From Anthoceros angustus (Eukaryota > Plantae > Anthocerotophyta), in contig MU008181.1 in NCBI GenBank assembly GCA_010909165.1, positions 868,001-932,000 on the forward strand: a DNA stretch of 64,000 bases. The letters are read 5' to 3'. Under the pieces are notes generated by a model, which had not been told where the DNA came from, made no database searches, and saw nothing but the letters and a program-made list of their open reading frames with translations. Positions 1-64,000 of the stretch are shown one piece after another. The position numbers were made by a program, and so were the translations under genes. Positions within the stretch are counted from its first letter, which is position 1. Each line of letters starts with the position of its first letter.

Positions 1-85
1 TAAAAAATTGATGGATTCGAAAAATGACCCAGGCAGAAACACGCATTTTCTGCTGAAAACAGCAAAGGTGAGCTGTTCGTCTAAG

Positions 86-498
86 GAATCAGGAGCCAGA
101 TAAATTTGAAGCTTCTGTTAGCCATACCTTTCTTAGCTGTGCTGGAGTGCCCACTGCCTAATCAGTTTCTGATGCTGCAGCTATATCTTTCCTATGGACT
201 CATTCAATCCATTACCACAACGGCATCAGTCCTGTGTGCTGCTCTGCAAAGGCGCCATCTCATGGTATGATTCCCTAGTATTCCATGCAATCCTTCCTAA
301 TGGAGCTCATCAGCTGGAAAGGAATATCTGCTGATAATTGCCATGTGTTTGCAGGTGTGGGGCCTGTTCGCACCGAAATATGTCTTTGATGCTGTGGGCT
401 TGATAGTGACTGACGTTTGCATTCTGCTGGGAGCGCTGGTAGTCGTATGCTGCAAACCAACGAGCTCTAGTCGTAAATCGGTGAAAATAAACCACTGA
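86..498 (+). CDS. PIGO: 3' exons of GPI ethanolamine phosphate transferase 3 (PIG-O/GPI13-like); gene starts upstream of the window
   Basis: An exon ending at 264 (LYLSYGLIQSITTTASVLCAALQRRHLM, GT at 265) splices to exon 355-498 (VWGLFAPKYVFDAVGLIVTDVCILL...KINH*). RRHLMVWGLFAPK is the characteristic PIG-O C-terminal motif. The 5' boundary of the first exon (86) is approximate. Confidence 0.9.
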
Positions 499-2599
499 TG
501 TATGCACATATTTTGAGATGTGCCGTCCTTATCAAGGAAGAAGAGTATCGACACCCGCAAATAGAGTCGCCGGGCTCATTGTGCCTGAAGTCAGGATGCC
601 GGGGACTCTTTCTTTATCCTGCCTTGATGTCCCAACATGGATTTGAGTCTGAAATGAGTTGGTCCTGCCTCTCACTCTCAGGATGCCGGCCTGATGTCCC
701 AGCAGTGATTTGCGTCTGAAATGAGCTGCTCCTGTCAATGTTGTTGTTGTGGGAGAGACGAGCTTGAATTTCATCTAAAGTCGTAACGGAAGGCAGATGT
801 ATAATTGTTGAAAGTAAGGTAGGTACAGACGAACCTGGTCACCATTCTTGGAAACTCTGGTTTCTGTAGAGTGGAAGGCTTTTATCCTTGAAAGGCATAT
901 ATGTAGGTATGACGATCCAAGCTGCCGTTCATACAGGTGATCAGATCGTCCACTTGCTAGTATGTGTACAACATCATCGTCATTTTACCCATTCCATTTT
1001 TAATGCCAAATTTCATATTTTAAAGGAAAAATTTATAGGGAGGAGAGCTATAAGCTCCCTGGTTGTCCAGAAAAAATCAATACTTGTATTCCGAAGTCAA
1101 GGCAACAAAATGGAATCGGACCCTAACTCCCCACAGACAAGGGAAAACTTTAAACTGCTCAAGATTCGTTCCACTCCGGAATGTTGAGCCTCCTCCAGCT
1201 CGGGCCTTTTATTCTTGTTATTTAGTCGGTGCTCCAGTTAAGTGGGTATGTAAGATGAAGTGAAACACTAGTGTCTTAATTATCCTAGTGTCTTAATATG
1301 ACTAGTGTCTTAATTAATATCTAATGATAAATAATACTTCTTAACATATCCACCTATTCTTATTTATGCTTGCATATTTACTCCGTAGTTGCGTCCATAT
1401 CCTCGTTCGTATTGCCTGTTACACTTCATGCATGTACATTGAAAATTTTTTAAACGCACTAATTTGATCTTCACTCTGCACATGGTAATTTTTGCCCTCT
1501 AGTGTAACTTACTGCTGGTATTTCGATAAGAAGCAAATGTAGAGGCCTTTCACCCTCTAGTGTTGCTAATTACTCCAATCTTTGCGACACCATCTTTGCT
1601 ATCGACCAAGGCTGTACATTGTGATCTGTGAAAGGTGTCATATTTTTGCTCATTCAATTTGAAACATACATTCAAATGGTTGAGGGAATGGGTTACTTAT
1701 TTGATAAAGGCAATGATTCAAACCCGTGAAAGCTAAAACCTGGGCACACGTGAACATCCTCGTAAACCAAAATGGCAAAGGAATGATGCATAGGCTATGA
1801 CCACAGCTGCCAGGTGCTTACTCAAGCGCTTGACGAGGCAGGAGTTGGGGAGAACGAAGATGCCACGTCCATGAGTAAGAACGATGGTTTTGATGACCCG
1901 GAAGTGGAGCGCATGTGGAACTTAGAAGTGGTCATACATTCAGTGTTGGCTCAAGGCCCCGATGAGTTACAGATTAGTCCCCATGGCGGACCATTCGCTG
2001 CTAGCGGCTTGCATGTGCTCATTTTAAAGTTTATTGTTTTTATCCCAGTCAATGTGGACGCCGCCATGTCGGCGTTCACACACAACCTTCAGTTTTGTTT
2101 CTTTCCAAAGTAGAACCATGTTTAGTTGTGATCTGAATTTATTGAATGGTGTCCATGAACGCATCACGGAGGGCGCTCGCCGGCCGGTACCCTAGACAGG
2201 CTCTCTATCATTTCAACTGAAAAAATGCAGACTTTCTGTTTGTGGACAGAACAACAAGGGTAATGTCATTATGATATGATAAATGGGCTGAAACCTTCTT
2301 TTCAGAACTGTATCGATTTCGTGAAGGGGGTCCAAAACTAAAAGAAGGGGGTTCGAATATTCACCCCCTTTAAGGAATGTGGTGTTCTAAGTGGACTAGA
2401 ACAGCCTTCTTCAACCCGATGAATCACCACAAGCATTAATTACAACACATTCTGGCATAGCTAGCATGTGCTGAGCAGAAGACAAGCTACCACTGCAACC
2501 TAAATGCCCCAAGTTTTATACAAGTTGTAATAGCTTCTTAGCTACACACCAAGCTAGCACTTGATGAAGAGGGTTGAAGTCCACAAGACCTGGGAAGTC

Positions 2600-3340
2600 T
2601 ACACATTGTCTGCAATCTTGATAAAGGACTTAGTAAAGCTGAGAAATACCATTACAATGATTAGGAGTAACTTATTTTTGTCAAGCAAGTAACTTATTAC
2701 GGGCCAAATGTGTAAAAAAAGACATCAAGGTATTGATCACCAAGCCGAGAGGATTGGATAATCACAACTTGCCCGAGCATTTTTGCAAGTTACCACAACC
2801 TCAAGGCAAACTCCGTCCAAGTGGTAACGGTATTTTTTCAACGTCTCCTCATACATTCTCATGGATAGATGGATGGCTATAGTTCTTCTCTTTTCAATTT
2901 CTCTTTGCTACACTAGTCAAAAGTAACAATTCTTTAATGTATCTATGTATCATCACTCAAAATAATTTATTCTAATTTAAAATATAATATCTAAGTTTCC
3001 TTGCAAATACTAAGGAAGTTCACATACATAACAAAAGATCTAGTCACTATTCAAGCATGTCTTTAAATGGATTGGCCTCTTCTTGCCTAAACATATGAAA
3101 TTTCAAAAGATCCTTCTAAAATTTGGGCGAATTTGTAAGTACGTTAACATAGTTCTCCAAAAGATAATTAAGTTTCCAAATGTCATAATCACCCATCTTG
3201 ACTACCTCATAGTTCTCCAAATGATCATTAAGTTTCCAAATGTCATAATCACCCATCTTGACTACCTCGCGATCATATGCAATCACAACTTCCTCGTAAT
3301 TATCCCAATTATCGAGTGATTCCTTCAATGTTTGGAACAT
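2600..3340 (-). pseudogene. Possible decayed hAT-like transposase C-terminal (dimerisation) fragment
   Basis: The minus-strand translation with stops reads PLGRSLP*GCGNLQKCSGKL*LSNP...SFFTHLARNKLL. This loosely resembles the hAT dimerisation pattern (P.LQK.A.K.LS...WS.F..IH.K.RN.L). No TIRs were found. Confidence 0.3.
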
Positions 3341-3800
3341 TTCCTATACTAGGGTCGAAGACATACACAATATATTCCGACTTGTGTCCAAGTTTCCATT
3401 TTAGGTGCACACCATGCTTATATATAAATAGGGGTACCGGTGTTGGAATCATTGCTTACTGGATTCCTTAGATCACGACATATTCCAACTTGTGTCCAAG
3501 TTTCCATTTTAGGTGCACACCATGCTTATAAATAGGGGTACCGGTATTGGAATCATTGCTTATTGGATTCCTTAGATCACGAATAATGGGATTTTTACAG
3601 TCACCTGCATACATGGGTCTCGTAAAAAACATACTCTCGCCAATCTATCATGGATACCACCAATCTATCATGGATACCACTTCATGTTACTGCATAAGCT
3701 GTAGATGATGCTCCACTGAAAAATTAAACTTTTGGAGATCTGGAAACTTGTATCCACAAAGAAACGTCTTAACAAGTACAAACGTCTTAACAAGTACATA
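3148..3800. repeat. Cluster of local direct tandem duplications (~60 bp x2, ~107 bp x2, 20 bp x2, 18 bp x2)
   Basis: AGTTCTCCAAA...GACTACCTC twice (~3150-3270). ATATTCC(G/A)ACTTGTGTCC...TTAGATCACGA twice (~3370-3580). CAATCTATCATGGATACCAC twice (~3641-3680). AAACGTCTTAACAAGTAC twice (~3762-3798). Confidence 0.9.
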
Positions 3801-4372
3801 GTAGGATTGGCCGTCGTAATAGTAGAAAAGAGAAAAACGTCCAAAGGTTTGCCTATGATCTTATGAGCGAGATACTTCAAACGGACAGCCGGGGTAGAGA
3901 ATTAGGGCAGAGGCAATGACTTTTTTTAATACTTCCACCAGGATAGCGCTATGACATATTGTATCTATATAGGCTGTGGTTCAAAGACACAACAATACTC
4001 GAGAGAAATCAGTTGATTGCAAATTACAATGTAGGCTCCAAAGTCCAAGGAGTCTGTCGGTCCTTGGACCATGGATAGGGGACGCATGAAGCAAGTTTAT
4101 CGGGCCGGAGGGAGCTCAGGAGGATCATTCATGGGGAGCCCAGGAGGGTCATTCATGGGGAGCTCATGGACTTTGTGGCAAGGCTGTATGACATTCGGTT
4201 GGCGTTGGTGAATCGACATCCGGACAGTGACACAGAAGACTGCTAGGACTCCCTCGGAGTGGAACTTGGAAAAGGACATTGCTCGATATCTTTGCTGGTC
4301 TCTTTTGTGAGCGTTGTAGGCACCTATATATGTATGTGAGGGGGAGGCGAAAGTATTGTTGGATCCCTGGAG

Positions 4373-7300
4373 ATGGATTCAGCGAGAGGACAGGATGCCT
4401 CGGGCCCGCCCAGAGGAGCACCGCGCGGGGTGTGCGGCCAGGAGTTTGCTGCTGCCCGAGCATTGGAGATCAAGGCTCTTCACGCCGTGCTCAAGGAGAG
4501 CCCCGTTTCTAGGTCTGAAGTTTTGCCTCGCCATCTCCGACGGCGGACCACCAGTCATAATCGGCGGCAGAGTACTTTCTGGACAAAGAAGCTGAGGATG
4601 AGAAAAACCGGTAGAGATAGTAAGCAACCAATGGAGGGAGAGGGGGATGAGGGGGAGAACACGCAGATGAAGCCTCCTAGCAGGCGGGTGAGGCGGCGGT
4701 TGGAGCTGAAGGGGGACCCCGGAGGCGGGGGAGGCAAGTCCCGGGATGGTACCCAGCGCCTGGTTACGCACGTCTGGCATGCCAAGAGATTAAAAATGAC
4801 GAAGTTGTGGGGGCACTGGCTGGCAGAAGGTTTTACTGGCAGGTAATTTGATGGTGTAAGGGAAGCACTAGTTTTTGTTTTTGGACTCTCTTGTAGTTGC
4901 GATGTTTTGACTATTGCCTTCTATCCTGTAGGGGGAAAGGTTCCAGGGCTGTGATCAAGTGGACGAAGGAGTGTGCTCTTCTCCATGACGCAAGTTATTA
5001 CAGTCCTATCGAGCTGGAGGGAGCTGCTGTAAGAGTTTAATGTTGTTGTCATTTTAGGGGCGTGTATTGGTTACTCTAGGGGTTGTTTCTAAGCGTTTCA
5101 GGGATGGGGCAGGGCGATATCCTCCATGTCCTGTCTGCGGTGCTGGACCCCCCTCCACTTGGACTTCAGGAGGTGATGAAAAGTGAAGAGTTTGCAGGTG
5201 CACGATATGGCAATGCTGTGGTGCGTGACATATACGAAATCATCTATCGTGGTCTTTATTTATTTTGAGAGGAATGGTCTAGGTGCGGCAAATGTGCTAA
5301 GTTTGAAACAAGGCTATGCCCTGCTTCGTTCGTATTCACCACCTTTCTTTGGCATGCAGCTCCACCAGCCAGGAAGAGCTCCTCATAGGACTGTTAGTCC
5401 TGTTCAGTATATGTGGCGTCCGACCTGTCCTGCAAACCTGTCAAATGACAGTGGGGAGGAAGAAGTGTCAGTAGCACTTGCAGTTACACGTCATCTTTGG
5501 ATATGGGTTCATCCTGCCGCTCACGAGGAGTCGGTGGAATCACTTCAGGGAGCGTGCAAATTGCAGGTACAGGATACTGCAGACTGTTAGCTGTAGATTA
5601 AGCATCATAAGTGCTTCATGATTGGTTTTAGATGGTCGAGGTCTCATAGTTTTCGACCTTTTCAGGGTGGCTTGGTCAATTGTCGGTCAAGGAGTGGGGA
5701 ATTTGGAAGGCTTGATGTTCTAGGAAGTGGTTCATTGCAAGTCATGCAGAAAGTGCTGCATCCTTATCTTAGGTATGTCACTATCAGAAGAGTGCTGCGA
5801 ATCGGAGTGGGCCAATCAGGGATGTAGGTTCTGACCTCCTTGTATTGTTTACAGAAGCCCCTCACCTAGTGGGAACTGTGAGGAGAAGTCTCAAGACAGG
5901 CTGCAACTGGGAATTCCTGAGATTGAAGCATGTCCAAAGGAGATCAGTCAATCATCAAAACCTGTCCCAGTTGAGCTCTTTGCCAAAGCAGACAATTCTC
6001 TCCCTGGAAGAGCGATTTTGGCCATGGATGTTTATGATCCTCGGGATGCCCCTGACAAGCAAGCCAAATACCTTCCAAGACCGTATTCTATCATTTCCAA
6101 TGCGTCCATGACAAATCAAGACAGTTGCATGGAGGAAGAAGACTGCAGGGATTTGACGAAGGCTGGTGCGGGCAGCCAGGTTACTGAGCTCATTGCAGAG
6201 ACTGACTGTGTGGCTCAACATTGGTGGCATCCGCTCCAGAAGGGGGCTACCCGGGAAACAGAACCTTGTACGTGGGGACTTCCATTGACAGAGAAAGCTC
6301 TAAGTGCAAAGAGGCATCAACAGCGGTTATGTCTGTTTGATCCCTCAAAATCAGGACAAAGGAATGAGACTGTGCAGTCTGGGGGCTCTTCAGGATGCTC
6401 TGTGTTGCTCTTGAGACACGAACATCAATCTCCATCTGCTTGTGGGTAAGAACGTCTGACCTGAATTTAGTTTCTTGCTAGTTAAGAATTTCCCTCTTTA
6501 TGTGGGTTCACCTGAGGGACCTTGGTGCAGGTGGTCTATCATCATGCCCATATCTTGGGTTCGAGCATTCTGGGTACCTCTTGTATTCGCTGGAGGCCAT
6601 GTGATTGGCCTGAGAGAGCTGCGATGGTTGATGACTGATGTGAGTCCTTGTTCTCACTGGTATTTTTAGTCCAGCTGCAGCAACTAGTGACTGTAGTGGA
6701 GTTGGTGTCGTTTCCGTTTCTTCAAACCGTCTTGACCAGTGTTGCTTTGGAATGCAGGCTGGACTTCCTTCGTTTCCTTTTGATTACCCTGATTGCACGG
6801 CTTATGATCAGTATATGCATGAGAAGACAGCTTTGGAGCTGGAAGGCAACAACAAACGTCCCCCCGGAAAGCGGATACCGCTCTGTGCACCCTCCTCATG
6901 GGGTTTCCAGTATGAAAAACAAACAGTAGCTACTACGGACTTAAGTCATTGTGAATTCAAAGTGCAAGCGGGCCCTGATTGCAGTGCCGCGAACACAGAT
7001 ATCCGCAGTCTGGTTGTTGATGGTAGTGCTAATTCAGAAGGATGTGTGGTGGACGCTGAAGATTCAAAGTTGGCTGGAAATGAGTCCACCGAGCCTCAAA
7101 TGGTAGTGTGTGGAACTGGTAGTGGTCAGCAAATGAAGGCACATGATCAGGCCCCAGATGCTGATGGCCCAGTTTCCACAATAGCAACAGTCGAAACACG
7201 GACAGAAGTCCCAGCTCAAGTTCTACATACATGCTCAACGTCGTCACGCGAAAATCAGTCAACCAGCTTTGTCGCCCGGAGTCTGGCTGCGATCACTCAA

Positions 7301-8135
7301 GCTCTTGACGTTGAGGGTATGTTGCATTTGCAGGCGGGTTTCGGCGCAAATGCAGTTTCAGGAGCAACTTACTCCACCCTGAGGAAAGGAGATACTTGCT
7401 TTGTAAGAGTTCTTATCAGGGCTCCAAGGAAGGGATTAATCGAGGAAGGGGCTCTTGTGTGCCTGCCTGCCGCAGAAGATACAGATGCCTGGTTCAGCAG
7501 GTGATCGTTCATGCCTTCATGACGTTGTTTGACACTTCAGGTTATGATCATGCCATCCTTGCTGCTTTATCCTTCTAACAGAATCGACTGGCTGGATGGA
7601 CCAGACTGATACAATGGCAGGGACACCATCTCAAAGGACACGATAAAAAGAGAAAAAAGAAAGACGAAGTTGAACAGTCAGGAGCGAAACTCACAGCAGG
7701 TGAGGGGCAGCGGAAGAGAAGGAAGCTATCCTCTTCAAGCTTCTCCTCAGCAGAGAAACCCGCCCTAGCAGAAGAGCCAGAAGCAAGACCGAGTCTGGAG
7801 TGCAGGGAGCCCATTGGATTTGTGACGTCCTCTGAAGTTCGCGGCAGGTGAGGCTCTCCTGTGCAACTAACTTCATTCTAGAGTTGAAGCATCAGTAGTA
7901 ATTGAAACACCCTTTTGACACTAGAATGCTTTGTCCCAGCAACCCTGCAAAGGCCGTCGCTTTCTGCGAGCTGGTGAAGCTGAGGTCGGCCCAGGACTCA
8001 GACTGGCGTTGGGACAACACCGAGGAGATATTCTTGCTTGTCCGCAACCCGCGATCGGACGTGTACAGACCTGCGCTAGCTACCGTAGTTGTGGACTACC
8101 TGTTGAACCTTGGAAGCCAATCGGTTCCACACTAG
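4373..8135 (+). CDS. POP1: Ribonuclease P/MRP protein subunit POP1 (multi-exon)
   Basis: Exon 1 (4373-4842) has LPRHLRRRTTSHN and RLVTHVWHAKRLKMTKLWG (POP1 N-domain). Internal exons include LHQPGRAPHRTVSPVQYMWRP, RHLWIWVHPAA, WSIIMPISWVRAFWVPL and GLPSFPFDYPDC. C-terminal exons have REPIGFVTS and IFLLVRNPRSDVYRPALAT...*. Exons have GT-AG boundaries; some internal junctions were not resolved exactly. Confidence 0.93.
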
Positions 8136-8526
8136 AACAGTTCCCCACAAAGTGTCGTCATCCCCTATGTTAAGGGTTGCATTGCGGCTCCCAACAAACG
8201 AGACGTTCCAGTGTCAAGATCTCTGTTTTTCGTGCGAGTCAGCGAGCTACGGGGAAGAGGAGCCTCCGGTGATGCTGCTTCACTCACACAGCTTGATCGG
8301 GATGTGCTTTCATCTGAGTTGGATATCCGGTCTAGGACGAGGAAAGAGCGGGCTTAGTTGAGTTGGCTTCGAAACATCGGTTTTCCGCAATGGCCGTCTC
8401 CTGACCGTGGTTCTGTAACACCCACCGTGTCAGGAACGTTTCCGTCTTCCACTCGGTAGACGAAGAGAAGGGATCGTTGGGATCCCTTTGAATTGAGTGG
8501 AGGGCTGGCTGGATCGTCCGGCATCC

Positions 8527-9730
8527 ATGGTGGGCACAGGTGGAGCAGCTCACGCTGGTCGGAATCGGCGTAACGCGCTGCTGGCGGCTTCCGTTCCCAC
8601 TCCATCTCTTCTCTTCTTTTATGCGTTCCTCAACCTGCGTGCAGCAGCAGAGGAGCCAGGCTGGTGGGGCTGGGTCTGTGACAGGGGCTCTAGTCACCCG
8701 ATTGCTCTGCTTAATGTTCTCTTCTTCCTCAACGTTAATGTGCTGTTCTGGATCATCAGCCTGGTGCAACAGAGCACATGGGTGAGCTACCTTCATGCAT
8801 GCTTTATGGCCCAATTAGGGCAGAAAATGGAAGCTGACACTTTGGATGCTTGTCTTGTCCCTCCATGGCTCAGCTCATAGACCTCTACTGGACGGTCTTG
8901 CCTGTGATGATGGGCCACTACTATGCCAGCCACCCTTCAGCCAGCTCTGACAAGTGGCGGTCCAGAGTGGTTCTAGGCCTGCTGTGGCTGTGGAGCTTGC
9001 GCCTCACGCACTCCTACTTCAGACGGGAGAATTGGAACTGGGGCGAGCGAGAAGACTGGAGGTTTGCTGCCCTGCGGGCTAAGCATCAGGGGAACTGGTG
9101 GTGGATGTCCTTCTTCATGGTCTATGTGTCCCAGCAGGTTTGTGTCATATAATCTCGCTCGTGCTGAATCTGGAAGAAGTTTAGTAATGAATGTCATCTC
9201 CACGTGCTTATGTTTTCTTGCTTGCTTGCTGGCAGGTGTTTCTCGTTGGCATTTGCCTCCCCCTGTACACCATCCACAACAGCACCCTGCCCTGGAACAC
9301 CTACGACACACTGACAACGCTGGTGTGCCTCAGCTCCCTGGTCATCGCATACTTCGCAGATACGCAGCTCCACATTTACATGACAAGGAAACAAATCCTG
9401 AAGCAACTGGGAGCCCCTGCACCCCTCGTCCTGCAGCAGGGGCTGTGGTTCTACTCTCGGCACCCTAACTACTTCGGGGAGCAGCTATGGTGGTGGGGGC
9501 TGAGCTTGTTCTCCTGGAACCTGGGGCAAGGCTGGGAGTCCGTGGGTGCTGCAGTCAATTCCGCCTGCCTAGCATATGTCACAGTCCTTGTGGAAAGGAA
9601 GATGCTAGAATCAGAGCCCCGTGCTCCTCAATACAGAGAGTACCAGAGAAGCACGTCTGTCTGCATCCCTTGGTTCAAAGCCAGAAGTGGGCCTGGGAAT
9701 TCACCCAAAGACAGGAAGAAGGCGACCTGA
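8527..9730 (+). CDS. DUF1295 family membrane protein (steroid 5-alpha-reductase-like/ICMT-like fold), 3 exons
   Basis: Exons 8527-8781, 8874-9137 and 9236-9730 with GT-AG introns. Motifs: LIDLYWTVLP, WSLRLTHSYFRRENWNWGEREDWRF, GLWFYSRHPNYFGEQLWWWGL. Confidence 0.9.
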
Positions 9731-9874
9731 CCCGGCGCTGTTCCCTCTCGAAGGCACGTAGCGCAGATAAAGTCGGAGCCTGAGCATATGGCCAACGTGA
9801 TTACATCCGTCTCGGCCTAGGGTTGCCTTACCTTACTGCGTCCGAGGGTTGCATCTGCCTGGCTTGCTGCAGCG

Positions 9875-10528
9875 ATGGAGGACGGGGGAGTGGTGGTGAG
9901 GCGGGTGATCCCGGCCGACAACAGCTGCCTCTTCAACGCCGTGGGCTACGTGATGGAGCACAACAGGGAGAAGGCAGCGGAGTTGAGGAAGGTGATTGCT
10001 TCCGCTGTCAGCAGTGATCCCGAGACGTACTCGGATGCCATTCTGGGGAAGGACAACCAGGAGTACTGCCGCTGGATCCTGACGCCCAGCAAGTGGGGAG
10101 GAGCCATCGAGCTGGCCATCCTGGCGGACCACTACCAGCGGGAGATCGCCGCCTACGACATCCAGACTAAGAGATGCGACGTGTACGGGCAGGGCAAGGC
10201 GTACAAGGAGCGGGTCATGCTCATCTACGACGGCCTGCACTACGACGCCCTGGCCATGGCTCCCTTCCCCGACGCCCCCGACGAGGTGGACCAGACCATC
10301 TTCAACGTGGACAAGAATGGCGGCATCGGCGCTGCTGGTAGCTTGGCGGAGAAGCTCGTCGACGAGTGCCACAGAGCCAGGAAGTTCACGGACACGGGCA
10401 AGTTCACTCTGCGCTGTGGCATCTGCCAGATGGGAGTGGTCGGGGAAACCGGGGCCGCCGAGCATTGCAAGCAGACCGGCCACACCCGCTTCGAGGAGTA
10501 CGTTGCCCCCAAGCCCAGGCCAAGCTGA
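9875..10528 (+). CDS. OTU1/YOD1-type deubiquitinase with C-terminal C2H2 zinc finger (Arabidopsis OTU2-like), intronless
   Basis: Catalytic motifs IPADNSCLF, WGGAIEL and YDGLHYDAL. C-terminal LRCGICQ...EHCKQTGHTRF zinc finger. 217 aa with strongly GC3-biased codons. Confidence 0.95.
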   Translation: MEDGGVVVRRVIPADNSCLFNAVGYVMEHNREKAAELRKVIASAVSSDPETYSDAILGKDNQEYCRWILTPSKWGGAIELAILADHYQREIAAYDIQTKRCDVYGQGKAYKERVMLIYDGLHYDALAMAPFPDAPDEVDQTIFNVDKNGGIGAAGSLAEKLVDECHRARKFTDTGKFTLRCGICQMGVVGETGAAEHCKQTGHTRFEEYVAPKPRPS

Positions 10529-11293
10529 CAACAGCCCAGATAGAGTAGTATGCAGTCCTTTGCTGCTACATCTGTACCATGTTGGTGCTGGTGCTGGTGC
10601 TGGTGCTGATGCTGACAGCATCAACCTTCTTCCATCTCTCCTCTCCTCATATCAATTCGCATTCCAGACTTGATTCTTTGGCCATTTTCACACTAAGGCG
10701 CAGGCTGGGTCCTTGTGAGACATCTGGAGTGCAAACTGCCCAGTGGGGTGACGCATGCAGCAAGAGATGTCTCTCCACAAGGTCTTTGCAAGCCAGATTT
10801 CAGGCTCAAATTCCATGGGTTATCCTTGTCTCTCCACATGTGGCCTAGGTTTGTAGGGGCAGATGTTTTGTACTCTATTTGTGTAGGTGATGTCGAAGCT
10901 CTGACGTCGAGCAGCAATTTGAACATGGAAGGAGGGACAGGGTCTCTTCTCAACATTCTTTGCTCATAACAGTATCAGAAGTACTATGTCATCGTTTCCA
11001 CTTTGATGCACGTTCCTGCTTATGCAGAAAAATAAAGATGAGATGTTACGGAGGGTGTGTCTCGTGCATCACGTGTGTACAATTAACCTGTTCTCGAGCT
11101 TCACGTATGTGATACTACCCTGTCCATGTATGTAGTGGGTACTGCCCTTTCAGGACAGAGAGGTGCGGGGGACAGCCATTGAGATCTGCGCCGCTGGGGA
11201 CTTTTCGAGGAAGGTGTGAACGGAAACCTACTACTTGTGCGGAAGGGCTATGTGCACGCACATGGTCACGGAGGCAGGAGAGGAGGAGGCACA

Positions 11294-12433
11294 ATGTGGC
11301 CCTTGCCGGAGGAGGTTCACATCATCGACTACCCCAATCCAGCAGTGTTTCACAGCTGCGAGGTGTTCCATCTCCTAGCACGCATCCACCAGAGGCAGAA
11401 GCTAGAGGAATGGAGCGACGAATGGCTAAACTTCTGGAACCGCTTCGCCATTTCCTTCCCGGCGCGGTGCCCTCACTGCCTGAAGGACGAGGCGGAGTGG
11501 AAGGACCCGCCGCCGCCCCCCTTCGTCTTCCTCAGGAAAGGAGGAGGGTTCTTATCCAGTGATGGCGTGCACCTGGTCCCTGACAAGTCCCGCTTCTCCA
11601 TCCTCTTCCCCTACAGCTCCCGGCAGGCGCTCAAGATGATCCCGTACCTGGACGCCGGCAGCATCGCCCACCCCCGCAAGAGCTACCACCGGCGCCACCC
11701 CGACTTCCCCGTGCGCAAGCCCCGCGGCGGGCTGCTGGCCAGCGATGGCAGCCATCTCCCGCCCCTGCAGTCCCGCTTCTCCCGCCTCTTCCCCTACACG
11801 TCGCGCAAGGCCATCGCAATGGTGAACTGGGCGGACCCGGGGCCTCCCCCGATCCACCCCATCAAAGTCTGGCGGGACGGCAAGGCCATGTGGGACGATC
11901 CCGCCCCGCGCCCTCCCCAGAAGCCCTACATTCCCCCGCCGCCGGGGCCCCGCAAGATCCTCAAGACGGGCCAGGGCCTCATGTCCAGCGGCGGCAAGCA
12001 CCTGCCTGCCATCAAGTCCCGCTTCTCCACCCTCTTCCCCTACACCTCCCGCAAAGCCCTCCAGATGCTACCTTGGGCCGATCCTGGCCCACTCCCCATC
12101 CACCCCATCAAGACGTTTCCCAAGCGCATACCGCCTGAGCAAGTGGATGCCGCACCCGCTGCCGACTCCAACGCTAACCTAAACCCTAACCCTAACCCTA
12201 ACCCTAACCCTAATTCCACACAGGCGCTTCCTCTACAGACTGCCGTAGATGGCAAGCAGAAGCAAGGAAAGAGGGGACAGCCAGATGCTCCTCCTGCGCT
12301 TCCCCCTGCTCCCCCGGAAGCTGCAAGCAAACAGAAGAAGGGCAACAAGGACACGGCAACCCCAGCCCCTCCCGCTCCAGTCCCTCCACCCGCAGACAAA
12401 GGTACAAAACAGAAGACTGCTATTAAAAAATGA
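11294..12433 (+). CDS. Unrecognised protein with three ~48-aa internal repeats and a Pro/Lys-rich low-complexity tail
   Basis: The frame is open from the stop at 11180-11182; the first ATG is at 11294. GC3-rich codon usage resembles the adjacent OTU gene. The repeat G(G/Q)(F/L)(L/M)(S/A)S(D/G)G.HL....SRFS.LFPY(S/T)SR.A..M..(W/Y).D.G...(I/A)HP.K occurs three times with synonymous-type divergence. Confidence 0.75.
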   Translation: MWPLPEEVHIIDYPNPAVFHSCEVFHLLARIHQRQKLEEWSDEWLNFWNRFAISFPARCPHCLKDEAEWKDPPPPPFVFLRKGGGFLSSDGVHLVPDKSRFSILFPYSSRQALKMIPYLDAGSIAHPRKSYHRRHPDFPVRKPRGGLLASDGSHLPPLQSRFSRLFPYTSRKAIAMVNWADPGPPPIHPIKVWRDGKAMWDDPAPRPPQKPYIPPPPGPRKILKTGQGLMSSGGKHLPAIKSRFSTLFPYTSRKALQMLPWADPGPLPIHPIKTFPKRIPPEQVDAAPAADSNANLNPNPNPNPNPNSTQALPLQTAVDGKQKQGKRGQPDAPPALPPAPPEAASKQKKGNKDTATPAPPAPVPPPADKGTKQKTAIKK

Positions 12434-12466
12434 GAAGAGCAAACTTCTCCTTCAAGGAGAATTTGC

Positions 12467-12625
12467 GAAGCCTGTCCTTTGGAGGATCTCCGAAGCCTGT
12501 CCTTTGGAGGATCTCCGAAGCCTGTCCTTTGGAGGATCTCCGAAGCCTGTCCTTGGAGGATCTGCGAAGCCTGTCCTTGGAGGATCTGTGAAGCTTGTCC
12601 TTGTAGGAGGATCTGCAAAGCTGGT
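12467..12625. repeat. 24-25-bp tandem minisatellite (GAAGCCTGTCCTTTGGAGGATCTCC), about 6 copies, degenerating rightwards
   Basis: Head-to-tail copies with no unique spacers. Confidence 0.95.
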
Positions 12626-12966
12626 TCTCTTCGTCGTCATTTTGTTCCCGAAGCACCTAATCCTACTACGAATTACCAACTCAAAAATAAAGATTTCTCC
12701 AGCAAATGGGAGATTTCTATGGAATACCGATCTCGTCACACGGGAGTCTGTGTGTCACTTTCTTTCTTTTCGGTGTACGCTACGAGGATATGCCACGGAA
12801 TCTTTTCGATACTCACGTATAATACACGTATAATACGTGCCACATCACTTCACGGGGTTCGTCGGGAAAAACATTCTATCACACGTTCCTCGGCACGGTG
12901 TTCCGATGGTGTCATACGATGTTTTTGATGGCGGTGTTAGGGTTTTCATCGGGTCTACACACAAAC

Positions 12967-14420
12967 ATGGCGGGCAACACATACACACGAGAACTTTTGT
13001 TCGCGGTATGGCCGCGTTACGAGAAACCGCCGCAAATCCTCCGCTTACACATCACTTTCACTATATATGCGGGAAGGGCGGGATGTGGGGCGATCCCTAC
13101 GTTCGTGTGCTTGCCTACTAACATGCTTGTGTTGTGCTTGCAGTTGGATGTATGGGGCGACTTCGACGAGAAGATGATCGTAACTTCACCTTTCAAACCG
13201 AACATTGCCGAAGGAAACCATTGCAATGCGAGCATTACAGATCCGAACATGCTTCACACTATCCCCTCCTCAACCTCATCAAAGCAGGCAATGTCACTGC
13301 GTCCTACAAATCCACTTCCGGTCCTACGGACACAGGCGCATGCGCGTTCAACCAAAAACATCCGAACATAGTCTGCGCTCACACCTCATGGTGGGGCGCT
13401 CTACAAAAAAAACACCTCCCTCGCCCGCGATCGATCGCGGAAGAGCCTCGAGCGAGCCCTCCATCCTCTTGTGCTCGAACTTGGCTCCTCCTCTGGACTT
13501 AGTTCGCCCCTGTCTTTTCTTGGAGGCGAATGTCCCTCCGGACATGGGAGGTGCACCCGGTGTGCCATGGCGGGCAGTGCACCACTGTCCTGTGAGGTTG
13601 GGGAGGCGGGTTCATCCCGGCACCAATGGGAAGGGGACCCCGAACCGGAAGGCGTGGCGGGGGCGATTGCGGAGAGGGTGGCATCCACCACCAGAACCGC
13701 ACTTGCACATTGGCCCGATGGCATGGAGGATGCGGCCATTCTTTGCGTTCATGTATTCCATGAAGCGCGACCCGATAACATTCCAGGCTGCGTTGTCGGC
13801 CCGGCCGTGAGTCTGTCCATCACTCCCTCCATGTCGGTCGGTGGACCTCGGTTGCGCACCTTCTCCACCACTTCAAGAAGGAGGTGATGGCGCCCGTCAT
13901 GGCGGCGTCGATTACTGCATTGGACTTGGTTGCTACCATACTCGGAGCTCCATTGGGTGGATGCCCCACCTTGTTGCGGCCTTGGGCGGTGGCCCCTCCC
14001 AGGTCTGGCCCCATTCACGCCTCGGCGGCAGGGGTTCGCCTCCGGCACTCTCGCCTTGCATCTTGGCCTTCGCCCACGGCGCCCGCCCCGCTAGGTCTGC
14101 GCCCCCTGCACCTCTTCCTCTTCCGGGTGCCCGCTGCCTCGAGCTCAACGATGAGCTCGGCCAGCTCTTCTCTCTCGCCTTGCCTCCTCCGCCCGCCGCC
14201 GCCCGCCGGCCGTCATCCTCCGCTCGATCTTGGCGGCGCTCCACGTCCGTATAGCGGATGCGAGCGAAGTTCCGTTTTCGTAGATGACCACAGCAGGGCT
14301 GGTCTCGTCCACTCCGTCCACACCTGCAAACCCAACTCGCAGACATATGAGTACCAGGCATGGCAAAGTTCACCACTTGCAACCAGCATTACGAGGCATG
14401 ACAATGACAACTGAACCCAC
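12967..14420 (+). pseudogene. Putative spliced, degenerate gene just inside the left TIR (unknown product)
   Basis: ATG at 12967 (MAGNTYTRELLFA), donor GTATGG at 13006, branch-like CTAAC at 13118 and TTGCAG acceptor at 13143. The same frame continues to 13887 with one stop. Protein-like stretches occur in neighbouring frames (HLLHHFKKEVMAPVMAASITALDLVATILG). The 138-nt intron is itself open in frame, so splicing is not proven. Confidence 0.35.
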
Positions 14421-14769
14421 CAGCATTGTCAAACACATTGCAGTCACGGCGGATTGTGCGTGTTCACTTACCATCGGAGTCTTCCGATTGTTGTCCGGCT
14501 GGCCGCGCTCCCTCGCCCCCTTCGTTCGCAACCCAGTCCACGTCTCCATCGTCGTCCGCTGTGGGCGCCTCCTCTCCCTCCTCGGTTTCGTTCTCCTCCA
14601 CTCTCACCGGAAGCGCCCCCGGCACGGGCTCCTTCCCCGGCCTGGAGCCGCTTGCCCCACCATCCTCACTTCTGCCTCCGTCCCCACCTCCTCCGCCCTC
14701 GCCCCCCACGGGCACGTCCTGAGAAGGAGGCGCAAGGGATGCCTGGTCCTCCGTCCCGGCATGCGCCTC

Positions 14770-16700
14770 TGTGTTTGACCTCATTGGCGCAACCACATGG
14801 GTTGCGATCCTTGGCCGCCTTGCGGTTGGTGGGGCGCGAATGTCGGCTGCGGCTCGAAGGCTGCTGCGACCCTCGGCGCATGCGGCCGAGCCATCCCCTG
14901 CTGCAGCCATTGGCGGGCGCATGCGGCGAGCCACCCTCACTGCGGCCATTGGTGCTGCGATCGCCGATCCACCCCTTCCCCTACGGTGCGTCGGCTGCCG
15001 GCCGTCATCCTCCACTGCGGCCTCGGCGCATGCGGCAACCCGGCTGCTGCTGCGACCCTCGGTGTCTTCAGCGACCCTCATCTGCGGTCCGGGACTTCGG
15101 GCGCATGCAATCGCCTCTGCGCCCTCCGTGTTTGGGCGGGCGATGCCCGCCCGCCGCCACCGCCTCCGCCCGCCGCCACCGCCTCGCCTTGGCGCAACCA
15201 CATGGGTTGCGATCCTTGGCCCCGGCCGCTTGTTGCCCCAGGTGGCACGCCACAGGCTGCGGAGGGCTCCACCAAAGCGGCGGCATCGGGATGCCGCCTC
15301 CGCCCGCCAACCGGCCCCTCACTTTCTGCATGCTCGTCCGTGGGGCTCTTCAAGCATTACTGCAGCCCTCGCCGCCGCCCGCCGCCACCGCCTCCGCCCG
15401 CCGCCACCGCCTCCGCTGCCGCGGGCGAGCGATTGCCGCCCGCCCGCCCGCCGCATCGGCCATTTCCTCATCGTCGCCACCGCCTCCGCCCGCCCGCCCG
15501 CCGCCATGCCTTCCGGTCGCCTCCCTCCTCCGTCCCGGCCGACATGGGTGTGTCGAGCTCCATGTCTTCCACCTCGCCGCCGCCCATATCGCAAAACGCC
15601 TATGCTCGTGAGCTTCCACTTTGAAAAGTGGCACTTGGAGTTCAGTGAAGAGCGCCCCAACTTGCGCCTATAAATAGGAAGAAACGTCCTTGGCCGCAAC
15701 CACATGGTATGCATGCTTTCGGTGGCATTTGGCACCCCAATGCATCACCGTTGCCACCGGTAGCGGCTGTTTGGCGCTTCGCGCCAGCTGCGGCTGCGGC
15801 TCGAAGGCTGCGACCCTCGGCGCATGCGGCCGAGCCATCCCCACGCTGCGACCATTGGCGGGCGCATGCGGCGAGCCACCCTCACTGCGGCCATTGGTGG
15901 CTGCGGTCGGCCGATCCACCCCTTCCCCTACGGCGGCGCAGCTGCCGGCCGTCATCCTCCACTGCGGCCCTGGCGCATGCGCAACCCGGCTGCTGCGACC
16001 CTCGGTGTCTTGCCTTCCGGTCGCCTCCCTCCTCGGTTTCGTTCTCCTCCACTGCGGCCATTGGCGGGCGCATGCGCCTCGCCTTGCCGCCTCCGTGTTT
16101 GGGCGGGCGAAGCCGGCGACCATCCGCTGCCGCCACCGCCTCGCCTTGGCGCAACCACATGGGTTGCGATCCTTGGCCCCGGCCGCTTGTTGGGGCGCCC
16201 CAGGTGGCACAGGCTGCGGAGGGCTCCACCAAAGCGGCGGCATCGGGATGCCGCCCTCCATCGCGGACCACCGAGCCCTCACTTTCTGCATGCTCGTCCG
16301 TGGGGCTCTTCAAGCATTACTGCCGGCCGTCATCCTCCGCCCGCCGCCGCCACCGCCTCGCGCTGCTCGGCTGCCGCCGGGCGAGCGATTGCCGCCCGCC
16401 GGCCATTTCCTCATCGTCGCCACCGCCACAGCGATGCGCTCCAGATGCCCGGCCGCCATGCCTTCCGGTCGCCTCCCTCCTCCGTCCCGGCGCGACATGG
16501 GTGTGTCGAGCTCCATGTCCTCCACCTCGCCGCCGCCCGCCCATATCGCAAAACGCCTATGCTCGTGAGCTTCCACTTTGAAAAGTGGCACTTGGAGTTC
16601 TTGGTGAAGAGCTGCCCCAACTGCTGCCCTGTATGCATGCTTTTGGCATTTGGCACCCCAATGCATCACCGTTGCCACGGTAGCGGCTGTTTGGCGCTTC
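14770..16700 (+). repeat. ~960-bp GC-rich tandem duplication with internal sub-duplications
   Basis: Anchor ACTTTCTGCATGCTCGTCCGTGGGGCTCTTCAAGCATTACTGC at 15321 and 16281. Anchor CATATCGCAAAACGCCTATGCTCGTGAGCTTCCACTTTGAAAAGTGGCACTTGGAGTTC at 15585 and 16542. Confidence 0.9.
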
Positions 16701-16899
16701 GCGCCAGCTGCGGTGCTGCTATTCGATTTCAACACCACGGCGGTTCGCCACGCATGTTGCCACCGCTTTCGATTCATTGCGGTTCCAACCTTCTAAGCGT
16801 ACTTGCTTGGGTCCGGACGATCGTTGACCGCTAGTCAACCTACCACTTCCGCCTTTTCCGATGTGTTCGCCATCTATCCATGGCATCTACGGTACTTGC

Positions 16900-17960
16900 C
16901 TTTTCCACCTTGCGCCTATAAATAGGAAGAAAAGTCCTTCGCATTTGGACCAATGTCACATGTGCATTGCCTATGGATGGCATCCACATGGTATGTATGC
17001 ATGATGGCTGGTTGTCATGTGATGCATGAACATTTGTACCTAGATCTTTGTGCCATGGCACAATCCATGTATGTGCACCGTCATGCATGTCGGGAAGGGT
17101 ACCATGCCACATATAAAGGTCACGTGCGATATAGAGAAGACATAAAAATCAAAACCCAAGGAAAAGGTGCCCACGACACGGCATCTACGTAGACATGGTC
17201 ACATGCATCACACATCAACGGGCATCATGCATACATACCATGTGCATGTGCATCGTGATATATGTTGACGCGGTACTCGACACATACATCGTCAGCGAAT
17301 CTATATAGAAAAGACCTAAAAATCAAAACCCAAGGAAAATGTGCACATGGAAAGCACATGGTATGCATGCATGCGGGATGGATGGTTGACATGTGAAGTA
17401 TGTGAACATGTATACCTAGATGCTCATCATGGGCACCTTTTCCATCTATGTGCATCGTGATGCATGTTCGGTACTATGACACATATATAGGTCAGCGCAT
17501 CTATATTCAAACTACGTAAACACCATAACCCAAGGAAAAGGGCGAGTACGTTCTTCAGTGCATGAATATCAATTGTTCGAAGGCCAAGGACAAGTGGGAT
17601 TACAAATATACCTAACGCCTACCATCGGTGGTGGCACTCCATCAACAGTTCCGGTTTTTTTTGCCTATATGTGGGCTACCCAACCATGGACTACCAACTA
17701 CACGCTACTTGCCTATCCCCGCCCTACCTATATATAGGAAGAAACGTCCTTGGCCCCTTGGCCTTTGGACCACGTCATGTGGTGTATGTGAACATGTCTA
17801 CCTAGATGTTGTGTCATGGCACAATCAACCTATGTGCATCGCGATGTTTGTAAGGCACAAGTACTCGACACATATATAGGTCACCGCACCTATATAGAAA
17901 ATACCTGAAAATCATAAACCAAGGAAAAGGGCTAGTAGGTTGTTAAGCGCATAAATATCA
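16900..17960 (-). repeat. Left block of ~175-bp CATG-rich satellite (inverted relative to 26.4-28.45 kb)
   Basis: AACC(C)AAGGAAAA anchors at ~17153, 17327, 17527 and 17918. Positions 17521-17595 are the near reverse complement of ~26478-26555. Confidence 0.85.
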
Positions 17961-18749
17961 TTTGTTCAAAGGCCAAGGAGAAGTAGGACTCTAAATAGAT
18001 CCATGCCTACCATCGGTCTGGTGGTGCTTCATCGAGAGTCCCGGTGGTTTTGCCTATATATGTGGGCTACCCAACCTATGATTCTTCGATTGTACATGTT
18101 TGTCATAAAGGATAGGCAGCCATACTTAGTCCCTTCTTTTCTCTTTTCCCTCTTCTCACCTTTGGGAACCGCATTGTCTAGTGGGACCGTCGGTTCGTTG
18201 TCTTTATCATGTGCGCACCTATGCAGCCCTGCTCATGACTAAGCGGTCGCAATGGTCGCATAGGTACTTCGTTTCATTTGGTGATTCTCGGTTTGGTCCA
18301 AAGGCCAAGGTCTTCCTTCCATTCATTGATTGACATATTGGTGCAAAGGCCAAGGAGTTTTGTTCCCTTCATTGCCAATGTGAAAGCTCCAAAGGCCAAT
18401 GAGTATTTTCCCTTTCATGGTCGGGATGGTCCAAAGGGGAAGGCCTTGTCTTCGTATATATAGGCAGGCAGGGCAGGATAGGCAAGTACCGTGTAGTTGG
18501 GAAATGGAGTTTCTTCCTACACATGAATCGGACCTTACATTCGGACCATTTGTCAATCCAGGATTACATTTTAGTCCTTGGCCTTTGGACGTCAACCAGA
18601 AAATATCATGTCATGTACTAGTCGTCGGCGTAAGGCCGAATGACGAAAACAAGTGATGTTGTTTTCGTCATTGGGCCAAACATAGACTAGTTCGACATGT
18701 CTGACGAAAACGAAACACCAAGTCGGTGTGCTTTGGACCACTGACCACT

Positions 18750-21700
18750 ACAGGCAGGCAAATTCGTCAGTAGGCTTTGGACCGATTACAATTCACTGCG
18801 ACAGTCATGCCCCTTCCTACCGCCATTCCACAACCACTCTTCCACTCGCGATCGCGGCCATTGCTATTATGAGCAGCCGCCATCGCCACCCTGTGCAAGT
18901 TCACCGCTATGCCTCCGGTGATTGCGGCGATGCGCAATAAAAATGCACCTCCTTTGGAGGCCATTCCTGCGCCTCTCGCCTCCCAGTCCGTCGCCGCCCC
19001 TCCACTGCACATTCGAAGGACCTTCCTCCCACCGCATAAGGCAGCGACGGATGGTGTGCGGCGTGCGAGTGGGCTCACCCATCGATGATGCACCAAAGCG
19101 CCTTCCCTCCGCATCCGCGGCTGCGCTGCATCCCGTCTTCCACACGTCAAACTCCTCGGCGTCATGCCCGGCACCTCACCGGCACGGAATGCGATGGCCC
19201 AAACCTCGCTTTGTCTCATCGGCGAGCGCACGCGTGACCGCACTTCCGTCGCACACTTCTGCGGTTGTCTTCTTCCGGTGACGTCGCGCTCGCATCCGAT
19301 GTCAGCAAAAACTTTGAGCTGTCCACCCTCGGATTGTCGCAATGACAACCTTGCTCGGCGGTAGCACCACCCTCGCGATCGCCATGCGTGCGGTGCACGC
19401 TCCACTGGAAGACCTTCCGCCTCCAAAACCTCCCCACCTCTTTCCATTTGCCCATTGTGATTGTCGGGCGCGGCCGATTGGAACCTCGGCGACTTAGTTC
19501 CGCCATTCGACCGCCGCCCGCCAACCCTACGGTTTCCGTATTATTCCGCCCGACCTTGTTTACATCCATTCTCAATTGGTGACGGAAAGCAAATCACGTC
19601 GGGAACTGGCCGTCTGTTCCACATGGGTGCAGTTGCCTCCATTTTCCGTATCCGGCCATCGCAAACCAAGAAGTGAGTGCGGACAGGCTCAAAGTCTCTT
19701 CACATTACTGCCCTCTTGTGCGGGGGCCAGGACAAACACAACTTCTGAAAACCACTTGCCAGTGTCTAATGAAACGCAGGTCCGACTCCGAGGCCGGCCT
19801 TTCAAGCGTTCCCATACACGGAGTTCATGCGGATGGCTTCTATCACCCGCGTGGCCATCACGAGCTTGGACATAGGCGGGAGGAGAGTGCGAGCACGTCC
19901 TCGCGAGGCGGTGCCCAAACGCCCGGAGGGGAGCTTGCCTGACCACCATTGGCATCGCCCGAAGTAAACTCGTGATGAAGGTGAACAGGCGCGCTCTATC
20001 GCCAAATGACATCTCTCGGCGATTTCACGAACATTTCTCTAAAGCTGCGGCAAGCCTCGAATCTCACTCACTCGAGGCCGTCGCCTGCATCCATGCGTGG
20101 CGGTGAAGAACTTGGTGACACTCTCAAACGTGCACTCCCTAGACACTCCAACATGGCCCTCTTGTCCAGTGCACCACATGCCGAACCCTCTCCCACCCAC
20201 CCGCGTGCGGGCACCGGTGAATAAAAGCGGTCCTGCACCTTCTTCCGAATCGCGCCACCGCCGCCCGGGACATGCGAGGGCTTGGTCGGCCACATGCTTG
20301 AAAAATCCGGGAGCATGCGCCATCGGACCAACGGCCGATGAAATCGCCTCCTCTTCGCCCGCCGAGCCCGCGTTTGATTCTTGGAGGATGGCCATCAGTG
20401 GGTGGGTTGTCAACATATCCGTCTTAAAAGCCCTCTTCAACGTCCTCTCTGTGCCCGCATCCTTCCACTCCTTGTGCACGCCATCCTTTTGGCTCCCTAG
20501 TGCGTCTTGAGTGTGGCAAATGTCATGGGACGACTCACCTCAATGCCATTTGCCAGCATGTAAGCGGTGGCGAAGAACATGGCACACAAGGAGGCATCTG
20601 TCCGTGCACATTTTGCATCAATTGGACACCAAATATCTTACCATGTTGCTGTAGGGGTCGGATGCACTCATGGGCGATGTGGTAATGTGTAGCACAGCGT
20701 TGCGTTCGAACACGCCGTCCACAAATGACGGCGACTCAGTACTTCCGAGCCTCGGCGATGCCGTCGCGTAGGCGCACCTCCTGTTCCAACCTCGTGGACT
20801 ACATCACCACATGCCGGAACCCTCTCCCACCCACCCGCGTGCGGGCACCGGTGAATAAAAGCTGGTCCTGCACCTTCTTCCGAATCGCGCCACCGCCGCC
20901 CGGGACATCACGAGGGCTTGGTCGGCCACATGCTTGAAAAATCCGGGAGCACATGCGCCATCGGACCAACGGCCGATGAAATCGCGGCTTCTGCTCCTCT
21001 TACCAGGGCGTTTGATTCTTGGAGGATGGCCATGGTGTGGGTGGGTTGTCAACATATCCGTCTTAAAAGCCCTCTTCAACGTCCTCTCTGTGCCCGCATC
21101 CTTCCACTCCTTGTGCACGCCATCCTTTTGGCTCCCTAGTGCGTGCGCGAGTGTGGCAAATGTCATGGGACGACTCACCTCAATGCCATTTGCCAGCATG
21201 TAAGCGGTGGTCAAGAACATGGCTGCACACAAGGAGGCATCTGCCGTCGTCGGCCGCACATTTTGCATCAATTGACAAATATCTTACCATGTTTTGTAGG
21301 GGTCGGATGCACTCATGGGCGATGTGGTAATGTGTAGCACCGCGAACGTTGCGTTCGAACACGCCGTCCACAAATGACGGCGACTCAGTACTTCTCGTGA
21401 TGCACCGTCGCGTCTGCATCCTTGTTCCAACCTCGTGGACTACATCACCATGTCCCGTGCAGTGCGATCGCACTCTAAGCGGTGGGAAAGGTCCCCCTCC
21501 GGCCCGGTCGAAATTGTCGAACAGTTGTTGGCACTCCATGCCCGCCTCAACCTGCAATCACCAATGCTGTCGTCGTTACCGAACCCCATCGAGGCACCAC
21601 AGCCAGCTGCAAATAATGGCATGTACGGCCGCTCACCTGGAGGGTTAGGAGGTCCTCGAATCGCCGCTCCTGCTCCGTTCGGACGGCATACAGAGCCTTC

Positions 21701-24700
21701 TCGGTCCAAAGCCATCGCAGCATGTGCGGCATCGTCGCTCCCTGCGCGGAATGCCATAAGCGCGCGTCTGGCGTCCTTTCCTCCGCCTTCCTCGGTGCTG
21801 CCCTGCAGGCGACCCAAGTCACGGTGGGCTGCGGTGCGATCGCATCTCCTCCTCATCCATCGCGAACCTCAAGTTGGTGCTATTCGCGTTCTCGCAACTC
21901 TTCCGCCGTCATGGATCGAAGGTCGGTCGTCCATATCCGCGAGAAGGCGGACCAGCCCGGCGGTGGAGGCCCTGCGTCGCGAAGAACCTCGGATGGTGGC
22001 GGTCGAACATTTCCAGCCGTCCATGCCTTGCACCATCGGATGCGAGCCCTTCGCCGAGTTCGTACTGCGCCGTCTCCACAAGATGTTGCAGCCTTGCAAG
22101 AGCAGCCGCACCCGCATCGGTTTCGCAGTCCGCCATTGCCGCCTTCTCCTGCAACTGACCCAAAATTTCGAAGAAAAGAATCTCCTCTGGCGATGGCCTG
22201 CCGGATTCACCCCCGGCCGCACGCGCCTTCCCTTCCCCAACCTGCGGTGGTGTGTGCCGGAGCTCTTCCACAACTAAAAAGGTCCGTTGCCATGCCGTTA
22301 GCGAGCCTCTTCCGCTCGCCGCGAGGCGCTTCCATGAGCAGGCGTGCGCGGCCCGTCCGCGCCGCCCGGGACTTCTGCGCCCGCCTCGTGCGGCGGGCCC
22401 TACCGCAGCTGGCGCGCTTGTTGGCCTAGGGGAGAGGAAATTGTGCCTCCTCCCCACATGTCCCGAGGGTCGAGGCAGGTGGGATGCAGGCGGGTGCCTC
22501 CAAGGTCAGGGGATGCCGGACAGTCGACGGCGTTGTTGAACTCTCCCTCCAGAGCGCGACCACGACCACCGCCTGCCAGCGCCCCGCTCTCCATCCCATC
22601 GCTGGTGACATCCACTTCTTCCTCCTCCGGCACCCAATCGTAAACCTCCGAAGGGCGGACGCCCGCTCGCTCCCTGTACCTCCGCAGCTGCAGAGGTGTA
22701 AATTGCCTGTTCACGTCCCAGATGTACAGCATTTGCATCGGCTGTCGGCTCTGTGTGTGTTGTCTTTAGAAATTGGGCGAGAATGTCGCCGATACACGGA
22801 CTTGTGTGTCGCGGCCGGCGGCATCACGGACCAGCGGCCGGACCAGGCGCGGCTGTCGAATAGAGCCTCGCACCCCTCAACAATGGGCCACCCCACGGCG
22901 TTGTTGAACTCTCCTCCGAGCCACGACCACCGCGCCAACGCCCGCTCTCCATCCCATCCCCGGGTGACATCCACTTCTTCCTCCTCCGCACCCAATCGTA
23001 AACCTCCGGGCGGCGACGCCCGCCTCGCACTCCGCACCGCAGAGGTGTAAATTGCCTCGCTCACGCCCCGGATGTACAGATTTGCATCACCCAAGACTCG
23101 GACGTCGGCCGGGGAATTGGACAGAATGTCGCCGATACACGGACTTGTGTGCGGAGCTCTTCCACAACTAAAAGGTCCGTTGCCATGCCGTTAGCCTAGG
23201 GGAGAGGAAATTGTCGAATAGAGCCTCGCACCCCTCAACAATGGCGCACACCGTCCTCGGCAACGCTGCGCTGTCGCCCAGCATGCCGAGCACCGTAGCT
23301 CCACTGCGTGGTCGGCGGACACGAAGACAACACCGCCTTCTCCATCTCCCAAGTCGACCTTGGGCAAAGCCTTGTCCAGCGGTACTTGTACCCGCAACAG
23401 CTTTGTGAGCCAACGCCCGCCTCCGCCATCCCCGACGGTGCGCCCGCAGCTCTTTTGCTTCTTCCGCGGGCCTATACCCGGCAGGCCGTGATTCCGGAGC
23501 TGCATGAATGGGATTGTCCCAACGGCCGCCCGGAGGGAGGCGGCCTCTGGCTCACCTGCGCGCGCCGTCTCCATCCTCCCACCAGTCTGGCGGGCAGCGG
23601 ATTCCGTAGATGATCCGCCCACCCATTCTCCGGCATATGTGGATGGGCCACCTGGGACGCCCACGTTGAACCTCCGAGCAGATCCGACGATGGCAGCTTG
23701 GGCGGCGGCGATGGCGGTGCGCGCCGATATTGGCATCGCGCGCCGTGAAGAGTGCGCCCGCCTCCGGGCGCAATTGCGCCCGGCTCGGCGCGAGCGGCGG
23801 CGATGGCGGCGTCGGTAAAAGGCCGCATCCGTGAGGGGCGGGCGGATCGGATGACCTTACATGGGGCATATTCTTGGCGATCATTCTGCGTCTTCTGCCC
23901 GCGTCAGAAAGAATTGTGTGCCCACAATTTCTTCCTCTGCTGCCCGTTGGTTGAAGGTGCAATGCTCACGTTGTCTTCCGAAAGACGCCATGGTGCTGTG
24001 GAAGACCCGCGCTCTTTGCTTCTTCCTCCTCCGGCGATGGCGGGCGCCTCGATGTGTGGGACGCAGACGCGCTTGTGGAAGGAGATCGATGGCGGTGATG
24101 CACGCAAGCATTGCGTGGCGTTGAAGTGAGTGGGTCGCAGCCAAGCTGAAATCATTGTCCATATTCTCCGTGGCCCGCCATACGACATAATCTTTGACGC
24201 GGCGGCCTCGCTCACTGCGCGCCGTCTCCATCCTCCCACCATCGGCGGGCGGATTGCGTAGATGATCCGCCCACCCATTCTCCGCCATATGTGGATGGGC
24301 CACAGGGCGACCACGTTGAACCTCGGCGGTCCGGCGATGGCGGCTTGGGCGTAGCGGGGCTCGCAGCCGATATTGGCATCGCGCCGTGAAGAGTGCGCCC
24401 GCCTCCGCCATCCCGCCCGCCTCCGAGCGCGACCACGTTGAACCTCCGGCGATGGCGGGCGGATCGATGGCGGTGCGCCGCCTCGCATCCGTGAGGCGAG
24501 GGCGGATCGAGATGACCTTACATGGGGCATATTCTTGGCGATCATGGTTCCTTCCCACCGCGTGGTGTGTGCCCACAATTTCTTCTCGTCGCTGCCGGTT
24601 GAGAGGTGCTGCTCACGTTGTCTTCCGAAAGACGCCATGGTGCTGTGTGGAAGACCCGCTGCGCCGCCTCCGCCATATTCTATGCACCATCGGCGGGCGC

Positions 24701-25900
24701 CTCGATGTGTGGGGCGCAGCGCTTGTGGAAGCGGATCGATGGCGGTGATGCACGCAAGCATTGCGCCCGTTGAAGTGAGTGGGTCGCAGCCAAGGAAAAG
24801 CAATCATTCGATATTCCTGCGTGGCCCGACATAATCTTTGACGCGCGGCATGTGTACATTGATTATGGGATGTGGCCGTGCGGTTGCGGTAAGTTTTGGC
24901 TCACGATATGCGTGCTTGCGCATTGCGGCTATGTGGCTGCAAACTCTCCACACGTTGCAACGCGCCCCATCTTGCAGCGATGCATCTGCGGCCAAGCCAC
25001 TCAACACCCTCATCGCGTTGCCGCATCCTTCCTCTCCGCTTTGGTTCGAGGACATGACATAGTGGATCGCCGGCGTTTGACTTTCCGGCCGCCAAACATG
25101 CCACCGTGGTCCGGCGATCATGGTTCCTTCCGTCACACTTGCGAAGATGCTGTACACAGATGTGTCCCAATAACATATTGGGTCCGATATGTTCCGGAAT
25201 AAACTATTGGGTGGGAAAGTGCAAATGATGCGCTATCACTGCGCCGCCTCCGAGCATTGGTGTCCGGACCGCACACGAATTTTTTGACGTTGTGGAAACA
25301 ATTCATTGTGCCCTTGCTTATTCAAATGCAATTGGCATCCGATGTCCATGGCTGCGTTGCGAGGAGGTCGACAACCGTGGTGGGAGGTTGTTTTGGAGGC
25401 GAGAAAGGCATTGCCGGTGTGCCGTGCGCCCTTGCACAACCATCCGGGACATCCTACCGCCATCATGCCTTTTAGGCATCCGCCATATTCTATGCACCAT
25501 CGGCTATGCATTAATATCCCCTTCCGTAGTCCGCGCCATATTCTGCGATCAGCTCATGAAGTCCATCCCATATTGCTTGCCATAAAATCCGTGACCATGG
25601 CCCATATTGGCGCCAACGCGACCATCGCACTTCACATTTTCGATGGCATGGTTGCCTTGGCCTTCCGCCTCATGGAGATTTGTCTGGTCACTCCCACATC
25701 CTCCCATCCCCGTCCTCCCGCCCTTACGGCCCGCTCCACGGACGGTAGTCTCGAGAGCCCGCGCCATCCACGGAGGCAGGGGCTGCCCGCGGCCGGCCCG
25801 CCGCCCCACCCCGGCCGGCCCCACCACCCCCAACCGCCGCCCCACCCCAACCAGCCCCAACCCGCCCCAACCCACAGCGCACCCCACCCAACAAACCAAA
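18750..25900 (-). pseudogene. Frameshifted, internally duplicated coding-like block in the centre of the giant element (unknown product or products)
   Basis: Protein-like minus-strand segments: SRILWQAIWDGLHELIAEYGADYGRG, RVKDYVVWRATENMDNDF, GRIIYGIRCPPDWWEDG, TVCAIVEGCEALFD, EEILFFEILGQLQEKAAMADCE, VFERNVRGATHYHIAHECIRP, HKEWKDAGTERTLKRAFKTDMLTTHP, LPPMSKLVMATRVIEAIRMNSVYG. Several recur in 370-660-bp duplicated units. Confidence 0.5.
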
Positions 25901-26439
25901 AGCCGAAATCACCACGACCAACAATGCCTAAAATGCGAATACCTACAATGTACCGCCTGCAAAATGCCTAAACGGCTAAATTTGATACAATGCCTTACAT
26001 TGGTGAAATGCATAACATGCGAAAAGGCAATTGCAGTTGAATGTGCAATTGGACGAGGTTGAATGTGCAATGGACGGCGACACGCCATATAACACAATGC
26101 ACTTGCGGTTCTATAGCGAGGATAGCGTTGCGGGGCTTGCCTCCCTGACTCCCCTCGAATGACAATGATGTGAAGGAGGTGCATATTCGTATATGAACAC
26201 ATGAACAATGGTCCTTGCCAAGACCAAGGAAGCAATGCATTTGACCAGGCCGATCAAGTTGGTTGCCTAACGCACTAGATCCCAAAGGTCACAAGAGAGA
26301 AAGAAGACAAGGTGAAGGGCAAGTATGGATGCCTTCCATGCGGACAAACTTCTACAATCGAATGAATGGGTAGGGGGCCACATATATAGACATATGTGCT
26401 GTCAAGACCAAGGAAACAGGTTGAATCACGTGGCACCTC

Positions 26440-28450
26440 TCACCTGCTGGTAGGCACTATAGGTCTATTTAAAAACGTACTTGTCCTTGGCCTTCGAACA
26501 AATGATACGTATGCAGTAAACAACGTACTCGCCCTTTTCATTGGGTTATGTTGTTTCTGTATTCTGTATAAATATATTCGCAACACTACATATGTGTCAT
26601 GGTACGATGCCCCACATGCATCACGATGCACATGGATTCATTGTGGCATGACACAGCATCTACCTAGGCATGTTCACATACACCACCTGCCAACCATACA
26701 TCATGCGTACAGACCATGTGCATGCCATACATTGAATGCACAGGCCACATCACATGCACCTTGACCAAAGGACATGGCATATGGCAAGTGGTATGACAAC
26801 ATGTTAAGTCAAGACCAAGGAACACGTCCGCAAGGGTTGGACCGAGGCTCCCAGGAAAATGCGGATCCCAAAGACATAGAGAGAAAGAAGAGACCTTGTC
26901 GCCCTGAACCTCTGGCAAGTATGGATCGTTCCATGCGGACAAACTTACAATGGAATAATGAATGGGTAGGAAGCCACATATATAGACATGTTTCGGTAGC
27001 GTGGGTAGAAGACCAAAGGTTGAATCACGTGCCACCTCACACCGACGTGGACACTTTGGGTTTATTTATTATCATACTTGTCCTTGGCCTTGAACAAATG
27101 ATATGTATGCACTTACGCGTGCTTTTCCTTGGGTTATGGTGTTTAGGTTTTTCTATGTAGATGACCTATATATGTGTCATAGTACCGCTAACATGCTTCC
27201 GATGCAGATAGATGGATTGCGCCGACATCTAGGTAGACATGTTCACGTGCATCATGGAACCATGCATCATGCATACATACCATGCATGCCATGTGACCTT
27301 TTCCTTGGGTTATGGTGTTTAGGTTTTTCTATGTAGATCGATGACCTATATATGTGTGTACCATACATCATGCATAGATGGATTGCGCTATGAGGTGCAG
27401 ACATGTTCACGTGCATCACATGCAACCATGCATCATGCATACATACCATGTGCATGCCATGTGTACCTTTTCCTTGGGTTATGGTGTTTAGGTTTTTCTA
27501 TGTAGATCGATGACCTATATATGTGTCATACCGAACATGCTTCACGATGCGGATAGATGGATTGCGGCTGACACATCTAGAGACATGTTCACGTGCATCA
27601 CATGCAACCATGCATGATGCATACATACCATGTGCATGCCATGTGCACCTTTTCCTTGGGTTATGGTGTTTAGGTTTTTCTATGTAGATCGATGACCTAT
27701 ATATGTGTGTACCATACATATCACGATGCGGATAGATGGATTGCGTGACCGGAAATGAATAGACATGTGCATCACATGAACCATGCATGATGCATACATA
27801 CTGTGCATGCCATGTGTGCCTTTTCCTTGGGTTATGGTGTTTAGGCATGTAGATCGATGACCTATATATGTGTCATAGTACCGTGCGAACATGCTCACGA
27901 TGCGGATAGATGGATTGCGTGACACAAAGATGTAGGTAGACATGTTCCGTGCATCATGGGAACCATGCATGATGCATACATGCATGCCATGTGGGGTTAT
28001 GGTGTTTAGGCATGTAGATCGATGACCTATATGTGTCATAGTACCGCGTCAACATGCTCACGATGCAGATAGATGGATAGCGGGCATGAGTGAACATGTT
28101 CACGTGCATCACATGGGAACCATGCATGATGCGCATACCGTGCATGCCATGTGCCTTTTCCTTGGGTTATGGTGTTTAGGCATGTAGATCGATGACCTAT
28201 ATATGTGTCATAGTACCATGCATCACGATGCACAAAGATGGATTGCGCCATGACACGGCATCTAGGTGAACATGCTCACGATGCACATGGGAACCATGCA
28301 TGATGCATACACCATGTGCATGCCATGTGTGCCTTTTCCTTGGTTATGGTGTTTAGGCATGTTCACGTGCATCATGCAAAGTGCAGCGGCGCTACTTCAC
28401 GATGCACAAAGATGGATTGCGCCATGACACGGCATCTAGGTGAACATGTT
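26440..28450 (+). repeat. Right block of ~165-182-bp CATG-rich satellite, about 8 clear tandem copies plus degenerate copies
   Basis: TTTTCCTTGGGTTATGGTGTTTAGG anchors at ~27123, 27299, 27468, 27650, 27821, 27991 (partial), 28156 and 28334. Confidence 0.93.
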
Positions 28451-28769
28451 CACGGCGGTGCGAGTTGGTGTGCGAGGTGCCCACGCGTGGTCTGCCGGCG
28501 GTCAACCGTCGAGAGCGGAAGGGACGGTTGCCGGTGGGCTGGAAGGAAAGTGCATTGCACGTGCAAGGAAGGCGCGGTGGTGGCGATAGGTGCAAGGTGG
28601 GCAACGCGCCACGTGGAGGAGGATGAGGAACCCAAGATCGGCGGTGAGCGGAGGCGGCGGCCCGGTGGCGTGATGGTGCGGAGCGAGGCGGTTGCGCTTG
28701 AAGAGTGCCGCCGTGAAGGCACAAAATTGTAATGGTGGTTGCGGTTGGGAATGGCGTGATGGTGCGGAC

Positions 28770-30430
28770 GCGCATGTTTGCGGTCTGGCGAGCACGGCCA
28801 TGTGCGGAGGGGCGGCGGCGGCGGAGGAATGGGAGATGCAAAGCTCGCGGTACATTCTGCGTGGCCTATGGTTCCCATCAACTAATTGTAGAGTTCTTGC
28901 ATTTGTGGAGGACCATCAAAGCGTTATGCGCATAGAGGGCTATCGAGAAACTTGCCGTCTGTCGACTGCCGGAGGGGCGGATGGATGGAGTGGCGGTGGA
29001 CAAATTATCGCGAGAGCATACTGGTGAGTGCCACATTTTCATGCACCAAGTGTTCGGTTGGCGTCGGATGGAAGGTGGTGGAAGGAGGTGCGGCATGGAA
29101 GAGGTACCGGAAAGGAGAGGTGCCGTAAACTGGACGACCTCGGGTTTGGTTTTCCCATGTGCACGCATCGAGTGCCGCGACCATGTGAGAGGTGGCCATG
29201 AGGTATTATGAATTGGTTGATTTAAATGCGGTATGGAATGGAATGGAATGAGAGCGAGGCGTTGTTCGGGATATCAACCGCGACGGAGAACCATGTTATG
29301 GCGGTGGCGGGGATGCGAGTGAGGCGGTGGAAGCGAACCATGTGCGGAGGGGCGCGGGAAGGGCCGCATGAGGAATGGGAGATGCAAAGCTCGCGAGTAC
29401 ATTCTCGTGGCCTATGGTTCCCATCAACTACTGGAGTCTGTCGAGTTCTTGTCATTTGTGGAGGACCATCAAAGCGTTCTACAGAGGGCTACCGAGAAAC
29501 TTGCCGCCCAGACGACTGCACCGGCGAGGGACGGACCGGATGGAGTGACGGTGGACAAATTACTGCGAGAGCGCTTACCGACTGGTGGAGTGCCACATTT
29601 TCATGCACCAAGTGTTCGACAGTTGGCCGCCGTCGGAATGGAAGAGGTACCGGAAAGGAGAGCTGCCAGAAACTGTGGACGACCTTAGGATTTGGTTTTC
29701 CCAGGTGCACGCATCGAGTGCCACTGACCTTGTGGAGAGGTGGCCTATGAGGTATTATGAATTGGTCGATTTCGTGCGGTATGGAATGGAATGGAATGAG
29801 AAGGCGAGGCGTTGTTCGGGATATCAACCGCGACGGAGAACCATGTTATGGCGGTGGCGGGGATGCGAGTGAGGCGGTGGAAGCGAACCATGTGCGGAGG
29901 GGCGCAAGGGCCGTGAGGAATGGGAGATGCAAAGCTCGCGAGTACATTCTCGTGGCCTATGGTTCCCATCAACTACTGGAGTCTGTCGAGTTCTTGTCAT
30001 TTGTGGAGGACCATCAAAGCGTTCTACAGAGGGCTACCGAGAAACTTGCCGCCCAGACGACTGCACCGGCGAGGGACGGACCGGATGGAGTGGCGGTGGA
30101 CAAATTACTGCGAGAGAGCATACCGATTGGTGGAGTGCCACATTTTCATGCACCAAGTGTTCGACAGTTGGCCGCCGTCGGCATGGAAGAGGTACCGAAA
30201 AGGAGAGGTGCCAGAAACTGTGGACGACCTCAGGGTTTGGTTTTCCCATGTGCACGCATCGAGTGCCACTGACCATGTTGAGAGGTGGCCTATGAGGTAT
30301 TATGAATTGGTTGATTTCGTGCGGTATGGAGAAATGGAATGGAATGAGAAGACGAGAGCGTTGTTCCAGGATATCAACCGCGACGGAGAACCATGTTATG
30401 GCGGCGGTGGATGCGAGCGTGGCGAAGCGT
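28770..30430 (+). repeat. Triplicated ~545-bp coding-like module
   Basis: Anchor GAATGGGAGATGCAAAGCTCGCG at ~28827, 29373 and 29918. The third copy has a 170-aa open frame (29920-30432). Confidence 0.92.
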
Positions 30431-33400
30431 AACCATGCCGCCGTGAAGGCACAAAATTGTAATGTGGTTGCGGTTGGGAATGGCGTGATGGTGCGGGCGG
30501 AGGCGGCGTAATGGCGGCGGCGGAAGGTGCCTCGGTGGGCGGCGGCGGTGCGTGGTGCAGGTGCTAAGTTGCGGATCGTTATGCGTGTGCGGCGTGCGTG
30601 ATCGCACATTCAATGTTTGCTGAAAATTCACGGTGCGAAAGCGGGCACGGTGGCACGCATGGCATCGCAATTGCACACGCCGGGCGGAAGGTGCGGTGAC
30701 GCCGCCCTATGGCGCCACGTGCGGCGGCGGAATGTGCGAATGAAAGGCGGCGTAAGGCGGCTCGTGGGGATCTCACGATCCGTCGCGTGCAAGTGGACAT
30801 ATGATTCGTGCACATTGATACGCCATGATGGTGCGTTGAAGCGGAGGCGATGGAGGAGGTGCGGCGGCGGCGGAAGGAGCGTCGCGGAAGGGCGGGCGGG
30901 GCGCGGAGGAGGAGGTGGGGGCGCCATGGACAACCCAGATCGGCGGAAGGTGGTGTGGCCTGGCGCGTGGCGGGGATCAGCATGGCGCACCACCTTGGGA
31001 GGCGTTGACGTCGATATCGTGGAGGTGCACCAAGTGGCGGCAGAGGTGGTCGGCCGTGGCGATCGCATCTGCGTCGAGGCATGAATTCTCAAACCTCGCT
31101 ATTGATTGCGGTGGATTGCACCACGGCGTTCTCCATTGCCCACGGCCATGCTTGAGGCGGCGAAGGAGGCGTCTGACTCGCCGCCCACGACGCGGCGGCA
31201 CGGCCTCGGCGAAATGTGCAATGTGGCATCGTGCGAAATGTGGCATCCGTGCGAAATGTAAGCATTCGCGTCGGCGTCCTGTGGGGCCTCACAAGTCTTG
31301 TGTGTGCGGTGAGTATGATCCATTCGAGTTTGGCCCGGCCGAGGCGTGGGCGATGGGCAGCGTCGTCCTGCGCGGCGATGCAGGCGGCGAGGTGGAGGTG
31401 CGGGCGGCGGCGGAAGGTGGTGGAAGGGGCGGCGGCGGCGGCGGCGGCGGCGTCTGGTGAGGCGCGGAGGTTCGGTGGCGATTTGGTCATCGGCGGCGGT
31501 GGCGATTTGGTCATCGGCGGCGGCGGAGGCGGAACGCCGTCCGAAGGCGGCGAAGGAGGCGGCGGCACATGCGCGGCGGCGGTGGCGCGGAGGAGGCCGT
31601 GAAGCGGCGGTGGCTCGCGGAAGCTCGGGCGGCGGTGGGCGGGGAGTGGGAGAGCCCGGCAAATCCACTCCGACTCGCATGTGAGGCGTACATGCGGGAG
31701 GAGAAATGTGACGATCTTGGTCGGGAAATGGGTACTCATGGTATTGGAGGTTCAGCGTTGTCCGTGCACAAAGATTTCATTTTCTGTGGAAGGGGCAGTT
31801 GTGGCATGGAGGTGGGTTGGAGGTGGGTGAAGGTGCCTCGGTGGGTGCATCATGCGCATGGGCACGGAATCTTTGGAAACGCAAGGCGGCATGGCACGTT
31901 GGTGCCGTTGTGGATGCAATTGCGAAGAGGAGTTGCAATCTGCGTGCACGACCATCGAGATAGGAGCGCCCGTGACCATGCTCGTGAGAAGTCAATGGAG
32001 GCTTACGTGTGGGAGTTTTAGTCACGAGAGAAGGGCGCCTTTTTCGCAATCACCGTCGTTCGAAAGTGGAGGAAGCGGTTGGATGGCACCCTATGGTCGC
32101 AGTGGAGGGAATGATAGCGATGGATGTTGCAATCGAGAAGTGGAGTTGGAAGCTAGTGGTGAGGCGGTTGGGCGGAATGGGACGGCGTCACATGTGCGTG
32201 GACCGCCCGCGGCGATGGAACATGCGTGAGGCTCGTTTGCGGCGGTGGGGACATTGAGCATCCTCCCGAGTTGGATCAACACAATTTTTGTGGGCGGTCA
32301 TTGCCGTTCGTACAGACGGAGCATTTCATATGTTACTTGGACTTGAAGCGAGCGAAGAGGAGTATTCCAAACGGAAGCATGTGACACGATCATCGGCATG
32401 CCACACAATGGGGGTCGACGATACGCCCGATAGCTGGAAGATCCATGCCTTTTGTTGTGAGGGCCGTCGTGGAACCCTGCGCATTGAGGTAAGGCGGAGT
32501 TACATCGTTTGCGGGTTTGCGGCCAGCGGCAAAAGAAGGGAGAGGAGGCCGCCGACATTGTCGTGCTTTGTGAAATGGGCGACGAGCCGTGTATGCCGGC
32601 GAGCGGCCCATTGTAGATTGTTCAAGCGGGGTGTTTGGTGCGTCTGGTTTGGAAGTGTTCTGCAGTGCACTTGTTCGCACTTGAAACAATGAATGAAACG
32701 TGGAAGCGAAAGGAAACCGTGATAGCTGGGCGCTTCATACGAACTTCTGCAGGCGGTCTACATGCGGCGCGTCAGCGGTGTGCAACCCGCATAGCGCTTG
32801 CGCGGACCGTCCGTGGAACAAAATCGGAGTGGCAGCTAACGGCGAGCCGTCGAAACCCTTTGGCCGGACATGCCATTTCGGGCGAAAGTGTTAGGGAGGA
32901 TCGAAATCGGGCGGTGTGAGAGGTGCATTTGGGGTTTGAGCGGGAGGAAGGCGCATGGGCAAAAGCGCTCCATTTGGAGGAAGTAGGCGCGAGGTGGGTG
33001 TTGAGGCCACGACCCTTGCACCTTGGCCATCACGGGGCAAAACGTGAAGGGTGCCCATGGGCGGCGGTGGCGCGCGGCCTTGCAGGCGGAAGGAGAGAAG
33101 ATGGTGGGCAGCGCCCAGGGCATCGAGGACTTGGCGAAGCCCATCATCACGAGGACGGTGATCACTTGAGGCAATTCCGTGCGGCGGTGGGGATGAGGGC
33201 TGGAAGGTGGAGATGAAGGATGCATAGGAGGCGGGGTGCCGCTACACCATAAGCGTATGATTTGGCGGTGCGCACAGCGAGACCATTGAAAGGCCTACTG
33301 CGGGGCTGCGGCAGGCTGCAGTGGCGAGGCTCTGCACGCCCGGCACGGCATGGCGCGGGTGTATGGGAGGTTGTGGAGGAGGTGTGCAGCTGATTGCCAC

Positions 33401-34769
33401 GCACACACCCATCACCGCAGCGTGAATCTGGAATCTGATTAAATGCGGCTGGATGGAATCGAAATCCCAAGGAGGCGGGTCACGGCGCTGCGTTTGATGC
33501 GGCCGGAGCACATAACGCAGTCGGCGATCGCAGTCGATACACCAATCGACACCCATGTACATGTGGCATATGGATTGTAAGTGCGTGATAGGGGGGCTGC
33601 GATGTTCGCGGTTGCGTTGCATGGAAGAAGTGATTGCGGGAGTTGTGCAATCGGTGTGGTGCATGTTGCCTTGTCGCGACTTATGACAAGATGTACCAAT
33701 TCTACTTGAGTGCATGGGGCCATAGATGGGGCAACCCATTCGTCCACAGTTGGTCTTGGAGGATAACAAGCGGGGGCAGCGATTTTCAACGCCTATGTGG
33801 AAGCGGTGAGGAAGTTTGGGCATCGCGGATTCGGTCGGACTGTGAGCACAACCTAATAGGCGGATATGAACGGCGAGGCCAAGGGCACATGGAAGCAACT
33901 TCATCCGCGGCCCCTGTGCACAACCGTAAAAGTTAGGTGGTCTGCGTTTTCCTTATGCTGCAATGGCGTGGTGAAGTCGATGAATGCGGATTGTTGCGGA
34001 GGATTGAGCATTTGGCGGTCCTTGGGAGAGAAGTGGGCATTCCTCTACAAGGGTACATGATGGATATGGTGAGGAGCGGCTGGACATCACCAACCCACAG
34101 CACATCCATTCCTGCGTGACCTTCATGCCCACGATGAGGCGGAGCTCGGCGTTGGAGGCGGTATGGAATAGGCACGGGTGCGGAAGATCGAGCGGAGCGG
34201 GACATTCCGGCCATGTGCACGCTATCGCATTCAAGAAGAAGGTCGACTACAAGGGTGGGTGCACACCCGCATATGAGTGAGGAGGAGGGCGATGGCGAGG
34301 AGTTCGATGTGGTGGCCCTCGGTATGCACAAAACGTGGCCCCGAGATGCCACCACTCGGCGCATAAATTGCTTGGGGGTGAGCAAGCTGTTTGTCCATTT
34401 ATTTTATGCAGTTCTGACATTGTGGAGGGAGGAGGGCGATCGCCATATGTGCGAGCCGCGAGGCCCGATCGTATGGGCCCTTCTGCATGGGTTGTCGAGA
34501 AGCTGCAGATGGCGAGGACAATGCATATGCAAAGGGATTGCGGGACATGGACTTCCTCCGGACATGTATCGTGCACATGGCACTAACAACACTCTGCGAG
34601 TGCGGGGAGCACGAGGGGCGCATTGCCCGAATACCTCCACCCTGGGAGGCTGAAGCCACCCGTGGGCGTGGGCGGCCATCACCCTGCTGCGGTCTATGGT
34701 GCACGAGGTGTGAGGCGTGTGGCCCAGTTGCGGCCCTTGGAGTGAGCTAGGTGTGGGTGGAAAAAATTG

Positions 34770-34868
34770 ATTTGTCGCTCACCATGACACAGGGCGGTGA
34801 CATTTGTCGCTCACCATGACACAGGAGGCGGTGACATTTGTCGCTCACCATGACACAGGGCGGTGACA
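34770..34868. repeat. Subterminal 32-34-bp tandem repeat x3 (ATTTGTCGCTCACCATGACACAGGGCGGTGAC)
   Basis: Copies start at 34770, 34802 and 34836. Confidence 0.95.
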
Positions 34869-35580
34869 ATTTGGATTTGTTTGTTACGGCGTTTTGAGAG
34901 TTGAGCCCAGTGGTGGCTTTGTTGTGGTGCAATGTAAAGGCTGGTTACGAAGATGGTGTGCGCTTCTGCGCCGGGCACATGGCTGGCCCCTTGTGCGCCC
35001 AGCCTTGGATGGCTGCGATAGCCGGTAGCGCGGCGTACATGGCGCCTGCGCTATCGAGCGAAGGGCACTATGCCTTCGCGAGCATCTGGCCCTGTCTCCT
35101 CCTATCATCAAGCCACGGTAGCGGTTCGTGATGGCAAGCCCGGACAAGCGGCGGGCGAGATGGGGTCATGCGAATGGATGTCCGATGGCCCATGCCCTCC
35201 AGACTAAAAACTAAAACATTGTGTGTCACACAAAAAGATTCTCGACACCACATGCTTAGTGACGAGATCGGGACACGAGGCGGGCGCCAACGGCCGATGT
35301 CGTCAGTGTGCACGGAAGTTTTCCCGCCGTATGCGGCCGGAAAACTTCTTTGGTCACAATGGAAAAAAACCCTAAAGGGCCCGTGTGACGAGATCGGTAT
35401 TCCATAGATTTCACCGGCATATGCAGACGTCTTGATATATTAAGCTCTCTGCAAGTGACAAGTGTCTCGTTAATCCATTCATGCACGTCACTAATTAGAT
35501 GCAAGTGAAATACCACTACTTTTAATATTATTTTACTTATTCTATGAGGTGGAGGCGGGGCTTTGCCCCTGCTATGGTCT

Positions 35581-36570
35581 TCAGGCGTGCTTCTCTGGCC
35601 TCTTCTCAGCAGGGCGCGGCATCTTCGCCTTGCTCTTGTCAGGCTTTGGCTTTGATGAAGAAGCCTCCTTCTGGTGCGCTGGTTGCCGCACCTCTCCTTC
35701 CCGTTCCTCCTCATCATCTGGGGACAAAGGTGTCTCCCCTTCCATCACCCTCGGCAAGGACTCCTCCACCCTTGCTGTCTCCAATCTCCACTTATGCGAG
35801 CACTTCCTTTGTACGAGTGCACCAGGAAGGTGGAGAGATAGGACACCTGAAGCCCCTCCGTCAACAATGCCTCCCTATGTTGATGGCCTGATCGTACAAG
35901 ATGGTAGCCTAATCCACCTTCTTTCCACGGGACATCTCGTAGATATCAGCGGATGCGAATTCCCTAGGTAGGTCTTTCGCTGAGCACCGATTAGGCCAAG
36001 CCAAATCTTGGCCAAGAGGTTCCACTTCCTCTCCTTTAACAGGGACCCTCTCCAGCCATTTCGTTGAGTCCAAACCACCTCTAGAGAGTCGAGGAACTTA
36101 TCAAGCTCTACAGGCGCAATTCCTCCCGAGTTCTCGTCGGGGATGAGATACGTCTCCTGGAAGTGTTTGACAGTCCGAGCCCAGTCTAGTGGCTCCCCTC
36201 CCGTCTTTTCGCACTCATGCACCAGCAGAGGGCTGGCGTAGTGCCATCCTCGCGTCTCATAGAGCCACTCCATGCCCAGCTCTTTGGCATACTTGCGAAA
36301 AACTAACAAATCTCGCGGGGAGAAATTTGTATTGGTCGGCACTCCAAATCCCGTGCGACCTTCTTGCCCTTGGTTGGAGTGGGTTTCCCCCTTCCCCTTG
36401 GCTGAGCCTTGGATGATGATCGCTCGGATAAGCCAGAACCTGATCGGCGTGCAGGATCGACTGTGTTCAGGTGAGAAGGCGCGACGAGATCCAGATCTCA
36501 CTGGGACAAGGTCAAGTTTTTCTGGGAAGAGTAATAAAGAGGACTGATCGTGGAGCGTTGGAATTGTCAT
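35581..36570 (-). CDS. Unknown ORF(s), possibly an accessory (Athila/env-like) ORF of an LTR retroelement remnant
   Basis: A 231-aa ORF (35875-36570) includes DLLVFRKYAKELGMEWLYETRGWHYASPLLVHE, loosely like plant retrotransposon accessory ORFs. An acidic/basic tail frame follows (35581-35784). No gag or pol was recognised nearby. Confidence 0.35.
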
Positions 36571-37559
36571 GGTGAGATATATTGGGATTCGGGGCTTTCA
36601 GTGCCAGTATCTGATCAGCTTGGCGAGAATGAAGTGGAGTTCAAGATTTCAGCGTCATACAATTGGGGTAAGGTCGTCGAACGTGGGTGATGAGCAGCTC
36701 GTTTGTTTGGAAATGCAGGTAGACCATGGTGCCAGGGTCCAGCTCCCACCCATCGAAGTCGATCTCTTGGGATATCTAAGCCGGAACCTGGCAGGCGAGC
36801 AGGATCGGGTGTGGTGGTCATAGCGGCAGCGGCTGGGTTGGACTTGTAGTCCCAACGAATTGACAGAAGAGGCAGCAGAATGTGAAGCTATCCTGCCAAG
36901 GGCAGCCCGTCGCTGCCTCCTCCTCCTGCTGCTGCTGCATGGTCCGGGCTGGCCACCAAGCCCTCCAGGCCCCAGCCAGTCTCCAGGCTCACATCCCTGA
37001 TTATATACGGTGGCCACGATCTTGTGCAACCCGTGTGGGGGATCCGTACGCGTCTTAACGTTGTTGGAGCTTTCCAAAGTTCGTCTCGTTACGAGAAGAG
37101 AAGATTGGGGCAATCAATGAAGCAATTTTGATTCCCTACAAAACTGGTTCCCCGAAGTAGATGGTTCTACCATGTGAGAGCAGCAATGGCTTGTCCTAAG
37201 ATGGTGTGTTACCAAGTGTTGTTAGACGGCAGCCAGCTTTATAAAAGAATTCTTCACCACAGGACGAAGACTTTCCAGTTATAAGAGATGAGGCTACAGC
37301 TAGAGAGTTATTCCTTAGCAACCGAACCACATTCTTGTTGGCATTGACGTACCGAAATACTGTGGGAGCTTAGAGGAGGAGATCGACAAATGGGAACCTA
37401 GTGGGTGTGTGCTTTGTGTGTGTGTGTGTGTAATCTTACCAGGCTAAAGGATTTCACAACCAGCAGAACGTCACAGGATCAGCAGCAAACCCGAATGAAT
37501 TTAGCGTAGCAGGGCATGGGGCTGTTGGAAGCCCGTCGTCTCTCAGTACCATACAAGAA

Positions 37560-37990
37560 GAGCATGACATTCGTGTGCCTCCTGCAGGCATGTGCAAGTG
37601 CGGACCTCCAGCGCTGTTGGAAAGGGGAAGCATCTTCTTGTGTATATCCGAGAACAAGGACATGAAGCTAGCTGGTGCAGTGTTGTATGCAAAGTGTGAT
37701 AAGCTTGGAAAGATGCTCAGAAAGTTTTTGATGCACTTGGTTGCAGTGGTTGATAGACTCGCTCAATAGAAGGCATGGCTATAGCCAATCCCGTGACATT
37801 TCTGTGCCTCCTGCAAGCATGTGCCAGTTGGGGACCATGTGCAGCTTTAAGGAAGGGACAGGCTGCATCTTCATGCTGAGATATATTACAGAACAAGGGC
37901 GTGAATCTGAGGTTGTGTGCAGCCAGGCGGCTGATGAATATTTATGAAAAGTGTGGCAGCGCCGAAGGTACGCTCACTGGGTAGTGTTTG
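37560..37990 (+). pseudogene. PLS-class pentatricopeptide repeat (PPR) gene fragment, frameshifted
   Basis: MTFVCLLQACAS, LYAKCDKL...AQKVFDAL, NPVTFLCLLQACAS and RLMNIYEKCGSAE occur across shifting frames. Confidence 0.8.
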
Positions 37991-38641
37991 GTGTACTTAA
38001 AAAATGTGGTGACTTGGCCTAATGTGATAGCTATCGGTTCCCTAAGGGGCATGGGACGGGGAGCCCTTTGTGTGTACAGTGCTGTGCAAGAAGATGACAA
38101 GTCTGCATAATAGTGCTGGAATGTGTAACAGTGAGCAATGTGCTGTTGTTTCACCGGCCTGCCCTCCTGTAGCGGAATAATCTGTGAATGCACCTGAACT
38201 GCAAACGCAAAGAAAACGGAAGGGTTTAACTTGACCTTAAAAGGAATGTAACGACAACGAACCTAACTCAACAAGGAATCAGCACTTCAGTCATAAGTTG
38301 ATCGATTTACAAGTATGCAGCCATGCAGCAGTTGGCGCAGTGACGAAGTTGGGATACCGGAAAGCATCAAAAGGTGTAGGCATTGCGTGCGAAGCGGAAA
38401 ACTTAGCCAGCTGTGCAGCCACTTGTGATGGGTCTAAATGAGATTCGCAGGAGGCATTCGGTTCAAAGGCATTGGCCTCCAATTCCCGAGCAGGACCCAT
38501 CCGTTCCCAAGTACCAACAGAGGCTGTGCAGCCACTTGTGATGGGTGAAGATGAGTTTGGCAGGAGGCATTTGGCTCAAAGGAATTGAACCCCAATTCCC
38601 AAGAAGGAATCACCCAGCTCTTACACTAAAAGCATCACTTG

Positions 38642-39700
38642 TTACAGCCCTTGGCCACGACACAGACCACACCAGCCGAGGTATGATTCTTCGCCATTTG
38701 GGGCATGCTCAATTCCCAAAGGACAACACTTAGGGCCTCGACACTTGACAAGGCCTCTTTCTCCCGAAAAGTGACAGGAGTCACATAAGTGAGCAGTTCC
38801 AAAGCGCAAAAGTAAGTAGCCACGGAGCAGCAATATCTGCACTTAAATTCCATATAACCAGTGCCATGGCCTGATACCTTGCATATTCCATGGCCAGCTG
38901 CGGCAGCAGAACAGCGGCCACCACGTAAACTTGCGCGGATCATAACCGTCTCCCCTGCACGATCGAGGATGATTGGTAAAAGCTTGCAAACGACTCTAGA
39001 AGACCTTGAATCAATGAACAAGAGAAAATGACTCGTCTCCTGCCATACCCTAAACCCTAACCCCGGGGATACTTCGTCATGGCACCCATCACTGATCCTT
39101 CGTTGCTTCTCTCTTCTACGCCTTGTGTACCCTCCGCTTCTAAAACTTCCACACACTCCACAACTTCCACGCCTTGTATCCCACTTGCTCCATCTTGAGC
39201 CGCTGCATGACCATATGCCCAACGTGCACAACGACATGACTGAGGATCTCTTTGCATGATATGAACGGATGTTGCTTCACCAAGAACGTGCACATCCTCG
39301 TGTTATCTCTCATGCCCACGAAAGCTAATTTTGGGGAACCACTCATCAATCGGCCTCTTTGCACGGTGAAAGTGCACCATATGCCCGCAGGCCCGACATG
39401 CATTCTCACTGTCGCGAAAGAAAGAGCGTCCAGAAATGCGATTGGGGTTAGCAAAACCACCTCTAGACAGGGAAGGCAAGTACGATCGTCGTCAACTCCT
39501 CCACAGCGATGCCCACATTACGTAAGCGTCAGCAGCTCCCTACAGTCCGATTCCGAGCAAACAGCAGAAGCAAGATTCGACACCTGCACAAAGTCTCTCC
39601 TGTAGCCAAGCAGCAAACCGTGCAAGTGCTGGAGTAACTCGCAGTTTCCGCGGTTACGCCCCTTCCGTATCCTGCAGGCCTGCCAAGCTAGCTCAGGATC
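38642..39700 (-). pseudogene. Decayed MYCBP2/RPM-1/Highwire-type C-terminal module (B-box-like, RING-H2, tandem-cysteine/RCR domain)
   Basis: Collinear motifs across frameshifts and stops: [89 protein letters not shown] then +2 nt FGTAHLCDSCH; CPLGIEHAPNGEESYLGWCGLCR*. These match, in order, the MYCBP2 motifs as I recall them: [94 protein letters not shown]. Confidence 0.85.
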
Positions 39701-40367
39701 ATCCGGCAAGCTCCAGCTGAATTTGCAGCTACGCAGCCCCAGGTTGCTGGACGATACACATCCTTTCCGACGGGCTGCCTGTTGGGCAAGGGTGCTCCTA
39801 AGTATTTGTGGAATTGTGTTCCCGCCTAATTCGCCCCTTATCGGTTCTTTGTACGACACAATGAGAGGCAAATGCGAGGTGAGGCAGCTTGGGTTCGGGC
39901 GGGTGACAGGTGGATTGCGCAAGCCGGAACTGTTGCGTGGGATCGCCATCCGACATGCCCCCTCCTGCGGTTTGACAAATCAGGGCAAGCTGTTAGGATG
40001 GCGATGGAGCCTCATGGACTTGTTGCTTCTTTGTGGGCTGTGGCAGGCCCTCGTCGTTCTGAAATCCTGAGCGGCAGTTGGCCAGCCAATCTCTTGTGTC
40101 ATGTCCCAGCATGGTTTGGGTTGGCAGAGAGTGCTGTCGTCCTATGTCCGGGGAAAGGGACAGCCTCTGCCAGATCGAGGCGTAGCCTATAAGCCGAAAT
40201 TCAGAGAAATTCCATATGAGCAGCCGACCCGCGCTTTGGGGGGGAAAAAAGGGCTTGGCGAGGGGAGCATTTTTTGGGGGAAAAAGACGATGACACGCAG
40301 CAGAGTGATGGGGAGAAAGCTCGCGTAGCTTGCAAGAATTGGAGAAAGCGGAAGCGGAAGCGGAAGC

Positions 40368-41230
40368 ATGGCGTGGATCACCAGGTTCGTGGCGATGCTC
40401 TGTTTCCTGGCTGCGGGGCTGGTGGTGTCGCCGGAGGCCTGGACGGGCAGGCTGAAGGATGCAGGAGGCCTGTCGGAGCAGGAGAGTTTCCCGACCAGTG
40501 GAGGCCTGGTGGCGTTGCGGCTGGCGCATCTTCTCAGTTTCGCCACGGCTTTCGGGTCCTCGCTCTGGGTCACCTTCATCGGCGGCATCATCATGTTCAA
40601 GTAGGATTGAGTGCGGAATTGGTTGATTGATTGATTGCAGCAGCTGGTTTGATTGCCAGGCATCGGCATCTCAGTTTGCCCTTGCCCCTGTCGTGCGCAG
40701 GCATCTGCCTCGGCACCAGTTCGGCAATCTGCAGGCCCAGATGTTTCCCGTCTTCTTTAAGTTGGTTGCCGCCTGTGCCGCCATCTGCACCGCGGCGTTC
40801 GCTACCCTGCATCCCTTGAGTTCTGCGAGCGGGCTGGAGAGGTTGCAGCTGGCGTCGCTGGGAGCCTCGCTTTTCTTTATCTTCCTCAATCTCGCCTTCT
40901 TCCAGCCGCTCACCATCAAGGTGAGTTGCATTTTCGGGGCCGCTGAGGAAGGCTGTTTTTCAGGCTGTTGTGGTGAGGGTTAACGGGGCAGTGTGTGGAA
41001 TTCTTGGATGGCAGCTGATGCGGGAGAGGCATAAGATTGAGCGGGAGGAGAACATCGGGGACGAGGTTGGCAGGTCCAAGAACCTGGAGGTTGCGAAGCG
41101 GAGCCCCAAGCTGGCTGCTATGAACAAGCGATTTGGGATGGTTCATGGATTGTCGTCTTTGTCCAATCTGTTTGCTTTCGGAGGCTTCGCAGTCCACTCC
41201 TGGTACCTCGCGGGCAGACTGGTTCTGTAG
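40368..41230 (+). CDS. TMEM205: TMEM205 / DUF4149 membrane protein, 3 exons
   Basis: Exons 40368-40600, 40701-40920 and 41015-41230 with GT-AG introns. Motifs: HLLSFATAFGSSLWVTFIGGIIMF, LPRHQFGNLQAQMFP, MNKRFGMVHGLSSLSNL. Confidence 0.92.
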
Positions 41231-41284
41231 GGCGGAATTTGGATAGTGTTTGCAAGAGTGACACAAGGCAGGGACTAGACCCTT

Positions 41285-43117
41285 TCAGAATTTATTCAAG
41301 AATTTTAGGTAAGCCTGTATATAGTTCCGCTTTGCTGGTATCAAGTGTCCGAATTCGTGCCTGATGGAAACTGCAGAACCTGGCTTGAACGTGGATGCTA
41401 ACTGCTGGCTTTCTGAGGGAGTGATCTGTCTGTCATGGCCAACGTCTCCGCCGTAGATGTGTAGTGACGGGCAGTCTACAAGCACGCCGGCTGGCATGGC
41501 CAGGACGTGCTCAGGGGCAGGGGATAGGAAGCCTGAACAACAAATTACAAACCTGAAATCCACCAGTTTCAGTGGATCTGTAGAACGAGCAGCACATAGA
41601 GCTGCAGCTATTGCCGCACCCTGTGAGAAACCCAGCACTCCATCGAAGGGGCCTTGTTCCGCAAACACGTTCTGCAGAAAGAGCCATGTTCCTGCCCATC
41701 CTGCGGTTTGGGTTTTGTATTGCAGTGGGTCGAAGGATCCCTCCAGCACTGACCCTCTCTCCAGATGCTTTGATGCTTGCAAGGTTTCAGGAGTTACGAG
41801 CCAAGCATATTTCCTTCCAGGCACCAATAGATTCTCCAGGCTAGTTTCTGCTTCTTCAGATCTCTGCCCCATGGCACGCACAAAGGGAAGCTCGTGTGGT
41901 GCATCTACGAAGACGAAATCTGCTACCCCTTTCAGCTTCTTCCTAAAGGCTGCTGTCCTGCCCTTGAAAGTGGAGGCACTTTGTCTGAAACCGTGCAGAC
42001 ACAGGATCCGCAGCTTCTGGCTCCGCGAAAACTTGAGAGATCGAGCTATGCAGCCGTCAGCAGTGGAAGGAGATACCCCTGCTTCATCAGGCACTTCACC
42101 ATCTGTTGCAGGAGCTTTTGTAGCACCGTCAGGACTCTGACATAATTCACACACGTACACCAACCCTGATTTGTCCTCCTTGCGACAATTATCGCAGACG
42201 AGCACCAGGATACGGCACAGGGAACACCGCACCCTGGAAGAGTAGTCGTCAAACGAAGCACTGCACAGCAAGCAGGAGCCCACAACACCACCATCCAGAC
42301 TGGGGACGGATATCCTATGGTCGAACACAAAATTCTTCCCCTTGAAGAACCCACCACGTGGAAATGCCTCCAAATACCTCTGAATGCCACCCGACAATTG
42401 CAACACGTCCTGGAATCCTTCACCCTTGCAACGGATGTAGGCGGATGCCATCTCACATCTCACACCGCCTGTGCAGTACATGAGGATCCGCTTGTTCCGC
42501 AGATGGTCTTCGTTCCTGTCAATCCACTCTGGCAAGTCACTGTACTGACGTACCCCTGGATCCAAACACTGCACTCCCGTTGGTGGGCAGAATTTTCCTA
42601 TCCTTGTCTCGTAGACGTTCCTGGCATCCACCATCACAACTCCGGAGGGAGGTGTCGTATGCTCTGTTGCCATACAACGTTCTGCAGCGTCTTCAAGTAC
42701 CCTGTGAAACTCTTCGGGAGACAGGTGTTCTCCTGCCTGGGAGATGGAAATCTCCGTCGAAGAAGGCATGCCCAAGGTCACCAGCTCCTTCACCACACGG
42801 ACTGATAGCGAATCGAAGCCACATTGCCGAGCCATCTGCTCATCCACAGGACTTGTGCAATATGCCAGCTTGAAATCAGTGCCCTCAAAACGTGGGTTGG
42901 CAGAAACAGCCTCAACATGTACTTGCAAGGCCGCCATCTTCCCTCCAACAGTCACGCTGACTCCATCAGGCGCTACACGGATGCGTCCCACTAGACACTG
43001 ATTGCTGCAGAGCGACAAGAACCACGCTTTCGCTGCTTCTGGGTCAGGGATGCTGGCAAACTTGTAATACAGCAACACTCCCTCCTCCTCTTGCCCCTCC
43101 ATGTCACGCTGTGTCAT
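41285..43117 (-). CDS. STR6: Rhodanese-like domain protein 6 type (TrhO/UPF0176-like N-domain, rhodanese, FSH1 serine hydrolase), intronless
   Basis: Single ~610-aa ORF: VLLYYK; DARNVYETRIGKF; ILMYCTGGVRCEMASAY; QLSGGIQRYLE; FKGKNFVFDHR; LRILCLHGFRQS; GPFDGVLGFSQGA; HEFGHLIP. The ATG is at 43117 or 43102. Confidence 0.93.
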   Translation of the reverse strand: MTQRDMEGQEEEGVLLYYKFASIPDPEAAKAWFLSLCSNQCLVGRIRVAPDGVSVTVGGKMAALQVHVEAVSANPRFEGTDFKLAYCTSPVDEQMARQCGFDSLSVRVVKELVTLGMPSSTEISISQAGEHLSPEEFHRVLEDAAERCMATEHTTPPSGVVMVDARNVYETRIGKFCPPTGVQCLDPGVRQYSDLPEWIDRNEDHLRNKRILMYCTGGVRCEMASAYIRCKGEGFQDVLQLSGGIQRYLEAFPRGGFFKGKNFVFDHRISVPSLDGGVVGSCLLCSASFDDYSSRVRCSLCRILVLVCDNCRKEDKSGLVYVCELCQSPDGATKAPATDGEVPDEAGVSPSTADGCIARSLKFSRSQKLRILCLHGFRQSASTFKGRTAAFRKKLKGVADFVFVDAPHELPFVRAMGQRSEEAETSLENLLVPGRKYAWLVTPETLQASKHLERGSVLEGSFDPLQYKTQTAGWAGTWLFLQNVFAEQGPFDGVLGFSQGAAIAAALCAARSTDPLKLVDFRFVICCSGFLSPAPEHVLAMPAGVLVDCPSLHIYGGDVGHDRQITPSESQQLASTFKPGSAVSIRHEFGHLIPAKRNYIQAYLKFLNKF

Positions 43118-43353
43118 CTGCCAGAATCTTTGAGGCAAGAACTGCCGGGAAACCGACCTAGCAAGGCATAGCGTCTGCGTAAATCAAATACGCTCAATCC
43201 GCAAAGAGAGCTCCAACAACCAGACGGAGAAAAAAATTGGTCAGATCCGTATCCGGGACCACGTGACGCAAGGTGCTGATTAAGCTGATCCACGCTTTTG
43301 TCGAGCTCGTCTAAAGTAGAAAGTTTGTGTAACAAACTCCATCTCTCTTTGGC

Positions 43354-45675
43354 ATGGCATTTGTGCCTTCCTTGGTGTCGTCATGTCCTTCTTCAACATG
43401 TTTCACCGGGGTTATTGGATATGATCGAGCCCTCTCCACTCGCACCGTATTGCTTTTTGCTCCAGCAGCTTCTGATCGTAGGTTTCCTTCGTCTTCTGCC
43501 CATCGTGTTTCGTCCACCTCTGCTCTCAGGCTTTGGTGGCTCGTGTTCGCTACGTCTCGCAGACGTTACCTGGGTACGACGACAGGTTCGAAGTGCTGCT
43601 CACCTTCCACCTGTAGCAGCCCCTCAGGTAGGGAATGGCGGACAGCCCAATGACCCTTGTCCTCGTCACTGTCTGTATGTCTGGATGAATTGCACATGCC
43701 TATGGGTTGTATTTGCCTTTGAGGGAGTTCTGGATTCACGTCATCGGTGAATTGTCTCTTGCAGGTGTGACAATGGGCCCACCTTCCGCCCCCCTGAACG
43801 TGAAGACGGACGAGGTGCTTCCTTCAGAGGTTGAGCTGCCTCCTTCTAGAACGGAACTGTATCCGGCAATTGAGCCATATAGAACTGGATTCCTACGAGT
43901 GTCGGACCTTCACAATCTTTACTGGGAGGAAAACGGAAATCCGGATGGCCAGGTAAGTGCACCCATCGTAGTGATTTCTCGGTTGACCTTTTGTGGGGTC
44001 GTAGAAAACCAAGTTCGTGAGTGCCCTGCAATGTTCTGCTTTCTCTCAAACTATGGTGTCGATGGTTGTCCTTACCACGAGTAGTCTATGCAATGACAGC
44101 CAGTGCTTTTCCTCCATGGTGGACCTGGAAGTGGTACAAGCAGTGGGAACAGGAGATTTTTTGATCCAGACTTCTATCGCATCATTCTTCATGACCAGGT
44201 ATGCCCAAGACGTGTGAGGTTTTCTCATATTTCTGCACCAACAGATGGTTTTAAATGTTTTGCTGCACATTTTCACAGCGAGGCTCGGGAAAGAGCACAC
44301 CACATGCATGCTTGGAAGAAAACGACACATGGCGTCTAGCTGAAGACATCGAGAAACTGCGGGAACATTTGGGGATCTCGAAGTGGATGGTCTGAAAACA
44401 ATTTTCAGTTGTTGTTCGATTTATTCTGTGATCGTTTTGGAAGTTGTGTATTCAGACTCCTGACGCCAATTGTTTCCTGCAGGTCTTTGGGGGATCATGG
44501 GGCAGTACTCTCAGTCTCTTTTATGCCCAGCAATATCCAGATCGAGTAAGTCCTCGCCGCACATTTATGGGACCATCTGATCTTCCAAGCAAAACAACCT
44601 TTTAATAAACAATGTGGTTGTGTATGCTAGGTGTTAGCATTGGTACTTCGGGGTATTTTCCTAGTGCGGAAGAAGGAGATTGATTGGTTCTACCGGGGTG
44701 GTGCTGCAGCAATCTTTCCTGATGGTAGGACATGATCTCTAGCAACTCCGGCTCTTTTTGAGAGTTCCAGATGCTTTGTGGTGACTAAGAAAGGTAGTGC
44801 TGTGGTAAGGGGGCATGTAGCGTGGGAATCTTACAGAAACTTCATCCCTGAGGAGGAAAGGAGTGATTTCGTGGAAGCCTATGCCAAACGGCTGAGTGGG
44901 AGCGATCCTCAAGTGCAGGTCAGCACATATTCTCTTGCAGGTCCAATCAAGATGTCAAACCCATCATAGTGGTCGTTTGACATAGTTTCATACAGCTAGC
45001 TGCAGCCAGAGCCTGGACGAATTGGGAGCTGGCAACATCTTACCTTGTGCCCAATGAGGACTCACTGAAGCGGGGAGAAAGCGAACGTTTTGCTCTGGTA
45101 CTGTAGGTTCTGCCTTGTTTGTCGGTAGCCTTTTTCCTGGTGGTGCTATTGCGATATTTGCAGACGGCCTTCTTCACAGCTTGACTTCGAACATCGCGCT
45201 GTGCAGGCCTTTGCTCGAGTGGAGAACCATTACTTCGTAAACAAAGGCTTCTTCCCGTCTGATTCCTTCCTGCTCGACAACATAGACAAGATTAGGCATC
45301 TGCCAGGCATAATCGTTCAGGTGATGTATCTTGCAAGGGTGCATGCACGACCGCAAGGGCTCCATTGTTTTTGGATAGTGGACTCAAAGCTTGTACTACA
45401 TTCTCTTGTTCGAGCAGGGCCGATATGACATCGTTTGCCCCATCATGACCGCATGGGATCTTCACAAGGCCTGGCCAGAGGCTCAATTCAAGGTATGTGC
45501 AGAATTTGGTTGTAATTCACCTACTCACTTGGCTGGTATGAACCTTCGGTTTTGGTGGGTTCTTCCGATGCAGGTGGTCCCAAATGCGGGTCACTCAGCG
45601 AACGAGACCGGAATATCTGCTGAACTTGTTGCTGCCACCGAGTACATGAAGAAGAGTGTAGCTTGGGACGTTTGA
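43354..45675 (+). CDS. PIP: Proline iminopeptidase with probable N-terminal organellar transit peptide (about 11 exons)
   Basis: LYPAIEPY, LFLHGGPGSG, IILHDQ|RGSGKS, VFGGSWGSTL (nucleophile elbow), LVLRGIF, FARVENHYFVNKGF, GRYDIVCP and AGHSANE on consecutive GT-AG exons. Ser/Arg-rich exon 1 spans 43354-43627. Confidence 0.95.
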
Positions 45676-46782
45676 TGATTCACAGTTTCATTGCACAGCA
45701 TGCAAGGCGCAGTTAGCTTTCATACGAACGAGGCTCGTCATAATAGGTGCAGATCCTTTCCCTGTCGAGTCTGACAGACATTCAACTTCAGACTGACAGC
45801 TGACAACTGTCTAGCACAGCGACCAATCAATACATCTGCTGAATGCAACATGTCCGCACGTTCCCAGTCTTTTCCTGGTTCCACCAAAGAAGTATGGTAC
45901 AAAGGTCCTACAATTGGCTACACCCAGAGTAACTCCTAGGGCATGTCCACAATGATACAGTCGCCTGCCCTGAATACTCCCATGACCGGGAGCGATACAG
46001 AGAGGATCGAATCATTTGCCACACTGAGCGATACTACTAACAAGAATCCCCCCCATCCGTATTGACAAAATTCATAACACTCCACAAAGCTACTGTTACC
46101 AGCGTCAACACTGGCGTGCGAGTGATGATTGCCGCCATCATACCATCGAACACCGTCAGCTTCTCGCACTCCTGCAGTGTCTGATGGATAGCAAAAATTC
46201 CGGCAGCAAGAACTTCGAGACAAGTGCCTGCATATGAATTCCGGATCCACCACTAACGGTAAATTCAGTCAATCTACTCCATAGCATAGTACATGCCGTC
46301 AGAACCGAACCCCGAGTGTCACCAACTGTCACTTCCAGGTTGGTTGAAGTGGTTGTCGGTGTCTCCTGAACACCCAAAACAACAAGGATAGAACTGTTAA
46401 AGGTACAACCCTTTGAGAGTGTGAAGTAGTACCGAAAGGGTTTGAGCAAGGACATCAGTATTCTCAGAATCTCTACTCGCCTTGGGAGACCTCAAGGTGC
46501 AAAAAAATCTCTCCTATGGTCCAACTCACCAGAGAGGCGACAGAAATACACCCGGGCCCACCAAATTACAGGCTTTTCTAACTGGCTACGCTGCCTTGAC
46601 TTGCTCTTTTATGTCTGGATTTTCGGCCAGCACTGTAAGGAAGTTAACAAGATGAAAAAATTAAGGCCCATCTCCCTACCAAAAAACGAAAACTTCCACC
46701 CTTCGAACGCCTCACACTCTAGAGGAACCTACAAATGTTGGAAGCTCTACGTTGGTGACCCACAGCATCAGAAACCAAAAGA

Positions 46783-49700
46783 TCACTTACGAGGGCTCCT
46801 CATTTTTGCCCGCCTTGGCATGACTTTACCATTGCCGGTACAATGCGGGCATATGTAGTCCAGCCCATCAGTTTTTGCGTAATCCTGCATGTCCGAAAAA
46901 CCCATTAAGAAAGGAGCACACAGACGGAAGACCACAATATGCAGCTAGCCACCATTGGATGTCCACTATGCCCCGACCAGCTGTATGGTCATCCACAAGG
47001 GGAAGTCACCATGGACAGCAGAACTCACTTTGAATGCCGCGAGGCCTATTCGCTTGTCACAACCTAAGTGGGCCCACTCCCCGCAGACTCCACAGTTCAC
47101 CCAGTCTCCTGCTGCACCACTGCAAGGGATTTGTCACACTGTCCACTTCAGAACTCGATTGTCCCTCAAGGACTGCAACTCTGACACGTGCAAAACTTGA
47201 AGTTCAGGACTACCTGTGACATAAGATACAGCACTCTCCATCCACGTCGCTGTGTGCAAACTCATACTCAAGTAGGTAAGTCTCGTAGTGTTTCTTTAAA
47301 GTGTTGCCCACACCCTATGTCAGGTAATCGAGTGCTGGATTGTAAGCACACTGATCTTCGTAAATGGCAAGCTTGCAAAACCCGTGCACAGGAAGCATGT
47401 TCTTACAGTCATTTTGTTGATGGTGGTATGGTTACGCATCTTCGAGAAGATCTGACCTTTCCAGTTGATACCATTGCCAACATGGAAACCACCCCTAGAC
47501 ACTACCTGCGCGACACCAATCCGGTCAAGAGTAAGTGAGTAAGCTATATTTCTCAAAGGAGCAGCCGATGCAAGTAACACTCATGTCAAGGAGTTCTGAT
47601 AGATCATTAAGCTGGCACTCACTTCCTTATACAGATTATATAAGTCGAGCTTGGCTCCATTAAGGACAGCTTCAGGGAAATTATCTGGACCACCAGGAGG
47701 CACATGCTTTGAATGGCCTCTTGATATAAGAAACTGAATGAGGTCCTGCAAGAATTCTTCCTGGTACAAGGAAACCCGTAGGGATTAGCACAGTAAAACA
47801 AAGGCTTACGGAACCTCAAGTAGAATGAGAAGAATATGCAGACCCACACAGGTTCTCACCTCGGAGCACTTATCCATGGGCCGCCGCGAACATTCATGTT
47901 GGGGCACTAGAGAGGCTGGAAAGAAGGGGCCAGGCAGTCCACCCGTAGGTTGATTGCCTTCTGACGCAGGAGTGCCGCCATTCATGTTGATGGCTGTCAG
48001 CCCAGCCCCAGTGCTAGGCCTTGATCTACTAGTACCACCATTTGCCAATGGCAGCTTCATAGACCACCCTGTTTGAGCCCCAGCAAGCACAGCTGCAGCA
48101 AATGGCATGAGTTTTCGCCGTGTTGAATGAGGGACAGGCTTCATGGCTGCAAGCAGTTGTGGTTTTTGGATCCCCAGACGGGACCCTTCCACAACTCCAT
48201 TTTTCCCTGCACGGTTTCCACAGTTCCCACTGCTCTCTTCCTTATTTCCATGCAGCAAAGCATCTTCATCATTCAACCCACCATTTGATGGACAGGGATG
48301 GTGGAGTAGTTTGCGCCTTTTTGTACTCGGCTCTGGTGGTGAAAGCCAGGAAGGTATGCTTGCTACATACTTGGATTCATGTTGGCTTGATCCCACAGAG
48401 CTGTGAGGCTTTCTGAGCAGCTTTTCAAGCCGTATGGCATCTGCTTTCTGAAAAGCAGCCACAGGTGCTCCCTCTACTCCAGCTATGCCCAATTCAGCAA
48501 ATTTTCTGTAATAGACCTCAGATGAAAGCTGTCTCAGAATCTGCAAATGCCACTTTGAGTGATCAATCTGCCATTTGTATAAATGAAGAGCTCTGCCAAA
48601 ATGAAAAAAAGCCGACAGTCTTACCTGTGCAGCCCATGCAGGTGTTGTTATTCTAAGCTCCACAACAGGCGCACCAGCCGCTACAGACAACGACCTTCGC
48701 AATCCAGTGGTGACTGGAGCAGCTTTTCCTTCATCCTTGCACTTCACGAGCTGAACTAGCTTGGTCTTTGCAGCCAGTTCCTTGCGTATAGCTGCTTCCA
48801 GAAGCTGCAAAAAGAGCCAATGTCAGATTCCACTGAGCGAGTTCCACATTGCTCAATTCGAATCATATCCAGAGAGCTTACAAGGACATGGGGTTTCACG
48901 CACCTGGTCGTCAAAACAGGTGTGCCCCCCACCAGAGACCAGCAGAGGTATCCTAGCACCACTTGTGGTGCACACATCACATCTCATCGTAACAACGCCC
49001 CGAACAAGAACTGCAGCTGCCTTTGGGGGAGGAGGAGCACTGCGAGAGGGAGACCACACTTGAACGTTAAGCTCTGAAAGGAAAACTAACAACGATGGTC
49101 ACAAACACTCGTGACAGCAATTGCTTACCTGAGACGATTCAGAAGTCGAATGGCTTTAACCTGAAAATGGGACAAACAAGATGCAGACGCAGGTTATAGG
49201 CAAGAGCCCATGGATGTAGCACTCTGGAATACCAATCAAATCTGTGGCAGTCGACTTGCGCATTTGAGACGACAAACTCAAAGAGCATATCAGGAAGCAA
49301 ACGGGTTACCTCAATTGTAATCAAACAACTCAAGCCAGCTTCAATATCTTTCAGCCTCTGTGCATCCTGCCATGTAGCAATATTGTTAGCAGAATAGGAC
49401 AAGGCACATACCACAAGTGTGCTGACTGACACCAGAGTTGATAGAGAAACTAAAACTAGACAGACAGCACAAGCTGGAAAAGATACCAGCAGCATCCGGC
49501 AACCTGTATGGCAAGATGAAAGTGCAAACAAGAAGCTGAGAGCACAAGGCACACCATCCATCTCTCTCCTACAGGCGAGGTCAATAATCGCCCCCCATGC
49601 AGCAACATTCGCCATGGCCAGCTAGAGCTATAGTTTTAGTGCGTCGCGAAACACACTAGGCTACCCACCAGCAGGCTGGCCTCCCCGCAGACAAGAATTC

Positions 49701-49827
49701 GAAGCTGGGTCTCGTCGTCATAAAAGTGCAATACCGACACATCTCCGGCATCCGCCTCGCCCTGGGTGCACTCCTTGTGCGTCTCCTCCTTGACAAAGGC
49801 GGGCTCGTAGAGAGCCGCTGACCCCAT
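46783..49827 (-). CDS. ARID4: ARID4-like protein (ARID/BRIGHT domain plus C-terminal PHD finger), multi-exon
   Basis: RGVVTMRCDVCT; ILRQLSSEVYYR; LAAMKPVPHSTRRK; EEFLQDLIQFLISRGHSKHVPPGG..FPEAVLN..LDLYNLYKE; VVSRGGFHVGNGINWKGQIFSKMRNHT; GLDYICPHC. The start (ATG 49827) and the stop (46783, overlapping a possible GTAAGT donor) are uncertain. Confidence 0.88.
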
Positions 49828-52270
49828 CGCTGCCCGGCCCACGGAGTCAGCAGCCCATCACGGCCCGGCCAACACGTTGCAGATCTGCGTGAAGCTCCAG
49901 AATCCCAGACCCGGACCCAAAATCGTACCGGGCTACAGAAGAAATCGAGGCAGGGCAGCAGGAGAGCCCACACATGTGGGGCACGCCCCGGATTGTACAG
50001 GAGCAGGGTCAAGAATCAATCTAGTCAAGAATGAGGCGGGCAAGAATGAGATGCTCAAGAAGGAAGTTTGCTGCGGCCTGCTCCTGCTGCTGGTGCAACA
50101 TGGCTGGGAAGCAGGGAAAGCAGGTGAAGCAGGTGAAGCAGGTGCCTCAGATGCATGGCAGCATGCTTGCTTGCAAGATGTGCTTCCTTGCACACAAACC
50201 CGATTGCGATAACTGTTTGATGGGATGTAACCCTAGGTTGAATGCGATGCTGGACGAATGCATCGGGAGCCCGGGTGAGGCTAGGCGAGGTTATTAATAC
50301 TCTTGTCCTGTCATGTCTCGGATGGACAGACAGTCGAGTCAAGATGGACAATTCCCAAATAGAACCGGAAAAAAATAAGCTGCTGCAATCGGACGGTTTG
50401 AATGGGACGCAATTGCTGTACTGGGCTGTGATTGGGGAATGTGCCTGTTCGAGTTCATTCAGTCCCCTGCGCTGCCCTTGCGCCCCCCTCCCTTAATTGG
50501 AATCTGGTCCTGGTTCCCATCGGGTGAGGTCAAAAAATTCCAACACACAGACCTACATGTGGTATTACATGTGTGGCCTCGGTGAAACTGTGAAGTCATT
50601 CCCCGCTCACCGTTCCCTCATACTGGCTGCCCACCATTATTCCGCTCTCCCTTTTCCGGTGATTCGCTTCTGGTGCATTCTTGTGCGCGCTCGAGGATAA
50701 CAGATCCTTCCTTCCCACCGCTCGTTAGCGCCGGCGGGCCCGCACTTCTCGTTACAGCATCTCCCCCCCCACCCCCCTCTTCCTCCTTTTAAGGAGAAAC
50801 TTTCAACACCCAGCGTTCCGATCGAGCTGTACTGCGTGCCTAGCCTAATACATACCATGCGCTTAACAAGCCATCCTTCCTTCTTTCCCTCATTCTTCGT
50901 TCTCCCTTGGCCCAGTATAATAATCCGGTGGTACCTACCTCGCCCAAATTCAATTCTGCCCACCTCGCTCTGGTGGGTAGTAACTTGGACAGTACACAGA
51001 GTCTGTAACGCTTCAATCCGCACAAGCACACGGGACGACGCCTCGGGCGCACTGCCCAGCCACGACTCGCGCATGCTTGTGACTGTGGACCGTGCTCCTC
51101 TGCTTGCAACTTCCAACCGGCGCAATTTCAAGCTCCTCGTCTTAACCCGACTTGTACGGCCTGGTCCGAACTCCTGTGGTTACCTTCACCACCCCCGTTA
51201 TGCGTGAATCACACAAGCAGCAGCTGATCTACAATCGAGGCTAGGGATTGGGTGTGTCTCTTCCGACTCAGACTGCGAGAGGAAGGTGTTTGGTGTAGCA
51301 GAATTTTAGCTGAATTCAGCTGGTTTCTGTAATTCAATTTTACAAGCTTCAAGCATATTCATATGTCCTATGTATGGGAGCTTGGTGGAGTTATATATTG
51401 GAGATTGATGGCTGATACATATCTATATAGTCTCCAAATTCACTAAAAATCAAAATCCCGCAGTGGAAATATGATTTGAAGTAATCACGCAGGGCACTAA
51501 CAATTAGTGGCCCTGCACGTTGGGGGAGACGAATGCATAAAGTCATTGTACTAAGCAAGCACCTCTGGGCCATGAAGGTGGCAATCCATCTTAGCACTGA
51601 TTCCCACTGTAGGATACTTAACTTAGGAGTTCCAACCTCCATATTTGAGCTTATAAATATAATATAATATTATTTAATTATATTGTTTAATTTAAATACT
51701 TAAAATTTATCTAGAGTAAATTATCTCCGACACGTCCCATAAAAGATGTAACGAAGATGAAACTCCTTGCTGTATTGAAAAAGATAACAAAATATTTCTC
51801 TGAAAAAATCAAAGAAAAAAACTAACGCTAAGTTTAATCTATCCGTACCATTGAACTATATTAAGTTGGGAAAGTTTTTATTCAAGGAAAGAGGAGGTGG
51901 GTGAACCAAGGCTATCATGTTAGTGCTCGTATCATAACCTAATGCAGCTCGTCTTTCCATTCTCGTATCTTCTCCTGCACCTTCGTTCGACTCGTGGGCT
52001 CGACACGGCAAAAGCGGCAGCTAGGAGCGGGAGCGCGTGGGTTGTGGTGAAGGTGCATCTCACGGTCCCGGGCTTGGAGTCGTCTCAGGATCTGATCGGG
52101 AGCGCTCGGCATCGTGTTGGAGGAGGGGTGGAGTTTCGCGAGAAGGGCGGGCGTGGGGGCAGCGTGTTGTGGTCTTACAAGGTGGTAGAGGAGAGGAGAG
52201 GAGAGGCGGGATTAGGTCGTGTTGGAGGGAACTGCAGGGTTTCAGCTGCGGGCGCCCTGCTCCGTGCACC

Positions 52271-54551
52271 ATGTCGGCCCGGATGATGCAACGAGCGCTG
52301 AGGGAGGCGGGTGTGGCATCCATGAGTCCGGTCGCCCCTGTACCGGAGGAGGAGGTGGAGGAAGAGGAGGAGGAGGATGTGACACAAGTCGTGAGGAATC
52401 CATTTGACCTCCTCGGTCTGCAGGCAAGTTTCGGCCCGCAGATCTTCGTCATGTGGTGTGGTGTGGTGTGGTGTGTGTGGATGGAAGCATCTGTGCGGAA
52501 ACCCTAGTTTCCGGGGTTTCGGAGCTTGCTAGCACATCCCTTCGAGCATGGGCTCTGCAATTGAGTCGGCATGCAGGATGTTTTGACCTTCTGGTTGTGG
52601 CCCGTCGTGTCTCAGGATGGTGACGACGTGGATGAAGTTGAGCTGCATGAAGATACCAGTGCAAGTGCAGGTCTGGCGTATGACAGGTTTCCTGTTGCCA
52701 CTCCTGCCAAGTCGAAGAAAAAGAAGAAAGGGGGCAAAAAGAAAGGCAAAGCCTCGGTCAGGGAGAAGGAACACCTTGCAGGGACATCCGAGCAGGTTAC
52801 CGAAAGCGAAAGAGGAGTTCCTGTGGCAGAGGGTGATGCGGGTAGCAGGGATGTTGAAGCCCCTTTGCCCCAGTCAAGTGGGCGAGGCTCAGTGCAGCTT
52901 TTGGCCGTGGATCCTAAATTTCTCAGGGCCGAAAATGAGCTGAGGCGGATTTTCGGGTCTAAGGTGATCAATGCAGTGGAGCGGAAAGGTGACTCTGGAG
53001 GGTACTGGCAAAGGAGATATGGTATGAGGAGAGGGAGCAGGGCTCTGAAGAAGACCCTTTTGACTCCACCTGCACCGCGCCATGAGAGTGACCTGTTGAT
53101 GGAATGTACGAGGGTCAGGGAGGGGCTTCAGTTTTTTCGGTAACTTGTCCCCGTCATGCATCAGGCTTGTTTGCACTGTGGCTATCTGATGTCTCTGCTT
53201 TCTGGAAAGCTTTGAGTGTATATCCGGGTTCACCCTCATTTCACGTTTGTAGGTATGTGTATTCTGCTAGCTACTTGGAAACTCAGAAGGCATACGAGGA
53301 GTGCGTGAAAACCCACAATCATAATAGGATTGCCCAGCTGCTTGCTCGACATCCCTACCATGTGGAGTCTTTGTTTGCAATGGCTGAGCTGCATCGGCAC
53401 ATGGGTCAGTACCAGCAAGCAGCTCAATACTTGGAGCGATGTCTCTGTGCTATGGAGTCTGCTTGGCACCCCTTATTCGATCCCACCCTGGGTACCTGCA
53501 GACTGGACTTCTCCCATGAGCCCAACAGACCCTTTTTCCTAGCACTGTTCAGGCACATGCAACATCTGGGTAGGCGGGGATGTCATCGGACAGCACTGGA
53601 GGTGTGCAAGCTCCTGCTCTCTTTGGATTCTGATGATCCCCTTGGAGCCCTCTTTTGCATAGACTATTTTGCCTTGAGAGCAGAGCAGTACGAGTGGCTT
53701 GAGGGGTTTGTTGAAGAGTATGGGACAGACAAGCCCTTATCCCTCTTCCCAAACTTTGCTCTGTCGTTGGCTATAGCCAGGTTCAGGATTGAAGAAAAGG
53801 AGAAGCGTCCTCATGCCTCTGCTCGGCGTGCTTTGGCATCAGTGACGGAAAAAGCAGGCAGGGCAAGTTCAACCTCTCTGTTGAAGCAAGCTTTGATGCT
53901 ACATCCAACCATGCTGCCAAAAATTGTTGAGAAGGCTCCCATCAAAGAGGATGCCGCGTGGCTCAAGGTTACACAGCACCCATTTTTTTCACGGGCAACT
54001 GTGGGCTCCCCAACGCTGGAACATGTGATTTCCATTTATCTTGAGCGCAATAGTGTCCTTTGGAGGGCATCTGAGGTGCAGTGGTGGCTAAAGGAGGCTG
54101 CAACTGCCGTTGTGCAAATTGTAGACGAAAATGATGGAGAAGCTGCAACCTGGGGATGCGTGCGAGATGAAGCTTTTCAAAATGTCGAAAACGAGTGAGT
54201 CAGTTTATGGCCCTTCTGCTTTTCCATTCACAGCCGCATTGAGGTTTAAGAGTAGTACGATCTTGTGTTCTGATTTTGTTTTGGCTATGCCCTCTTGATG
54301 GCCTTTGGAATGGCAGGTATGGACACCTCCTCGTCTCGGACTTCTCTGACACCGCTGCAAGTCTTCCTCCTGAGGCGCTGCAGGAAATGGGCTTTCATGA
54401 CGTTCACGAAGTGCCTGACATCGACGAGCTCAATGCGGCTTGGTTTGAAGAAGATGACGCAGATCATGAGAATGACGCCCCTGAAGCGATGCTTGAACTC
54501 GTTCTTCGGATGTTTGGAAATTTGATGATACGCAGGGGCCTGCATGGATGA
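52271..54551 (+). CDS. TCF25: Transcription factor 25 / Rqc1 homolog (ribosome quality control), 4 exons
   Basis: MSARMMQRAL..NPFDLL; VDPKFLRAENELRRIFGSKV; HPYHVESL; RRGCHRTALEVCKLLLSLDSDDPLG; FPNFALSLAIARF; NE|YGHLLVSDFSD. Introns are GT-AG. Confidence 0.93.
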
Positions 54552-55959
54552 CTCTGTTCTAACAGGGGCGGTCAACCTTCAACTGTTACTAAAGTCTTCT
54601 GGGAGCAGTCGAAACAAGGTAACTTTGGAGCAGGTTCTCGTCTCTTGGCTGCGTTCAGCGCGACCTGGCACCTTTGGCATATAGAACGGCCCGATACTTC
54701 TATGTATTTCCTGGCGCACACCCACAGTCAGCAGTCCCAGCATCCGTTTCTGCAGGAACGTGCGCGCTGCATTCCTTGTCATGAGTTTCTATCGTGGCAC
54801 TTGCCTGCGATTTTCGAACTCGGCACTGTGTTCGGTAGTATGTGCCGCGTTGTCGACCATTCTGCATACACGCCTGCTCGGTAAGGTGCGTAAATGCCCC
54901 CCAAGTTTAGGGTTTTATCTCACCTATCAGAAAATGATATGTATACATAGAAATGGTCACACACATGGGAGGGATTATCATAATATTAACAGCTTTACCA
55001 AGACCTAGAGACTTGATGGTTAACTGCAACGAGGAGGTTTTCTCTATCATCTTAACGTCCTCCTAAAGTTCCTATGATAAGAAACGAAGTGACTGATCTC
55101 CTTTAGTTAAAATGAAATAGAAAAAGAGAGTAGTTTTATCCATTATAAAAATTAATTAAAAACTTTTGACCAATATATCAGATCAAAACGTGAAAGAATC
55201 TGAACCTTAACCTGAACTAATGTAATTCAAAATTTGTGCACAATATTAAAGAACATCAGTCAAAAGACTCGAGTTAAGCATTTTGGAAAAAAGAAATCCA
55301 TGAGAAATCTAAATTTGGCTGAATTCACTTTCTGGTCCAACTATGTTACAAAATAGACCACAAACATAATGAAGTGGGAACGACGAATTGCTTACCGCAT
55401 AAATTATTATTATCTCATATTTCAAATAATTATCTAATATTGTATATTCTTAATGCATAAAAATCTATATTGTCTACCAAATCATTAGATTAGAGTTCTT
55501 AGAGCATGAAAATTCTACGTTGTCCAATCTAAGGTCTTCATACATATTTTCAAACTTTCACATGGATGTATTACCTTCCGAAATAATAAAGGATCAAAAG
55601 AGTGCGGGACAACTTGAGGTTGTTTTCGCTTTGATGAAAGATCCCTCTAGTGTCATTCCATTCAGGGTCCATGGTGTATCGTGGGTTGGGTTGACAGGTG
55701 TTGTACACTAACACTGTCGTTGTTTTATTGTCCCACGGACGATGGATGTGTGAACGGTGTGAACACGTTTTGATAAGCTGCAGACCGTCGTGACACATGT
55801 TGAACAATCGTGTCTCTTCAATAGACTCTCGTCCCTATGCGTCAAGGAGCATTACCATTATACATTTTACAATACAGAATTAAGAGATTCCAAGTGACAA
55901 ACCTACCATTATACATTTTACAATACAGAATTAAGAGATTCCAAGTGATAAACCGTCAT

Positions 55960-56580
55960 GCTCCCCATTTCGTCACAAGACGCACTTGCTGCTCCACATA
56001 TTGGTTGATAGTCTTTTATTGGCCTCTCTTGAGGGCCACCTCAAAATAGCTGGATCCGTGTGTTGCACAAAGTCCCTGTAAGCTTGGATGCCGTATGCTT
56101 TGCGTGAAATCCTAGATACGATGATGTTCGGTGACACTCCTAGCATGCACCCGCTTCATCAAATACGACGATGTGGAGAAGCCTTCCACCATCATAAGCA
56201 CCTGAATGCTGCTGGGAGACATTTGTTGCTACATCAGTCTCAGGATTTGATGCACCAGAGGGTCGAAACTGTCGAGCATGTCCTGCTTTTTAATCTCAAT
56301 CTCGTTGCAGCTCTCCCTTTTCGGCCATCCCGTGCCAGCCTTCATCACTTCATATATCGGCCTAGGCCTTGGCAGCTTGGTGAAGTCCACCGCAAACGTT
56401 AGGGTTCCATCAAAGGTGCACTTCAAATCCTCCCACTTCCACAGCAACGATGCCATAGCCAGAGGATTCTCGTTTAGATAATCATGAAACCAACCTATCT
56501 TCCTTGACAGGAAATGCATGAAATTCTTGTCCACGAATTCGAAAGACCTTCGCACATATGAACAATCCAACAGTGCTCGC
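55960..56580 (-). pseudogene. HSPA12-like (atypical Hsp70) C-terminal fragment, disrupted
   Basis: KWEDLKCTFDG...IEIKKQDMLDSFDPLVHQILRLM*...VLMMVEGFSTSSYLMKRV, then in another frame IVSRISRKAYGI..RDF..DP. This resembles the FDP.V..I..LI / LVGGF..S.YL / R.SR.TYG pattern of HSPA12-type Hsp70s. Confidence 0.6.
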
Positions 56581-56854
56581 CTTCACCTCCCGAATCTTGG
56601 TCACGGCAGCCTCGTCAGTGCCTCATTGCATCACCCAATAGTCCCCCCCATGCTCTAGACATCTGCACCTCCCAGATCTTAGCTTGGTCCCAACAACCCC
56701 ATCACTCTCCTTCACATGCACCACAATGTCCACCATCCCGTAATTCATGTCAAAGGGACGAGTTTACCTACAGCCCGGTAGGTATTATGACTGCAAATGA
56801 TGAAATTAATGACGGATGAAACCTGATAGATATGTATCATTGCATCGGAGTGTT

Positions 56855-57295
56855 GCATCGACTAGGTATTTGCATCGACTAGAGGATCGCATCGATTGTT
56901 TGCATCGACTAGAGTGATTGCATCGACTAGAGTGGTGCATCATTGGAGTATGCATCGACTAGAGTATTTGCATCGACTAGAGGGTCATGGAGTGACTGCA
57001 TCGACTAGAGTGATTGCATCGACTAGAGTGACTGCATCGACTGGAGTGACTGCATCGACTAGAGTGACTGCATCGACTCGATTGACTACATCGACTGGAG
57101 TGACTGCATTGACTAGAGTGACTGCATCGACTAGATTAACTACATCGACTAGAGTGACTGCATCGACTCGATTGACTACATCGACTGGAGTGACTGCATT
57201 GACTAGAGTGACTGCATCGACTAGATTAACTACATCGACTGGAGTGACTGCATCAACTGTACGACTGCATCGATTGTTTGCATCGACTGCATCGA
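56855..57295. repeat. 18-bp tandem minisatellite (GCATCGACTAGAGTGACT consensus), more than 20 copies with variants
   Basis: Head-to-tail repeats are directly visible. They produce stop-free frames on both strands (TRVTAS / DAVTLV). Confidence 0.97.
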
Positions 57296-57467
57296 TGTGG
57301 AGTGCCAATCCGGTGTTCATGACCCCGGCGGCTTGTTTTGGGCTGGATTTGTTTTTTTTGGGTTGTCACTTCTTAGCAGGGATAGGGCAAAGTTAGCCAA
57401 TAAGGCCATTTTTGGCCAGATTGCACTTAGTGTACAATCCCTAGACCCTCGGTCCGTTGGAGGCCGG

Positions 57468-57580
57468 AGCGGTCCGGGCGAAGTCCGACGGAGTGGTCCG
57501 GCCGGGCGAAGTCCGACGGAGTGGTCCGGCAAAGTCCGGAGTGGTCCGCCGCAAAGTCCGACGAGTGGTCCGCCGCGGCA
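57468..57580. repeat. Degenerate GC-rich repeat (AAGTCCGACGGAGTGGTCCG), about 4 copies
   Basis: Directly visible. Confidence 0.85.
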
Positions 57581-60500
57581 CGGGAGAGTGGTTGGGCCAG
57601 GCGGCTTGGTCTGGCCAGGCGACTTAGTTCGGTCGGGCAGCATAGTTTGGAATGGATCTGCTGCTGGGCAGGAGAGCGGCCGGTGGAAGAAGTCCGGCAA
57701 AATGATGAGCTATGCCCTGGCAGTTACAACGACCTAGGGTTAGGGTTCATAACTATGCGGGTTAGATTAGAGTGTGAGGGAGTATAAGGAGGCCTCGGCG
57801 CCCAAGACCGGCAGATTATCCCGGGTACCATCTTCGTACTCTGTGTGCTCTTGCCTCCCGTGTTCGAGGAGCGGAGTGTGTTCCTACGTCACCGTGCAAG
57901 ATTAATTGGTGGTAGAGGGATGTGTTGAGAGCTCTGGTGACGAGCTCCACCAACACGCCTGATGGGTGCAGACCGGGGTCGGACCTGAGCTCAGGAGGTG
58001 CTCGAGTGTGATTTCCCAGGTGCGAGACTAACCTTGGAGGCTGCTGGAATGAAGGCTCTGGGGTTGCAGGCTGCGAAGCCACTTCTCCGCAGAACGTGAA
58101 GCAGCCGGAAGGGTTAGGAGGCACTTAGGGGTGACCTTGCTGGGCGGAAGCCATCCCTGGAGGTTGCTGGGGCGGAGGCCGTGGGGTTGTAAACTGAGAA
58201 GCCAATACCCCACGGGATGCGAAGCAGCCGGAAGGAGCAAGGGAGGTCCGGTGTGAATACATTGGCGTGCTTGTGTCGCGAATACTAGCTATGGGTAGAT
58301 CAGGAAGGGGGAAGGCGTTGCGACCTGTGGGTTGCGTTGGGATGCTGTCGGAAGGAGTCGAGGGAGTAGGGACCCTGGGGCGCTAGGGTATGTAGGCTGA
58401 CGGAGGAAACACGTCGTTAAACTCGTTCTAGTCCGTCGGACCTATCACATCTTCTATCATAAAAATGTGATAGAAGATGGTGCCACGGTGGTCACAGGAT
58501 ATGAGTTATGGGACAAGCCCAAAGAAAGTGTTCTTATACCCCAAAAGAGAAAGAATTTGTAGGTTTCAAACCCTTGTATACATGAATTCTATGTTATCCA
58601 GTCCTTTGAGCACTTCCATCGTATTCCCCAAAATTGTCACTCTCTACCTCGACTTGAATGCAAGACCTTCTAAAATAAAAAGACGCGGAAACACAATGCT
58701 TTTCATCAAGAGTGTTCGCCTTCTCCGGGATGTTGATAACGAAGGATCCCTCCAATTGTACTCCTGGACTAGTGATGTACCAAGGCTCAATTGAAGGGTG
58801 CTATACAGTTTCACTCTCATTCTTTTGTTATATGAGGATTGAACATAAACTTTCTTCTTCACACATTGATTGATGCTCACCTGTTCGTCAATCTTGACAA
58901 AACACCAAGAAGGTGTCTTTACAAGCGCGAATTCCATTTACCTCTTCAAGCAAGGAAACTATGATGAAATTCAGATGGTAGCTTTTATCAGGCTACAAGC
59001 CTTGTTGTTGGTGGAATCAAATAAAGAAGCACACACGGGTGGAAGATATATTCATTCAATGCTCAAGAAAGGGTTAGCAGAGTTGATTAAGGCACCATAA
59101 GCCAAGGTTGCAAGATGAAAACATAAAGTTGATGCTTTTGGTCAGCCTCGGAAGGTCTATTTAGCACCAAGAGAGGAGTTCTTCAGAGCGCATGGTGCTC
59201 TTCCACAAGGAGCTGGTTATTTTCTTGCATGTATTGACCTCTAGCAATTCATGGGAACTTCACTCCCGCCTGATTCAGAGTACCAGCTTTTGTCATGCTG
59301 CAATAGACTTCCGCAATACATTACTTCATTACACATATGCACTAGTGATAAACATTTGCCGTTATAGACACTATTCGGTGATGGCGGACATGGAGTGGTT
59401 GTGTTCCACTTTCCACCCTCTGCATGTCATATGCTCCCATAGTGTACCCATTTTTTGCTCCCACAGTTTACAAACGTGTAAATGCCCGTTTTTACAATGT
59501 GAGGTTGTAAATTACGTTGTAAAATACTTGCGATTCTTGTAGTGTGTATTACTTTCCGTAATCATATAATATCGACACAACTGCACGATTCATGCACTGC
59601 CGTGGTAGAGTCCTGGGAGAAGACGCCGGCATGTCAGTGGCCATGCCACCTGTCATACCGTGTGATACTAATCTCTGCACTTGGGTTTAGTGTTTGATTA
59701 ACATTAATTAATCCAATTTCTTGTCTTTAAGTAAGTAATTAATTTTAATTGATCTAAAGATCTCATGTTAATTAACATTGATTAGTGTTAATTAAGCATA
59801 GTCAGCAATAGCTAAGTGGATAAGCTCAGGTAATATGCTTTAGCATATTCCTTGCATATTATAGTGTATTCTTAGGATATTTCTGGCATATGCTGATGCC
59901 AATAGGATATCTTAGGAATATGCCGATGCCAAGGGCTAGTATATATAGACCCTTTCAGAGACTCAGATCATAGCTTGTCCTCTAGATATGCAATGCAAGG
60001 GTGTTGTGAGGAGGCCAAAGCTATGACTCCGAGAGCGATGTGTGAGGAATTTGCGTGTTGTTCTCGTGGGGAGAGTGTGTTTGTGCCTGACCCCACATGA
60101 TAAAGTGCGTTCAGGTGACCAGTTGTAGAGCTTAGGCATAATAAGCATGAGTCCATTCCCTGTGGAATGAACCCCCGTACTACATCGACATTGGGTTAGT
60201 GTGCGCCCGGCTAGTCCGCTAGCAAAAGTTGCTTCACAATCGACCTCATGTTGTACAGTGATTCTGCAATGTGCCTCACTTTCCAGCTTCAGAAACCATG
60301 ACATACTATTGCTCCCAAAACCAATATTTGTCAGTTATCCAATTCAGAGACAGGGACACAACTTGCGCCGAGGTCACAAATGACGATTTTGTTTCTTGTG
60401 CTAGATGCATTCTCCCCGCTGTCCAACCCACGTCGTTTTTCTGCATCTCCGAGCTCGCTATCAGAGAAAGTTCTTTGTAGCATTCTGCATCAGACATGAA

Positions 60501-60879
60501 GCGGTAGCCGAATTTGATTCCCTCTTCTGACTTTGTGGGTCGAGAGGCTGCAAGCATGGGCGTGAAATGTGTTGACCGTAAAGCCCCGGTTTTTGTAGTA
60601 GAGCATGTATGCACTTTGAGCTATCATGAATTAGGGGCATAGCCACTTTTCGTGGAGTAAAGTGAAGGAGCTGGTTTGGATGTTCACGCATTGAGATAAA
60701 AAGGCTACCTCATAAGCAACCCCAAGCCGACGTATCCCTCCATACTTCACTTAAGTAATCTCACATAACATGCTAAGCAGATAATAAAAAGAGAAATAAA
60801 TATATACAAACAATTTGAAAAAAAAACTTGCTAAGCAGCCTAGTCTTCTCTTACACCACTCTAGGTGGGAAGCTGTAAC

Positions 60880-62940
60880 CACAACAAGGCATTTGAGTCA
60901 TCGATATATAGTAGGGGAAATCTGGTAGCCTTCGGAAGCATACTCCCTCCTGTTATTTATTGGTTTGTACCTATATCTGCGTATTAGATTTGTTTTGCTT
61001 GGTAATTTGTCGAGGAAGTGCTTATATGAATTCAAGTGCTTACCTCGTGCGACATCTTCCAAAAGGACAAACTGTTTGTCATTAGGTGCTGGAGTGAGCT
61101 TTGTAAAGGACTTCCTACGAAAACAGATATGACTAGTCGCTCCTGAATCCAAAAACTAAGTGTGAAACGAAACTTGAACAGAGGAAAGACAAATTGCTAG
61201 AATTGTTAGTTGCTTAGCTTTGGAAATAATAGTCAAGTTGCTCTCTACTGGAGACAATTCCTGATGAGGTTATGGATCCCCAGCTTTCTTCTTTTGACAA
61301 TCCTTCTCAAAATGGCTAGGTATGTTGCACCAATTGCAAGTGAAAGTCTTCCTCTGGCTGCTTGGAAATCTTCGTTGCTGACCTAAAGATGGATTACCTC
61401 TGCCTCTTCCTCTACCACAAAAACCACCTCTCCTCCTTGAAAGTGAAGAGCACCCTAGTGCTACTAGATGTATTCACATGTGCCTTGTGGAAATCGTGTG
61501 CACGCTCTTCAGACAGAAGTGTACCAATAACTTCTTCCAGAGAAATGTTGGGGGTCGTGCTCGCATCTGCCGCGCCTGCACTATTGCAAAGATGGTTGCC
61601 TTCTGACTTCCCACGAAGTTTTGGTAGCTTTCAGGAAGAGAAGCCAACAAGTTGATGGCAAGTTCGACTTCGGTCAACATGTTGCCACAATATGCCAGGT
61701 TGGCTCTATGTGTCTTGAATTTGTTGATGTATGCCTCCACGGGTTCTCCTTTCTTCATATGGAGATTCAAGAAATTTTTGTATACGTGTACGAGAGATGG
61801 TGAACTCTTATCTTGGTATATCTGCTTGAAAACTCTCCAGACATCAGAAGTGTTAGCAGCACCAATTGTATGAGGCATCACATTCTTGTTAGCAATTAGA
61901 ATAGATCTTGCACAGCTATCCTTGCGTTCCCACTCTAACTGCTTATCAGCGGGTCTAGGTGGGGTTCTGGTCTTTGGCTCTATCCCATCTACGATACTCA
62001 TGAGCTCTTGCTCCTCAAGTATCTGACCTAGTCTCATCGACCACACATGGTAATCTACACCAATAAACCTATCTTTGTCTCTAAACTCAATCGTAAGAGG
62101 TGCTAAGGCAGGTGGGTGCGATATTGTTGCAGGCACTATTACTAAGGCAAGGAGTTGCCTGGCTCCATGCAAGATGGCTGCAGGAGAGAAGTCCCATACA
62201 AAGTACTCCACTTGATAAGAGAACAGGAAAGACAGGTTGTAGACCTCTTCTTCTTACTCTAAATTAGAAACATCTTGCATAGACTTATGAACGACTGGAT
62301 TACATAAAAGACTCCCACTGCCTGATGTAGTGTAGGCTTCAGTGTTCCTTGCAAACTCTTTACAAATGTAGTCGAGTATCATGATGCTGCCGGAAAACTA
62401 TTTGATGATCTCCACCTGTACCTTGCAAGCTTCTAAAGTGAAACGAGTTGCTGTCGAAGTACAACTTTGCTTTCACGTGATCCGCTGGTAGCAACTGCTG
62501 CTGTCTTCTACGCTAAGAGGAACTTCTTAGCACCCTTTGCTATGGCAGCGAGAAGACACTGGTCGGCGAGCAAAGTGGTGACTTTCTCAACCCTGCGTAG
62601 CAGTGGCATTGGGCGGTTCCCGCGTTCTTTTGATCCGCAGTCAGGGCAAGGGTGGAAGGCCCAGAGGTCGCTCTAACCGACACAGAACACCATAGGTAAG
62701 AAGATCCTGGATGTCTTCCTTTGGACATCCTTGCCTCCGACTGAAGTCGATTAAACTGCCGTGCTCACTGATTCTATGATCCGATCGTGCAACAAGAGTC
62801 GGAAGATCAACTCGGGCTCTGATACCATAATGAAATTCAGATGCTTTCATCAGCCTACAAGCCTTATTATTGTCGGTGGAATCAAACGGGGAAGTACATT
62901 GGGGAGGAAGATACATTCATTCAATGCTCAAGAAAGAGAA
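60880..62940 (-). mobile_element. Truncated Ty1/copia LTR retrotransposon (5' LTR end, PBS, gag, zinc knuckle, protease)
   Basis: PBS TGGTATCAGAGC (tRNA-iMet; plus strand 62816-62827) lies next to an LTR end at 62831. The gag ORF 61474-62211 reads YHVWSMRL..ILEEQEL..VDG..W..KD..ARSIL. Zinc knuckle CNWCNIPSHFEKDC at ~61285-61330; protease DSGATSHIC at ~61120-61150. The LTR-end sequence recurs, diverged, at 58965-59070. Confidence 0.88.
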
Positions 62941-63059
62941 CAATGGAGTTTATGTACAGCAAGTGAGATAACTAACTAAAATTGTTTTATAACTATCCGA
63001 ACTACCTGAACGAATGTAACTAATTAGTAAATCCTAATTACTAGACCAATAATTTCTAC

Positions 63060-63330
63060 TAACTGGATCCTCATGTTCCACAAAGTCCCTGTAAATGCCA
63101 ATGCCATATGTTTTGCCTGAAATCCTGGTCATCCTCGTGTTCCACAAAGTCCAAGTCACCGCCAATGCTGTATGTTTTGCGTGAAATCCTGGTCATGATC
63201 TTGGCAGCGCAACAGTGCAATCTGGCAGTGCCAATTTGCAATATTCACATAGAACGAGTTGTGGCACGCCTCCAAAATCCTTGCATTTGTTACATGTACA
63301 TTGTCTCGACATTTTGGCAATGATTGCCCA
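63060..63330 (-). pseudogene. Second HSPA12-like Hsp70 fragment (homologous to ~56050-56150)
   Basis: DNA similarity CTGGATCC..TGTT(G/C)CACAAAGTCCCTGTAA...GCC(G/A)TATG.TTTGC(G/C)TGAAATCCT at ~63063 and ~56050. Translation MTRISRKTYSIG..DFVEHED; this motif is locally duplicated. Confidence 0.55.
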
Positions 63331-63499
63331 AACTAAGGCGTTCAACCTGGGCTCGAAACACACGCCATTGGACCCTCGCTGGTAGCGATTATCAATTCAA
63401 TGACACGGACTGACCAATGCCATGACTTCATGTTCAACTTACGTTACTGGAATCCGATGAGAGTTTTGACCCATAAAAACAGTAAGGCTCTCAATCCAA

Positions 63500-64000
63500 G
63501 CAAATACTCATGTCTTTTCTGCAGCCCTTAGTAGATGTGGGTAGCTGTGGGTAATCATGTAACTTTTGCTTGTCTCCGGAAGGCCTGTGTAAGCGCTGGA
63601 GGAGAACAGAAAGCAAGCAGCTGCACTCACAGATTGTGGAAGAAGACAGCTATATATATAACGCACATGTGGGGTCTTGCCTGGTGGACATGTATGCAGC
63701 CTGTGGGGAACTGGAGAGAGACCCACTGTGGAAATACAACTGTACCATGAGATGCGTTGCTCAAGTTTGAGGGCGAATACTCATGTCTTTGTAGCGGCCC
63801 TTCAAGATTGTGCATTTGCTGCACTGTGTTGTGTTGCACAGTGACATTCCTCCTGACTGAATTACTGGCAACTGGGTGGTGGACATGTATGCAAAATGCG
63901 GCGAACTGGAAGACTGCATGCAGGGTCTTTGACAGCTTGGTCAGAAATGGTGTGGTGACAGCTGTGCTAGTTCAAGAGGCGGATCTGCTCGCATTTTAGT
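63500..64000 (+). pseudogene. PLS-class PPR gene fragment, frameshifted; runs off the window
   Basis: VTFACLRKACVS, KQLHSQIVEE..NAHVGSCLVDMYAACGELE, DMYAKCGEL..ACRVFDSL in shifting frames. Confidence 0.8.

Follow-up and report, generated by a model that had tools for sequence, protein, structure and literature searches.

The 64-kb window, by which we mean the whole stretch of DNA analysed here, carries a 22,689-bp element (12718–35406) with the termini TATGG...CCATA. This element is most probably a single long copy of IS3EU/GingerRoot type with exact ends and a frameshifted transposase, likely inserted by cut-and-paste, whose interior was probably garbled largely by long-read error. What sets it apart is its length, its short terminal repeats and the presence of coding-like blocks without a database match.

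As read directly from the sequence, the element is bounded by terminal inverted repeats (TIRs) at 12718–12744 (plus strand, beginning with TATGG) and 35380–35406 (minus strand, closing with CCATA). The two are exact inverted matches over 27 bp, their likeness ends at base 28 with no longer imperfect match beyond 27 bp, and they form the longest exact inverted repeat within the window. GATTTC borders both of them (12712–12717 on the left and 35407–35412 on the right), and when target-site duplication (TSD) lengths of 2–12 bp were tried, a match was obtained at 6 bp only. Naive chance expectations were ~1e-7 for a 27-bp inverted repeat and ~2e-4 for the GATTTC duplication. The exact TIRs and exact TSD of the original prediction were thus borne out by the repeat itself and by the sole fitting TSD length. 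That prediction had also regarded a 28-bp TIR with an ATTT TSD as giving the same junction, and this alternative does fit equally well at this one site. However, in run X2, whose contigs are ~99% identical to the window's flanks, at least five contigs diverge exactly before 12718 into unlike flanks (agreement 0.5), and these loose ends favour TA ends with a 6-bp TSD over the 28-bp reading. At least seven X2 contigs have loose ends at 12756. Because X2 contigs leave base 12718 into unlike flanks, this end is present at several sites and marks a dispersed multi-copy family rather than a TIR restricted to one site; all the multi-site evidence comes from X2. Together, the ends, the duplication and the other insertion sites support a genuine DNA transposon with TIRs and a 6-bp TSD. 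Subterminally, a repeat scan detected a 32-bp tandem repeat in 3.2 copies (34770–34873), and an exact 13-bp copy of the TIR core was matched at 35259–35271 (plus strand).

The frameshift-aware search for a DDE/IS3-like integrase that had been proposed beforehand found one. Six-frame reading of 33.7–34.2 kb displayed IS3EU/GingerRoot motifs in order with the frames shifting, and frameshift-aware profile alignment placed the core of an IS3EU/GingerRoot (rva_4-type) DDE transposase at 33710–33964 (plus strand, six frameshifts) with 48.6 bits, versus 28.0 bits for the next-best site in the window. The controls reached 25.3 bits (reversed), 30.9 bits (complement), at most 26.2 bits (12 local shuffles) and at most 32.9 bits (50 Markov nulls), the Gumbel estimate being 4e-6. 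A C-terminal piece of the same transposase follows collinearly at 34071–34175 (plus strand; 25.4 bits versus a best null of 19.8, n = 30), and the N-terminal third of the profile gave no score over null in the element. Two catalytic aspartate motifs are readable, and the position of the glutamate coincides with a frameshift. The profile derived from a motif scan that returned 120 loci, with the core piece present in 90 and 78 long enough to be used; its seed motif pattern was picked after the motifs of the window had been seen. Pfam rva_4 was detected in all seven core-containing ORFs scanned from the fetched loci. Plain searches of the window for a transposase yielded nothing significant (hmmsearch iE 3.6; tblastn best 0.04), a homologue search with 34008–34277 returned no match, and none of 16 short read-through pieces reached the Pfam cut-off. 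By eye, the remnant is likest to the Selaginella row SL_GR-020 of the GingerRoot supplement, and contigs of X3, from a related organism, match the DDE region. TATGG ends with a 6-bp TSD were found in 8 of 23 long fetched loci (seven distinct elements, from a single assembly), and the exact TIRs of the fetched superfamily relatives measure 19–169 bp. The cargo that had been called unrecognisable is therefore recognisable in part: its third block terminates in an IS3EU/GingerRoot transposase remnant, and the description holds for the rest of the coding-like sequence, which has no match.

Published signatures of the superfamily were compared with these features. Without exception, IS3EU families end in TA..TA, and their TSD is usually 6 bp long; GingerRoot shares these features and forms one lineage with IS3EU at 99% bootstrap (PMC10045372). 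In fungi, IS3EU elements have TAYGG..CCRTA ends and carry accessory genes, with lengths of 8.3–12.9 kb among 15 of the 27 rows of Table S1 and three-gene elements of 8–13 kb (PMC12730594). Because the TATGG...CCATA ends, the 6-bp TSD and the DDE remnant match this signature, the element very likely belongs to the IS3EU/GingerRoot superfamily, as far as sequence features can tell; it combines TAYGG..CCRTA termini, a 6-bp TSD, an rva_4-type DDE seen by frameshift-aware alignment, and a dispersed multi-copy distribution. The original prediction was right to take TAY...RTA termini with a 6-bp TSD as an IS3EU signature (PMC10045372, PMC12730594). Its proposal of an undescribed lineage did not hold, since GingerRoot is a named 6-bp-TSD cargo carrier of seed-free plants (PMC6839031), nor did its view that IS3EU was described from animals and a fungus rather than plants, since GingerRoot occurs in a clubmoss and in mosses (PMC6839031, PMC10045372). 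In that clubmoss, Selaginella lepidophylla, 77 intact GingerRoot copies are described, of which 72 have TA ends, 72 have a 6-bp TSD and 22 contain gene fragments; their TIRs measure 100–150 bp and their lengths 3.9–12.9 kb (Cerbin et al. 2019, PMC6839031). Because its TIR (27 versus 100–150 bp) and its size (22,689 bp versus 3.9–12.9 kb) both depart from these values, the element is, judged on these two features, placed outside the narrow S. lepidophylla GingerRoot families. A literature search that included PMC10952607, PMC10741241 and bioRxiv 2021.09.26.461848 brought up, in the portions of the sources covered, no hornwort IS3EU/GingerRoot and no published element above 13 kb.

A length of ~20 kb, a 6-bp TSD, several large unknown blocks and CpG-rich, foreign-looking DNA would also suit a new lineage of Polinton/Maverick-like or other virus-like giant elements, which we consider highly improbable. 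Polinton termini are of AG type and those of Ginger1/Ginger2 are TG..CA (PMC6839031), whereas the termini here are TA..TA, and the integrase-like gene is rva_4-type. Furthermore, the 27-bp TIR was absent from the viral and metagenome contigs searched, as was the DDE motif pattern from the viral contigs searched. Polymerase, ATPase and capsid were likewise absent from 199 scanned ORFs, a weak argument because the same scan missed the transposase.

The interior of this IS3EU/GingerRoot-type element comprises three GC-rich, coding-like blocks and two internal arms. The blocks were scored with a codon model whose training set was small (seven flanking ORFs). Block A (13200–16600, probably minus strand) is frameshifted and contains a ~950-bp tandem duplicate (14844–15790 / 15791–16720). 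It is followed by the left internal arm (16953–18194, minus strand), composed of ~175-bp satellite units according to repeat comparison and deep, near-exact X2 contigs. Block B (18780–25700, minus strand) is also frameshifted and measures ~5.2 kb once three tandem duplicates of 370–660 bp are taken out, and beyond it the right internal arm with its satellite array (26280–28454, plus strand) is inverted relative to the left arm, again by repeat comparison. The upstream part of block C (28450–33400, plus strand) holds three ~545-bp tandem units (28798–30437), the third of which is open for 171 codons (29917–30429). Copies of a TATA-like motif are located at 15667, 16915 and 17727. Blocks B and C fit the codon model on the minus and plus strands, respectively. 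For block A, the minus strand was ahead in six of six scoring windows at 13.2–16.8 kb, by a margin above 8 bits in four of them, and negative GC skew is common to blocks A and B; the coding strand of block A is probably minus. Thus, the satellite arms with their inversion, the subterminal repeats and the strands of blocks B and C agreed with the layout originally predicted, but block A, given there as plus, reads better on the minus strand.

Similarity searches with the blocks gave no usable match. Pfam scanning covered 199 of the 210 interior ORFs of at least 62 aa, omitting 11 located in the second of the two block-A duplicate copies, and produced four weak matches, none at the cut-off, frameshifts being able to blind such a scan. 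A homologue search with 29917–30429 (upstream block C) found no match, and a single-sequence fold of this region had a pLDDT of 49. There were 0 matches for two block-B pieces in a PDB sequence search, nothing at or above 0.9 and no usable match in an atlas search, and 0 matches between the element and 503 ORFs of the fetched loci; comparisons of the element with its own flanks and of the blocks with each other showed no similarity. Both phmmer matches (n = 2) of 20807–21283 (minus strand, block B) were rejected as repeat-protein artefacts. A candidate Ulp1/C48 protease in block B gained no support, scoring 13.0 bits versus a background of ~21 in a weak test with a one-sequence profile, and the motifs of a second candidate, alpha-kinase, were not found in the element by motif search.

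The inverted arms that flank block B could also delimit a separate ~11.5-kb element (16953–28454) that carries block B and had hit a ~11-kb GingerRoot. The length minus this middle part falls in the published range, and the fetched locus L061 attains 10.9 kb through nesting. Such a composite is nevertheless unlikely. The outer edges of the arms have no TIR with a TSD, the best 25 of 48 candidates being palindromes inside the arms, and among the X2 loose ends listed, contigs loop within the satellite from 17541 to 16977 and do not run into varied flanks. Moreover, block A and its duplicate each carry the TATA-like motif of the arm at their head. Finally, no MULE, CACTA or hAT transposase was matched by Pfam in the ORFs scanned, so the standard MULE/CACTA transposase that had been named at the outset as evidence against the original prediction did not appear. 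In X2, single arm contigs have depths of 49–105 versus 5–9 for flank contigs, and near-end contigs are also deeper in sum. These depths weakly suggest that the ends and the arms occur in multiple copies as one unit.

Five tandem duplications make up a surplus of 3.7 kb, and the element measures 18,989 bp (~19.0 kb) without them. Across six internal duplicate pairs, 190 indel events were counted versus 50 isolated substitutions, including 23 transitions and 5 CpG transitions. CpG observed/expected ratios were 0.96–1.12 in the blocks, 0.60–0.64 in the flanks and 0.43–0.80 in four host ORFs. An indel-dominated pattern is typical of long-read assembly with uneven polishing, and the neutral decay of methylated DNA has a spectrum different from an indel excess that lacks transition or CpG bias and CpG loss. 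Because indels greatly outnumber substitutions and no CpG loss is seen, error is favoured over long decay, and the main cause of the interior frameshifts is, on balance, uncorrected long-read error, judged from the assembly rather than from raw reads.

Sequence outside the element was compared as well. Four short duplicates there showed 44 substitutions and 3 indels. Over ~4.1 kb, the flanks differed from X2 by 9 substitutions and 23 gaps, as counted in seven of the eight listed pieces after one divergent, paralogue-like piece was dropped, and an extra base of the window at 12425 is missing in both X2 and X3; these comparisons, too, favour error. X2 has no contigs at 13.8–14.8, 18.6–23.4, 23.9–25.8, 30.5–31.4 and 32.4–33.0 kb, holes of a kind that low depth or filters also give. 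A fifth outside repeat, which is coding (11.5–12.1 kb), is indel-rich, with 34 substitutions and 13 indels; this counts against the error reading.

The duplicate pieces are mosaic, with joins at short shared words, a structure that fits template switching. Within the same superfamily, the damage might accordingly be real, the element being a defective copy that was reshaped by slippage and template switching in gap repair and then trans-mobilised by an intact partner, the mechanism put forward in the original prediction. Its exact ends alongside a broken transposase agree with such a history, a defective copy of the IS3EU-related Styx of Zymoseptoria was trans-mobilised (PMC10853768), and cargo-bearing GingerRoots often lack the DDE motif (PMC6839031). 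It remains a doubtful history, however, when indels exceed isolated substitutions by ~4:1 with neither transition or CpG bias nor CpG loss, and when indel-type differences from X2 are present in the flanks too. Under long-read error, the reading we prefer, most of the frameshifts and part of the 3.7 kb of duplicates are rather likely to be assembly products; the true element may then be ~19 kb long and could be intact.

The flanking genes are POP1, DUF1295, OTU1/2, DUF4149, a rhodanese-FSH1 fusion and TCF25, and the element lies 285 bp from a host ORF. Long intronless ORFs were seen, as was a large repeated family that presumably represents PPR genes. The best named matches of the OTU2 protein were from Physcomitrium (75%), Calypogeia (75%) and Selaginella moellendorffii (71%). 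In a tree of 22 rows, which took a hand-picked 21 of at least 120 listed matches, OTU2 stood weakly beside mosses (87/76), paired with one further protein and did not group with Selaginella. An exact look-up of the OTU2 protein gave no match. The predicted seed-free plant host was corroborated, the flanking OTU2 being closest to moss and liverwort proteins. Taken with ~98 Mb of DNA contigs, the intronless ORFs and the repeated family, this affinity tentatively points to a hornwort.

By analogy with the superfamily, the DDE transposase would bind the TIRs, and probably also the subterminal copy of the TIR core, excise the element and join it to the target with a 6-bp stagger, after which host repair would make the TSD. 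As in fungal IS3EU, two or three accessory genes may be aboard, A and B on the minus strand and upstream C on the plus strand, and the inverted satellite arms, one upstream of A and the other upstream of C, are probable promoter regions. Styx offers a precedent for both the mobility of IS3EU-type elements and trans-mobilisation (PMC10853768). More speculatively, the window may hold an intact or nearly intact ~19-kb master of a bryophyte lineage, possibly hornworts, which encodes two or three large proteins of novel families, has mirror-image satellite promoter arms and is CpG-rich, suggesting recent horizontal arrival or methylation escape, with assembly error hiding it from annotation; we offer this picture tentatively. 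The element extends a known superfamily that has received little study by a long member and probably by a host lineage, and it exemplifies how assembly error can make a known transposase look like unknown cargo. Should the accessory blocks prove to be intact genes, they would count as candidate anti-silencing factors carried by a transposon, the TET/JBP genes of fungal IS3EU being the analogue, and CpG retention would make this idea testable in a small plant genome.

Compared with known systems, the element resembles Polinton/Maverick in its 6-bp TSD, integrase-like enzyme and large size, but differs in having TA..TA rather than AG-type termini and in that pPolB, ATPase and capsid were undetected in the frameshift-blinded scan; the same TA..TA termini separate it from Ginger1/Ginger2, which have TG..CA. 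With IS3EU it shares TAYGG..CCRTA ends, a 6-bp TSD, several putative genes and a transposase opposite a putative accessory gene (PMC10045372, PMC12730594), whereas the fungal TET+ families are 8.3–12.9 kb long with TIRs above 30 bp, and their TET/JBP and alpha-kinase genes were not detected in this element (PMC12730594). Styx of Zymoseptoria is likewise IS3EU-derived, with a 6-bp TSD and co-opted extra coding sequences, but it is fungal, 7.9 kb long and of demonstrated activity (PMC10853768). Unlike GingerRoot, which has TIRs of 100–150 bp, lengths of 3.9–12.9 kb, cargo of short host-gene fragments and a tendency to lie far from genes (PMC6839031), the element has 27-bp TIRs, a length of 22.7 kb (19.0 kb de-duplicated), large unmatched cargo, a host ORF only 285 bp away and, probably, a host other than Selaginella. 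It nevertheless shares with GingerRoot a seed-free plant host, TA..TA ends, a 6-bp TSD, the carriage of cargo and an integrase-related DDE with an identical motif order.

Immediately left of the transposon insertion (window position 12718), an intronless frame of 416 codons was found on the plus strand (11183-12433), which stops 285 bp short of the insertion and carries three internal repeat units diverged from each other. No Pfam match was obtained for this frame, and it is also conserved in sequencing run X3, from a related organism. At base 12425, the window has one surplus base compared with runs X2 and X3. Inside the element, a 41-bp hairpin (18612-18699) lies at the 3′ end of the frameshifted, coding-like block B (18780-25700, minus strand), and a second inverted pair (18285-18601) adjoins it.

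At and beyond the right end of the element, very deep contigs of X3 and a further run, X5, cover 35.2-35.9 kb, and a broken minus-strand reading occurs at 35500-37200, which we take to resemble a LINE remnant. The segment 37560-38100 belongs to a repeated family of very large size, presumably PPR genes, represented by more than 100 contigs in each run. Farther along are an intact minus-strand ORF of 632 codons (41288-43183), in which UPF0176, rhodanese, and FSH1 serine-hydrolase domains are fused, a tandem array with about 21 copies of an 18-bp unit (56853-57273), and a Copia gag ORF (61477-62253).

Outside the window, locus L061 (766-11651) holds two genes of rva_4, the Pfam type of the IS3EU/GingerRoot DDE transposase, plus a Copia element between IS3EU ends, and an IS3EU element at L053 carries a HECT-domain fragment (8885-9367). 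In three contigs from a viral collection (L121-L123), each about 121 kb long, the same minus-strand ORF (784-1830) occurs, with a C48-type protease motif that appears to resemble a rhizobial or xanthomonad effector.

Follow-up and report, generated by a model that had tools for sequence, protein, structure and literature searches.

A decayed green-lineage RING-Cys-relay ubiquitin ligase module in the hornwort Anthoceros angustus

The RING-Cys-relay (RCR) family of ubiquitin ligases is best known from animals. In human MYCBP2, the downstream and upstream relay cysteines are C4572 (in the motif AVFFC) and C4520 (in GGEARC, before the mediator loop). Structures of the human RCR module are available as PDB entries 5O6C and 6T7F. 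According to one review, MYCBP2 is conserved from C. elegans to mammals (PMC9120709), and the papers covered by our search present the RCR class through this protein only (PMC9120709, PMC9527308). That search turned up no description of RCR ligases from plants or algae.

We analyzed a stretch of 64,000 nucleotides from A. angustus (GCA_010909165.1, contig MU008181.1, 868,001–932,000), referred to here as the window; all coordinates are positions in it. Its minus strand carries, from 39601 to 38642, a relic of an RCR module as a series of collinear pieces, in which the pre-RING zinc motif, the RING, the linker, and the tandem-cysteine domain are represented. The locus is very probably a non-functional pseudogene that holds the C-terminal ~310 codons of a green-lineage RCR ubiquitin ligase gene and has since decayed neutrally.

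The relic shares with the human MYCBP2 RCR the order of its motifs, namely the pre-RING CGHxCGG...CLPC, the RING, the linker helix, and a tandem-cysteine domain with a C-terminal CPLxxxHxPxGEE...GCxxCR, and it also keeps the downstream relay cysteine. It differs in being broken and in deriving from a green-lineage protein of ~300–690 aa, whereas MYCBP2 is a PHR protein of 4,600 aa. The RCC1-like, PHR, Myc-binding, and FBXO45-binding regions of MYCBP2 are absent, and no homologous sequence was found upstream of 39601. The first-pass annotation of this DNA, made from the letters alone, had described a decayed MYCBP2/Highwire-type RING plus tandem-cysteine module, and the profile and structure matches given below agree with it. 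A reading of the relic as the end of a giant PHR/Highwire-type protein has to be given up: the relatives measure ~530–690 or ~300 aa, and there is no N-terminal part upstream.

A profile made from 16 intact homologues was compared with the six-frame translation of 37000–42000, with X at stops. It gave four collinear matches, all on the minus strand: profile positions 317–368 at 39601–39461 (E 6.4e-12), 407–432 at 39392–39321 (a weak match, E 0.037), 534–576 at 38937–38806 (E 6.2e-15), and 577–630 at 38803–38654 (E 2.6e-11). Profile positions 433–533 were unmatched, though 384 nt lie there, which is roughly the right spacing; the middle third of the relic is barely recognizable, and the profile does not detect it. 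For positions 1–316 there was no minus-strand match within 37000–42000.

For two pieces, the best PDB match was MYCBP2. The translation of 38946–38794 matched chains 6T7F/5O6C (E 9e-6) at chain residues 161–195, and that of 38803–38642 (FGTAHLCDSCH...CPLGIEHAPNGEESYLGWCGLCR) matched 5O6C/6T7F (E 4e-3) at residues 196–259, so the two pieces abut in the protein but differ in frame in the DNA. Individual pieces therefore do match the MYCBP2 chains, where the annotation had named a missing match to the RING/tandem-cysteine region as counterevidence. The same search with the decayed linker stretch was uninformative.

An exhaustive HMMER search with the 51-aa piece returned 25 matches at E ≤ 1e-3, the best of them 68%–71% identical. 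These best matches were last-exon fragments from environmental and run assemblies, and the named matches included Mesostigma viride and Guillardia theta. An actinobacterial ATP-binding protein (P0003) was also returned; it matched in nine stretches on the Ala/Gly-rich part, and we took it as spurious. That such a protein can appear at all, and that Cys/His-rich motifs are short, could be held to favor a chance resemblance of cysteine-rich, out-of-frame sequence. We give that idea practically no credit, against four collinear and correctly spaced profile matches with E values down to 6e-15 and more than 40 homologues that share a break point.

Other searches were negative. The word-index protein search with the true-frame part of a 200-aa mechanical ORF gave no candidate, the query being short and a length filter being applied; Pfam found nothing relevant in the local ORFs or in the 200-aa ORF. 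Neither the relic nor its flanks has a second copy within the window, and Rfam and tRNA scans of the window found nothing.

Intact homologues of the relic occur in Diphasiastrum, Ceratodon, Ceratopteris, Chara, Mesostigma, Closterium, chlorophytes, and Guillardia. A word-index search with the M. viride protein (Mv02406, P0015) led to full-length proteins of Diphasiastrum complanatum (O6H91_13G085400, P0061; 652 aa), Chara braunii (CBR_g39123, P0062), Closterium, Cymbomonas, and Edaphochlamys. The RCR part of the Diphasiastrum protein, used as a query in its turn, added Ceratodon purpureus (KC19_2G009400, P0097; 680 aa) and Ceratopteris richardii (KP509_12G090100, P0099; 624 aa). Both searches also gave many environmental proteins, several of them labelled 'E3 ubiquitin-protein ligase MYCBP2' by JGI or KEGG, and the lycophyte, moss, and fern homologues are deposited as hypothetical or RING-type proteins. 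The expectation that seed-free plants possess RCR-type genes was thus correct, with intact homologues in a moss, a fern, and a lycophyte. The claim of novelty in plants was not, as intact homologues had already been deposited and some environmental ones carry the MYCBP2 label. No seed-plant protein appeared in these word- and length-limited searches, a result that is only suggestive of an absence of seed-plant homologues.

The relatives are of two sorts: green-lineage proteins of ~530–690 aa with an IBR-containing front half, and stand-alone RCR proteins of ~300 aa. PF01485, an IBR-type region, was found in the N-terminal half of several green-lineage members. These IBR-RCR proteins are the closest to the relic and fall in the same clade; they are intact and have the N-terminal half, and their moss-like genomic copies have introns, whereas the relic lacks both. 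The stand-alone proteins (P0007 cluster; 307 aa, from environmental assemblies) contain nothing but the RCR module and match the relic in extent, but their sequences are distant, and the tree places them opposite the relic, on a long branch.

Streptophyte and chlorophyte algae, mosses, ferns, and lycophytes have proteins in which the last ~260 residues can be aligned over their full length with the MYCBP2 RCR module, both relay cysteines included. In the intact homologue P0098, the RCR part aligns over all of 5O6C (E 4e-56), and its GGxxxC and xxYFC motifs fall on both relay cysteines. Pfam sees at most a weak RING in intact members of the family, and it has no model for the tandem-cysteine domain; a search for look-alikes in the ESM Atlas named 'MYCBP2-like' clusters first.

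From this conservation, we infer a MYCBP2-like relay activity for the plant family. A functional parent family would work in the manner of MYCBP2: its RING would bind E2~Ub, and the ubiquitin would go to the upstream cysteine, be relayed to the downstream one, and then be passed to a hydroxyl of the substrate. The family is of more interest than the relic, since an intact plant member would be a handy small enzyme with which to test whether ester-forming ubiquitination through a cysteine relay is ancient. The fossil itself is ordinary, being one more dead member of a family whose intact proteins the databases already hold, and all it contributes is evidence that genes of the RCR family turn over.

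Two environmental contigs (~41%–43% G+C) contain intact moss-like IBR-RCR genes, at 3919–8405 of L002 and 422–3366 of L006; by tblastn, the L002 gene has six exon blocks. Prokaryote-style gene calling had split both genes into exon-sized 'proteins' (e.g., P0001, P0028, and P0040).

The relic can be followed piece by piece along the minus strand. Piece 1 (39461–39601, frame 0) is the pre-RING zinc motif, recovered by the profile and by tblastn with P0061, P0098, P0062, and P0015. It has a five-residue deletion and, in the conserved block just before CGHRCGG, an in-frame TAA (39520–39518). Piece 2 (39303–39392, frame 2) is the RING core. It rests on the weak profile match, on tblastn HSPs at 39389–39321 that chain with piece 1, and on the count of conserved columns. 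An invariant RING cysteine is replaced by arginine in it, and a TAA (39305–39303) stands at the expected site of the last CPxC pair of the RING.

The next two pieces have no profile match. Piece 3 (39182–39271, frame 0) is a likely remnant of the linker helix, identified by eye and in frameshift-aware alignments; its ...MQRLKMEQV at 39208–39182 compares, by eye, with MxH...LVxEKAxKRLxMEG of the family. Piece 4 (39066–39116, frame 2), which reads EERSNEGSVMGAMTKYP, is a likely remnant of the region before the tandem-cysteine domain; also by eye, it resembles the EGRPxEYAxxLYQYY of the family, with GAMTKY at 39086–39069.

A telomere-like plant motif, CCCTAAACCCTAA, stands at 39048–39060, between two relic pieces; 0.03 matches would be expected by chance in the window. 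It is located within an apparent insertion of ~39 nt relative to the family.

Piece 5 (38936–39013, frame 0) is the decayed start of the tandem-cysteine domain. It has stops at 39013–39011 and 38998–38996 and ends in ...HPRSC-RGDGYDP (38965–38936). The RGDGYDP (38956–38936) is an exact 7-mer match, at the homologous place, to the Mesostigma protein P0015, and the rest of the piece was aligned by eye. Directly before this 7-mer is a cysteine (38959–38957) that may well correspond to the upstream relay cysteine; the GGxxxC motif expected around it has decayed, and it falls outside the profile alignment.

Piece 6 (38806–38937, frame 1) was recovered by the profile and by both the PDB and the HMMER searches. 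It keeps the downstream relay cysteine, whose codon (38808–38806) ends ATYFC and which aligns to the AVFFC cysteine of MYCBP2, as the first-pass annotation had it. The first cysteine of a CxxC pair has become glycine. Directly after the ATYFC cysteine codon, an insertion of two nucleotides (38804–38805, GC on the minus strand) puts the last 53 codons out of frame. In tblastn, all of the 40-odd homologues have one residue end at 38806 and the next begin at 38803, from which the two nucleotides are seen to be extra. Piece 7 (38642–38803, frame 0; FGTAHLCDSCH...KCRGPKCCPLGIEHAPNGEESYLGWCGLCRGQGL) is the end of the tandem-cysteine domain, supported by the profile and PDB matches, and its stop codon is kept at 38644–38642.

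Counting the motifs seen by eye, there are at least seven or eight, in agreement with the at least seven collinear motifs, broken by stops and frameshifts, of the annotation. The absence of obvious introns that it reported was likewise confirmed, as the gaps between pieces are all too short for an intron.

At least ten breaks interrupt the relic. The frames follow the order 0, 2, 0, 2, 0, 1, 0 along it, which makes at least six frame changes, and the in-frame stops described above number four; at no point is there one open frame for the RCR module. The family has 33 Cys/His columns with an invariance of 90% or more. The relic retains 22 of these and has substitutions in 2, and the other 9 belong to parts whose decay prevents alignment; the complete zinc-binding Cys/His set of the RING and the tandem-cysteine domain is therefore not present. 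A ligase cannot be made from this locus.

The opposite reading is of a working gene whose apparent breaks stem from errors of assembly, from small introns, or from recoding. We compared the window with contigs of two runs from the same sample: one DNA run, possibly from the source sample, and one possible RNA run (X2). The DNA contigs match the window except for six homopolymer runs that are 1 nt shorter (38479, 38952, 39025, 39061, 39538, and 39958), one substitution, and a two-variant bubble at 38811–38814. Six homopolymer differences in 1.7 kb and the bubble mean that base-level accuracy is imperfect in one of the two data sets, which is a point in favor of a working gene. Another is that the frame across 38804–38805 is intact in a contig variant of depth 2.7. 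Yet this variant swaps the catalytic YFC for TLR and lowers the alignment score.

The breaks themselves mostly stand. Two stops (39520–39518 and 39305–39303), the frame changes at ~39461–39392, 39321–39292, and 39182–39134, and the insertion at 38805–38804 are matched exactly by the DNA contigs. The homopolymer differences of the contigs lie near the remaining two frame changes, and the frame is not restored by them. When we applied the contig variants (the 1-nt differences at 38952, 39025, 39061, and 39538, together with the 38811/38814 variant), the frameshift-aware score fell from 338 to 332 against P0098 and from 253 to 242 against P0015. As a control, deleting the two extra nucleotides at 38804–38805 raised this score by exactly one frameshift penalty. 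The 38952 variant would join two pieces in one frame but destroys RGDGYDP, and the relic is dead whichever data set is correct there. Checked against the DNA-run contigs, the stops and most frameshifts thus persist, and the frame is not rescued. The breaks also measure 0–2 nt within conserved blocks, which leaves no space for introns; some of the invariant zinc ligands have been replaced, and the profile is blind to the middle third. With all this, we consider a working gene very unlikely and treat the locus as a pseudogene.

In X2, no contig covers 38642–39598. That X2 is RNA is a guess, and this gap is weak evidence of silence.

Across 38300–40000, the window is one base longer at the six homopolymer runs, against a single substitution, a pattern that indicates a systematic error in homopolymer length in one of the data sets. 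Such an error would bear on any frameshift call in this genome.

To place the relic among its relatives, we built a maximum-likelihood tree on 161 alignable columns; the alignment is short and the relic branch long, so the exact place is unsure. A joined conceptual translation, with X at the breaks and the last two pieces abutted at the 2-nt break, was used only for the alignment, the identity counts, and this tree. The relic falls within the green-lineage clade (SH-aLRT 95) and there within a streptophyte group (83). It lies outside the moss/fern/lycophyte clade (91), where its branch takes no firm position, and the tree has the nematode MYCBP2 sequences on its opposite side. Over the 161 columns, it is 47%–55% identical to the green-lineage IBR-RCR proteins, and identity to moss-like last exons reaches 63%.

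The annotation had allowed for a horizontal acquisition; one from animals finds no support in a tree that groups the relic with the green lineage and not with animals. A fragment of animal or other non-plant origin, or a contaminant, might be suspected on two grounds: the RCR family is best known from animals, and the RGDGYDP loop resembles the human RGDDYDP. The same RGDGYDP is shared by Mesostigma, however, the best identities (55%–63%) are to land-plant sequences, and ordinary nuclear genes surround the relic on one contig. Together with the green-lineage (95) and streptophyte (83) placements, these facts make a foreign origin extremely improbable, and we take the relic to be of green-lineage descent.

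The RGDGYDP loop is kept in the relic and replaced in the moss, fern, and lycophyte proteins. One speculative explanation, which we think rather unlikely, is that the relic comes from a second, unsampled land-plant RCR lineage with the ancestral, Mesostigma/animal-type mediator loop that was lost in those proteins. If this were true, the plant would once have had at least two anciently diverged types of RCR ligase.

The extent of the relic bears on how the copy arose. It corresponds to the C-terminal ~310 residues of the ~530–690-aa plant type, the N-terminal half being absent. Against the Diphasiastrum protein P0061 (652 aa), it covers residues ~342–651 in 954 nt, where 930 nt would be expected. 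The moss-like genes of L002 and L006 have introns at about P0061 residues 392, 488, and 546; at all three sites the relic is continuous, the comparison being with orthologues from other plants, and its length leaves no room for the three introns. The relic is thus 3′-complete, with its stop codon kept, and 5′-truncated, with homology beginning at about residue 342 of 652. This is the classic shape of a retrocopy.

Because the 3′ end and the stop are kept, the front half is missing, and the three intron sites are uninterrupted, we favor a 5′-truncated processed (retroposed) copy of the mRNA of a paralogue, with about an even chance that this is correct. The copy came to lie between a DUF4149 gene and further degenerate sequence. 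A processed pseudogene had been one of the suggestions of the annotation; it is reasonable on the uninterrupted intron sites and on the 3′-complete, 5′-truncated shape, but two usual traces are missing. There is no plus-strand T-run below 38642 that could be a poly(A) remnant, and we found no target-site duplication and no flanking direct or inverted repeats bracketing the relic.

The lack of a poly(A) trace at the 3′ end would fit a duplicate made at the DNA level, either a partial segmental one or one that covers the full length of a miniature, intron-poor RCR paralogue of ~300 aa with its start near CGHxCGG. We hold this to be a real possibility, if somewhat short of an even chance. Stand-alone RCR proteins of ~307 aa that start at CGHxCxG...CLPCL do exist (the P0007 cluster), and the RGDGYDP loop, unlike that of the moss, fern, and lycophyte orthologues, and the place outside their clade hint at a different parent lineage. 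If the parent was such a miniature paralogue, the missing front half never belonged to it. Two features weigh against a DNA duplicate and lead us to prefer a processed copy: the relic runs uninterrupted through all three positions where the closest land-plant genes sampled have introns, and it has the 5′-truncated, 3′-complete shape.

The nearest intact neighbour of the relic is the DUF4149 (TMEM205-like) gene (40368–40980, plus strand), which has at least two exons. Between the two lie short multi-copy segments (39611–39724 and 39839–39895), with a summed contig depth of 42–69 against ~7.6 nearby; there, many contigs of both runs share only 30–160 nt and then diverge. A dispersed short repeat seems to adjoin the 5′ end of the relic, with no copy elsewhere in the window.

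Directly 3′ of the relic, at 38410–38615 on the plus strand, are two direct repeats of 93 nt, 113 nt apart and 83% identical, and further repeats spaced 229–239 nt occur at 37565–37908. By eye, the plus-strand frames of 37400–38200 and 38410–38615 look like broken PPR-type repeats (TFVCLLQACAS...); Pfam was negative on the ORF pieces.

Farther away, an uninterrupted ORF of 617 aa (41288–43138, minus strand) combines UPF0176_N, Rhodanese, and Rhodanese_C domains with a C-terminal FSH1 serine hydrolase (E 2e-42); it is an intronless fusion in a region that otherwise contains introns. The window also holds a Tcf25-domain exon (53104–54195, plus strand; E 4e-81), a copia-type gag ORF (61477–62211, minus strand), and a POP1 exon (POPLD/POP1_C; 6752–7501, plus strand).
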